DNA of 64,000 bases, taken from Antedon mediterranea (Eukaryota; Animalia; Echinodermata). Positions 1 to 64,000 of the stretch are shown piece by piece. The stretch lies in assembly GCF_964355755.1 (NCBI RefSeq), contig NC_092680.1, positions 15,137,045 through 15,201,044 of the forward strand, read 5' to 3'. How positions within the stretch are numbered: the stretch's first letter is position 1; every line of letters begins with the position of its first letter. Below the pieces are notes generated by a model. That model was not told where the DNA came from, made no database searches, and was given only the letters and a program-made list of their open reading frames with translations. Both the position numbers and the translations under genes were made by a program.

Positions 1-780
1 TTTATTATCGTCGGGTCTAAATGTAACATCTCCAAAATCAACATCACACATATCAGAATCGGAAACTCTAACATCGCTCCCTCATCGGTGGTCCGGAATC
101 TGGGAATCATGCTGGATAGTAATCTCACTATGGAAGCACAAATAACAACTGTATCCAAAGCAGCATGCATATCGATTAGGAACCTTGGTCGTATTCGCGG
201 TAATCTTAACAAGAAAACAGCTGAATTGATTGTACACTCATTTGTCACTTCTAAAATTGACATTGGTAATGCCTTGTTGTTTGGCATACCAAAATCTCAA
301 ATACAACGTTTGCAGCGCTTGCAAAATATGGCAGCTAGAATTGTTATACAAAATCAAACGCTCACATAACTCCTGTCCTGATGGATTTGCATTGGTTGCC
401 TGTTCAACAACGTATTAAGTACAAACTTGCGTTGTTTGTATTCAAGATCCTAAATGACAGTGCTCCTGCTTATTTATCTGACCTTGTGGATCGTTACGAA
501 TCATCCCGCAGAGGCCTACGATCATTGTCACAAAACCTTCTTCAAGAGCGTAGAGCGAAAAATCAGTGGGGTCGGAGATCTTTTTACGTTGCGGCCGCAA
601 GTGTATGGAACAGCTTACCAGCAACAGTTAAATGCTCAACTAGTCTAAACAGTTTCAAGACCAACCTAAAGACGTCGCTATTCGCTGATGTCCTCGCACG
701 TTGTTAATGCACAAAGCGCCATGAGCGCCACATGGGTGGAGGATACCGGCGCTATATAAGTTTTCATTTATTATTATATT
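1..780 (+). mobile_element. 3' end of a non-LTR retrotransposon (L2/CR1 group): ORF2 post-RT region with a frameshift, 3' UTR and (ATT)n-like tail
   Basis: ORFs 88-369 (VRNLGIMLDSNLTM...LQRLQNMAAR) and 381-707 (LHWLPVQQRIKYKL...RSFYVAAASVWNSLP...FKTNLKT) are typical L2/CR1 ORF2 C-terminal motifs in two frames. They are followed by AAGCGCC...GGCGCTATATAAG and ttattattat. Confidence 0.9.
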
Positions 781-1196
781 ACAAGATGGTAGATGAATCC
801 ATGCATTTAAAAGTAGCCTACACAATCCAGTACATTTCCATGGCGTATTTTATACTATAGTGGATTTATTGATTTAGGTTCATGCAATTTTATTTATTAT
901 TTATATATTATTATTTTATTTACTTTGATTGTTTCATATTGTGAAACTATACGAAGATTATAACATTATAAATAACTATACTATGGTATAACATTTTAAT
1001 AACAAAATTCCTATAATTTTAATTAATATTTGTCTAGTTTTTGTCTGTTTTTGTATATATTGTAAAATGTTCCTACAGTGTAGACTATTTAAATCGTTTC
1101 AGTGATGAGAGACCATATTAGACACACACGCACACATTTACAAAATAGTACAGTAAAATAGTGATTAAGATTAAGATAACAATAGAAATATAAAGA

Positions 1197-1335
1197 TAAA
1201 GCTCTGTATACACTATTAAACTATAGTTTGACAAAAAAAGTGTGATATGCACACATATGGTAGTGATATGGTGAAATATGGTAGTGATATGACGTCATCA
1301 TGTCCATATATGTACAGATACAGTATAGACAAAGC
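1197..1335. mobile_element. Degenerate copy of a short inverted-repeat MITE family (AAAGCTCTGTCTACACTATCAAAC...GTTTGATAGTGTAGACAGAGCTTT)
   Basis: Related sequences occur at ~11090-11190, 11194-11342, ~13540-13640, ~14146-14252 and ~29780-29870. Confidence 0.6.
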
Positions 1336-2009
1336 TTAACGAAGAAAACTCTGTCGTAGGGTAGGAGAAAATGTCGTAGGGGATAATGTTGGCGGAGAAT
1401 GTGTCTGGGGAAAAAATGTCACGATGAAAATATGTTTCAAGTGGGAAACCCCGACAACGTATGAATAACGCTTACTTACGTGCATCATTTGTTCTATTTA
1501 AAAAGCAGGGCAATGTACGCTTATGTTATTATGTCTTGTGATTATCAAGGTAATAATTAATCTCTTACTAAGTACATTAAAAGATAAGGAATGTGAAGAA
1601 CCTGTTTCAATGAACGGATAACAATACAATGAAAATATTAAATTTCAAGGTTAAAATAGATACAATGCTATAGACTGAATAATCTTAGATTGTGTGTTTA
1701 CGTGTCATACGCTATAGGCTATCGAAAAATAAAACTGTGGCCGGTGAAGATTGTATTTAGACTTGTTTCTGTGATCTCTGTCAATTATATAATACAACCA
1801 AACCCCCAATTGTGCTTAATTATCAAGAACAATAATACATTGTCCTGTAAGTGATAATAGTTTTTTAGCAACAAAAGTTGATACCACTTTATACTTGAGT
1901 TTATTTCCTTTACTTTATTATCTTAGAAAAATTACGAATTTACTAAACCACTATTGAAATTAAACAGATATCATAAAACTTTCATACAGTAGTTTATATG
2001 AAACTTGTA

Positions 2010-2036
2010 TCTTCTTCTTCTTCTTCTTCTTCTTCG
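2010..2036. repeat. (CTT)n microsatellite
   Basis: Seen directly. Confidence 0.9.
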
Positions 2037-3579
2037 TATTAGGAGCCAACTTCATATGTGAAGACTCTGCTCCTCCAACTCTGTTTTGCTAGCTCTACTG
2101 TATTTGGTTGTGTATTATTGTTCTATTTAGTCATTCTTTTACAGAGAGAAACTGACTCCCTTATTTATTTATAATTATTATTATTAATTATCATTATTAT
2201 TATTATTATTATTTTTTTTTTTCCTCTTTTTTTCCCCTTACTTCTCCTTTCACTTTTCTTTCTCTCTTTTCTTCCCTTTCCCTTATCTCTTTTTTTAAAG
2301 TTTTACTTATATAAATATATATACATGTTAGTATGAATATATATAATTATTTGATCTATCCTATCTATTATATAATTGTATTGTATTCAGACACCTTGTA
2401 AAGAGTAAAATAGAGTAAACTGTACCCAACATTAAACACTATGGAAGTCTACCATCCGTGCCAACCGCTATCACTTTCCTGGGCCGCTACCTAGGAGGCA
2501 GAATAAAGTAGCTGGATACCCATTTACCCCGCCTCAGCCATCCAGTTGCCCAGCGAGCATTTTTGTATTTTACTATTCATTTTAACAAACAAAATGACTC
2601 AATCAAAGCAAAATTGTTTAATAATTAACGAGAGGAGGAGCTATTTGTTTACTTAAAAGTATCCTTTTATACCCTGTTTTTCTGTTTAGTTGTAATTTTA
2701 CTCATTTTCTCTTGGGAATGGTTCCATGATGACTCCGAAACGTCGATCTTTTTGTCATTAAATTTGATTTTTTTAACGTTATATAGTAAATGTCTCTTAA
2801 TTCATAATTTGATATTTTCACAACAAATTCTTATCCTTTTCATTGATCCATTTTGTAAGAATTGTTTATAGGATGCCATGTGTAGGCCTATCATTTCCAT
2901 TTTAGTAGAAATTGGTAATAGAAATTAACACTCGTGTTACTATGAATATATAATGAGACCTTGCACCGAATGTTGAAAATTAATTAGGGTGACATTATAC
3001 TGAAATATATCTAAATATTGCAAAATCACAAGAAGTTAGGGTCTAGCCCTATAGTGCGGAATTTAGCCATATAATCGACGGGAAATCAAATAATCATGTT
3101 TGTTAGGACCAATAAGGTTCGAACATGTGTATTCAGAATCCGGGTTTTGCTGATGACGGTCATTGAATTTAAAAGTACAAAAGCTTAACGCCAGACTGTT
3201 ATCGTGTGAAGGAGAGGTCAGATAAATGGCCATTTTACAAATAACACAAAAACATTTTACTATTTGCACAAACCGTATAAGATTAAGTTAAGTTCCTAAC
3301 ATTAATTCCCTCTTTTCAAAATCTAAGAAATCTAAAGTTATAATTAACACTTTCAACTAAAAAAGCATTTAATAATAGGCCTAACTAACGATTATCTGCT
3401 ATTCTGGACTCGTTTCAAGTTAAATCTTCGTATAATAACTATTCAATATTGTGGATTTTTGAGGAAATCAAACATATGTTGTCAAGCTGTCACGCGAGTA
3501 TTTACTTATCACGAACACTTCCAGTTGTTTGTTTATTTATTGGTATTAATATTGGTCAACTTTACTTTGTTTATTTTTA

Positions 3580-3665
3580 GTCTACAGCTCACTATGTCGG
3601 TCGGTAGGTAAACACTAACTCAAATTTGCGCACGCGACTGCTGCAACCATGTATATGGCCTTGTT
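3580..3665 (+). mobile_element. Short DINE/Helentron-like interspersed repeat; second copy at ~33115-33215
   Basis: Both copies share TCTACAGCTCAC..ATGTC-(GTCG)n-TAAACACT..CAAATTTG.GCACGC...GGCCTTGTT. The family assignment is inference from this structure. Confidence 0.5.
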
Positions 3666-3897
3666 AATGTGAGTGTACATACAAAAACAACAGCGGATCA
3701 TTTTACTTATACATTTATTTTTATGACAACTTACTAATCTCTAATACTGTCCATTTTCACAGATTACTTTCACATGATCCAATATTAAACTCGGACAACT
3801 TCTGATAGGTGTACAGTACTTCCAAGACACCCAACCTTATACGGAAGAAGAACGTCGTATTTTACAAACTCTAAAAATTAAATTCTCAAGCCTAATT

Positions 3898-5206
3898 ATG
3901 CTCTACAAACAAATCATATCGCTGGTAGTTGGACTAGTAATGATGGTAAGGGCTGGAATTGGAATTCCTGTGTACAACCCACAAATAGACCATACACTAT
4001 ATCTGCCAAAAGGAAATCCGTCGTTTAGCTAGCTCCTCAATAATCGAACGTTTGTCATCACGCTATTGGGCAAAACCTACCCGAACCCCTAACTGCCCAA
4101 ATCAAGATGGTCTGAAACAACAGCAAGATGGAATTCCATTGGAAAATTCTGATGAGCCGAGTACGCAATCAAAAACAGTGTTTGCTAGACATGATATTAC
4201 CGGACTGCTGGAAAACACTGCGGAGGATCTCTCTGCTCAGCCAACAATTATGACACTCACTGAAGATCAAAAACTACAAGTTCTTAGCACTTATGGAAGT
4301 TACTTCAGAGCAAGTCCGGTGATTACAGAGATCGAATCAGATATTGTTCCAGAAATTCCAGACATTGGACATTTCATTCCACCAGATATAGGCCTACCTC
4401 AATCAGCTCCGAGTACTCGGGTCGAAGTTTGTCCCCGAGTTGAAAACTGGGAAACACTTTTCTTGGCGGAAAACAAAGAAGGAAAATTGGTCCAAATTGT
4501 ACAGGTGAGTTCACTTTAAAATAAGAATAAGTATTCTACAGCAGTTGTCGATCCTATAATAGTGGAACGTATGATTTGTGACTACCTAGGGCTATAATGT
4601 ACCTCCTACACGCGTCGTTGGTTGTTGTCACGTTTAGACCTAGTACGCCAAAACAGCGAGGAATCAAGGGGATGGATGCGTTGAAATGTATACACATGCG
4701 CCTAATGAATTGACATGTACCGTAGTGGTATAGGTCCTAGCAAAGAATATATATTCTTTGGTCCTTGCTAGGTCTAATCAGGATTATTGTATTTTACAGT
4801 GCAAGATGTTTACTTTATATAAAAGTATAAACTGTGAAATTTTTAAATGTTATCTCATGAATTCAACTATGATACCCAAACACAAAACCTACGTTATGCT
4901 AAAATTTAAAACAAATAAGGTTTCGTTTAATATGAAAGGTTATAATTTTAAACAGAAACTCACAAGGTAAAGTATATTTGTATACTATATAATTATATGT
5001 TTTTTCTCACGTAGTTTCCAGACGACGGAATGGAACAATGGTTTTTAAATGAAGAGTGTTCTTCGAGTGTTTCAAGAGTAGTCAACAACGTGAGCTGTGA
5101 CGTCAGGAGCCGTTTAGTCAGAGCAATTGTTGTAGATCAAGCTAGTAGCCGTATAACTCAACAAGAGATACGAGTCAACAGCTGTTCTGCTCACACTTTC
5201 TTATAG
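3898..5206 (+). pseudogene. Secreted neurotrophin/Spaetzle-like cystine-knot gene with two coding exons (3898-4504, 5015-5206); frame broken near 4026-4033 in this sequence
   Basis: Signal-peptide-like start MLYKQIISLVVGLVMMVRAGIG. ORF 4052-4519 ends at donor CAG|GTGAGT (4504/4505), and the acceptor cacgtag|TTT (5015) continues in frame to TAG at 5204-5206. The spliced C-terminus EVCPRVENWETLFLAENKEGKLVQIVQFPDDGMEQWFLNEEC...SCDVRSRLVRAIVVD...EIRVNSCSA resembles NGF/Spaetzle spacing. AATAAA lies ~70 nt after the stop. Confidence 0.6.
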
Positions 5207-7013
5207 GCCTAACACTATCTTTATTACTGATATAACATTATCATTACTATTTGGACTTTAAATAATGAAAACAATAAACGATAACAAACTGGTTTAGTTG
5301 AGAGACTACCGCTCTCGTTACTAAAGTATTTCTGAAATCTCAGCTTCAACTACTCCGCTTACTTTCTTAATGAAGGTTCTTCCAGTTGTCCACTTGCAAT
5401 TTCTTTAGTTAAATCAGTTGCTAATTATTGCGATTTAGTTTAGTGACTCGTAGATAAATTCGACATAATCCACACAGCAGAAGCATCTTTAAATGTTACA
5501 AAGTTAGGCGTCAGTCGTAACGGTTAGTCAGGCCTAATAGTAGCCAGCGATGTAACGTACCTTGCCAAATACATGACTAACCCATACAAATAGAAAATGT
5601 ACTGCAAGATTAAGTACCGTAGGCCAACACTAGGCCTAGGCCTACTGACATATTCATATATTTAGCAGCAATTGTATTGCAACCACGTTTAAGATAAATA
5701 ATACAAATGTCATTATTGCGGTTACGACAAAACTGTGTTCAAAGAAACCGTTAATGAATGCGTATAATATTGTAGAACCTATTGTGGTGTCGTAAAAAAA
5801 AACTTTATAGAAAACGGTGTATTTATTAAAATGAGACAAGTTATTTATTATACCAAATGTACTTTAGAAAATAATTTATTTCGCAATCTACACAACACCT
5901 TAATTATAATACAGTGGTAACCATACCGCAATCGCGATACCATGGAAGTGGATTATATAATAGTGTTAGCCTGGTGGTATTGATGTGTTATGTATCTATA
6001 CTAGATATTTTATTTAATCGTATGTGTCTACAAATGTATTTAGATTGCAAGATTATAATAAATGTAGTAGTGGGTAAACTGGTTTCTTTTCTGAATACAG
6101 AGAAGTTTCTCTTTGATTTATGACCGTCGTACCGATTGTTGAATCTAAATAATAGGAAAGTAGAAGATCCAACTTAAAGGTTGTGCGAAACAAAACATAC
6201 TTTCAAAGAGGACGTAAAACTAAAATAAAAAAAAACCCCACAAAAACATACTATTAGGTTATATAATATAATGGGGTAGATCCATCATCGACAAGATTTG
6301 TGAATGTGCGGTTGGTCGGTCGCTTCGATCATCGAAGTTCAGTTCATATATACGAAAAACAATTAAATTAAGACAAGTGGTGGAATTACGATATATGGTA
6401 GTTTTATTTTATGCCGTCATTTATAGAAAATATATACATCGGCACACTATGATTCAGAAAGAAAAAAAAACAACCACTGGTTTAATTATCAATGATCAAA
6501 ACTACACAAATTTGAAATATTTTGATAAACAATTGGGAAACACTAGTATTATTGCACAGTTAATCATTTACGAAAAATAAAAATTGAAATAAACAACATT
6601 GAATTCAAGTCAAGATTATGTTTCAGAATCTTAAAGTGAGCACCTGTGATTTTATTTGAAAAAACTTTTCTTTCCTTCAACTTTTTTGTATTACCCACTC
6701 CCAGGATGGAGAGTGTAATCATTGAGGATTATTAGTCTCTAAATATACATTGGCAATAATGACTCGCATTGGTATTCATAGTTAATTTTCCTAATGCTTG
6801 GTTCCCACTAGAACGTAACGCAAGCGAGTTGACCAATGACATTAGACAGTTCAAATAATTCATTGCTTGTGATTGGTCAAATTAGTGGAAATCAAGATTA
6901 AAGGAAACAACAACGGAACTGCCCAATTACAAACAATACTGTAGCTAGGCAGTAATTTCACTCTTCCCTGAGCTAGGCACTTATATATACGACTAAAATT
7001 GAACAAAACAGCT

Positions 7014-10000
7014 TTATTTTGAACTAAAATTAGAGTCCTTTCTTCTGGATAATCTGCGTTCACCAGCAAACGATTTCTTTTGCGATGGCGAAACTAAAGG
7101 AGAACTCAATAGCTGGCTCAGACCTCTGACAGACAATGGAGTATGTTTATGATTCGGAGTTCCTCTTGGACTTTTATAGCTTTTTGGAGTCTCATGGGAG
7201 AGGTGTTCTTCTGTAAAAACGTCATCCACATCGACGGAAGAAATGTTACTGATTTCAGAACAGCTCAAGTCAACACCGCAACTGGAGAATGCTGATCTGC
7301 CTGAGGATGTTGATGGCATGTTTTGTGTCTTTCTCCTTGAAGGCTTTCTGAAAGGTAATATATCATTGTGCTGCATTCCTGTGCCAGGAATTTGTAATGT
7401 ATTAACAGGTATTCGTGATTCTTTGGTTTCCGGTTGTGACTGGTAAATGTCAAATGAACTACCCGCATTTCGAAAATCTGGAGTTTTCTTTCTTGAAATC
7501 TTCTGAGGCTTTTCTGAAGAATTCTCTTCCAGAGAACGCTTTCTTCTTAAGCTATAAGTGGGTGTTAACAATGACTGAGATTTTACTTTTTGTACTTCAC
7601 AATTTTTTGGAAAATCAATCTCTGGGTCTGAATCTGAATCTAAACCTTCAGCAGATATCAAGGCAACCACATCAGGATTTTTTCTATCTACATCTGTAAA
7701 TAAATCATCAACAAATGGGATCAAATCTTCCTCATCTTCTGCAGAACTGGAAAAACTACAATGAATATTCTCTGAATTATTTCTGGATATTGGTAATCTT
7801 CGTCTCGACTTTGGTGGTGTCTTATTCTTTTCCTGTACTTCATTGGCTTTCCGTTTTGAATTACTTCTAGTTAATCTTGTACTCTTTGAGCTACATTCTT
7901 TAACCTTGCTGGCGGAACCAGTAGATCTTGGTGTAACTCTCTCAAAGGTTGGAGATTGTTTATGCGTTTCTATCCAGACAGAACCTGTGTTGGTTGAAGG
8001 TTTAGCCTTACATGATGGAGATGGGGTTTTGTAATCAATTGGGGATGGTGTGCCTGATCGCACCTTTTTTCTTGGCCAATTATCAAAAGTTTCTAATTTC
8101 AATCTTGGTGATACTCCAACTTTCAATTCAGTAGAAGGAGAATCAAGTTTATTTAAAATTTCAGATGTATGTGATGATTCTTTTTTGTTTGCACATAGTT
8201 TATTTGTTTCTTCAGTGTTAATTTCATGTTTTACCGAATCAGACTGTTTTGCCTTTTCTGCTGAACCATGACTATGCAATGAATTTCTGGTTTTCCTGGG
8301 CGTTCTCAAGGGTGTTCCAATCGGGCTTTTAAATGGAGAAACTTCTGACTTGATATCACTTTGCACGCTTGTCAATAAGTCTTTTCTTGTTGGACTAAAT
8401 GTGAGGCACTTTTTGAATTCGGTTGCGTCTTGTTTATTGGGCGTTAACGTAACTTTTTGTCTTGTGTTATTACTAGGTGAATCCAAGCCTTGTAGAGCAA
8501 CTTTCCGAATACCTTGTAATTTTTCAGGGCTGAAGATTTCACTTAAAAGAAACTTGGATGGACTTTCTTGAACAATTTCAGAATCTTTAGGCTTATTAAT
8601 ATCCTTGAAGTTGGACACATTTTCTGAGAGCCTAGTAATATGAGGTGTAATTTTTGCTTCGTCTCCTCGAATACGAGCACCTAATGTTAAAGCCTTAGCC
8701 AAGTTGCGTGAGTCTTTCTTATTTGTCTTTGAATAAAATGACCTGGTGCGTTGTCGAGTGTTTGAGGCCTTAATACGAGGACTTGATCGAACACCTTTAA
8801 ATAAAAATTACAATAAATTTTAAGTTTGGAAGCAATTGTTTTGTGAACAATACAAAATTATAGTTTTCCAACATTTTACTATGGGTGAGTCCACAACAAA
8901 AAAAAGTTTATCTTTGTTTTAAAAGAAAACAAAAGATGATGTTGAAAAATACTCTGGCAATATTTTTCTATATAAAAAATTGATTTTTATAGGAAAATGA
9001 TTTACGGTTTTTCAAATCTAACTAGGCTTAGTTATGTTAACCTATATTTAAGACCTGCAAAATGTTGATTACATATGAGATTAAATGCTGATGGGATCTA
9101 CAGCATTTTCTCTTCATTACCTTTGACATGCGTTTCTTGCATTGATTTCACAGGCGATTCTTCTATTACTTGAATGAGTGTGTCTGCTTTGTCTTTCTGT
9201 CTTTGTCTTAAAACATAACATTTTACATAGATGTTACACATTTACCATTTAAACATAAATTATTTAGAAAAAGGCAGAAGAGTTTTAGTATAATAATATT
9301 TCTAGAAAACAACAAAGTAAAAAAATGTTGGCTAGATGAACCTAGGCTCGCACAGTACATTACAGTACAAAGTTATAAATTCCTAAACCAAATATTGTCT
9401 TTATGTCACATAATATTATCAGAGGAATCATGTTAACCACTGTGATAAAAATCGTAGTAGTTTTTTTTTTCAATTTGCAGCTATTCAAGTACTGTGTAAA
9501 TGCAGATTAGTGACACGGAAAATCGACGAAAACCATGAAACAATCTTTTTTCTCCAATGATTCCACTTGTATAGCGGTTTCACATAACGTGATAACAATT
9601 TTACAATAGATTTTTTGACATTAATTAGTAAATATTGCTCTCCAAAATTGTTAATTCAAATAGAGTAGGCCTACTGTTTTGAATGTTATTGTTTATAAAA
9701 TGCAATGGCAAGCAAAACATAGGCGGTGCTACTGCATTTTCGCCAGAGGACGTAGGTACATTATAATCATTAGGTATCTCTTTTGTGTTAGGTAGAACTA
9801 ATACTGAACGACATGTGATGAGTAATTAACCAATAAAATGGCAAGTATACACTCGGGGGTTATAATAAAAAATAGCTAATGACATAAAATAGAACCACCT
9901 TGCTCTTTCCATCTTCTCAAGCATAGCAGAGATAACCTGTCTTTTGCCAGGTGTTTCCTTTACTATCTTTGTTTTCAAGACAGCTCCTGCTCTAGAACAA

Positions 10001-13000
10001 CCTCTTCTTGGGCTTTTCCTTAAGAAAGCACATAATAACATTTCAGATTTTTTAAACAAAGTGCAATTCCATAAACAGGATATTATTTGATAGTAATTTT
10101 CATTGCAAGAATTTATTTAAAAAATGTTATTTAAATAATTTTTATTTCATCTCGCATTTCACATTTTAATGAAGAATCCATCTTGAAAAGAAGCCCACTC
10201 AAAGAGTTTAAAAAAAGAAGCCCATGGGCTTCTTTTCAAGGTTTTACGGTATTTTATTATCTTAAAAGACAATCTTTAGCCTATTACAAGATCAATCTGA
10301 GGAAACCTATAGACTATGGGCTCAAACACGGACCCCCCCCCCCCTGGGGATTTTTCGGGACCAAATAATAATAATAAATGAAATAAATAATAGAGGACAT
10401 TTACCAAGTTGTGGTCTGCATAACTGCTACTGATTTTCTGCGAGTAAGCCCAGGTTTATTTTCAACTTTGTGTTCTTGACTTTCACCTATAAATAAATTC
10501 CTCCGTACTTTCTTTGTTTCATCCACAACTATAAAAACAATTGTTTTGATTATTCTAGTTATTAAAAATGTTATGCCTCCCAAAAACATTAAATAAAGAT
10601 TAATAAAATCACACTATAAATAGGCCATTTTGCAGTTTTAATTAACTTTATACATAAAACAAATGAAAAATATAATAATTTTAACTTATAAAAAGATAAA
10701 ATAAACCGTTACATTTAATGAAAACCCCATAAGTTTTTTCTTGAATAACCGTTTTTTTCAGGTTAATAAGTCCAACTAAAATGGACATTCAGCAAAAAAA
10801 AGGAAGGCCCTCTTTATCTTTAATAAACAAATACATTATTACAAAAGATGTAAGAGTTTTCGTTAGAATGTTATGTGTGCGTATACAAAGTTTTCTGATA
10901 AAGTAACTTCTAACAAACATACCTGGTTTTTTCTTTCTCCTTTCTTTAGATTCCTTTGGCTTACTTTCATTTTTCTTTAAATCAACTGATATTGTCCTTG
11001 TAGGTATGTTGGCAATGCTTGGTAAGCGCTTCAGTCCTCTTGGCCTATTTTAGACATTTTTGAAAAAATAAAACGAGAAAATAAAATAAATGTGATATGC
11101 CCATATGGACACGATGTCATATCATCACTATACCATATTTTGGAACATTACACCTTTTTTGTCAAACTAGTTTGATAGTGTAGACAGAATTATAAAGCTC
11201 TCTCCACACTATCAAACTTTATGTGACATAAAAATGGGAGTCGAGTGCCCATATACAGACATAATGATGTCATATCACTATTTGAGCATATCACTACAGT
11301 ATTTGACACATCACGCTAGTTTGATAATGTAGACAGAGCTTTAGATAACTTAACAATTATAATGAAACATAATTGTACCTGTTGGGCACAGAGCCAGTAG
11401 TTTCCAGGGAACTAACAGACCCATACGATGATGACGGTGGAGGTTGGATGCTCATCAGGTCTTCAATAGTTGGAGAACAGAGAACACTGGGAACAGGCTG
11501 CATCAATCCTTCATAGATTCCAACCAGCATGTATGGCACCGTATCTGTGTAACTAAGAAACAAAATATTACATTCAAAATGTTATGGCATCCTCTATAGT
11601 TTGGACATGCTTTCTCTAGACAAATGCATTGACATCTGTTTACACTTACTTTGGTAACATTTTTTCTTTTAAGAACACCGTCAATTTGTTGTGATCAGCA
11701 AGGAAAGGGATAGTTTGTAACATTGCAACCATCTAAAAATAAAGAAAGATTAAAAAGAAATAAATTATGAGTTGACAGTTTCAATTAGTAATTTCAATGG
11801 ATCAACTATAAATGAAATGTGTATGTTGTCTAGTTAAAAGGCATCTTCACCCTGAATGAACACAAAATACACATTCTGGAAATTAACATCTCATGCTAAA
11901 CCTAGTATTGAAAGCATATTCAACAAACTTCACAACATATCTCTTTTATTAATAGTCACATATATTTAAATTCACACTGTGTCTCGTCATATAACCACTG
12001 GTAAAATTTGAATAGGGGACCACTTGCCAATATTGGGTGTATGTATAAACCTTTCTTATGGTAATATAGAAATGCGAGGCACCTTTCTGTGTCATATTGA
12101 TTGTATCCTTAGACAAGATACTTTCCTCATCTTACACGAGATGTAAAGTTATTGGTTGTATATTAAAGACACTAGACCTATGTTTTTTTGGACCTAATTT
12201 AAGGTAACACACTATATTTTATGTAAAAATAAATACTACTGTATGAACCTATTGCGATATTTTTTCGTCTTTAAACCGTTAAAAGTGTAGGTTAGGCCTG
12301 TATCTAGCGTACAATGTTCATACATTACCACTCTTTACCAGCTAGGACTACACGAAACTAAGCCTAACTAAGCTAGGCCTAAAAACTTCTACCAGAGAAC
12401 TTTCGACTCGAGCTACTTAGGTAGTGCATCGTTTTTCTCTTTTTATCATAATTAACCTTAGAACGTAACTTTAAGACAAGAAATGACCTGGTTTCATGTT
12501 TTAGAGTCATATATATGCATTATTTTTACAAAATGTCAAAAATTGCAGGTCTAGTGTCTTTAAAAGAAGAATTAAAGTATACTTTTCGAAAAGATATAGG
12601 ATCGTTACCCAGTATGCTAATCTGCCTATTTGGTGTGGGTCTGTAGAAGGCCTAATTCTCAGTTTCAAGTTTTACCTGATTACGATCATAATTATTTTTA
12701 CTGTACGTTACCTCATCAACAACTTTCTGAAGCGCCTCTGGTAAATCACTTTCCTTTTCACTATCGCTAGACACATCATCTTCATTGGTGGTATTCAATC
12801 CTTTATTAATCAAACCATCTCTACCCATCCGGTTGAGAATGTCAGTAGGTGACAGAGCTTCCATTTCAAGCTGCAAGACAACCTGGAGAATAACCTCACA
12901 GATTCTCTCTTCTACAGACGCCTGTTTATGTTCATCTTTTTGATACTTTTCTCTTAGTTGTTTGCTGGACAACACTAGGGAATCTTTTATGAGTTTCTTT

Positions 13001-16000
13001 GTTTCTTCGATTGTATCTTTGTTACTTTGATTGACTTTCATGTAATGGTTTGAAATGGATACAATAGTCTGGGCAAACAAACATGGACAGGAATCCTGTA
13101 AAGAACAAAACCAAAAGTCTGTATTATTAGTATCCTATAGTTTTATTATACAGTAGCAACAATATAAATCTATGATCGCACATCACAGAATGGTTTTCGT
13201 ACATCTAAAAGCTCTAGTTTGTTGAAGATTGTCTTGGCCTGTATGACAGACGAATTTGTGGTGATTTGATTGAAACATTCAAACTTAGAGGGTGTAGCCA
13301 AGGAGGACTTCTTCCATATAAATACATGAGGACATCAGCTTAAACTTTTCAAACCTACAGTTTAGTCCTTTGTGAAAAGAGATTCACTTTTTCACGGGTA
13401 ATTACATATTGGAAGAGTTTGCCAACGAAGTCGTTATTTCTAAAACCACCAACAGATTTAAAAAGCGATTAGACAGATTCATTGTAGACATGCGTTTTAA
13501 AAGGCACAAACTGCATAAATTTACCAATTACATCTAAATTAAACTGACAAAAAAGTGTGACGTGCCTAAATAAGGTAGTGATATGACATCATCATGTTCA
13601 TATATGGGTACATCAAATTTGTTTTGTTACATAAATGTTGATAGTGTAGACAGAGCTTTAAAGTCACCAGCTTTACAAAACTTAACTCAAAATTTTAAAT
13701 AGCTAAACATACAATATAACCATTTGATAGAACAATTGAATAGAACGGTGCAAAAGAACAATCAGATATTAAAAATAAACTTAAAGAATTCATTATAATC
13801 CTAACATTGTCATCTTTCAATTTCACTTCTCTACTAACCTGTTGTAGCTGCTTTTCATAGCTGTCCTTCAAGTGTTTTACAAGATCATCTGAACTGGTAA
13901 ACTCAGCTAATTCTAAGAAATAAAAAAAATAAACTGACTATAGTGATTTTCTGAGTTTTAATCACTGGTTTCACAAAAAAGGCACAAATTATAAGGCATA
14001 GTTTACAATTAGCAAATGTTAGTCAGGACAGATACAGATCCTATGGGACAAGCTACAGGGTTTTCCCGCTTTCCATTCAGTGTCAATTGGCCTTTAAGCT
14101 GGGAAAGTTTTTGACAAACTATATTCATGAGTTTCTGAGTTTCTAAAGCTCTTTCCACACTATCAAACTTTATGTGACAAAAAAATCATATCACTACCAT
14201 ATTTGGACACATTACACATTTTTTTTACTGTTTGACAGTGTAGACAAGAGCTTAACAGTCTTTAATCCTGCATATTACCATAGATTTAAGATTTACTCGT
14301 TTAAACCATGCATATACAATGATGAGAAAGGAACATGAGTTATATTGTGGAAGTTTGTTCATCACAAATAGGCTCAAAATAAAATTCACTAACCACTTAA
14401 ATTAAGAGCAGGTTTGTCTTTTCGGCTGTTTTTATCTTTCCTTTCTTCTTCTTCTTTGTTTTCTAATTCATTACTTTTATTTTTCTGCATTTTTTTACTA
14501 TTTTCTAGTATTTTGTCTGTCCTGCTAGTGTTTATTCCTCCAAAACTCTTTGCTCTAATAAATGTCTTTTTCTTATTTTGTACCTGATCTGTAAAAAACC
14601 GAAAATTAGGTTAAGTTTTGTTTTATTTTAAAGTAATTATTTATAAAAATTATACTATACAAAATATTTGTTAATTAATTAAAGGATGCTATTTTCTAAA
14701 AATCAAATAAATTAATAAATTACTGTAATCTTACAGGTTTAGTCATTTTATAATAACATCCACTTGGCGACTTGCAAAGAAAATTTATCTTGTCAAGTCG
14801 ATATAAATATGAATGTCGACATAAAACCGGTCCATTATATTTTTGTTGTCATGACGATGGATATCCTGTGTTTGCTAGATTGTAAAATCATAAACAGTCG
14901 ACATAGCATTTTGATTAGTTATGCACCCTTGCACGAAGACGATCGGCCAGAGAGACAACCATGCCTACTACTAGGCTATATTAGGTCTAGCCTAGGTAAG
15001 GTGGCCTACCTAGATACTAATGGCAGTACTTACGGCCTAGTTAGAACAATTTGAATTTGAACTGTTTATTTATGGTTATATGTAGATTATTTCTTATTTT
15101 TTCTCCGTAAATAACAAATAATGAGCAATCGAAATTGATACAATGGAAATGGAAATAATGGAATAGTCTTACTTTCAATACATGCCGAAAACTTCCTATA
15201 TCCAGGTGAAGTCGGCAAGATAATCTATTTACATGTCGACACATATTTATTAGTAAGTCAACTCAGCAAAATAAACTACCTCGTCATGCAATTTTTGTGT
15301 AGTCAAGATGACATGTCGACATAATATTCATATTTATGTCGACTTGACAAGACAAATTATCTTGACAAGTCACCAAGTGGATGGCACTTAGACGCTTCAG
15401 TAGTTTTACATTTACGCTATAAATGGTTTGTTACAAAAAAGACCTTAACTCTACAAACCAAATATGTATGTAAGAAATAGGCATATGCAATTTTTACTTA
15501 CAAAATAGAATTTAAAGTACTGTATTTATAATATTACTACTGTAGTTACTGCACTATGATGCGTTGTGCAAATTGAAATTTTTGTTCGCCACAAATATAA
15601 AATTAACTTATAAATCCCATTTACTTACTAGATACCACAGTCTTTGTTTTTTCCTGAGGGTTATTAAATGAAGCAGGAAGTGTGCTTTTACCCAGAACAG
15701 CAGGGTCTTTGCAGTAAGAATCTCTTAGGTTCATCATTACATCACTAAGTCCTGTTGCCATGCCATTACTGTTGTCTCCTTGAATGCTATAGTAATAAAA
15801 AAAAAAACAACTAATGCATTAATTACTTAAATTATAACACTTTCAGAGTCAACTTTTCACAACTTTTCTTGACTGCTAGGCCAAAAACATGTAACATTTG
15901 ACAGTCAGATTCTAATCGGGAAAATGTATGAGTCTGAGAGCAATTGAGTTATACACAGTCATACACTTTATTATCAATTAGTTATCTGTTAACAGTACCT

Positions 16001-19000
16001 TGTAAGTTGAGTAATATACTGCGAGTTGACCCCAGAAGAAGGGGCAGACTTGTACCATGACTCCAACATGTAAGGCCGAAATGACCTGACATTTAACTGC
16101 TGTACACCAACTAAAGAGTCTGTTGTTTTCTCTAACATAAACATAAAACGGTAAGTAAATACATGTGCAACAATCAAGATTTCAATGCAAAATACAAGAA
16201 ATTTAGAGTAATAAACTAATTTTAGGTAAAAATTTGAAGTACACAAGTAACAATGCATCTCGGTAGAAAACATACTTGTCTACGGATACCAGATTCTGGG
16301 TTCAATCTTTGTATAATACCAATTCTACTGGGCCCAAACAGTACAAGACAAGACTTAATTTTAGAATAAATTTGTTTTTTATCTTGTACAATTTGTCAAA
16401 ATCGGATGAAGCTACTCTGTATAAGTAATTTAAGTTTTGTATCTAGGCATGGTCTACTGTGGGTGTAAATTAGTCTTCTTCTATCAGTAGTGCCATTGTT
16501 TTATGGTCGACTTTTGATGATAGAAAATTTTACAATACACCCTAGGCGCACATTCAACTGTGATGATAGAAAGTTATGAAACATCACATGGTTGACTGTT
16601 TCGATAGCAACCTCCAAATTCAAATCATTTTTTTATAAATAAAATATATTTTAACAAAACCAATTCCTACCAGTTGTTTGACTGGTCTTCACATTCTCCT
16701 CCATTGTTACACTACTTTCCACTAAGTGTGAAAGTGGGTTATATTGCGACCTAGTCTTTGTGAAAGTGATACCTGTACCAAGAATAGTTTGCTTGTTGAG
16801 GGCGTTATCTGGCCTGATAAGCCTTAGCGATGCCGACGATACTGTGAATGGTTCTAGTATACCTATGATACTAGATATCCATTCTGAGTGACAGACATCT
16901 ACAACCTACAAGGAAAGAAAGAATTATGTAGATTAAGGAGGGGATATAGACGGATATATTTTAGGTTTTATTTTTATTTTTACATAGTAATTAATATAGG
17001 CAAGTAATTGTTTTCATCATTGTTTTCAAATTGATTTACATAGATGAAAATGAAGTGTGTACAGTACAATCATGTGAATATAAGAAGCATCTCAATTGAT
17101 AAACAGACTAGAATACAGTTTACACTTTAGTATACAAATATTATACTATTGTACGTCATGTGACCCATAATTGTCTAATCAAATGACAGGAATTGATTTA
17201 GGCGTTATATAATAACCTTTAATACACTATACTTACCAGCACTTTTTTATTTGTTGCTAACTGCTTCATTAGAGCTGAGAATCTACTTGATAGTTGGACT
17301 TCATCTCCTTCATTCTTCGCTGGAATAGAATCTATCCCTAAACATGAATAGACGGATTTTGAACGTAGAAAACGTAATGGTATTCCATTCCGTACCAGTA
17401 ATCCTTGGATATTTAAAACAATTCCATCTTTTAATCCTGTAAAAGATTCTTTCTTGTTTGATGTTCTAACTAGTCCACTTCTAGTTTCTCTGGGACTGTT
17501 TTGTTCACTAGAAAAAAAAAATTAACCAAAAAATACTATCATCATCCTTATGTGAAGTATCATTGTCATTTTAATTGGATAATTTCCCATCATGTGCCAT
17601 TCAGTAATAGTAGTTCTATTGCATTTGAAAGTTCTGTTTAATGGTTCTATTGCACGGCAGAATTTCGAAACTATTGTTTGGATGTTGTGCCATGCACATT
17701 TGAGAATCAAACTGTAGTTGCACAAAATTGAAAATCTCCCTTTTTTAATGGTGTAGTAAACTAATATTATTGATTAAAGACTCAAGCAGCGGATCAATTG
17801 GATAAAGTTTATTTATTGAAATTGTAGACTATTTAAAAAAAAAGTTCTCCTTGATTAACAATACTGTCAGTGTCAATAATGTCTATGTTTATCTTGACAC
17901 AATACCTTGAAAACTGATTTGCTGCCAATGGTGTGATCTTTAAACAGCAGAGAACATCACAACCTGAAAAGATTCAATGTGTTAAGCTTAGTACAGGTAT
18001 TTGATTCTATACAAGTAAATAATAATTTTATTTTATATTGAATGAAGTAAAATTATGAATAAATGTTGAATCATGGATCATTTATAGGTTCATCCATGAC
18101 ATGAATAATCTTTCTTTTATTTGTATTTTTATTTTAATTGTTTAGTTTAACAATGCTTTACTGTACTGTGTTACACTGTATACAGTATGGTGTGTAAATT
18201 TCTGTAAAAAGTAAAAGTATAAAATTAATTACTGTATACATGTATAGATTTCTAGAGCAACAAACAAAAAAACAGGCCAAATTGTCTCAAGATACAACTG
18301 TGCATGGACATGATTCACAATATTCTGCAAAAACACTAAATATCTCAACTATTCTAACGTGTTGGATTCACAAACTGTACAGGAAATGTTTGTAATGCAA
18401 ATCAATAGTTTATAGTTTAATAAACAAATTAATTATATTCCATGACCTTTACCTTTAGTTAAAAACAATTTTGCATTAATCAGAGATTCTTGAATAATGC
18501 TACGCTTCAACAAGTTTGCCTTACAACATGTATAATCCATTATAGATGATGCAATCATACAATTAGACACTGTCTTCAAGTGTTCAAATCTTTTTACATC
18601 ATTGCTTTTCGGTATTTCTGTTGATAGCTTGTCCTTTGATTGGTTTAGGATACTTCTGATAGACGAGGTGACCTTTGAACCTGTGCTTAAGATGGCATTC
18701 AAGGGAATGAGGTGACCGTTGATAGCCGACATCATGCCTTGTACAATTTCAAAAACATGTTTGTTCCATTTGCACTAAAAGTAATACAAAATCATTAGCA
18801 TAATTATACAGTACCTTTGAAGTGCTTTACATGGACCTGATCACTAGAATGTGTGTGTGTCATTTACTTCCGCCTAGAACAATTACATCCTTGATTATTT
18901 ATCTTTTATTTTTTATTACAGCAAAATTTAAATTAAGTGCAATTATTTTGTTTGAAGAAGCACATTCAAAATGTTTAATATACAGTGTAAACAAAATGGG

Positions 19001-19868
19001 AAAGTGGATTTAAAAGAAATGCGGTAGGCTTCTATATACATTTTAATTTGATAACAATAATTAAACAAACCATTTTATAATTTGTGCTGATGACTCTGGT
19101 ATCAAACCAGATTAACTTGACGTGATGCTTCTCAAGAAAATCTGTTCGCACATCTTCATGAACAACCACATCCAATAGATCATTAGTATTTATTTCGTTG
19201 GATCTCATTTTCACAAACTCTTTTAAGTCTTCGATATTCCAAGGGCAAGCCATGAATAAAAAAGTTAAATTGGTTTTTTCTATCATCGCAAAGCTTGAAT
19301 TATTGGAATCTTTTTCCGACCGCCTGCGACTACTGCGGGACGGCGACATAATATCTGGTGCCTGCCATTGGAAGTCTTGGGCAACTTCACATAGAGCAAC
19401 TGCTAGATGATCTGCCGGTGCATAATCTTGGCTCCAAATCTTTAAACCTGGCAGTGGCGTGTTGGGTTGATGTTTTTTAGTAGTTTGATCATTATTGGAA
19501 GAACTTTCATTTTGTTTATTAATAATATTAAAGTTTTTAAATTTGTTTTTTAACTCTTCTTCAAACTTCTCAAAGTTAGTTAAATTAAAATCATGAAAGT
19601 CTCTGAGACGGTATCCAGAACAAGGCTTCAGAGAGTCAAAGAATTTATAGCCCCAACGAATCGACTTCACTTGCCCTCCACTTGTTCCTGTCAACCCTCC
19701 TCCTTCGAGGCTAACGAGACTTTGTAACATTTTAAGCGCAGACAAACTTAACGTTTTACTTAGGTCAATTGCCTTATTATCGGGTACAAAGTTATTATCT
19801 TTGTTGTTATAGGTACGGGTATCAATGAGAAATACAACCTGAAGATGTTCCCCATCATTTCCGGGCAT
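7014..19868 (-). CDS. TICRR: Treslin (TopBP1-interacting checkpoint and replication regulator), about 17 coding exons; first 19868-19071, second 18774-18453, last ~8794-7014
   Basis: The N-terminal exon has Treslin motifs VVFLIDT, RWGYKFFDS and FQWQAPDIMSP. A central helical exon (~12712-13096) reads VILQVVLQLEM. CDK sites IVKETPGK (~9950) and VIEESPVK (~9150) match the two TOPBP1-binding phosphosites. The last exon is long, disordered and S/T-P-rich. Internal exon limits are approximate. Confidence 0.88.
11194..11342. mobile_element. MITE with ~25-bp TIRs, TA-flanked, in a TICRR intron
   Basis: AAAGCTCTCTCCACACTATCAAACT ... AGTTTGATAATGTAGACAGAGCTTT, flanked by TA. Confidence 0.75.
12167..12559. 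mobile_element. Non-autonomous TTAA-targeting DNA transposon (Kolobok-like)
   Basis: TTAA|AGACACTAGACC ... GGTCTAGTGTCT|TTAA: 12-bp perfect TIR, TTAA target duplication and an AG terminus. Confidence 0.75.
14757..15383. mobile_element. MITE with ~60-bp imperfect TIRs in a TICRR intron
   Basis: CATCCACTTGGCGACTTG..TCTTGTCAAGTCGA at the left is the inverse of TCGACTTGACAAGA...CAAGTCACCAAGTGGATG at the right. Confidence 0.75.
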
Positions 19869-21048
19869 GTTTCTCAACTTGTATGTATCAATAACAGCAG
19901 GAGGAGCACAGGAACTTTAAATCAAAAAGACCACCTTCGCCATTGAACTCTTCCCGTCATGCATCAAACAAACTGTTTGTTGTGTACTGTCTGTCTCTCT
20001 CCTCCTCTGTTACACCGCGAGAAACAAAATTGATGGCGCTGTTCTAAATTCGCCCTCAGCGGTTTAACTCTCTAATTGTGCGACGGCGGCCAGTAAAATA
20101 AAATAATAAAATCGATAGCAAAATCTCATGTTTTAAACAAAATTAATCAAATCACATTCTAGAAGTATAATTCTCTTCAATATTCCACAGAACAAATTAT
20201 CATTTTCTCCTGCCATTTATTACTGTATTATCAATATACAAAATAGACTATAACTGTAGGCCTACACAAAGCCTACTTTGCATGTTCCTACAAAAATCGC
20301 ATTACAGCCTGTTATTCAATATACCCAGTTTATCATTAATTGATATTTGATTATTCACAGAGTAGTCAATTTTTAATGTTATCAGTTAAAAAAGAACAAA
20401 TTAATTATAATAGTATTTGTAATTTACCATCTTAATAGTAAAACTATATCGACAACAAACCATTAAATATCTATCAGTATAATAAATAATAGTGCCCATG
20501 ATGGGTCTAACATATTAATAAATATTCATGTTTTTTTCTTCTTGTCTGACCAATATAATAGCCTACATTGGGATTAAATCGGAGCACATTTTGCTCTTGC
20601 AACCAATGCAACAAAATGTATTAATGTGCACGTGATTTGTTACGCTTTACCAACAAAGAAACATGATTAATTTGTATTGATACACGTTATGGATATAAGA
20701 GAACATGTTTTTGCTTTTACAACCACTGCCAATACAAAGTAGTTTCAGATTGGTTCGCAAAAAAAACAACTAATAAATTCCCAAATATCAATTACCAATA
20801 AATACCGGAACGATAGATACTATTATATATTATAATTATATTTCTTTATTGCCATAAAGGATATGCATTGAAAAACACTACATGTTCGATGGTTGAACAT
20901 TAGTAGTAAACAAATATGTTAATTTTTGATTAAGAAAAAATGTCTAGAACCATCCCGGAAGAGTAAAACAAAGTGTTAAACATAATAATTTTAACATAAT
21001 TATAGAACGATTGGTCCATAACACGGAGTTTTGTCTTAATTAGTAAAA

Positions 21049-22520
21049 CTAGATGCTACGCTCGCTTCGCTCGCGTACCATCTAGGTCGTGCCCATCGGA
21101 TGGTTCTCGAATACACAGTAATTTCAGGGTAAAAAATCTGGCGATTTCAAATGCACGTACCGCAGGACTATAATACATTGTCGTTTACAGAAACGAATAA
21201 GTAGACACAATGATTTATGTAGTCAACCAAAATTAGCACCCTGGGTATTACTTCCGAAAGAGAAACTTACCACAAAATGAGTCCAAATTGTTTATTTAAA
21301 GAAACCCAATTAGGGTTGAGGGATGGGAAAGAGGATAGGTACAAAGAGGAACCATTTTTAAATATATTCTTTATCCACGTCAGTAACGAAATATTGTTTT
21401 CATTTTTTATAGGCCTATAAATAATATACCACTAACGGTGACTAAATATAGTAAAACATTTGCGATTTAATACTTTGTTAAAACTGTCACTGTCATAGTC
21501 GATTGAAATAGTAAAGTACATGTAACGATACACCACTACGACGTTTATATTTTTTGTAATTATTAATTAATGCAAACATTGAGAAGCAACTGTCAGTAAT
21601 AAAGTTTATTTGTATATTACGTGTTTATATATCTAACAGTAGAGCCTACCCATAATCACAGTAATAAAGTTTATTTGTATATATTTTTTACATCTAACAG
21701 TATTCACAGTAAGAAATGTTTGTATATATTTTTTTTACATCTATTCACAGTAAGAAATGTTCGATTCAAATGACGACCAAAAATGGTTAATAGGTATTTG
21801 CAGTACTGTATTGTCAAAGTATTGCAAGTTTATTCTCCAAGGGCTCATAAATTTACCTACTTGTGTTAAACCAAACTGGCAGACTGAGAGATTGGAATGT
21901 TCCATTCATCGCAAATCAATACATTTGTAAAAACGTAAATTAAATCTATCAAAATAGTATTTTTTAAAGAAAATCGGCCTGTCTTCAACATTATGATGCT
22001 GTACTCGAGCAGTTCAACCGGTTTTCAGCTATTAAAAACAATTATCGTAGGAGGAGATAGGAAAATGCGAAGCGTCCTCGTATTATTGTGTGCGGGTATT
22101 TTTCAAGTTGGACATCCATTAGACAGTGTATACCACGATCGGAAAACACCCCTATTTGGGGCAAATCGTTGAACCTAAATTCGTTTTAATCGTCAATAAC
22201 TAATTTTCTAACTCAATTTAATTAGTAAACAGGGTTACATCAGGTGGTTAAAATCAGTACCGAAAGTACGAACCAACTTTATATACCATCGAGTAAAAAT
22301 TCTAGTAAGTAAGCCGCGATTTACCGAATTTTGCCCTTACGTAAATTTATATATAGAAGAAAAATATTTTTGCACATAATATAACGTTTCATACGTATGC
22401 TACCTGAGCTTAGATACTCCGTCTGGCCTCTGGCACACACGGACAATTAAGTCACGTGGTTTGACACCAAATGTAAACAAATGGACCTACGTGTTTACTG
22501 TCCCGTCTTTTTATAATAGA
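21049..22520 (-). mobile_element. Non-autonomous Helitron-like element between DXO and TICRR
   Basis: The minus strand starts A|TCTATTATAAAAA (22520) and ends with the hairpin CTAGATGGTACGCGAGCGAAGCGAGCGTAGCATCTAG|T (21049). A second TCTATATATAAA start lies at ~22357. Confidence 0.6.
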
Positions 22521-22672
22521 TCTTACCTTAACCGCCTGCTATAATTTATATTTGTGTGAATCTGATTATATAAAATATAATATGTGTATACGTAAAATGA
22601 TGTATAAATATACATATAGGTTACATAATAATGTTGTAAAAAACTGATATAATAATAATAATAATAATCAAA

Positions 22673-25600
22673 TTAAACAAATTCCCTTGTATACCACTCT
22701 TGTACAAATTTATGAGATGAATTTTCCTCCAAGGTGCATGTTATCCCATTCTGATCATTAAGACGTTTAAATAAATAAACAACACTAAAAGAAAAAAAGA
22801 AAAAACCAAATAATATAACATAAAATTCAGAGGCTTTATTGATCATGTATCATCAGGGAGTTGTTAGAAACGGAGAGAGTTGGAAATAAGATATACTGTT
22901 AGTAAAACTTTAGTATAATAATATTGCTAAGCACTTGTCGCTTCAGGAAATCTGCAAATTGTATTATTTTAGGGTATTTCATGATTATTATATTTCTCGT
23001 ATAGGTCTATTTTTACAGAACATGATACACACAACTAGACTACAAAGATAATATTGGTAAGTTATTTGGCAAACTCTGACATGGATTGATAAGTAGGCCT
23101 AATATACAGAAAACCGTAAAGTTTATTGCTGAAAAACTAAACCCACCAATCATAACTAAACATGGAGATTTACCGTACTAACCATGGATCGTCTTTTATC
23201 ACTAACTTCTTTACATGCTTTAAAAAACTGTCGCAGAAATGCATACACACTTCCGGACACCAAATTTTGTTTTGCTATTTTATAAAATAAGACAGGCGTT
23301 TTTTAGTATTACAGTCAGTTGAGTTGCTTTGCGTCAGTGTGTTGAGTAATTGGTAATTAAGATGTTTGCCCTACTCTGCCATAATTTGTACTTTACTATA
23401 TACATTGAGAATACTAAAACAATTTTCGGGTGGGACTCGAACTCACGACCTCCATCACTAGCCTGGCGGTCATAGTTGGGCTCGACTCTAATCTCTAGTC
23501 AACAGTGCGCAAGCTCGGTGGTTCAGATGTATGAACACCAGGCTGTACTTAGTATAAAGTATAAATTACGTCAGAGTAGGGCAAAACATCTGACTAATTA
23601 GTGTTATTATCATCATTGTCATCGTCATATCGTCGTCATCATCGTCATCACCCTCTTCATCGTCATCATCATCATTGAAATCATTGAAAACAATCATGTT
23701 AGGACAATGTAACAACTATAAGTAAACCAAAATAATATCCAATCTTTTTAATTATACCTCCTCCTTATCTTACCTTAGCTTTTTCAGGTAATTCTATAGT
23801 TGGGTATCTCTCCACATTTTGAACAATACCTTTTTCATTTCGAAACCCAACCATTATTGTGGGAATACCTAGGAGATAGGACTGCGCCCACCACCTCGAT
23901 AATTTATACCTAAAAACACAAACAATTTGTGGGTAATTGTAATAATTTATCACAAATGTATGTTTGATGAAGTGAAGTTACAAAACTTTCAGCTACTCCT
24001 TCGGAGCACAACTTAACATTTATTAACTATTTCAGTGCAGTAACAACGACGATGGAGAAAAAAGAGAATAGAATACATACCAAAAGTAACGAGTAGAAAT
24101 TAAATACAACCATTCATTCAATAGTCATGTAGCTCTCTCTTTTAAGACAACTTACATTATCTTAAAGCAAATTAATCAACAATTTTGTTAAATATCCTTA
24201 AATAAAAATATATAAATAAACATAACAAGTGATATAGTTTCAATTTTTAGATATTAGAAAAAAAGGACAAGAGCGGTTCCAGAATTTCAGAAACGGTGGG
24301 GAGCGCTAAATTGTCTGAAGCTAAAATTTAGAAATTGAATTATAGCTCCAGCTGGCCGACCTTACCTTTTAAATTTGTTATTTTCCTTTTCATCGGTTGG
24401 GTCAAAAACTTTGTACGTTTTTAATTCCACATAATTAGATGGAGGTTGAAGCTGAACATCGGTACAGCAATCGACCTCTCCACTATACATCAGTGAGTGA
24501 TCATTTATGTCACTCTGAACAACGCTGAAGTAAGCTTCATTGTTATTTAAAGCTTCATTTGTATTCGGCGGCTCTTTACCATCAACTGTATAAATTATAT
24601 ATAAATAATTTTATATGAATTTATATTTAAAAACGTAAAATACATCTATATACTACTCAATTTTGGTTGCTTGTTTGACAGTGTTTGTCTTTCTTCATTT
24701 CTGCAAGAGAAAACTTTCTGAATTCTCTTCCTCGTTGACTCTAATTTCCAAATCTGTAAAGTTGTAAAACTGTTTCAAATAGTAGTCATTATTACGGTCA
24801 CCAAGCAAGAATGTAGACGTGGAACGACTCAGCAAGAAGCTTAAAAAGACAGACGAAAATATGAAAACGAAACGAGAAGGTAGATCACTTTCATAGACAG
24901 ATGGAATAGGAAATGATATTAAATATTACAGATATACATTTTAACAAAACATACCACTTGTCATATACTGCTCAAACTTATATCCCCAGTACGCAATTTC
25001 TTTTTCTTCACCCGACATTTTTTTCAGATAATCTTTCTTTTCCTCTGTTGCCACTTGATTTATGTAGTAAGTGCCACGGTATAACGTGACAGCCATAATC
25101 CATTCTTCTTTATTCAAATACGGTGTACACATGATTTTCGTGAAATGTCCTCGGCAACCAACAAAATCCTTATCTAAACTATTTTAAACAAGAATACAAA
25201 CTAAAATCAAGAACGTGAATGAATGATCAAAAGGACAGCCTTCTTCGCTTGCCATTTGCAATGTATGTTATAATTGGCATCATCGTGTGCCATTGATGTA
25301 CAGTGTAATGGTAGTGTACACCCACCGTACGAGAAATTGTAATTTAAAGTTAATATTTTTACATTGCATTTGGCAAAAGAATTATTGTTTTGAGCGATTT
25401 ATAATTAAACAAAGATAAATAACTTTTGTAGTCTATATTCCTGCACATTTTAACATCAGCAGTACATAATATTGGATGGAACGTAGATCAATGTCCATAC
25501 CTTTTTATTTTACTATTCGTCGGCTCTAACTTAAAAAGATCCCTCTTTTTTAAAATCCACTTCATGATGTTATCGAGTCCTTCGTTCAAATCATGTTCCT

Positions 25601-25841
25601 CAAACTGTTTGTACCCACGCCGCAAATCATAATTCATATCCTTAGTCTCGGGCGTATATAGATACATTAACATGGATTTATCATCTATCAAGAATTCACG
25701 TTTGCAATTCATTGAAAAATGTCCTATTTCTGTTGGTTTATAATCATCAATAGGGAATGGTTCATTGAACTGTGAAATTGGATGTATATTTAGTACGTCC
25801 GCACCTCCATCTGTAGATGAATCCCGGGCAGCAGTGGCCAT
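22673..25841 (-). CDS. DXO: Decapping and exoribonuclease protein (DXO/Dom3Z/Rai1 family), 6 coding exons: ~25841-25501, ~25179-24955, ~24586-24366, ~23908-23773, ~23275-23183, 22784-22673
   Basis: Family motifs CRGHFTKIMCTPY, YWGYKFEQYM, SGEVDC, YVELKT and RWWAQSYLLGIPTIMVGFR, with C-terminal FVQEWY. Catalytic E/D/E/K residues are present and junctions are GT-AG. Confidence 0.92.
23353..23600. mobile_element. Inverted-repeat element (~45-bp arms) enclosing a tRNA-derived B-box segment, in a DXO intron
   Basis: GTAATTAAGATGTTTGCCCTACTCTG..TTTGTACTTTACTA is the inverse of TAGTATAAAGTATAAATT..CAGAGTAGGGCAAAACATCT. The interior reads GGAGGTCGTGAGTTCGAGTCCCACCC on the minus strand. Confidence 0.55.
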
Positions 25842-26309
25842 TTTCTATGTTCCTAACAAAACAACAGCAGTTTTATCTGGTAGGTATACTGTAAAACCTT
25901 TTATTTTTTAAAACTCTTGTTTTCAAGATGGGCGACTTCTCGAAATGAATGCTGTAAATATTATGAATTGCTACTACAATATTAGGAGTTCGGGAGCCTC
26001 CCTGTCAATTTTTTAAATATTTTCCAATGAAGCAGACAAGAAGAAACAAGATGCAATCAACGTACCATTTGGAAATCAATAAACAGTAAATAAATGTATG
26101 GGGCTTGGTTGCTGATGATTGCAATGTCATTAATATATTGATAAATGATGATAAAGACGATCATATTATCATCAGTCAGTAACACGTATCTGGCATTAAA
26201 TCACCCAATTAACCATGTATTTGTATTGTCTATTTCTATTTTTATTCCCATACTATCTTGTAACGTGTGCTTGATTTCGAGATGGATTTCTTTTTTTAGT
26301 TTTACGGAA

Positions 26310-27058
26310 TTTATTTTTTTTATATTTATTTATTCAATTTCTGCCATAAACATAAGAAGACAAAACAATTATAAAAAGAGGCACGGAAAGACAGGTGCTA
26401 AACACCTATGCTAATTGGTCAACCCAGAACAGAGAAAAATAAATAAATTACGTTCTACAATAAAAGCATCGACAAGAAAGCGACAAACTACACACATTTT
26501 CAATATCAAAATTATTTGAAAAATAATATTGAGATAATTAAGTAATTTGGTTTTAAAAGAACTAACAGAAATATTTATGTTGCGGATTTCACTGGGTAAG
26601 TTATTCCAAATTCTGGTAACACGTGGGATATATGATTGAAAAGAAGATTCAGTTCTGAAGCGACGAATATCAAAAAGAGTACCAACAGAAGAAGAGCTAC
26701 GAGTAACACGTTGTGGATTACGAATATTAAATAAATTGTCGGTATTAAATATATTAGAATTGACAATCTTAAAGAGAAAAACGATATCAGTAAAGTGACG
26801 CCTATAACATAATGGTAGTAAATTGCATGTTTGAAGTCTGCATTTGTAATCAGCTTCAAAATTATTTAAAATAAATTTAGTTGCTCTACGCTGAACTCCC
26901 TCAAGTTGTCTTATATAAGTTTTGTAATTGGGAGACCAGACAGTAGAGCAGTATTCAAGGTAACTACGAACAATACTTAAATAAAGAGACCGTTTTACAT
27001 GTGAATTACAATGGAAACTAACACGTTTAACCAGGCCTACATCATTTCTCAAGCCCAT
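26310..27058 (-). mobile_element. 5'-truncated CR1-group LINE: ORF2 C-terminus plus 3' UTR and A-rich tail
   Basis: LYLSIVRSYLEYCSTVWSP...LEGVQRRATKFI...RVTRIWNNLP. The minus-strand tail is AATAAATAAATATAAAAAAAATAAA. Confidence 0.88.
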
Positions 27059-27516
27059 ACGTCGTTTTTACCCCTCTATTCAAATTGAGCTAGATAATTT
27101 TGTAAATAATTTTAAATGAGCTTATTTTAACAAACCTTTTAAGTTTTCTTCTTGACGAAGTAAATAGGCAAAATATAATGGTAGTACAGTAGGCCTAGTC
27201 CAAACAAAAAATGAATGCGGTTACCAATGATGATGCAAACAATTTATATTCGGTTTGTTAAAAGATGCATACATAATTGTACCTTTGGAAAATATTTTCG
27301 ATTTAAAATAACAATCAAACGAGAAATATACCACACAGGAGAGGAGAAAAATCCTTGAACCTATAGGCATTTAATGATTTTTGATTAGCACACGGTTCGA
27401 TATGTTTTTACAATAGTGTTATTATTAGATGTTATTGTAATCTGGTATTTATTGTCTATCTCCTGGTTCTTTCTCTGCAGTCTCTCCTGAGTGAGAGTCA
27501 AAGTGAGAGTGTTTAA

Positions 27517-28898
27517 AGTGGAGCTCCACCCAGAAAATTACTATTTTTCATACATTTCAACTATTATTTAAAAATATCATCCCTTATACTTCATATTTTT
27601 TTGAAATTTTTTTCAATGAGTACGATTTTCTTGAAAATCACGCCTTTTTGCGTTTTGGGGGGATACCTTGTAATTTCCTATTCTTTTACATGCAAAAGGG
27701 GGGTATATTTGAATAATCCTAAAAAATTCATTTCTTCACCAAAAAAAAAATGTAAAATGTATATTTATGTAATTTTTCCAGATCTTTCTATTTCTGGTAT
27801 TTTTATCACGTATACATTGCGCAATTTTGCGTAAATAGACACTTTCCCCCGTTCGGGTCCAATTGGGTTTTTTATTTTGCTAGTACAATCACGTGACATT
27901 TTTCACAATCACACTAACTGCAGCTGGCGATCTGTTATTTTGTCGCGATGTTATTTTTGACGGGCGAAAAGTATATTAAAACATTCTGAATTGGACCCTA
28001 TTATGTTTCACAGTGTAATAATGTGATTATGAGACTATTACTAAAATGTCAAATTTAACGAGATTTGAGAAAGACCTGGCTATATATTCAATAAAGCTAG
28101 GCCTAGGCCTACTAGAGTGTAGGTATGTACCGATGCTGCGTGGCCTCTAGCTAGGCTAGGCTGACAGCAGTGAAGTTTGTTTTGCTGGCACCCGACCTTG
28201 GCCTACCCATGGGCCATTATAGGGTTCCTGAATAGTTGCTTTTCAGTCAGGTCTAAGCTTGCACATCGCTTTACTACTCTTGTTCTGTATACTATAGGAT
28301 TTTGTGTTTCACAATTCTTAATGTGCGAGAAAACCCAGGAACGATAAATGGGGCGAAACGACCATGCCTATGAATACATAGGCCTCCAGACAAAAATGTA
28401 AGGCTAGCTAGGCTGAGCAGACGGCTGAGCTAGGCCTAGCCCTAGCTTAAAGTTAAAAGCAATCTGATAAGATTATTATGCTGTTGTTGTACAGTGAAAA
28501 TCATGAGGTTACATGTAAATTATACTGACATTCTTATCGGAAATATTACTTAGGCCTAAACAAATCGTATTAATTGTGTGTTGTGTGTATAAAATTTATT
28601 CCCCATTTTTCACATAATTTACCAAAACAAAGGGGAGACATTTCAAAAATGCGTTGACCGGCGACTAAAACGCGTCAGTCGCTAAATGTAACGCGTTTTG
28701 CGACGTATTGTAAACTAATAACCCCTAAGTTACTGAAAAACTGTAATGTGTTAAAAAACACTATTTTCTGACCGATTTTTTAGAAATGAGTTTTTGGAAA
28801 ATATTTCCGTATTTTTCCTGGTTTTTTTTATGTAATCACTTTCAATTAAGCATACTTAAACATAATATAAGCTGAGAAAGTCTGAGTGTAGCTCCACT
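27517..28898. mobile_element. Non-autonomous Kolobok-like DNA transposon (~1.4 kb)
   Basis: TTAA|AGTGGAGCTCCACCCAGA ... TCTGAGTGTAGCTCCACT|TTAA: 16/18 TIR match with TTAA duplication. No transposase ORF. Confidence 0.75.
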
Positions 28899-31467
28899 TT
28901 AACAATTATTATACTAGACTATTATAGTAACAAGCCACTGTCTGGGTCCCAACTATACGCGGGTAAACACCATCCAGGGCAGTCAGCCAGACAAGAATAT
29001 GTCAAAACAAGTCATCCAGGGGTGTTGTTCAGACATGTATGTTACAGTATTATATTAGGTGTTTTCAATAACATGACAATATAGGGGTTGGTTCATTTCA
29101 TGGGAAAGTGTGCCCTTATGGTGTCTTCTGTTCCAAACAAGAGGTTTAGGTGGACAATTATGTATCTGTTTTGTTTACTTTGTCCCGAATGATCATTATC
29201 AAAGGAGAAGATAATGGTAAACAACTAAATCTTTAATTTTCAGAAACTCATCAGAACCATGATTTATGTAGCAGGCCAAAAATGTCATTTTGAACATCTC
29301 TGTCAAGCATAACAAGTAGTAGTGGTTGGTGAATTCAGCAAAATTTGTTACACTTTTAAGTCTTATCTGCCGTTCTCTATATATGAAACCAGAACGCCTG
29401 ATCGATATTCGATCACGTTTACCACTAAGCATATAGATTTCACCAATTGTATTATGTACACAAATTCAAACAAGAATGTTAAAGTGATTGACTGATGAAA
29501 ATAGAACGGTTCATGTTTTTTTAATAGTTGGAGAGAGATTATTTAGAGGGCTAGGTTTAGTATTTTTTAGGAAGTAGATCAGCTATGCAATTCTTTATAA
29601 TAGAAAATAATTAAGCTAATGAATTATACATAATTTCTGCCCGAACCTCATAAGACAAAAAATGCGACCCGGCAGCATTATTGATTATTGAATTTTAGCT
29701 ATAAATCTATATAATCAGCCCATCAAACCTTTTGTGGCTTTGCACATGATTAAATTCTCTGGGCGCTCGGTCTATTATGGTAATGATATGCTTAAATGGT
29801 AGTGATATAACATCATCGTGTCCATGGGCACATCACATTTTTTTTTCACATCAAGTTTGATAGTGTAGGCTTAGATCTCTCAAATGGTTAAGGCCCGTAA
29901 AATAAAATTAAAAAAAATCGATACCAACATCTTATATTTAAAAAAAAATAATGCTATGGGATTCCACAGATAGTACAGAAATTATCATTTTGTAAAATGT
30001 TCTCCTGCCATTTACTGTATGTAATCCTACTCATAGTCTATTAGTATATCACAATAAATGTGATTTATGTTATTGGAAATGTAAATTACATTCACAAACG
30101 TGATTCTACAGTCATAAGATCAAGAAAAAAAATTAACAATGTAGGCCTACATATAGGCCTGCTACAAATAAGTACGGTATGTTAGTAAATGTCATCCATG
30201 TGGAGCTACGTAGGTGATTTAAAGATGTATCACCCCCGCTAAAAAAAAACATGAAAAAATGAAGATTAATAAAATCAGATTTTGAATATGCCATTTTGTA
30301 GGTTTAATAAATTTAATCACTTCTGCAGAAAAAAAAATGAAACAAAATAATGTTTTCCTTTATAAAAAGACAAATAAATGGTTAAATTAAACTAAAAACC
30401 CATTGGCTGGCAGCCAATTTGACTATTTAGGCCTATTTGCTTTAAAATACTGATTTTTTTCAGGTAAATAATTTGCTTTGTGATCCAATTTTTGGTCAAA
30501 GTGATAACTATTAATTATGGAACATTAAAAACAAAGTCAACAACCAAATTTGGAACAATTGCTTCTTTCAGGGGGACAATATTATTTGTTGGTATCTTAA
30601 ATATATTAATATGATGCGTTAAGAGTTTAATTCGCATAGTTTCTTTCTAGACTCCATTATATTTACTATAACTATACAAAACATTTTTAAACTTTGTTTT
30701 CATTAGATACATAAACATTTATCAGTATAATATTATTTAGTCTCCATTTTTTAAATAATTTTTTTTTTCATATACGTTTTTTTTCTTTCACTATATCTTA
30801 GTTAAAACATGACAATATCACCTAACTATCACAAAAAGAACAGATTAATAGTATTGTTATTTAACATCTCAGTAGCAAAACTATACCAAGACAATTACAT
30901 CTAATCAGAAATATCTATAATTAATAGTGCGATGATGGTTACAACATAACCATTTATTTTTTGTACTATTTTTCTTCTTCTGTTATTCTGTTTTCCTCTT
31001 TTTTCCTTCATTTTTTCCTTCGCTTTATAATAGGGACAGAACGTACCATTCTTTATGAGGACCCATCCATCCATCAGACAAGATAATATTTTTCTTTGAA
31101 AACAAAATTTTGTTAACGAGTTCAGTTTAAAAACGGTAATATTCGTTAATCAATCAATAATACATTAGTATCATATCAATTATTCCAAATATTTGTTTAA
31201 TGGTGAATATAGCGTAATTACCGTGTATACATTAGATAAACCAATACATTGTTATGTTCTTTCTGAGGTTGTGCATGCATACATTTTGTTAATAAACACA
31301 TAAGAGATCATTGTTTTAGTTACCGACCGACATTATTCTCATCGGTTTCATCCACGTGACAGATGTTATTAATAAACAAACGTGATGTTATAACATTTAC
31401 TCTGCTTGTTTTAAATAGTCTCACTTTGGCACTGGAATGTTGTCGTTGTCGTCGTCGTCGTCGAATG

Positions 31468-32406
31468 TTATGGTGAAATGTCGTCGTCGTTGTTGCAGTG
31501 TTGTTCAAATGTGGATGCCGGCTCATTTACAAATCTTGACGTCAAACATAGCATACACTTAACGCAACACCACATTTTAAATAGATTATGTTTAAAATGT
31601 TCTCCAATGAATGTGTACAACACCGGATTTATTACACCATGAGAGATGAGCATGCCAACAGCCACTACAGTATTAACATCTGTAAAGGTTGTAATAATAT
31701 AAAATGGCGAAAACAATATTACGAATGATAAAGTTATAGAAATAGCGAGAATGAGCGAATGCTTTGATGATCTTCTCGTTGGGTTGTTTTCGACCTGCTG
31801 TGTTGAAGCCATGGTACACACAATCATAAAATAACAGAAGACAATTGTAATCAACGGTATTGCATAGTTCATGACAAATATATAGAACTTAAATTTTTCG
31901 AAAAGTTGGATTTGACAGTAATTAATGCCGTTCAATCGTAAAATGTATGTAAGTATCCACAGTGGTATGGAAACTAATCCTGAAACTATGAAAGTTATAA
32001 AACAAACACATTTTGCGGCTTTTTGTGTACGGTAAGTGTTCGATGAAATGCAAGGTACGATGGCGAAACATCTATCAAGGCTTAACACAACAATGATATA
32101 AACAGTGTTCAAATTTTTCCAAAATTGTACGCCTTGATAAATCACACAAAATGTGTAAGAAGGGTTAAAAATACAAGCAAATAATCTCCACCAAAGTGTA
32201 CTACCAAAAACAAATACACCACTTATAAAGTCCAGAACAGCCAGGTTGAAAATGAACACATTTTGAATATTTTGCAAATTTTTAAACATTAAAATTATTA
32301 CAATGATTAGCAGGTTGAACGATATTCCAACAATAGATGCTGCATATTTGAAAATTGGAGTATCAACCTCAAAAGAAGAACAACTTTTCGAATTATTATC
32401 AGTCAT
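31468..32406 (-). CDS. Single-exon rhodopsin-like (class A) GPCR, peptide-receptor-like; likely start MTDNNS at 32406 (ORF open to 32496)
   Basis: Seven hydrophobic segments: TM2 FIFNLAVLD, TM3 SLDRC, TM5 YAIPL, TM6 FSPFY and TM7 INPVLY. An N-glycosylation site (NNS) lies near the start. Confidence 0.88.
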   Translation of the reverse strand: MTDNNSKSCSSFEVDTPIFKYAASIVGISFNLLIIVIILMFKNLQNIQNVFIFNLAVLDFISGVFVFGSTLWWRLFACIFNPSYTFCVIYQGVQFWKNLNTVYIIVVLSLDRCFAIVPCISSNTYRTQKAAKCVCFITFIVSGLVSIPLWILTYILRLNGINYCQIQLFEKFKFYIFVMNYAIPLITIVFCYFMIVCTMASTQQVENNPTRRSSKHSLILAISITLSFVILFSPFYIITTFTDVNTVVAVGMLISHGVINPVLYTFIGEHFKHNLFKMWCCVKCMLCLTSRFVNEPASTFEQHCNNDDDISP

Positions 32407-32597
32407 TGTAATACTGGGGATACAGACAGCGCAATAACTTCGATTGATTCTGTTAACAAGCAATTCGTAATTATGATTATGGCTATATACAAACACACCT
32501 TAAACACGAGTTGTCATTGCCAATGCGAAATATTATAATTGTCTCAACCAATAAGAAATATCCATTTCTGAACTATAACCTAAAAAAAGAACAACAA

Positions 32598-32886
32598 AAA
32601 GCCCAAGCTTTGTTACAGTATAACAAATGAGTTAAGATAATTACATTATAAAAAAGTATCTTAAGATAAACACATGTTAAAATATCAATACATGTACTAT
32701 TTCATTTGATAACATTAGGCTAAGTAGTTGACCAATGTAAATGTTCTTTAATTAAAAATTACTTCACTTTTTTATTTTATTTTTTTAAATTTTCATTATA
32801 CATCTAACATCCAATGGCTAATTACGGAACACATAACATAAAATTCCCAAAGTACAGTAAAATAACGATTGGGTACGCCCACGTTA
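32598..32886 (+). repeat. ~285-bp dispersed direct repeat; second copy at ~34640-34921
   Basis: Both run from AAAGCCCAA.CTTTGTTACAGTATAA to AATAACGATTGGGTA.GCCCACGTTA. Confidence 0.8.
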
Positions 32887-33284
32887 AAACTAGGGGAAAC
32901 TGGGGAAATGCAAATTGTCTCGCTGGTCTGTTTTCTTCTCTGTCGTGTGCTATTATAATTTAGTTGCCTACCTATTTTTTAATTCTATCATCTTTGTGAC
33001 GAACGATTTTTTTCGACACCGCGTTTTAAGCCATGCGAATCTAATATAAGTATAATTCAGTGTTATGATCAACATTCTTGGATATATTTTGCAATACTCC
33101 CGATGTGTGTTATTCCGACTCTACAGCTCACAATGTCCGTCGGTTGGTCGGTTGGTCCGGGTTGGTCGGTCGGTCGGTAAACACTCAAATTTGAGCACGC
33201 CTATAGGGCCTTGTTCTCCTTTAGTGCTCCGATAGCAGCTGCCATGTCAATATTTTTATTTGTAGATGACCTTTAGCTTGGGTG

Positions 33285-33482
33285 GTGAAGCTGTAGCTTG
33301 GTGGTTAAGTGGTGCTTGCCATCCAATCCCAAGGTCCAAGGTTCAATCCTAGTGCCACAGTTTAAATTCACGACTATTTAAACTCCATTCCCTAAGCCTA
33401 ACATAAGTAGGAGTGGAGTTGTGGCCTGGTGGTTATGATGCTTGGCTGCCAATCCAAGGGTCCTGGGTTCAAGTCCTGTCAT
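33285..33482 (+). mobile_element. Two tandem degenerate tRNA-derived (SINE-head-like) units
   Basis: A-box/B-box pairs TAGCTTGGTGG...GGTTCAATCC (~33294-33349) and TGGCCTGGTGG...GGTTCAAGTCC (~33422-33476). Acceptor stems do not pair well. Confidence 0.6.
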
Positions 33483-35844
33483 ATGTCAGGATTTTTTCTA
33501 ATGACAATTTACAACTCCACTCCCAAAGACTTGTAATATAGACTTTGTTGATGTAAAGCATTGTGTGTACATTGTGTTTGTCTCGTGAATGGATTGCCAC
33601 CTTTAAGAAGGATAGTGATTGAATTTGCTTATGGTTATCCTTGGCAATTTGCCTAAATATATAAAATAAAAATAAATAAAAATAGTACGGTATTATAAAA
33701 TAGTTTATCCATCCTGTAATTGTCGAATTACTCGCTGTTAGGTGCATATGAAATAAAACAAAACATTATAATAAACATAAACGCGTCGAGTTCGATATTA
33801 TACACATAATATGATTTGAATGAACAGTATTTTTAAACGACGAGACCTTCCTAGAATTTGTCTTGTCAGCCATTTTGAATTTGAGTAAAACATATACGAC
33901 ATTACTATCCTGCATATCATGATTACTATGAATTAGTAATTAATGTTCTCCAAGGGCAGATGAGTCAGTCAATTTATATTCAGCTTATAAGCATTATGAG
34001 GAGACAATTTCTACTACGCACAGTATATATCCTTATTATCTAAGCCATATAGGCCTACCGTCCGTTTGCTTTTTCCCTTAAGAAGATTTGGCCAATTTTG
34101 ACCAATAGGCCTATAAGATAGGCCTACAGTTACAGGCCTAATTGACATTGAGTATACCAATAACTAAATTTCAGGTACATTTGTAGAGGACGTAGGGGGA
34201 TCAGAACTAAGCTATTATTATTATTATAAATATTAAATAAAAGTTAGAATAGTATATAGAAATATATCAAGAAGTAAAATAAACGGAAATAATAGTATAG
34301 ACAATACGCAAAATAAATCATAAAACGTGTAAGCTGATTGGGACAGACAATGATTTTTCAAACAGATTTAAATGGTTGAGTGATTGTTTCACATGGTTGG
34401 ACCGGAATTGACTTTGTGTACGTTTTACAAACGGGAAATGTTATTATATGAATGTAATACTAAAACAGCAATGATATTGATTTGGCAAATTGTTCATATA
34501 TTGAAACATAATGTAAATGATTTAGTTAATGGAGGTTGGCAATTTTTAGATTGTTAGTTCTGGCAACTCTGAAATGTTAAGATGTTATAATTGGAACAGA
34601 CCGTTTTGTAAAATAATTTTTTGTAGATTAGAGACACCGAAAGCCCAAACTTTGTTACAGTATAAGAACTGAGGTAAGATAAATACATTAAAAAAAAGTA
34701 TTTTAAGGAAAACACATGTTAAAATATTTTCTATTTTATTTGATAACATTAAGTAGTTGACCAATATAAATGTTCTTAATTAAAAATTATTAATTCACTT
34801 TTTTATTTTATTTATTTTTATTTTATTTATACATCCAAAATCCAATGGCGAATTACAGAATACATAACAATAATGCAATTCACAAAGTACAGTAAAATAA
34901 CGATTGGGTATGCCCACGTTACAACTATAACAACCACATAGGCCTACATACAGTATACAATAAAGATAAAAGTGTTTACAATATTAATAATTATGTGACT
35001 GAATGTTAGGGCGTTTGTTGAATGAGTGAATGTATCTAGTGGGTAAAAATCTGTGATAATACCATATATGACTCTGTTGATATATATATATATATATATT
35101 GCAATAGACCACGATGTCAAATGGAACGACAAAACTCGCAAAGACAAAGAAAACCACTGGGAATTACTACTTAAAACCACAAAACCTTTTGGACTTAACA
35201 TTAGGAACATACTTCCAGATTGGTAAAATTATTCCATTGACTACCAAAATTTAAGTTTCAATATTAACCACCATTTAAGCTGTTTTTTAGTCTCATTCCA
35301 AAATTGTTTATATCTCTACCAAGCTACCTTCTTTGTTTTCTACTCTTATTCAGACTCCACCCTGGCTCCCTTTGTTATATTTCTTTTATTCCCTGTCCAC
35401 CCAGGCAGCACTTGCCAGCTTTATACTATGACGTTATCCAAATTCCTTCACTTGCACTGATAAGGGCTAGTGTTGCACGAAAGCTCTGCTAACTTTTCTG
35501 GCTGTTTACTTTATCGATTTGATTTAGCTTTTCGCTTTTTATTTTTGTATCTCCATTGAGATCCAGCCACTGATACCCACAGCATTGTAATTTTTTTCAG
35601 TAATTTGCCTTTGGATTTTTAGTTGAGTATTGCTGCTGCAGCTGCTGAGCTCTGTCTGATAACAAAGGTGGCGCTATTTATTAATTTATTAACAAAATTA
35701 TAAATAAACGAACGAGAGAGGAGAGAGTACAGAGAATAAAGTTCAACTACTACAATTCAAGGCCTAAATCTTGCTAGTTAGGATTTTAAACGGTGATAAT
35801 TTGGCTTGTTAACGTTTATATCGTTATTTATTTATTTAAAACTA

Positions 35845-36310
35845 CTAGGGCCTAGGCCTATTAGGGAAGGCCTCTAGCTACTAGGCTAGGCCTACACCTA
35901 GCTAGGCTAGGCTAGGCCTAGAGACTAGGCCTAGCCTAGGCCCCTAGGCCTAACTAGCTAGGCTATTTATAGAGTAGGAGCCGAAGAATAGCAGCAGCAC
36001 GGATGATCACCGAAATGTCTATAATATGGCCTAGGCATAGGGCCTAGACGCGTATATTCCTCTAGCCTCTAATTTTAGTTACTAATTTTGATACCTGCAT
36101 GGTCCATGGATGGCTACTTCTCTATTAGGCCTAGAACTTAGAAGCCTAGCCTAACCTAAGTATTATTATTTATTTTATTAAAGAAAAAGGGGCCTAGCCT
36201 AGGCCTACTAACTCTTGTCTAAGAGTCAAGAGGCCTAGCCTAGAGTAGGCTATATACGCTAGGCGAATATATACCTAGCCCTACTACATAGAGTAGGCCT
36301 ACTGCTGGCT
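35845..36310. repeat. TAGGCCTA/CTAG-rich low-complexity tract just upstream of the first SUGP1 coding exon
   Basis: Dense interspersed TAGGCCTA, GGCTAG and CCTAG words. Confidence 0.75.
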
Positions 36311-36398
36311 TCTAGATTGATTCGAGACATTAGTAGTAGTTTCATTAATAAACAATGTTTTTTATTTTATTTCTTCAAAGCTGAAAAAAATAAAAAAG

Positions 36399-39300
36399 AT
36401 GGCATATCGTGCAAACAGAGGAAGAGGTGGTTTCCAAAGTAATAAATTGCAAACAATTAATCAGCAAGAAAAGATGCTTGCTGCAAAAAAGAAAGAAATT
36501 CTACTAAAACTGGAAGAGAAAAAGAAAAAAAAGTTGGCAGAAGAGGAGGCAAAACTTGCTTCACTGGCAACTTCAAGGTAGATATAGTTTTTTCGGCTGA
36601 ACACGTAAAGGTGAACGATAGAGTGACGACAATAAAATAAACATACATTTTTCTTATGTCAGAAAACAAAAGAATAATAATTTGGAAAAATTTCATCCTG
36701 GAACTATAGGATAACCATTTATGTTGTCTAAATAATATTTTTTTAAATAGAATCAAATGATGTTATGTCAATAATCAATAATATGAATCGTCATTCGTCA
36801 CAGCACTTATCGTCGATCGTTATCGTGCTAGTATAAATTGACCTAAGTATATTTAATGGATGAAGTTAACATTTTATTAATTTGCGTAACAGTAGAGGTT
36901 AACGATATCCGTTTGATGATGGAAATGGTATCCAAGAAAATCATTAAAGAACTAGATTTGTTTTGGCCTCTTACATTGCACTTGCTTGCATTTGTTTTTT
37001 ATTGTTTCTCTTAAATAACTTTTAAAGTTACCATTTTGTTTTTTTATTATTCTGTGCAAATAATGATTTATTCCTTTAATGTAATACTCTTTCCAGTTAA
37101 CATTTTGCGTTGCACGTTTGGAAATAACGATATGTAAATAAAGTTAATTATGGCCCAAAACATTTAACATGGTGAACCTGTATTTTGTGCATTCATAGGT
37201 ACCTTAATTTACCTTTTTGAACTTAGTGTGAGATATCCCATTTTTTAATGAATTGACATTGATTACTTTTAGTTTTTATTTTTCTGAACAGCATCCCATT
37301 GCCAGTATTGCCAGCAGCACCAGCTCCATCACTCAAGAAAAATGAGACGCCATCTCCATCTAAGCCTCAAAGTCAGCCTCCAAGTCAGCCTCCAAGTGCT
37401 GGTCAGAATACATTCAGTAATGATGGCAGCTTCTTGGAGCAATTTCGAAAGATGCAAGAAGCAGCTGCTAATAAGGAAGAGAAATCTCTCATCTCAATTG
37501 CAAACACAAATCCGCCACCACCTCCTCCTCCATTAGGTAAGACTGTATTGATGAAATAATGACTGAGTTTATTCTTGCTCTCATGTATTTCCTTTTGATT
37601 CGGATAGGTCATCCATGTAACAATACATACAGAACTAAAGAAAAACAAATCAGACATCTTCCATAATCACATCTAAAAAATGAATTTGCACCAACGCTGG
37701 TGAAGGTTGGATTGTGGAAGTACATTGCATGTTTTTAATAATTAAACAATTACCACTGTCATTTAATTAATTCGCTTTTTGAATGAATGCAGTTCCTCCA
37801 GTATTCATAAAATAAGGGAATGTTTTCTGAGTATCAGTATACTAAGTATTTGTATGCAAAAGGTCCTAGCAATGTACCCATGTAAATACATATTTAATCA
37901 TCATGAGTTCAAACGGACAAGCTCCTCCATAGCAGCCACAGTTCAGCGTCTACCATAGTAAACTATGATCAACACACCGGGAGACAATAACATACTCTTT
38001 TTTAATAGTGTTCTTTATTGTGCACATATTCATTGATGTAGAGTGTACAAACATCTTTACGTACCATCCAAAGGATGAGGCCATGGGAGTATATTGCCTA
38101 TCAATAGATATATGACACAGATAGGCTACTCCGTATACACCATTACGTATCGTTCTCACCACGGTTGGTTAATACACCCTGGCTAAGTTATTGTTATACT
38201 GTGTTATTAACTAGGATTTTGTTTTATAAACTTACTACACTATTAATTAATTTGTTATTGTTGATACAGATTTACGGGTAGAGCCTCCAGCCCCCTTACC
38301 TGTCACTCACTACCCACCTCCTCCAATTCCAAATACATACATCAAATCAGCGGCACCAGTAGCGCCACCGTCTATGATGTTCTCAAAACCAGCAGTATTT
38401 CAGGATTCTGATAGTGACGAGGAACAAGACTCGTCAGGAAAAAGTAAGTATATCTATCAAGACAAACAAATCTCCATTTTTTTATGTTCAGAGAGATTGA
38501 AAATTTGTATTTAACTTTCCATGAATACCCTGGTTTGCCAGTGGCGTAACACAGAGGTTTAGGCTCTATCAAGTATTTTGGGGTTTAGCCAGTGGGTGCT
38601 CATAGTCGTTACACCACTGTGGTTTGTGTGTTCCCTTAAAGCTGGTTTACATTGTAGAAAAGTAGTCCACTTTTTGTAGTTTTACCTTGAAAACAATATG
38701 CATTCAAATCAAGTAATAATTATACATTACTACCATTCAAATCAGATTCTATAGATAATATTTTGTATAAATTCTCAGCAAATATTTCACCAATTTACAT
38801 GAATATTATAATTTAAATATTGAGTGATTTAGTTGAAAGCGGGAAAAGAAAATACCAACTTATAATTAATATTAATGAAAAAACATTTTCAATTTAAAAA
38901 CCTTTTATTTACAAATTCTACTAAAAATTAAAATTGAGAAAGCCTTGGGTAGCTTTTCTCTTCTCTGCTTTCACCCCCTCTGGGGTTCATGTGCTGATAC
39001 TCATAGGAGGCTTTAAGTCTTACCGCCAGAGGATCCTGACTTGAGAAAACTTATTGAGACATTTGCAAAAAGTGTAGCAGAGGGAGGAACGGTGATTGAA
39101 GACATAGCAACCAAAAACCACAGAGGAAACCCAAAGTATCGGTAAGGCTTGATGAAATCTGTATTCACACTACCAATGGAAATTACGTTAATTTTCTTGA
39201 TTAATACTCGTCTCGGTTGGGGCAACTTTTTCTCATTCTCACAGATTTCCTCATCTTTATCGTTTAAAATTAATTAATTAAATTTCAGTATATCACCGGG

Positions 39301-42300
39301 CAGTTTAGAATTAATGTTCTTTGCCTGATGTGTTTATATATCCAGTATTAATATAATAAATGGTTTTTGTGAAGATTATGTCTCTAAAAACAAGTTTTTT
39401 ATTTAGTTTTCTTACGGATACAAGCTGTAAACTGCATGATTACTACCGGCAAAAAGTAGGTGAATACAGAATTAAGAAACAACAGGTGTTTGCAGACAAA
39501 ACAGGTACATATAAATCAGCCTTGTAATAAGTGGCGTAACAGAGGGTACAAAGGTGCCTGGTTTAGCACTTCCAATGCTGGATAGTTGCATTGGGCTGCT
39601 CATGCTTTGGGGCCCCTGGGTTTAGCCAATGCGTGCTCATAGCCACCCAGTACGCCACTGCTTGTAATTAACAATTCAGAGGAATAATAAATAAAATTTG
39701 ATGTGTTAATTAATATTAATTTTAACTAACCTGACAGTATTTGACTGAATTTTTATCAACACAATATCAAGCCAACACAATATAAGCTTTACAATTTTAA
39801 TCATAAATCTTGGTTCACACTATGATGCAACAATGTTGGGAACCTGTATAAAAATATGATATTCATCTAAAAAACTGTTTTGGTTTTTAGTTGCATGGTT
39901 AGCTAATAAAGACAATCCATCATCTAGTCAACCTTCAAACGACGACTCATTCCAAGGAAAGAGGAAGCGCAAGAGCCGTTGGGGTGAAACTAATTCTGAC
40001 ATAACGCCCCCTAAAATAGCTGTTGGTACTTTAAGCGTTGCCTCAGTTATGAATCCTGTGGGAATGGTGGGCACGTCGGAACTTAGTGACGAACAGAAGA
40101 AGCAATTCATTGAACAAAAACAAGTTTGTGTCTTTAATACATGTTGCCATTTTAACAGTCCTAATAAATACCACACATAATACACACACGCCTAGGTTAG
40201 AATTAAGTCATTTATGCATGCTAGATCATTTTGGAGTATTGTTGATCTTTTCCGTTTCATATGATAATGGTAGTCTTGGCACCTACTACAATGTTTAATT
40301 CTAGCGCTTTACAAACAAAATGATCCATAAGATATCTTAAGATAACAAAAAAATAAAAGCAGGGAAACAATTTACACCGCTGCATTCTCCAGCACTTTGA
40401 AGCTCCCATATGAGAGAGCTCACCAAAACAGTATATTAGTGAAAAAGCTATATATCTATCCTATCCTATCCTACCAAAATAAGAAGAAAATAGATGCTTA
40501 ATTAAGATTTTTTTTAAAACAACGACTGAAATTATTGCCTCTTTGTTTTAACAGGTAGCTTTTGTTCTTTGTAACTACAGTATTTTTAATTGTGTGTACA
40601 TAACACAATGCATAGGTTATAGATTGAAAGCTGCTTGTGGTGAATCCATGGTAACTGTTCTTGATAGTCTTAATTCAAAATGCTACAGAATCCTATTAGA
40701 TTTACTCTTGTGAAACTTTGCTCTATTTGTCTATTTGTGGATGATTAACATTATATGTATACATTCAGATGCAAGCAATGTATGATGCAGTGATATCAAG
40801 ACAGAAAGAACTGATGCAGCAACAGCAACATCATGAAGAGTTGAAACGTCAATATGAATATGACAGCGATGAAGACACAGAGGGCGGTACATGGGAACAC
40901 AAACTGAGATCGAAGGAGATGAAAAAAACTCAAGGTTCATTAATTATTTCATGTTAGAGTTCGTGTAAAAAAAAGAAAAAATTAAATAAAACAATATATT
41001 TATTCAAAGTTGGTTCCCACCCTGACGTATTATTTTTTTCTTATTATGTTAAGGCAGAAATCATGAATAATGCATGACCCTAATTTTTTTCTATGATAAG
41101 AATTACTTCCTAAATATAACCTCACCCTCTTGATAATCTATTTCCACTATTACAATATTAACACGAATGATGTTGACGAGCATTAAACCCAGGGCACCAG
41201 TAAAGCCTATACCTCTTGACCGGTTCTAGGACACCTACCCCCTAGACAGTTACCCCCCGGATGTTTACCACCCGGACAACTACCCCCTTAGGACATCTAC
41301 CCCCCCGGACAACTACCCCCTTAGGATAACAAGCCCCCGGACAACTCTCCCCCGGACAACCACCCCTTTAGGACAACTACCCCCTTAGGATAACTACCTC
41401 CCGGTCAACTACCTCCCGGTCAACTACCCCCGGTCAACTAACCCCCCCCCCCCAATCCAAAAGTAGACATAAAAATGAAATCATCTGTTTTTAACGGGTG
41501 TTTCGAAACTAGAGACCCGAGACCAGAGACCTGACACGAGACCCAATACGAAAAGGGAGACCTATATTTGGGTCTCCCTTTTCGTATATTAGGGTCTCCC
41601 TTTTCGTATAGTGTGGTCTCTCTTTTCGTATAGTGGGGTCTCCCTTTTCTTATAGTGGGGTCTCCCTTTTCTTATAGTGGGTCTCCTTTTTCGTATATTT
41701 GGGTCTCCCATTTTGTATAATTGGGTCTCCCTTTTCGTATATTTAGGTCTCCCTTTTCGTATATTTAGGTCTCCCTTTTCGTATATTAGGGTCTCCCTTT
41801 TCGTCGTATAGTGGGGTCTCCCTTTTCGTATAGTAGGGTCTCCCTTTTCGTACGTGGGTCTCCCTTTTCGTATTGGGTCTCGGGTCTCTGGTCTCGGGTC
41901 TCTAGTTTGAAACACCCGTTTTTAACCGATTATTCTGTTTAACAGCACGCTAGAACCTAGATGTGCTAGATTTAAAGTACCGTATTTATTGAAAAAACGG
42001 CCTGGGCTGTTTATTGTTTAGATGGTTTTTAGGTAGACATTTATTGGAAGAAAGTTGTTTATTCAATGGGAGGGGGTATAATCTAATGAAAATAGACGCC
42101 GATTATTCCATATGATGTTTCATGGGAGTGACATGGTCACCGTTTATTTGAGGGGAATTTATTTAAAGATCGCCGTTTATTCGGTGAGTGAACATTGAGG
42201 TCAAATATCAAAAGTGATATTATTCTTCAAGTGTACAAAAATACATATATGACAAATTTGAGACAAAAATTAATTCTTTTAAGACCAGTGGTTATCGAAG

Positions 42301-45300
42301 CATTGTCCTGACGCAAAAATTATTATTATTATTCCCAGTCTTTACAGTAAATACAGGGAGTACTATATAATACGTTCGACTATCCTATGATCATGTGTGA
42401 CAATCTTCAGTTTATACCAGGCTATATTTATGTTCAATCTTTTACTTTTGTTTACAATAATGAATAGTAATTCGTCAAAGTAACGAATTAAAATATAGTT
42501 ATTAATTCCTATTATACACTGTTGCAGAGTCAGGTTGTTGAATGGTCTGGGTGGTAGTTGTCCGTCCGGGGGGTAGTTGTTCTAAAGGGATAGTTTTCTG
42601 GGTGGTAGTTGTCCAGGGGTTAGTTGTCCTACGGAGGTAGTTGTCCTAAAAGATTATTTGCCCTCGGAGTATTGTCCAGGTAGGAGGTAGTTGTCCTACG
42701 GGGAGTATTGTGTCAGAGGTAGTTGTCCGCGGGGTAATTACCCGGGGGGGGGGGGTGGTAATTCTCTGGGGGTAATTGTTCTTAGGGGGTAATTGTCCGG
42801 GGGATAGTTGTCCAGGGGTTAGTTGTCCAGGGGTTAGTTGTCCTACGGAGGTAGTTGTCCTAAAACCTAAAAGATTATTTGCCCTCGGAGTATTGTCCAG
42901 GAAGTAGTTGTCCTACTTATTATTATGTCAGAGGTAGTTGTCCACGGGGTAATTACCGGGGGGGGGGGGGGTAATTGTTCCCAGGGGGTAATTGTTCCCA
43001 GGGGGTAATTGTTCCCAAGGGGTAATTGTCCCCAGGGGTAATTGTCCGGGGGTAGTTTTCCAGGGGGTAGTTGTCCTAAGGGGGTTGTTGTCCTAAGGGG
43101 TATTTGTCCGGGGGTATTTGTCCGGGGGTAGTTGTCCGGGGGTAGTTGTCCTAAGGGGGTAGTTGTCCTAAGGGGGTAGTTGTCCTAAGGGGGTAGTTGT
43201 CCTAAGGGGGTAGTTGTCCTAAGGGGGTAGTGGTCCAGGTGGTGGTTGTCCGGGGGGGGTAGTTTTCCGGGGGATAGTTTTCCGGGGGTAGTTTTCCAGG
43301 GGGTAAATGTCCAGGGGGTGAATATCCAGATATGCTCTTGACCAACTGTTTACATGAGGTATTTGATCTCTGTCCATGCTTTACAGTATATAGCGATCCC
43401 TATAATTTCATAATTAATCTCATGAATTATTCATGATTTCTGCCTTAGTCTCATAGGAGAAACATTAATGCTACCTGGATGCCTATATTAGTGATATAGC
43501 TAGCATTGGACAAAAGGGGAAAAGGTTATAAAAAATAATTTTTTTTTTCGTTGTGCAGAGTATGCTGAGAAGTTAACAACCTTTGGCAGAGGCAAGCATC
43601 ATCTTGGAGATTTTCTACCGCCAGAAGAACTTAACAAATTTATGGAAACACTGAATTCTTTGAAAGAAGGTCGAACACCTGACTACTCGGACTATAAGGA
43701 GTTTAAATTACAGGCTGATAACATAGGTAAAGAAATATTTTTGGTATAAAGGTGAGGATACCAAAAAAAAAACCCATCTCAAAAGGAATCCCCCTTCCCC
43801 CACCCTCTGTGGTTTGAGTAACCTCGAAAAGAAGTCTATCTCGTTAAGATAATTATATGGCCGGCTTCTTTTTAAGATATTATGTGGGCTTCTTTTTGAG
43901 GTAGACCGTATTTGAATGTCAAAGGAAATGTATGATCAATATTTTAATTACCTTAAACTCTTAATTATCTCAACAATCAAGCCTCATATATTTATTCTAC
44001 AATTTCCTGTTTTCCAAATGGTAATTTTATTGCATCTCTTCTTGTCTGTTGCTTCTGCTGCTTGGCAAATATGTAAAATTTGCTGGGGATGTCTCAAAAG
44101 TCCTATTATTAGTAGCAATTATTAGTAATATTTAATGCATTCATTTCGATAAATAAAATGAAGTATATGGCAGAAATAAGCCAGGCCCACAGCTTTCTAC
44201 TATTTGTTTGAAATTATACATTTTAAGTTTTTATTTTCTTTGTGTAGGTTTCCAAATGTTACAGAAGCTAGGCTGGAAAGATGGAGAAGGACTTGGGTCA
44301 GAGGCTCAGGGAATAACCGCTCCAGTTAACAGGTGCGTCCTATACTAAATATTTAATATTTATTAGTGGCAATATAGTGCATATTAATTAGTATCTGTAT
44401 TCAAATAAAAACATCAATATATCAAAATTATGATAAACAATGATATTAAACAGACTAAAATCCAAGAACGTGATTAGTCAAAAGGGCATCACATGACTAT
44501 GGTTAGTGAAGCAATTCATTGAGTAAAAACAAGTTTGTGTCTTTAATAAATATTTCTTTTTTAACATTCTCACTAAATACCACACAATGCTATAAATAAT
44601 AGTACTACTAGTAGGTTTAGCGTTAATGCACTCATTGCAGTGAATTTCGCAACAAAAGACTCTCAGTTAACAACATTTGTTTTGAATTCATTTGTAATGT
44701 ATTTAGTGAATATTGTAAGAACAAGGAATCATTTTGTAGTATTTTTTGCTAGAGCAAATCATGAATTGTAAGCCATATATTAAACAGGCAATGTCTGGCT
44801 ATCTTGCCTGTGGTGGTCAAATGGTGTGACTTACTGTAGGCTAGAAATGTCATTCTCTGCACATGTTATACCCATCATTTATTGGTAAAGATGGAAGTGA
44901 AATTCACACACTTGTGTTTGATAGCAAAGTATAAATTAGCTAAAAAAAAAGTCTGGAATGGAGTTTTACAACTTTCACATTTGAAATATAGGGCAGCACA
45001 AAGGTCAGACAACCAAGGCTTGGGTATTGAGAGGCCAGCTGACTTAACCAAGGAGGATGCTGATAATGAGTATGATGCTTACCGTAAACGAATGATGTTA
45101 GCCTACAGGTTTAGGCCTAACCCTCTGGTGAGTATTTACATTTTGTTTAAAATTATAATACATTATATCATGGTTTGTTTTGTATAATAATAAATATATA
45201 ATAATAAATGCCTTTAAATTTACTTATTTTTACAAAAATTAAAAAACATAATTATTTGTTTTAGCTTGTTTACACAGTTACTCCTGATAAAAATAATAAA

Positions 45301-45353
45301 ATGACATTTCCATTTTTTTTTTTCAGAATAATCCAAGGCGTCCTTATTACTAG
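36399..45353 (+). CDS. SUGP1: SURP and G-patch domain-containing protein 1 (splicing factor 4); exons 36399-36577, 37292-37536, 38270-38443, 39018-39141, 39407-39504, 39891-40123, 40769-40934, 43559-43726, 44248-44332, 44992-45127, 45327-45353
   Basis: Motifs [11 protein letters not shown]; SURP ([12 protein letters not shown]...NPKYRFL...YYRQKV); KRKRKSRWG; [19 protein letters not shown]; [14 protein letters not shown]; G-patch [19 protein letters not shown]; and terminal [24 protein letters not shown]. Junctions are GT-AG with consistent phases. Confidence 0.96.
38539..38619. mobile_element. hAT-type MITE (CAGTGGCGTAAC...GTTACACCACTG)
   Basis: Flanked by a near-perfect 8-bp duplication, TGGTTTGC/TGGTTTGT. 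Confidence 0.7.
39529..39660. mobile_element. hAT-type MITE, same family as 38539-38619
   Basis: AAGTGGCGTA...TACGCCACTG with a perfect 8-bp target duplication, CTTGTAAT. Confidence 0.8.
41221..43334. mobile_element. Foldback-type element whose arms are tandem GGACAACTACCCC / GGGGTAGTTGTCC subrepeats
   Basis: C-rich arm at ~41221-41455 and G-rich inverted arm at ~42545-43334. The direct repeat CTCTTGAC(C) flanks both ends (41213 and 43335). Confidence 0.8.
41496..41917. mobile_element. Mutator-like MITE with an internal ~20-bp minisatellite (GGGTCTCCCTTTTCGTATA)
   Basis: GGGTGTTTC.AAACTAGAGACCCGAGACCAGAGACC TIRs and a perfect 9-bp target duplication GTTTTTAAC (41487-41495, 41918-41926). Confidence 0.85.
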
Positions 45354-46612
45354 AAAGATTGACAAGAATTGAACAGTTTTTTTTATTAATGTAGATATTT
45401 AATGAAATCAAAGTGAACAAACATTTAAATAATAATAATACAGTACACATATGAACAGAGACTTTGATTAGCGTTATATTTATAACACACCTACAGTGTA
45501 AGTAGATTCTTGATTGGACAAGTGTGAGTCACATAATTTAAAGTAAATTTACTGTAGAATTCTCGCGAGTGCAGTATTGAGTACTGTAATTTTGTTTTGC
45601 GTATATAGCATACGGATGATATATGCATACTGGCATACAGCTTGTGTTTTAGCACACAATCATATACAATTTTGTTTAGATTGAATTTTACATGGATATA
45701 ATCTAACCTAGTTTGTATTCAAAATAACTGTGGCATTAACTTTTCCAAAAACTAGACTAAATGGTTTTCACAATGTAATTTAAAGATGCATTTATGGGTT
45801 CATTGAAATTCTGATTTCGAGAAAGTTCTACTTCGAATTTTCTCCAATTGATCAATATATGGATATAGTTGTTGTTCTCACACAAACATTGTGAATTTAC
45901 TATCCTTTAATATTGTAAATAATAGCGCTGTTTTATCAATGAAGGCCCTTCCTTTCCCTCTGAAAGATTACTGGAAATTAGTGACAATAGTCAACACTTC
46001 CAATCGATCGCTTACCATTAAACTGACCCCTTGCTTGTTTTACAACAAATTCTGGCCGCAGAATGAATTTTAAATAGTATAAAGAAATCTACAGATATCC
46101 AGGAATTTGGGATATTCCAGAAGTCTTTGTATTTGTTGGTTGTAATCTATGTTGATTTTGATATACTAATGTACAAGAACAAGTTTATTATTATGTTATT
46201 AATTAAATGAATGATGATGATTAAAATGTTTTTTGCGTTGTTGTTGAGTATTCGAAAGAGTTAAAGAGAAATAATTTATGGAAAATTCGAAGTATGTGTG
46301 AATTAAAAACACAAATTAGAAGAGCGAGGTTTCGATCCTCGGACCTCTGGGTTATGGGCCCAGCACGCTTCCGCTGCGCCACTATGCTGGATGATTAAAA
46401 GAAAGGGTTAAAGAGAAATAATTTACGGAAAATTCGAAATATACGTGTGAATTAAAAGCAAAACTTAGCAGAGCGAGGTTTCGATCCTCGGACCTTTGGG
46501 TTATGGGCCCAGCACGCTTTCGCTGCGCCACTCTGCTGGTTGAGTATTCGAAAGAGTTAAAGAGAAATAATTCATGGAAAATGCGAAATACGTGTGAATT
46601 AAAAACACAAAT

Positions 46613-46684
46613 TAGCAGAGCGAGGTTTCGATCCTCGGACCTCTGGGTTATTGGCCCAGCACGCTTCCGCTGCGCCACTCTGCT
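46613..46684 (-). tRNA. Initiator-body tRNA with AAT anticodon (first of 10 copies)
   Basis: Plus strand GGGTTATTGGCCC gives the loop CC-AAT-AA; the rest of this copy is consensus. Confidence 0.85.
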
Positions 46685-46759
46685 GGATGAGTATAAGAAA
46701 GAGTTAAAGAGAAATAATTTATGGAAAATTCGAAGTATGTGTGAATTATAAACACAAAT

Positions 46760-46831
46760 TAGCAGAGCGAGGTTTCGATCCTCGGACCTCTGGGTTATGG
46801 GCCCAGCACGCTTCCGCTGCGCCACTCTGCT
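46760..46831 (-). tRNA. tRNA-iMet-CAT: Example consensus tRNA-iMet(CAT) copy
   Basis: Full 72-nt consensus cloverleaf. Confidence 0.95.
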
Positions 46832-47800
46832 GGTTGAGTATTAGAAAGAGTTAAAGAGAAATAATTTATGGAAAATTCGAAATACGTGTGAATTAAAAAC
46901 ACAAATTAGCAGAGCGAGGTTTCGATCCTCGGACCTCTGGGTTATGGGCCCAGCACGCTTCCGCTGGGCCACTCTGCTGGATGATTATAAGAAAGGGTTA
47001 AAGAGAAATAATTTATGGAAAATTCGAAATATACGTGTGAATTAAAAATAAAACTTAGCAGAGCGAGGTTTCGATCCTCAGACCTCTGGGTTATGGGCCC
47101 AGCACGCTTCCGCTGCGCCACTCTGCTGGCTGAGAGTATAAGAAAGAGTTGAAGAGAAATAATTTATGGAAAATTCGAAGTACGTGTGAATTAAAAACAC
47201 AAATTAGCAGAGCGAGGTTTCGATCCTTGGACCTCTGGGTTATGGGCCCAGCACGCTTCCGCTGCGCCACTCTGCTGGCTGAGTATTCGAAAGAGTTAAA
47301 GAGAAATAATTTATGGAAAATTCGAAATACGTGTGAATTAAAAACACAAATTAGCAGAGCGAGGTTTCGATCCTCGGACCTCTGGTGGGTTATGGGCCCA
47401 GCACGCTTCCGCTGCGCCACTCTGCTAGTGAGTATTCGAAAGAGTTAAAGAGAAATAATTTATGGAAACTTCGAAATACGTGTGAATTAAAAACAAAATG
47501 TAGCAGAGAGCGAGGTTTCGATCCTCGGACCTCTGGGTTATGGGCCCAGCACGCTTCCGCTGCGCCACTCTGCTGGATGAGAGTATAAGAAAGAGTTAAA
47601 GAGAAATAATTTTTGGAAAATTCGAAGTACGTGTGAATTAAAAACACAAATTAGCAGAGCGAGGTTTCGATCCTCGGACCTCTGGGTTATGGGCCCAGCA
47701 GGCTTCCGCTGCGCCACTCTGCTGGATGAGTATAAGAAAGGGTTAAAGAGAAATAATTTATGGAAAATTCGAAATATACGCGTGAATTAAAAACAAAACT

Positions 47801-47872
47801 TAGCAGAGCGAGGTTTCGATCCTCGGACCTCTGGGTTGTGGGCCCAGCAAGCTTCCGCTGCGCCACTCTGCT
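47801..47872 (-). tRNA. Initiator-body tRNA with CAC anticodon and a D-stem mismatch (first of 10 CAC copies)
   Basis: Plus strand GGGTTGTGGGCCCAGCAAGC gives the loop CC-CAC-AA plus a G24->T change. Confidence 0.75.
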
Positions 47873-48926
47873 GGTTGAGTATTCGAAAGAGTTAAAGAGA
47901 AATAATTTATGGAAAATTCGAAGTACGTGTGAATTAAAAACACAAATTAGCAGAGCGAGGTTTCGATCCTCGGACCTCTGGGTTATGGGCACAGCACGCT
48001 TCCGCTGCGCCACTCTGCTGGATGAGTATAAGAAAGAGTTAAAGAGAAATAATTTATGGAAAATTCGAAGTACGCGTGAATTAAAAACACAAATTAGCAG
48101 AGTGAGGTTTCGATCCTCGGACCTCTGGGTTATGGGCCAAGCACGCTTCCGCTGCGCCACTCTGCTGGATGAGTATAAGAAAGAGTTAAAGAGAAATAAT
48201 TTATGGAAAATTCGAAGTACGTGTGAATTAAAAACAGAAATTAGCAGAGCGAGGTTTCGATCCTCGGACCTCTGGGTTATGGGCCCAGCACGCTTCCGCT
48301 GCGCCACTCTGCTGGATGAGTATAAGAAAGAGTTAAAGAGAAATAATTTATGGAAAATTCGAAGTACGTGTGAATTAAAAACACAAATTAGCAGAGCGAG
48401 GTTTCGATCCTCGGACCTCTGGGTTATGGGCCCAGCACGCTTCCGCTGCGCCACTCTGCTGGATGAGTATAAGAAAGAGTTAAAGAGAAATAATTTATGG
48501 AAAATTCGAAGTACGTGTGAATTAAAAACACAAATTAGCAGAGCGAGGTTTCGATCCTCGGACCTCTGGGTTGTGGGCCCAGCAAGCTTCCGCTGCGCCA
48601 CTCTGCTGGTTCAGTATTCGAAAGAGTTAAAGAGAAATAATTTATGGAAAATTCGAAGTACGTGTGAATTAAAAACACAAATTAGCAGAGCGAGGTTTCG
48701 ATCCTCGGACCTCTGGGTTATGGGCCCAGCACGCTTCCGCTGCGCCACTCTGCTGGATGAGTATAAGAAAGGATTAAAGAGAAATAATTTATGGAAAATT
48801 CGAAATATACGTGTGAATTAAAAGCAAAATTTAGCAGAGCGAGGTTTCGATCCACGGACCTCTGGGTTATGGGCCCAGCACGCTTCCGTTGCGCCACTTT
48901 GCTGGATGAGTATAAGAAAGGGTTAA

Positions 48927-49004
48927 GTTTATTCCATTCTGTAAGGGGCGGGTTTCCCGCTGTTGAATGAGTTTGAATAAAATAAATAAAATAAAATAAA
49001 ATAA
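48927..49004 (+). mobile_element. ~78-bp foreign insertion with an (AATAA)n tail in one tRNA spacer; probable 5'-truncated retroelement 3' end
   Basis: It interrupts the spacer GGTTAA^AGAGAA and reads GTTTATTCCATTCTGTAAGGGGCGGGTTTCCCGCTGTTGAATGAGTTTG followed by AATAA repeats. Confidence 0.65.
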
Positions 49005-52000
49005 AGAGAATTTATGGAAAATTCGAAATATACGTGTGAATTAAAAACAAAACTTAGCAGAGCGAGGTTTCGATCCTCGGACCTCTGGGTTGTGGGCCCA
49101 GCAAGCTTCCGCTGCGCCACTCTGCTGGTTGAGTATTCGAAAGAGTTAAAGAGAAATAATTTATGGAAAATTCGAAGTACGTGTGAATTAAAAACACAAA
49201 TTAGCAGAGCGAGGTTTCGATCCTCGGACCTCTGGGTTATGGGCCCAGCACGCTTCCGCTGCGCCACTCTGCTGGATGAGTATAAGAAAGAGTTAAAGAG
49301 AAATAATTTATGGAAAATTCGAAGTACGTGTGAATTAAAAACACAAATTAGCAGAGCGAGGTTTCGATCCTCGGACCTCTGGGTTATGGGCCCAGCACGC
49401 TTCCGCTGCGCCACTCTGCTGGATGAGTATAAGAAAGAGTTAAAGAGAAATAATTTATGGAAAATTCGAAGTACGTGTGAATTAAAAACACAAATTAGCA
49501 GAGCGAGGTTTCGATCCTCGGACCTCTGGGTTATGGGCCCAGCACGCTTCCGCTGCGCCACTCTGCTGGATGAGTATAAGAAAGAGTTAAAGAGAAATAA
49601 TTTATTGAAAATTCGAAGTACGTGTGAATTAAAAACACAAATTAGCAGAGCGAGGTTTCGATTCTCGGACCTCTGGGTTATGGGCCCAGCACGCTTCCGC
49701 TGCGCCACTCTGCTGGATGAGTATTCGAAAGAGTTAAAGAGAAATAATTCATGGAAAATGCGAAATACGTGTGAATTAAAAATAAAATTTAGCAGAGGGC
49801 GAGGTTTCGATCCTCGGACCTCTGGGTTATGGGCCCAGCACGCTTTCAATGCTCCATTCTGCTGGTTGAGTATTAGAAAGAGTTAAAGAGAAATAATTTA
49901 TGGAAAATTCGAAGTACGTGTGAATTAAAAACACAAATTAGCAGAGCGAGGTTTCGATCCTCGGACCTCTGGGTTATGGGCCCAGCACGTTTCCGCTGCG
50001 CCACTCTGCTGGATGAGTATAAGAAAGGATTAAAGAGAAATAATTTATGGAAAATTCGAAATATACGTGTGAATTAAAAATAAAATTTAGCAGAGGGCGA
50101 GGTTTCGATCCTCGGACCTCTGGGCCCACACGATTCCGCTGCGCCACTCTGCTGGATGAGAGTATAAGAAAGAGTTAAAGAGAAATAATTTTTGGAAAAT
50201 TCGAAGTACGTGTGAATTAAAAACACAAATTATCAGAGCGAGGTTTCGATCCTCGGACCTCTGGGTTATGGGCCCAGCACGCTTCCGCTGCGCCACTCTG
50301 CTGGATGAGTATAAGAAAGGGTTAAAGAGAAATAATTTTTGGAAAATTCGAAGTACGTGTGAATTAAAAACACAAATTAGCAGAGCGAGGTTTCGATCCT
50401 CGGACCTCTGGGTTATGGGCCCAGCACGCTTCCGCTGCGCCACTCTGCTGGATGAGTATAAGAAAGGGTTAAAGAGAAATAATTTATGGAAAATTCGAAA
50501 TATACGTGTGAATTAAAAACAAAACTTAGCAGAGCGAGGTTTCGATCCTCGGACCTCTGGGTTGTGGGCCCAGCAAGCTTCCGCTGCGCCACTCTGCTGG
50601 TTGAGTATTCGAAAGAGTTAAAGAGAAATAATTTATGGAAAATTCGAAGTACGTGTGAATTAAAAACACAAATTAGCAGAGCGAGGTTTCGATCCTCGGA
50701 CCTCTGGGTTATGGGCCCAGCACGCTTCCGCTGCGCCACTCTGCTGGATGAGTATAAGAAAGGATTAAAGAGAAATAATTTATAGAAAATTCGAAATATA
50801 CGTGTGAATTAAAAGCAAAATTTAGCAGAGCGAGGTTTAGATCCACGGACCTCTGGGTTATGGGCCCAGCCCGCTTCCGTTGCGCCACTTTGCTGGATGA
50901 GTATAAGAAAGGGTTAAAGAGAAATAATTTATGGAAAATTCGAAATATACGTGTGAATTAAAAACAAAACTTAGCAGAGCGAGGTTTCGATCCTCGGACC
51001 TCTGGGTTATGGGCCCAGCACGCTTCCGCTGCGCCACTCTGCTGGATGAGTATAAGAAAGAGTTAAAGAGAAATAATTTATGGAAAATTCGAAGTACGTG
51101 TGAATTAAAAACACAAATTAGCAGAGCGAGGTTTCGATCCTCGGACCTCTGGGTTATGGGCCCAGCACGCTTCCGCTGCGCCACTCTGCTGGATGAGTAT
51201 AAGAAAGAGTTAAAGAGAAATAATTTATGGAAAATTCGAAGTACGTGTGAATTAAAAACACAAATTAGCAGAGCGAGGTTTCGATCCTCGGACCTCTGGG
51301 TTATGGGCCCAGCACGCTTCCGCTGCGCCACTCTGCTGGATGAGTATTCGAAAGAGTTAAAGAGAAATAATTCATGGAAAATGCGAAATACGTGTGAATT
51401 AAAAATAAAATTTAGCAGAGGGCGAGGTTTCGATCCTCGGACCTCTGGGTTATGGGCCCAGCACGCTTTCAATGCTCCATTCTGCTGGTTGAGTATTAGA
51501 AAGAGTTAAAGATAAATAATTTATGGAAAATTCGAAGTACGTGTGAATTAAAAACACAAATTAGCAGAGCGAGGTTTCGATCCTCGGACCTCTGGGTTAT
51601 GGGCCCAGCACGCTTCCGCTGCGCCACTCTGCTGGATGAGTATAAGAAAGGATTAAAGAGAAATAATTTATGGAAAATTCGAAATATACGTGTGAATTAA
51701 AAATAAAATTTAGCAGAGGGCGAGGTTTCGATCCTCGGACCTCTGGGCCCACACGATTCCGCTGCGCCACTCTGCTGGATGAGAGTATAAGAAAGAGTTA
51801 AAGAGAAATAATTTTTGGAAAATTCGAAGTACGTGTGAATTAAAAACACAAATTATCAGAGCGAGGTTTCGATCCTCGGACCTCTGGGTTATGGGCCCAG
51901 CACGCTTCCGCTGCGCCACTCTGCTGGATGAGTATAAGAAAGGGTTAAAGAGAAATAATTTATGGAAAATTGGAAATATACGTGTGAATTAAAAACAAAA

Positions 52001-55000
52001 CTTAGCAGAGCGAGGTTTCGATCCTCGGACCTCTGGGTTGTGGGCCCAGCAAGCTTCCGCTGCGCCACTCTGCTGGTTGAATATTCGAAAGAGTTAAAGA
52101 GAAATAATTTATGGAAAATTCGAAGTACGTGTGAATTAAAAACACAAATTAGCAGAGCGAGGTTTCGATCCTCGGACCTCTGGGTTATGGGCCCAGCACG
52201 CTTCCGCTGCGCCACTCTGCTGGATGAGTATAAGAAAGGATTAAAGAGAAATAATTTATGGAAAATTCGAAATATACGTGTGAATTAAAAGCAAAATTTA
52301 GCAGAGCGAGGTTTCGATCCACGGACCTCTGGGTTATGGGCCCAGCACGCTTCCGCTGCGCCACTTTGCTGGATGAGTATAAGAAAGGGTTAAAGAGAAA
52401 TAATTTATGGAAAATTCAAAATATACGTGTGAATTAAAAACAAAACTTAGCAGAGCGAGGTTTCGATCCTCGGACCTCTGGGTTGTGGGCCCAGCAAGCT
52501 TCCGCTGCGCCACTCTGCTGGTTGAGTATTCGAAAGAGTTAAAGAGAAATAATTTATGGAAAATTCGAAATACGTGTGAATTAAAAACACAAATTAGCAG
52601 AGCGAGGTTTCGATCCTCGGACCTCTGGGTTATGGGCCCAGCACGCTTCCGCTGCGCCACTCTGCTAGATGATTATAAGAAAGGGTTAAAGAGAAATAAT
52701 TCATGGAAAATGCGAAATACGTGTGAATTAAAAATAAAATTTAGCAGAGGGCGAGGTTTCGATCCTCGGACCTCTGGGTTATGGGCCCAGCACGCTTTCA
52801 ATGCTCCATTCTGCTGGTTGAGTATTAGAAAAAGTTAAAGAGAAATAATTCATGGAAAATGCGAAATACGTGTGAATTAAAAACACAAATTAGCAGAGCG
52901 AGGTTTCGATCCTCGGACCTCTGGGTTATGGGCCCAGCACGCTTCCGCTGCGCCACTCTGCTGGATGAGTATAAGAAAGGATTAAAGAGAAATAATTTAT
53001 GGAAAATTCGAAATATACGTGTGAATTAAAAATAAAATTTAGCAGAGGGCGAGGTTTCGATCCTCGGACCTCTGGGCCCACACGATTCCGCTGCGCCACT
53101 CTGCTGGATGAGAGTATAAGAAAGAGTTAAAGAGAAATAATTTTTGGAAAATTCGAAGTACGTGTGAATTAAAGACACAAATTATCAGAGCGAGGTTTCG
53201 ATCCTCGGACCTCTGGGTTATGGGCCCAGCACGCTTCCGCTGCGCCACTCTGCTGGATGAGTATAAGAAAGGGTTAAAGAGAAATAATTTATGGAAAATT
53301 GGAAATATACGTGTGAATTAAAGACAAAACTTAGCAGAGCGAGGTTTCGATCCTCGGACCTCTGGGTTGTGGGCCCAGCAAGCTTCCGCTGCGCCACTCT
53401 GCTGGTTGAATATTCGAAAGAGTTAAAGAGAAATAATTTATGGAAAATTCGAAGTACGTGTGAATTAAAAACACAAATTAGCAGAGCGAGGTTTCGATCC
53501 TCGGACCTCTGGGTTATGGGCCCAGCACGCTTCCGCTGCGCCACTCTGCTGGATGAGTATAAGAAAGGATTAAAGAGAAATAATTTATGGAAAATTCGAA
53601 ATATACGTGTGAATTAAAAGCAAAATTTAGCAGAGCGAGGTTTCGATCCACGGACCTCTGGGTTATGGGCCCAGCACGCTTCCGCTGCGCCACTTTGCTG
53701 GATGAGTATAAGAAAGGGTTAAAGAGAAATAATTTATGGAAAATTCAAAATATACGTGTGAATTAAAAACAAAACTTAGCAGAGCGAGGTTTCGATCCTC
53801 GGACCTCTGGGTTGTGGGCCCAGCAAGCTTCCGCTGCGCCACTCTGCTGGTTGAGTATTCGAAAGAGTTAAAGAGAAATAATTTATGGAAAATTCGAAAT
53901 ACGTGTGAATTAAAAACACAAATTAGCAGAGCGAGGTTTCGATCCTCGGACCTCTGGGTTATGGGCCCAGCACGCTTCCGCTGCGCCACTCTGCTAGATG
54001 ATTATAAGAAAGGGTTAAAGAGAAATAATTCATGGAAAATGCGAAATACGTGTGAATTAAAAATAAAATTTAGCAGAGGGCGAGGTTTCGATCCTCGGAC
54101 CTCTGGGTTATGGGCCCAGCACGCTTTCAATGCTCCATTCTGCTGGTTGAGTATTAGAAAAAGTTAAAGAGAAATAATTCATGGAAAATGCGAAATACGT
54201 GTGAATTAAAAACACAAATTAGCAGAGCGAGGTTTCGATCCTCGGACCTCTGGGTTATGGGCCCAGCACGCTTCCGCTGCGCCACTCTGCTGGTTGCTGA
54301 GTATTAGAAAGAGTTAAAGAGAAATAATTTATGGAAAATTCGAAATACGTGTGAATTAAAAACACAAATTAGGAGAGCGAGTTTTCGATCCTCGGACCTC
54401 TGGACCCATACGCTTCCGCTGCGCCACTCTGCTGGATGAGTATTAGAAAGAGTTGAAGAGAAATAATTTATGGAAAATTTGACATACGTGTGAATTAAAA
54501 AAAAAATTAGCAGAGCGAGGTTTCGATCCTCGGACGTCTGGGTTATGGGCCCAGCACGCTTCCGCTGCGCCACTATGCTGGATGAGAGTATAAGAAATAG
54601 TTAAAGAGAAATAATTTATGGAAAATTCGAAGTACGCGTGAATTAAAAACACAAATTAGCAGAGCGAGGTTTCGATCCTCGGACTTCTGGGTTATGGGCC
54701 CAGCACGCTTCCGCTGCGCCACTCTGCTGGCTGAGTATACGAAAGAGTTAAAGAGAAATAATTCATGTAAAATTCGAAATACGTGTGAATTAAAACCACA
54801 AGTTAGCAGAGCGAGGTTTCGATCCTCGGACCTCTGGGTTATGGGCCCAGCACGCTTCCGCTGCGCCACTCTGCTGGATGAGTATAAGAAAGAGTTAAAG
54901 AGAAATAATTTATGGAAAATTCGAAGTACGTGTGAATTAAAAACACAAATTAGCAGAGCGAGGTTTCGATCCTCGGACCTCTGGGTTATGGGCCCAGCAC

Positions 55001-58000
55001 GCTTCCGCTGCGCCACTCTGCTGGATGAGTATTCGAAAGAGTTAAAGAGAAATAATTGATGGAAAATGCGAAATACGTGTGAATTAAAAATAAAATTTAG
55101 CAGAGAGCGAGGTTTCGATCCTCGGACCTCTGGACCCACACGCTTCCGCTGCGCCACTCTGCTGGATGAGAGTATAAGAAAGAGTTAAAGAGAAATAATT
55201 TTTGCAAAATTCGAAGTACGTGTGAATTAAAAACACAAATTAGCAGAGCGAGGTTTCGATCCTCGGACCTCTGGGTTATGGGCCCAGCACGCTTCCGCTG
55301 CGCCACTCTGCTGGATGAGTATAAGAAAGGGTTAAAGAGAAATAATATATGGAAAATTCGAAATATACGTATGTGTGAATTAAAAGCAAAACTTAGCAGA
55401 GCGAGGTTTCGATCCACGGACCTCTGGGTTATGGGCCCAGCACGCTTCCGCTGCGCCACTCTGCTGGTTGAGTATTCCAAAGAGTTAAAGAGAAATAATT
55501 TATGGAAAATGCGAAATACGTGTGAATTAAATAAAATTTGGCAGAGAGCGAGGTTTCGATCCTCGGACCTCTGGGCCCACACGCTTCCGCTGCGCCACTC
55601 TGCTGGATGAGTATAAGAAAGAGTTAAAGAGAAATAATTTACGGAAAATTCGAAGTATGTGTGAATTAAAAACACAAATTAGCAAAGCGAGGTTTCGATC
55701 CTCGGACCTCTGGGTTATGGGCCCAGCACGCTTCCGCTGCGCCACTCTGCTGGATGAGTATTAGAAAGAGTTAAAGATAAATAATTTATGGAAAATTCGA
55801 AGTACGTGTGAATTAAAAACACAAATTAGCAAAGCGAGGTTTCGATCCTCGGACCTCTGGGTTATGGGCCCAGCACGCTTCCGCTGCGCCACTCTGCTGG
55901 CTGAGTATTCGAAAGAGTTAAAGAGAAATAATTTATGGAAAATTCGAAATACGTGTGAATTAAAAACACAAATTAGCAGAGCGAGGTTTCGATCCTCGGA
56001 CCTCTGGGTTATGGGCCCAGCACGCTTCCGTTGCGCCACTCTGCTGGGTGAGAGTATAAGAAAGAGTTAAAGAGAAATAATTTATGGAAAATTCGAAGTA
56101 CGTGTGAAATAAAAACACAAATTAGCAAAGCGAGGTTTCGGTCCTCGGACCTCTGGGTTATGGGCCCAGCACGCTTCCGCTGCGCCACTCTGCCGGATGA
56201 GAGTATAAGAAAGAGTTAAAGAGAAATAATTTATGGAAAATTCGAAGTACGTGTGAATTAAAAACACAAATTAGCAGAGCGAGGTTTCGATCCTCGGACC
56301 TCTGGGTTATGGGCCCAGCACGCTTCCGCTGCGCCACTCTGCTGGCTGCGTATTAGAAAGAGTTAAAGAGAAATAATTTATGAAAAATTCAAAATACGTG
56401 TGAATTAAAAACAAAATTTAGCAGAGAGCGAGGTTTCGATCCTCGGACCTCTGGGGTATGGGCCCAGCACGCTTCCGCTGCGCCACTCTGCTGGATGAGT
56501 ATAAGAAAGGGTTAAAGAGAAATAATTTATGGAAAATTCGAAATATACGTGTGAATTAAAAACAAAACTTAGCAGAGCGAGGTTTCGATCCTCGATCGGA
56601 CCTCTGGGTTGTGGGCCCAGCACGCCTCCGCTGCGCCACTCTGCTGGTTGAGTATTCGAAAGAGTTAAAGAGAAATAATTTATGGAAAATTCGAAGTATG
56701 TGTGAATTAAAAACACAAATTAGAAGAGCGAGGTTTCGATCCTCGGACCTCTGGGTTATGGGCCCAGCACGCTTCCGCTGCGCCACTATGCTGGATGATT
56801 AAAAAAAAGGGTTAAAGAGAAATAATTTACGGAAAATTCGAAATATACGTGTGAATTAAAAGCAAAACTTAGCAGAGCGAGGTTTCGATCCTCGGACCTC
56901 TGGGTTATGGGCCCAGCACGCTTTCGCTGCGCCACTCTGCTGGTTGAGTATTCGAAAGAGTTAAAGAGAAATAATTCATGGAAAATGCGAAATACGTGTG
57001 AATTAAAAATACAAATTAGCAGAGCGAGGTTTCGATCCTCGGACCTCTGGGTTATTGGCCCAGCACGCTTCCGCTGCGCCACTCTGCTGGATGAGTATAA
57101 GAAAGAGTTAAAGAGAAATAATTTATGGAAAATTCGAAGTATGTGTGAATTATAAACACAAATTAGCAGAGCGAGGTTCCGATCCTCGGACCTCTGGGTT
57201 ATGGGCCCAGCACGCTTCCGCTGCGCCACTCTGCTGGTTGAGTATTAGAAAGAGTTAAAGAGAAATAATTTATGGAAAATTCGAAATACGTGTGAATTAA
57301 AAACACAAATTAGCAGAGCGAGGTTTCGATCCTCGGACCTCTGGGTTATTGGCCCAGCACGCTTCCGCTGCGCCACTCTGCTGGTTGAGTATTCCAAAGA
57401 GTTAAAGAGAAATAATTGATGGAAAATTTGAAATACTTGTGAATTAAAAACACAAATTAGCAGAGCGAGCTTTCGATCCTCGGACCTCTGGGTTATGGGC
57501 CCAGCACGCTTCCGCTGCGCCACTCTGCTGGATGAGTATTAAAAAGAGTTAAAGAGAAATAATTTATGAAAAATTCGAAATACGTGTGAATTAAAAACAC
57601 AAATTAACAGAGCGAGGTTTCGATCCTCGGACCTCTGGGTTATGGGACCAGCACGTTTCCGCTGCGCCACTCTGCTGGTTGAGTATTAGAAAGAGTTAAA
57701 GAGAAATAATTTATTGAAAATTCGAAATACGTGTGAATTAAAAACACAAATTAGCAGAGCGAGGTTTCGATCCTCGGACCTCTGGGTTATGGGCCCAGCA
57801 CGCTTCCGCTGCGCCACTCTGCTGGTTGAGTATTAGAAAGAGTTAAAGAGAAATAATTTATGGAAAATTCGAAATACGTGTGAATTAAAAACACAAATTA
57901 GCAGAGCGAGGTTTCGATCCTCGGACCTCTGGGTTATGGGACCAGCACGCTTCCGCTGCGCCACTCTGCTGGATGAGTATTAGAAAGAGTTAAAGAGAAA

Positions 58001-61000
58001 CAATTTATGGAAAATTCGAAATACGTGTGAATTAAAAACACAAATTAGGAGAGCGAGGTTTTGATCCTCGGACCTCTGGGTTATGGGCCCAGCACGCTTC
58101 CGCTGCGCCACTCTGCTGGATGAGTATTAGAAAGAGTTAAAGAGAAATTATGTATTGAAAATTCGAAATACGTGTGAATTAAAAACACAAATTAGCAGAG
58201 CGAGGTTTCGATCCTCGGACCTCTGGGTTATGGGCCCAGCACGCTTTCGCTGCGCCACTCTGCTGGATGAGTATTAGAAAGAGTTAAAGAGAAATAATTT
58301 ATGGAAAATTCGAAATATACGTGTGAATTAAAAGTAAAACTTAGCAGAGCGAGGTTTCGATCCTCGGACCTCTGGGTTATGGGCCCAGCACGCTTCCGCT
58401 GCGCCACTCTGCTGGATGAGTATAAGAAAGGGTTAAAGAGAAATAATTTATGGAAAATTCGAAATATACGTGTGAATTAAAAGGAAAACTTAGCAGAGCG
58501 AGGTTTCGATCCTCGGACCTCTGGGTTATGGGCCCAGCACGCTTCCGCTGCGCCACTCTGCTGGTTGAGTATTAGAAAGAGTTAAAGAGAAATAATTCAT
58601 GGAAAATTCGAAATACGTGTGAATTAAAAACAAAATTTAGCAGAGAGCGAGGTTTCGATCCTCGGACCTCTGGGCCCACACGCTTCCGCTGCGCCACTTT
58701 GCTGGATGAGTATTCGAAAGAGTTAAAAAGAAATAATGTATTGAAAATTCGAAATACGTGTGAATTAAAAACACAAATTAGCAGAGTGAGGTTTCGATCC
58801 TCGGACCTCTGGGTTATGGGCCCAGCACGCTTTCGCTGCGCCACTCTGCTGGATGAGTATTAGAAAGAGTTAAAGAGAAATAATTTATGGGAAATTCGAA
58901 ATACGTGTGAATTAAAAACACAAATTAGCAGAGCGAGGTCTCGATCCTCGGACTTCTGGGTTATGGGTCCAGCACGCTTCCGCTGCGCCACTCTGCTGGA
59001 TGAGTATCAGAAAGGGTTAAAGAGAAATAATTTATGGACAATTCGAAATATACGTGTGAATTAAAAGCAAAACTTAGCAGAGCGAGGTTTCGATCCTCGG
59101 ACCTCTGGGTTATGGGCCCAGCACGCTTCCGCTGCGCCACTCTGCTGGTTGAGTATTCGAAAGAGTTAAAGAGAAATAATTCATGGAAAATGCGAAATAC
59201 GTGTGAATTAAAAACACAAATTAGCAGAGCGAGGTTTCGATCCTCGGACCTCTGGGTTATTGGCCCAGCACGCTTCCGCTGCGCCACTCTGCTGGATGAG
59301 TATAAGAAAGAGTTAAAGAGAAATAATTTATGGAAAATTCGAAGTATGTGTGAATTATAAACACAAATTAGCAGAGCGAGGTTTCGATCCTCGGACCTCT
59401 GGGTTATGGGCCCAGCACGCTTCCGCTGCGCCACTCTGCTGGTTGAGTATTAGAAAGAGTTAAAGAGAAATAATTTATAGAAAATTCGAAATACGTGTGA
59501 ATTAAAAACACAAATTAGCAGAGCGAGGTTTCGATCCTCGGACCTCTGGGTTATTGGCCCAGCACGCTTCCGCTGCGCCACTCTGCGGGTTGAGTATTCC
59601 AAAGAGTTAAAGAGAAATAATTTATGGAAAATTTGAAATACTTGTGAATTAAAAACACAAATTAGCAGAGCGAGGTTTCGATCCTCGGACCTCTGGGTTA
59701 TGGGCCCAGCACGCTTCCGCTGCGCCACTCTGCTGGATGAGTATTAAAAAGAGTTAAAGAGAAATAATTTATGGAAAATTCGAAATACGTGTGAATTAAA
59801 AACACAAATTAACAGAGCGAGGTTTCGATCCTCGGACCTCTGGGTTATGGGAACAGCACGTTTCCGCTGCGCCACTCTGCTGGTTGAGTATTAGAAAGAG
59901 TTAAAGAGAAATAATTATTTATTGAAAATTCGAAATACGTGTGAATTAAAAACACAAATTAGCAGAGCGAGGTTTCGATCCTCGGACCTCTGGGTTATGG
60001 GCCCAGCACGCTTCCGCTGCGCCACTCTGCTGGTTGAGTATTAGAAAGAGTTAAAGAGAAATAATTTATGGAAAATTCGAAATACGTGTGAATTAAAAAC
60101 ACAAATTAGCAGAGCGAGGCTTCCGCTGCGCCACTCTGCTGGATGAGTATTAGAAAGAGTTAAAGAGAAATAATGTATTGAAAATTCGAAATACGTGTGA
60201 ATTAAAAACACAAATTAGCAGAGCGAGGTTTCGATCCTCGGACCTCTGGGTTATGGGCCCAGCACGCTTTCGCTGCGCCACTCTGCTGGATGAGTATTAG
60301 AAAGAGTTAAAGAGAAATAATTTATGGAAAATTCGAAATATACGTGTGAATTAAAAGTAAAACTTAGCAGAGCGAGGTTTCGATCCTCGGACCTCTGGGT
60401 TATGGGCCCAGCACGCTTCCGCTGCGCCACTCTGCTGGATGAGTATAAGAAAGGGTTAAAGAGAAATAATTTATGGAAAATTCGAAATATATGTGTGAAT
60501 TAAAAGGAAAACTTAGCAGAGCGAGGTTTCGATCCTCGGACCTCTGGGTTATGGGCCCAGCACGCTTCCGCTGCGCCACTCTGCTGGTTGAGTATTAGAA
60601 AGAGTTAAAGAGAAATAATTCATGGAAAATTCAAAATATACGTGTGAATTAAAAACAAAACTTAGCAGAGCGAGGTTTCGATCCTCGATCGGACCTCTGG
60701 GTTGTGGGCCCAGCACGCCTCCGCTGCGCCACTCTGCTGGTTGAGTATTCGAAAGAGTTAAAGAGAAATAATTTATGGAAAATTCGAAATATACGTGTGA
60801 ATTAAAAACAAAACTTAGCAGAGCGAGGTTTCGATCCTCGATCGGACCTCTGGGTTATGGGCCCAGCACGCTTCCGCTGCGCCACTCTGCTGGATGATTA
60901 AAAGAAAGGGTTAAAGAGAAATAATTTACGGAAAATTTGAAATATACGTGTGAATTAAAAGCAAAACTTAGCAGAGCGAGGTTTCGATCCTCGGACCTCT

Positions 61001-64000
61001 GGGTTATGGGCCCAGCACGCTTCCGCTGCGCCACTCCGCTGGTTGAGTATTCGAAAGAGTTAAAGAGAAATAATTCATGGAAAATGCGAAATACGTGTGA
61101 ATTAAAAACACAAATTAGCAGAGCGAGGTTTCGATCCTCGGACCTCTGGGTTATTGGCCCAGCACGCTTCCGCTGCGCCACTCTGCTGGATGAGTATAAG
61201 AAAGAGTTAAAGAGAAATAATTTATGGAAAATTCGAAGTATGTGTGAATTATAAACACAAATTAGCAGAGCGAGGTTTCGATCCTCGGACCTCTGGGTTA
61301 TGGGCCCAGCACGCTTCCGCTGCGCCACTCTGCTGGTTGAGTATTAGAAAGAGTTAAAGAGAAATAATTTATGGAAAATTCGAAATACGTGTGAATTAAA
61401 AACACAAATTAGCAGAGCGAGGTTTCGATCCTCGGACCTCTGGGTTATTGGCCCAGCACGCTTCCGCTGCGCCACTCTGCTGGTTGAGTATTCTAAAGAG
61501 TTAAAGAGAAACAATTTATGGGAAATTCGAAATACGTGTGAATTAAAAACACAAATTAGCAGAGCGAGGTCTCGATCCTCGGACTTCTGGGTTATGGGTC
61601 CAGCACGCTTCCGCTGCGCCACTCTGCTGGATGAGTATCAGAAAGGGTTAAAGAGAAATAATTTATGGACAATTCGAAATATACGTGTGAATTAAAAGCA
61701 AAACTTAGCAGAGCGAGGTTTCGATCCTCGGACCTCTGGGTTATGGGCCCAGCACGCTTCCGCTGCGCCACTCTGCTGGTTGAGTATTCGAAAGAGTTAA
61801 AGAGAAATAATTCATGGAAAATGCGAAATACGTGTGAATTAAAAACACAAATTAGCAGAGCGAGGTTCCGATCCTCGGACCTCTGGGTTATTGGCCCAGC
61901 ACGCTTCCGCTGCGCCACTCTGCTGGATGAGTATAAGAAAGAGTTAAAGAGAAATAATTTATGGAAAATTCGAAGTATGTGTGAATTATAAACACAAATT
62001 AGCAGAGCGAGGTTTCGATCCTCGGACCTCTGGGTTATGGGCCCAGCACGCTTCCGCTGCGCCACTCTGCTGGTTGAGTATTAGAAAGAGTTAAAGAGAA
62101 ATAATTTATAGAAAATTCGAAATACGTGTGAATTAAAAACACAAATTAGCAGAGCGAGGTTTCGATCCTCGGACCTCTGGGTTATTGGCCCAGCACGCTT
62201 CCGCTGCGCCACTCTGCGGGTTGAGTAATCCAAAGAGTTAAAGAGAAATAATTTATGGAAAATTTGAAATACTTGTGAATTAAAAACACAAATTAGCAGA
62301 GCGAGGTTTCGATCCTCGGACCTCTGGGTTATGGGCCCAGCACGCTTCCGCTGCGCCACTCTGCTGGATGAGTATTAAAAAGAGTTAAAGAGAAATAATT
62401 TATGGAAAATTCGAAATACGTGTGAATTAAAAACACAAATTAACAGAGCGAGGTTTCGATCCTCGGACCTCTGGGTTATGGGACCAGCACGTTTCCGCTG
62501 CGCCACTCTGCTGGTTGAGTATTAGAAAGAGTTAAAGAGAAATAATTATTTATTGAAAATTCGAAATACGTGTGAATTAAAAACACAAATTAGCAGAGCG
62601 AGGTTTCGATCCTCGGACCTCTGGGTTATGGGCCCAGCACGCTTCCGCTGCGCCACTCTGCTGGTTGAGTATTAGAAAGAGTTAAAGAGAAATAATTTAT
62701 GGAAAATTCGAAATACGTGTGAATTAAAAACACAAATTAGCAGAGCGAGGCTTCCGCTGCGCCACTCTGCTGGATGAGTATTAGAAAGAGTTAAAGAGAA
62801 ATAATGTATTGAAAATTCGAAATACGTGTGAATTAAAAACACAAATTAGCAGAGCGAGGTTTCGATCCTCGGACCTCTGGGTTTTGGGCCCAGCACGCTT
62901 TCGCTGCGCCACTCTGCTGGATGAGTATTAGAAAGAGTTAAAGAGAAATAATTTATGGAAAATTCGAAATATACGTGTGAATTAAAAGTAAAACTTAGCA
63001 GAGCGAGGTTTCGATCCTCGGACCTCTGGGTTATGGGCCCAGCACGCTTCCGCTGCGCCACTCTGCTGGATGAGTATAAGAAAGGGTTAAAGAGAAATAA
63101 TTTATGGAAAATTCGAAATATATGTGTGAATTAAAAGGAAAACTTAGCAGAGCGAGGTTTCGATCCTCGGACCTCTGGGTTATGGGCCCAGCACGCTTCC
63201 GCTGCGCCACTCTGCTGGTTGAGTATTCGAAAGAGTTAAAGAGAAATAATTTATGGAAAATTCGAAATATACGTGTGAATTAAAAACAAAACTTAGCAGA
63301 GCGAGGTTTCGATCCTCGATCGGACCTCTGGGTTATGGGCCCAGCACGCTTCCGCTGCGCCACTCTGCTGGATGATTAAAAGAAAGGGTTAAAGAGAAAT
63401 AATTTACGGAAAATTCGAAATATACGTGTGAATTAAAAGCAAAACTTAGCAGAGCGAGGTTTCGATCCTCGGACCTCTGGGTTATGGGCCCAGCACGCTT
63501 CCGCTGCGCCACTCTGCTGGTTAAGTATTCGAAAGAGTTAAAGAGAAATAATTCATGGAAAATGCGAAATACGTGTGAATTAAAAACACAAATTAGCAGA
63601 GCGAGGTTCCGATCCTCGGACCTCTGGGTTATTGGCCCAGCACGCTTCCGCTGCGCCACTCTGCTGGATGAGTATAAGAAAGAGTTAAAGAGAAATAATT
63701 TATGGAAAATTCGAAGTATGTGTGAATTATAAAAACAAATTAGCAGAGTGAGGTTTCGATCCTCGGACCTCTGGGTTATGGGCCCAGCACGCTTCCGCTG
63801 CGCCACTCTGCTGGTTGAGTATTAGAAAGAGTTAAAGAGAAATAATTTATGGAAAATTCGAAATACGTGTGAATTAAAAACACAAATTAGCAGAGCGAGG
63901 TTTCGATCCTCGGACCTCTGGGTCATGGGCCCAGCACGCTTCCGCTGCGCCACTCTGCTGGTTGAGTATTAGAAAGAGTTAAAGAGAAATAATTTATGGA

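What the first reader, a model, noticed from the sequence alone, without database searches (positions are those of the whole stretch)
46613..63670. Ten initiator-tRNA genes with an AAU anticodon: candidate AUU/AUC/AUA-start initiator tRNAs
Seen: the loop CC-AAT-AA occurs in copies with anticodons near 46650, 57054, 57348, 59259, 59553, 61153, 61447, 61890, 62184 and 63631. About six are otherwise consensus, keeping A1:U72, the three G:C pairs, A54/A60 and a terminator; two have a T-loop change and two an acceptor-stem change. Known: A34 is converted to inosine by ADAT2/3 in eukaryotic tRNA-Ile(AAU); MetRS and IleRS read the anticodon; engineered anticodon-mutant initiator tRNAs can start translation at non-AUG codons with non-Met amino acids. 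Inference: if expressed, these could be natural initiators for Ile codons. Caveat: their positions track higher-order duplications, so one or two mutations may simply have been amplified neutrally.
Basis: partly seen in the sequence, partly recalled or inferred. Interest (0 to 1): 0.8.

Follow-up and report, generated by a model that had tools for sequence, protein, structure and literature searches.

The report
Passenger mutations in initiator-tRNA array
In a feather star, ten of 120 tandem start-tRNA gene copies carry an isoleucine-type anticodon, but they likely stem from one or two mutations copied along with their neighbours, are no commoner than visibly broken copies, and are most likely passengers rather than a new way of starting proteins.

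Summary
Six are otherwise consensus, two also have A58G and two A1C. They lie in a tandem array of at least 120 initiator-tRNA units of 147-149 bp in a crinoid (a window protein is 100% identical to Antedon mediterranea treslin-like).

Only 40 of 120 genes are perfect and 67 carry structural lesions. AAT (10 copies) ties with a CAC anticodon (10, all with a second lesion) and G19A (10), and is close to an anticodon-arm deletion (7). With the changed anticodon base masked, AAT needs two changes on the unit tree. The six main copies have neighbours amplified equally often (6, 6, 6). Best reading: hitchhiking in array turnover, giving tRNAs that would be poor MetRS and eIF2 substrates.

Expression, charging and presence in other individuals were not tested. 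An anticodon-shifted initiator gene is already described in Drosophila simulans. Low interest, with a small chance of real AUU/AUC/AUA initiators.

The parts
46225..64000 (-). Tandem array of initiator-tRNA(Met) genes: 120 units of 147-149 bp (72-bp gene plus about 75-bp A+T-rich spacer with T4/T5 terminator), with higher-order repeats; runs off the window's right end
46613..46684 (-). AAT copy u118, lineage A, otherwise consensus; its 4-unit block is a duplicate of 56721-57235
   Evidence: offset 10404 bp
57017..57088 (-). AAT copy u048, lineage A, otherwise consensus gene
57311..57382 (-). AAT copy u046, lineage B, otherwise consensus gene
59222..59293 (-). AAT copy u033, lineage A, otherwise consensus gene
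59516..59587 (-). AAT copy u031, lineage B, also A1C (A1:U72 lost)
61116..61187 (-). AAT copy u020, lineage A, otherwise consensus gene
61410..61481 (-). AAT copy u018, lineage B, otherwise consensus gene
61853..61924 (-). AAT copy u015, lineage A, also A58G (m1A58 site and B box)
62147..62218 (-). AAT copy u013, lineage B, also A1C
63594..63665 (-). AAT copy u003, lineage A, also A58G
47801..60738 (-). Internal control: ten CAC-anticodon (U36C) copies. Eight (47801, 48536, 49055, 50527, 52003, 52448, 53332, 53777) also have G24U, breaking a D-stem pair; two (56570, 60663) have A21G and a 4-nt insertion
50088..62771 (-). Internal control: seven copies with an 8-nt deletion in the anticodon arm (50088, 51711, 53040, 54370, 55104, 55545, 58644) and two with a 38-nt deletion (gene starts 60140, 62771)
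62847..62918 (-). Single CAA-anticodon copy, also G19A

Best explanation
The ten AAT genes are copies in a 120-unit tandem array of initiator-tRNA genes that likely descend from one or two C34A mutations carried along when multi-unit blocks were duplicated, and they likely do nothing useful. Shown: the array, its block duplications, two AAT lineages, and equal amplification of their neighbours. Inferred: unequal crossing-over and gene conversion spread new alleles, while selection on the array's total output of working tRNA keeps any one gene allele to about 8% of copies. Inferred fate of a transcript from the six intact copies: it would fold and be processed. It has lost the MetRS determinant C34 and might be weakly charged with Ile, more so if A34 is edited to inosine. 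eIF2, which reads the methionine, would then bind it poorly, and the initiator body would keep it off eEF1A. The likely result is a near-inert tRNA diluted by 40 perfect copies in this window alone.
For: (1) Masking the changed anticodon base (34), AAT needs 2 changes on the tree of 120 units; shuffled mean 9.7, 0 of 500 shuffles as low. Distances are 0-2 within lineage A, 1-4 within B and 6-8 between them, against a mean of 10.2 for all pairs. (2) The six lineage-A copies form one position class whose two neighbour classes also have six members each, and these include damaged genes; the four B copies share a class with one non-AAT unit. (3) 40 of 120 genes are perfect and 67 have a stem mismatch, invariant-site change or indel. 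CAC (10 copies, 10 of 10 with a second lesion), G19A (10) and the 8-nt deletion (7) are as common or nearly so. (4) Four of ten AAT copies have since been hit at A1 or A58, two key initiator positions (PMC11231383, PMC6412873 passages; PMC9362929 abstract). (5) Alleles with 10 or more copies are 3 of 48 in genes, 13 of 62 in spacers and 28-32% in a toy neutral simulation, so ten copies needs no positive selection. (6) C>A/G>T is a common class here, 13 of 53 gene alleles. (7) C34 is a eukaryotic Met identity element (PMC9976931), and eIF2 strongly recognises the esterified methionine (PMC6412873). (8) Another feather star has 11,013 predicted tRNA genes (PMC13079724), so redundancy appears large in this group.
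Against: Six of ten copies have no second lesion and keep promoter and terminator. AAT is the only one of the three largest gene lineages (AAT, CAC, 8-nt deletion) that is mostly intact, and all three alter the anticodon or its loop. The anticodon has the highest variant load of all 70 triplets (21 copies, p 0.007 against three random sites). Only 3 of 72 sites reach ten copies. None of 200 bootstrap trees gave a single origin, so two origins of the same change are possible. Only part of the array and one haplotype were seen.
Confidence: 0.8

Rival explanations
1. The six intact copies are expressed and charged, and cause low-level unselected initiation at AUU/AUC/AUA. This would be a tolerated side effect, not an adaptation.
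For: Promoter boxes, terminator and initiator marks are intact in 6 of 10. Eukaryotic Ile identity is listed as N34, A35, U36, and I34 raises yeast IleRS kcat 12-fold. Anticodon-mutant initiators work in mammalian cells (Drabkin and RajBhandary 1998, seen only as cited in PMC11744186; the paper itself was not held).
Against: eIF2 depends strongly on the methionine. The intact copies are 6 of 120 against 40 perfect ones. The body lacks the U30:G40 pair typical of tRNA-Ile (PMC9023262). AUU starts are already read by ordinary Met-tRNAi (PMC9082881).
Confidence: 0.12
2. The copies are selected initiators for Ile codons.
For: The anticodon triplet carries the largest variant load (p 0.007; 0.037 after collapsing duplicated blocks). 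Two origins are possible. AAT sits at the top of the gene-allele counts.
Against: The triplet excess comes mostly from CAC copies that are all damaged. With AAT set aside as the reason for looking, p is 0.063. After collapsing blocks AAT counts 2, which 28% of sites reach. Neighbours were amplified equally. Four of ten copies already lost A1 or A58. There is no shared compensatory change towards tRNA-Ile identity.
Confidence: 0.05
3. The AAT copies are sequencing or assembly errors in a repetitive region.
For: The region is a long tandem array, and the anticodon position was not checked against reads.
Against: The allele recurs in ten copies, always linked to the same two spacer haplotypes and in register across duplicated blocks up to 17 kb apart. 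It is a substitution, not a homopolymer indel. Collapse or expansion could change the number of copies but would not create the allele.
Confidence: 0.03

Closest known systems
Non-canonical initiator tRNA gene of Drosophila simulans, CAU to CGU (bioRxiv 10.1101/2020.07.24.220558, section 5 read whole)
   Same: An initiator-tRNA body identical to its paralogues except for one anticodon substitution; function untested.
   Different: That is one gene among five to seven initiator genes, changed at position 35. Here position 34 is changed (AAT) and the allele stands in ten of at least 120 tandem copies.
Alloacceptor anticodon shifts in eukaryotic tRNA genes (Rogers and Griffiths-Jones 2014, PMC3923123, passages)
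   Same: Single-base anticodon change, with gene redundancy named as the likely driver.
   Different: That study required syntenic orthologues and reported no initiator shifts (one was later reassigned). Orthology of the AAT copies across species is untested here.
Engineered anticodon-mutant initiator tRNAs (Drabkin and RajBhandary 1998, as cited in PMC11744186; Cigan et al. 1988, title only in a reference list)
   Same: Initiator body with a non-CAU anticodon, the molecule these copies would make.
   Different: Those were engineered and assayed (overexpression is recalled, not checked). The passages seen name no AAU anticodon case, and nothing was assayed here.
Tandem tRNA gene arrays, e.g. 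Entamoeba (PMC2652664, search listing and start of abstract only)
   Same: Head-to-tail tRNA genes with spacers.
   Different: Here the unit is one initiator gene with a short A+T-rich spacer, and two-thirds of the copies are mutated.
Eukaryotic elongator tRNA-Ile(AAU/IAU)
   Same: Anticodon sequence and discriminator A73.
   Different: Acceptor, anticodon and T stems and T loop are those of the initiator, not of tRNA-Ile (PMC9023262 Table 1 passage). ARAGORN's 'Ile' label follows the anticodon only.

Membership tests
Eukaryotic initiator tRNA (body) | A1:U72 pair | tested here: met
   8 of 10 AAT copies; lost in 62147 and 59516
Eukaryotic initiator tRNA (body) | Three G:C pairs 29-31/39-41, C33, A54, A60 | tested here: met
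   10 of 10 AAT copies unchanged at these sites; features; A60 recalled
Eukaryotic initiator tRNA (body) | A58, the site of m1A58 | tested here: met
   8 of 10; A58G in 63594 and 61853
Eukaryotic initiator tRNA (canonical) | CAU anticodon (MetRS determinants C34, A35, U36) | tested here: not met
   AAT in all ten; determinants from PMC9976931
Functional non-AUG initiator tRNA | Transcribed and matured with CCA | not testable with these tools
Functional non-AUG initiator tRNA | Aminoacylated and bound by eIF2; initiates at AUH | not testable with these tools
   Needs biochemistry
Functional non-AUG initiator tRNA | Kept by selection: more frequent than null alleles | tested here: not met
   10 copies against CAC with second lesion 10, G19A 10, 8-nt deletion 7; one haplotype, part of the array
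Functional non-AUG initiator tRNA | Allele shared by other individuals or species | not tested
   The anticodon position was not read in other samples; only spacer and flank were
Elongator tRNA-Ile(AAU) | Ile-type stems, including U30:G40 | tested here: not met
   Stems match the initiator row of PMC9023262 Table 1 except for the T stem; G30:C40
Passenger allele in a tandem array under turnover | Few origins, copies in register with duplicated blocks, neighbours amplified equally | tested here: met

The most novel reading that the evidence does not exclude
Feather stars keep, within a giant initiator-tRNA array, a minority of anticodon-shifted initiators. The AAU/IAU form is expressed, charged and delivered by eIF2, and opens AUU, AUC and AUA as cognate start codons: a natural second initiator tRNA in an animal.
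Probability: 0.05. Interest if true: 0.8.

Novelty: new member of a known kind. Interest (0 to 1): 0.2.

Why it matters
If the best reading holds, the lesson is practical. In tRNA-rich genomes such as crinoids, anticodon-based annotation reports decaying initiator copies as Ile, Val or Leu genes, and the copy number of a variant is no sign of function. The array is also a clean natural record of how far null alleles can spread in an essential multicopy gene. If the novel reading held, it would be a natural animal initiator tRNA cognate to a non-AUG codon, with no such case found in my searches. It would make the question of whether eIF2 ever delivers a non-Met initiator in vivo directly testable.

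Tried and rejected
No whole genome is held, so the array's full length and other initiator loci are unknown.

Sequencing-run search: 14 runs listed, all as contigs; no RNA holder listed, which is no evidence on expression. The anticodon share in other samples stayed unmeasured. In one search, runs X6 and X10 covered only 5 and 1 of 30 bins and none of the spacer, which is uninformative. Summed contig depths there are not copy numbers and were not used as such.

Minimum-energy folding gave non-cloverleaf folds even for the perfect copy, so it cannot rank copies. The fixed cloverleaf has the same energy for CAT and AAT copies (-27.1 kcal/mol).

Earlier scan notes: none on this genome or look-alike stretches; one search gave one loosely related note.

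Rejected: elongator tRNA-Ile (wrong body); a tRNA-derived SINE (units are head to tail, gene plus short spacer, no tail body; read from the sequence); sequencing error. A stem-versus-loop excess of alleles was not seen (30 of 42 against 18 of 30 sites). Drabkin and RajBhandary 1998 was not held. The first scripted search timed out and was redone with BLAST.
Full report
Observation. ARAGORN finds 105 tRNA genes in the window, all on the minus strand from 46317 to 63959; Rfam gives 107 tRNA matches and nothing else. BLAST with one perfect copy shows 120 head-to-tail units of mostly 147-149 bp that continue past the window end. Ten genes have anticodon AAT at exactly the reported places. In Sprinzl numbering the change is C34A. 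Six copies have no other gene change, two also have A58G and two A1C, and all ten have a T5 run 8 nt downstream.

Setting. An open frame at 19035-19916 is 100% identical over 90% of its length to a protein named treslin-like of Antedon mediterranea, and 66% identical to one of Anneissia japonica (2 hits among 3289 candidates). The window is therefore crinoid. A deep-sea feather star is reported to have 11,013 predicted tRNA genes (PMC13079724, passages). The array ends about 1 kb from the stop codon of a convergent G-patch gene (the name SUGP1 is recalled, not from a call). Laying the flank and last spacer (45330-46316) on 4 of the 14 listed runs showed spacer-like contigs joined to tRNA ends in X5 and in X7. 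X5 is a second sample of the same coded organism; X7 is a different coded organism whose flank contig differs by 29 letters and 56 gap positions over about 550 bases. The array type is thus shared beyond this individual. Whether the AAT allele is shared was not measured.

State of the array. Of 120 genes, 40 are perfect and 7 have a CAT anticodon with a minor change. Another 67 have a stem mismatch, a change at an invariant site or an indel by my rule-based classification, and 6 differ only by AAT. Two of the indel calls are 2-nt duplications at the acceptor end that ARAGORN still accepts. The commonest gene alleles are C34A (10), U36C giving CAC (10), G19A (10, in three groups), G24U (8, all on CAC copies) and an 8-nt anticodon-arm deletion (7). 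All ten CAC copies have a second lesion. Counts exclude alignment artefacts beside deletions and the poorly aligned ends of two units (48 gene and 62 spacer alleles; before cleaning: 53 and 72).

Origin of the ten copies. With position 34 masked, the AAT units fall into lineage A (six units, distances 0-2) and lineage B (four units, distances 1-4), 6-8 apart, against 10.2 for all pairs. The tree of all 120 units needs two changes (bootstrap range 2-3; none of 200 bootstrap trees gave one, though well-supported branches alone do not rule one out; shuffled mean 9.7). The tree has few columns and many open forks. Block duplications explain the positions: 12 units at an offset of 2631 bp, 7 units at 2208 and at 4839 bp, and 4 units at 1894, 4099, 2478 and 10404 bp. 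Collapsing units by own and neighbour similarity gives 51 position classes. Lineage A is one class of six, flanked by two other classes of six, and lineage B shares a class of five with a non-AAT unit. A58G occurs both on two AAT copies and on a non-AAT neighbour of lineage A. I read this as gene conversion between adjacent units, which could also have moved one C34A from one lineage to the other (inference).

Is ten a lot? Alleles with ten or more copies are 3 of 48 in genes and 13 of 62 in spacers. No gene allele exceeds ten, while 13 spacer alleles do (Fisher p 0.0005, overstated because alleles are linked). A toy neutral model of block duplication and deletion gave 28-32% of alleles at ten or more copies (crude, four settings, 60 runs each). 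Rare alleles are about as dense in genes as in spacers (48 at 72 sites, 49 at 75), though genes have fewer alleles per G/C site (0.78 against 1.42) and per A/T site (0.48 against 0.62). I infer weak selection on single copies and a ceiling set by selection on the whole array. AAT sits at that ceiling beside evident nulls.

Results against this reading. The anticodon has the highest variant load of the 70 triplets (21 copies; p 0.007 against three random sites). The three largest gene lineages all alter the anticodon or its loop, and AAT is the only mostly intact one. The test is post hoc. Setting AAT aside gives p 0.063. After collapsing blocks the triplet still gives p 0.037, but 7 of its 9 classes come from position 36 (CAC and CAA), and AAT's two classes are reached by 28% of sites. 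I leave this excess as unexplained and as the main reason not to put the functional reading at zero.

Likely mechanism. Shown: the internal promoter and terminator of six copies are unchanged. From papers (passages unless stated): C34, A35 and U36 are eukaryotic Met determinants, and N34, A35, U36 with I34 are Ile determinants (PMC9976931). I34 raises yeast IleRS kcat 12-fold, and the vertebrate initiator sequence blocks elongation-factor binding (PMC11301382). eIF2 strongly recognises the esterified methionine and prefers A1-U72 (PMC6412873; PMC11231383). Initiator tRNA without m1A58 is degraded in yeasts (PMC9362929, abstract). AUU starts are already used by standard Met-tRNAi (PMC9082881). 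Inferred: four copies are dead or crippled. The other six would give a tRNA poorly methionylated, perhaps isoleucylated, and poorly accepted by both eIF2 and eEF1A. ADAT2/3 editing of this body is untested.

Comparison with what is known. A natural initiator gene with a shifted anticodon (CGU) is described in Drosophila simulans, function untested (bioRxiv 10.1101/2020.07.24.220558, passages and section 5). Anticodon shifts in general track gene redundancy (PMC3923123). Engineered anticodon-mutant initiators work in mammalian cells (seen only as cited in PMC11744186). My searches showed no paper on an AAU-anticodon initiator gene or on this crinoid array in their listings. The library lacks most subscription papers, several listings were partial (for example 20 of 63 and 20 of 57), and I read no supplements, where tRNA annotation tables could list such genes.

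Verdict. A real feature, correctly described, best explained as one or two passenger mutations amplified in a turning-over initiator-tRNA array (0.8). Unselected low-level activity 0.12, selected Ile-codon initiators 0.05, artefact 0.03. New member of a known kind; interest 0.2.

Noticed in passing
window 46225-64000: The array itself: at least 120 tandem initiator-tRNA genes, only a third perfect, with nested higher-order repeats of 9, 11, 15 and 18 units; a similar spacer joined to tRNA ends is present in coded organism B (run X7).
   Followed up: partly
window 47801-60738: Ten initiator-body copies with CAC anticodon (would read GUG), each with a second lesion; one CAA copy at 62847. The three largest gene lineages all alter the anticodon or its loop, which is unexplained.
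   Followed up: partly
window about 48930-49010: A 76-bp foreign insertion with (TTTTA)n in the spacer between two units; it matches 33702-33781 at 73% over 82 bases, probably a dispersed-repeat fragment.
   Followed up: partly
window 39000-46180: Multi-exon G-patch gene (PF01585; resembles SUGP1 from recall) convergent with the array; a contig of run X5 ends at 46178, about 140 bases from the last tRNA gene.
   Followed up: partly
window 41229-43329: Intron of that gene with inverted arrays of 15-17-bp G+C-rich repeats (41229-41447 and 42569-43329) around a 22-bp tandem repeat (41563-41873); looks like a foldback or MITE-type element.
   Followed up: no
window 7014-19916 (-): Exons of treslin (PF21854).
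   Followed up: yes
window 31468-32499 (-): Intronless rhodopsin-family GPCR frame, 343 aa (PF00001).
   Followed up: no
window 339-707 (+) and 26411-27067 (-): Frames resembling C-terminal remnants of LINE reverse-transcriptase proteins (from recall; no Pfam hit).
   Followed up: no
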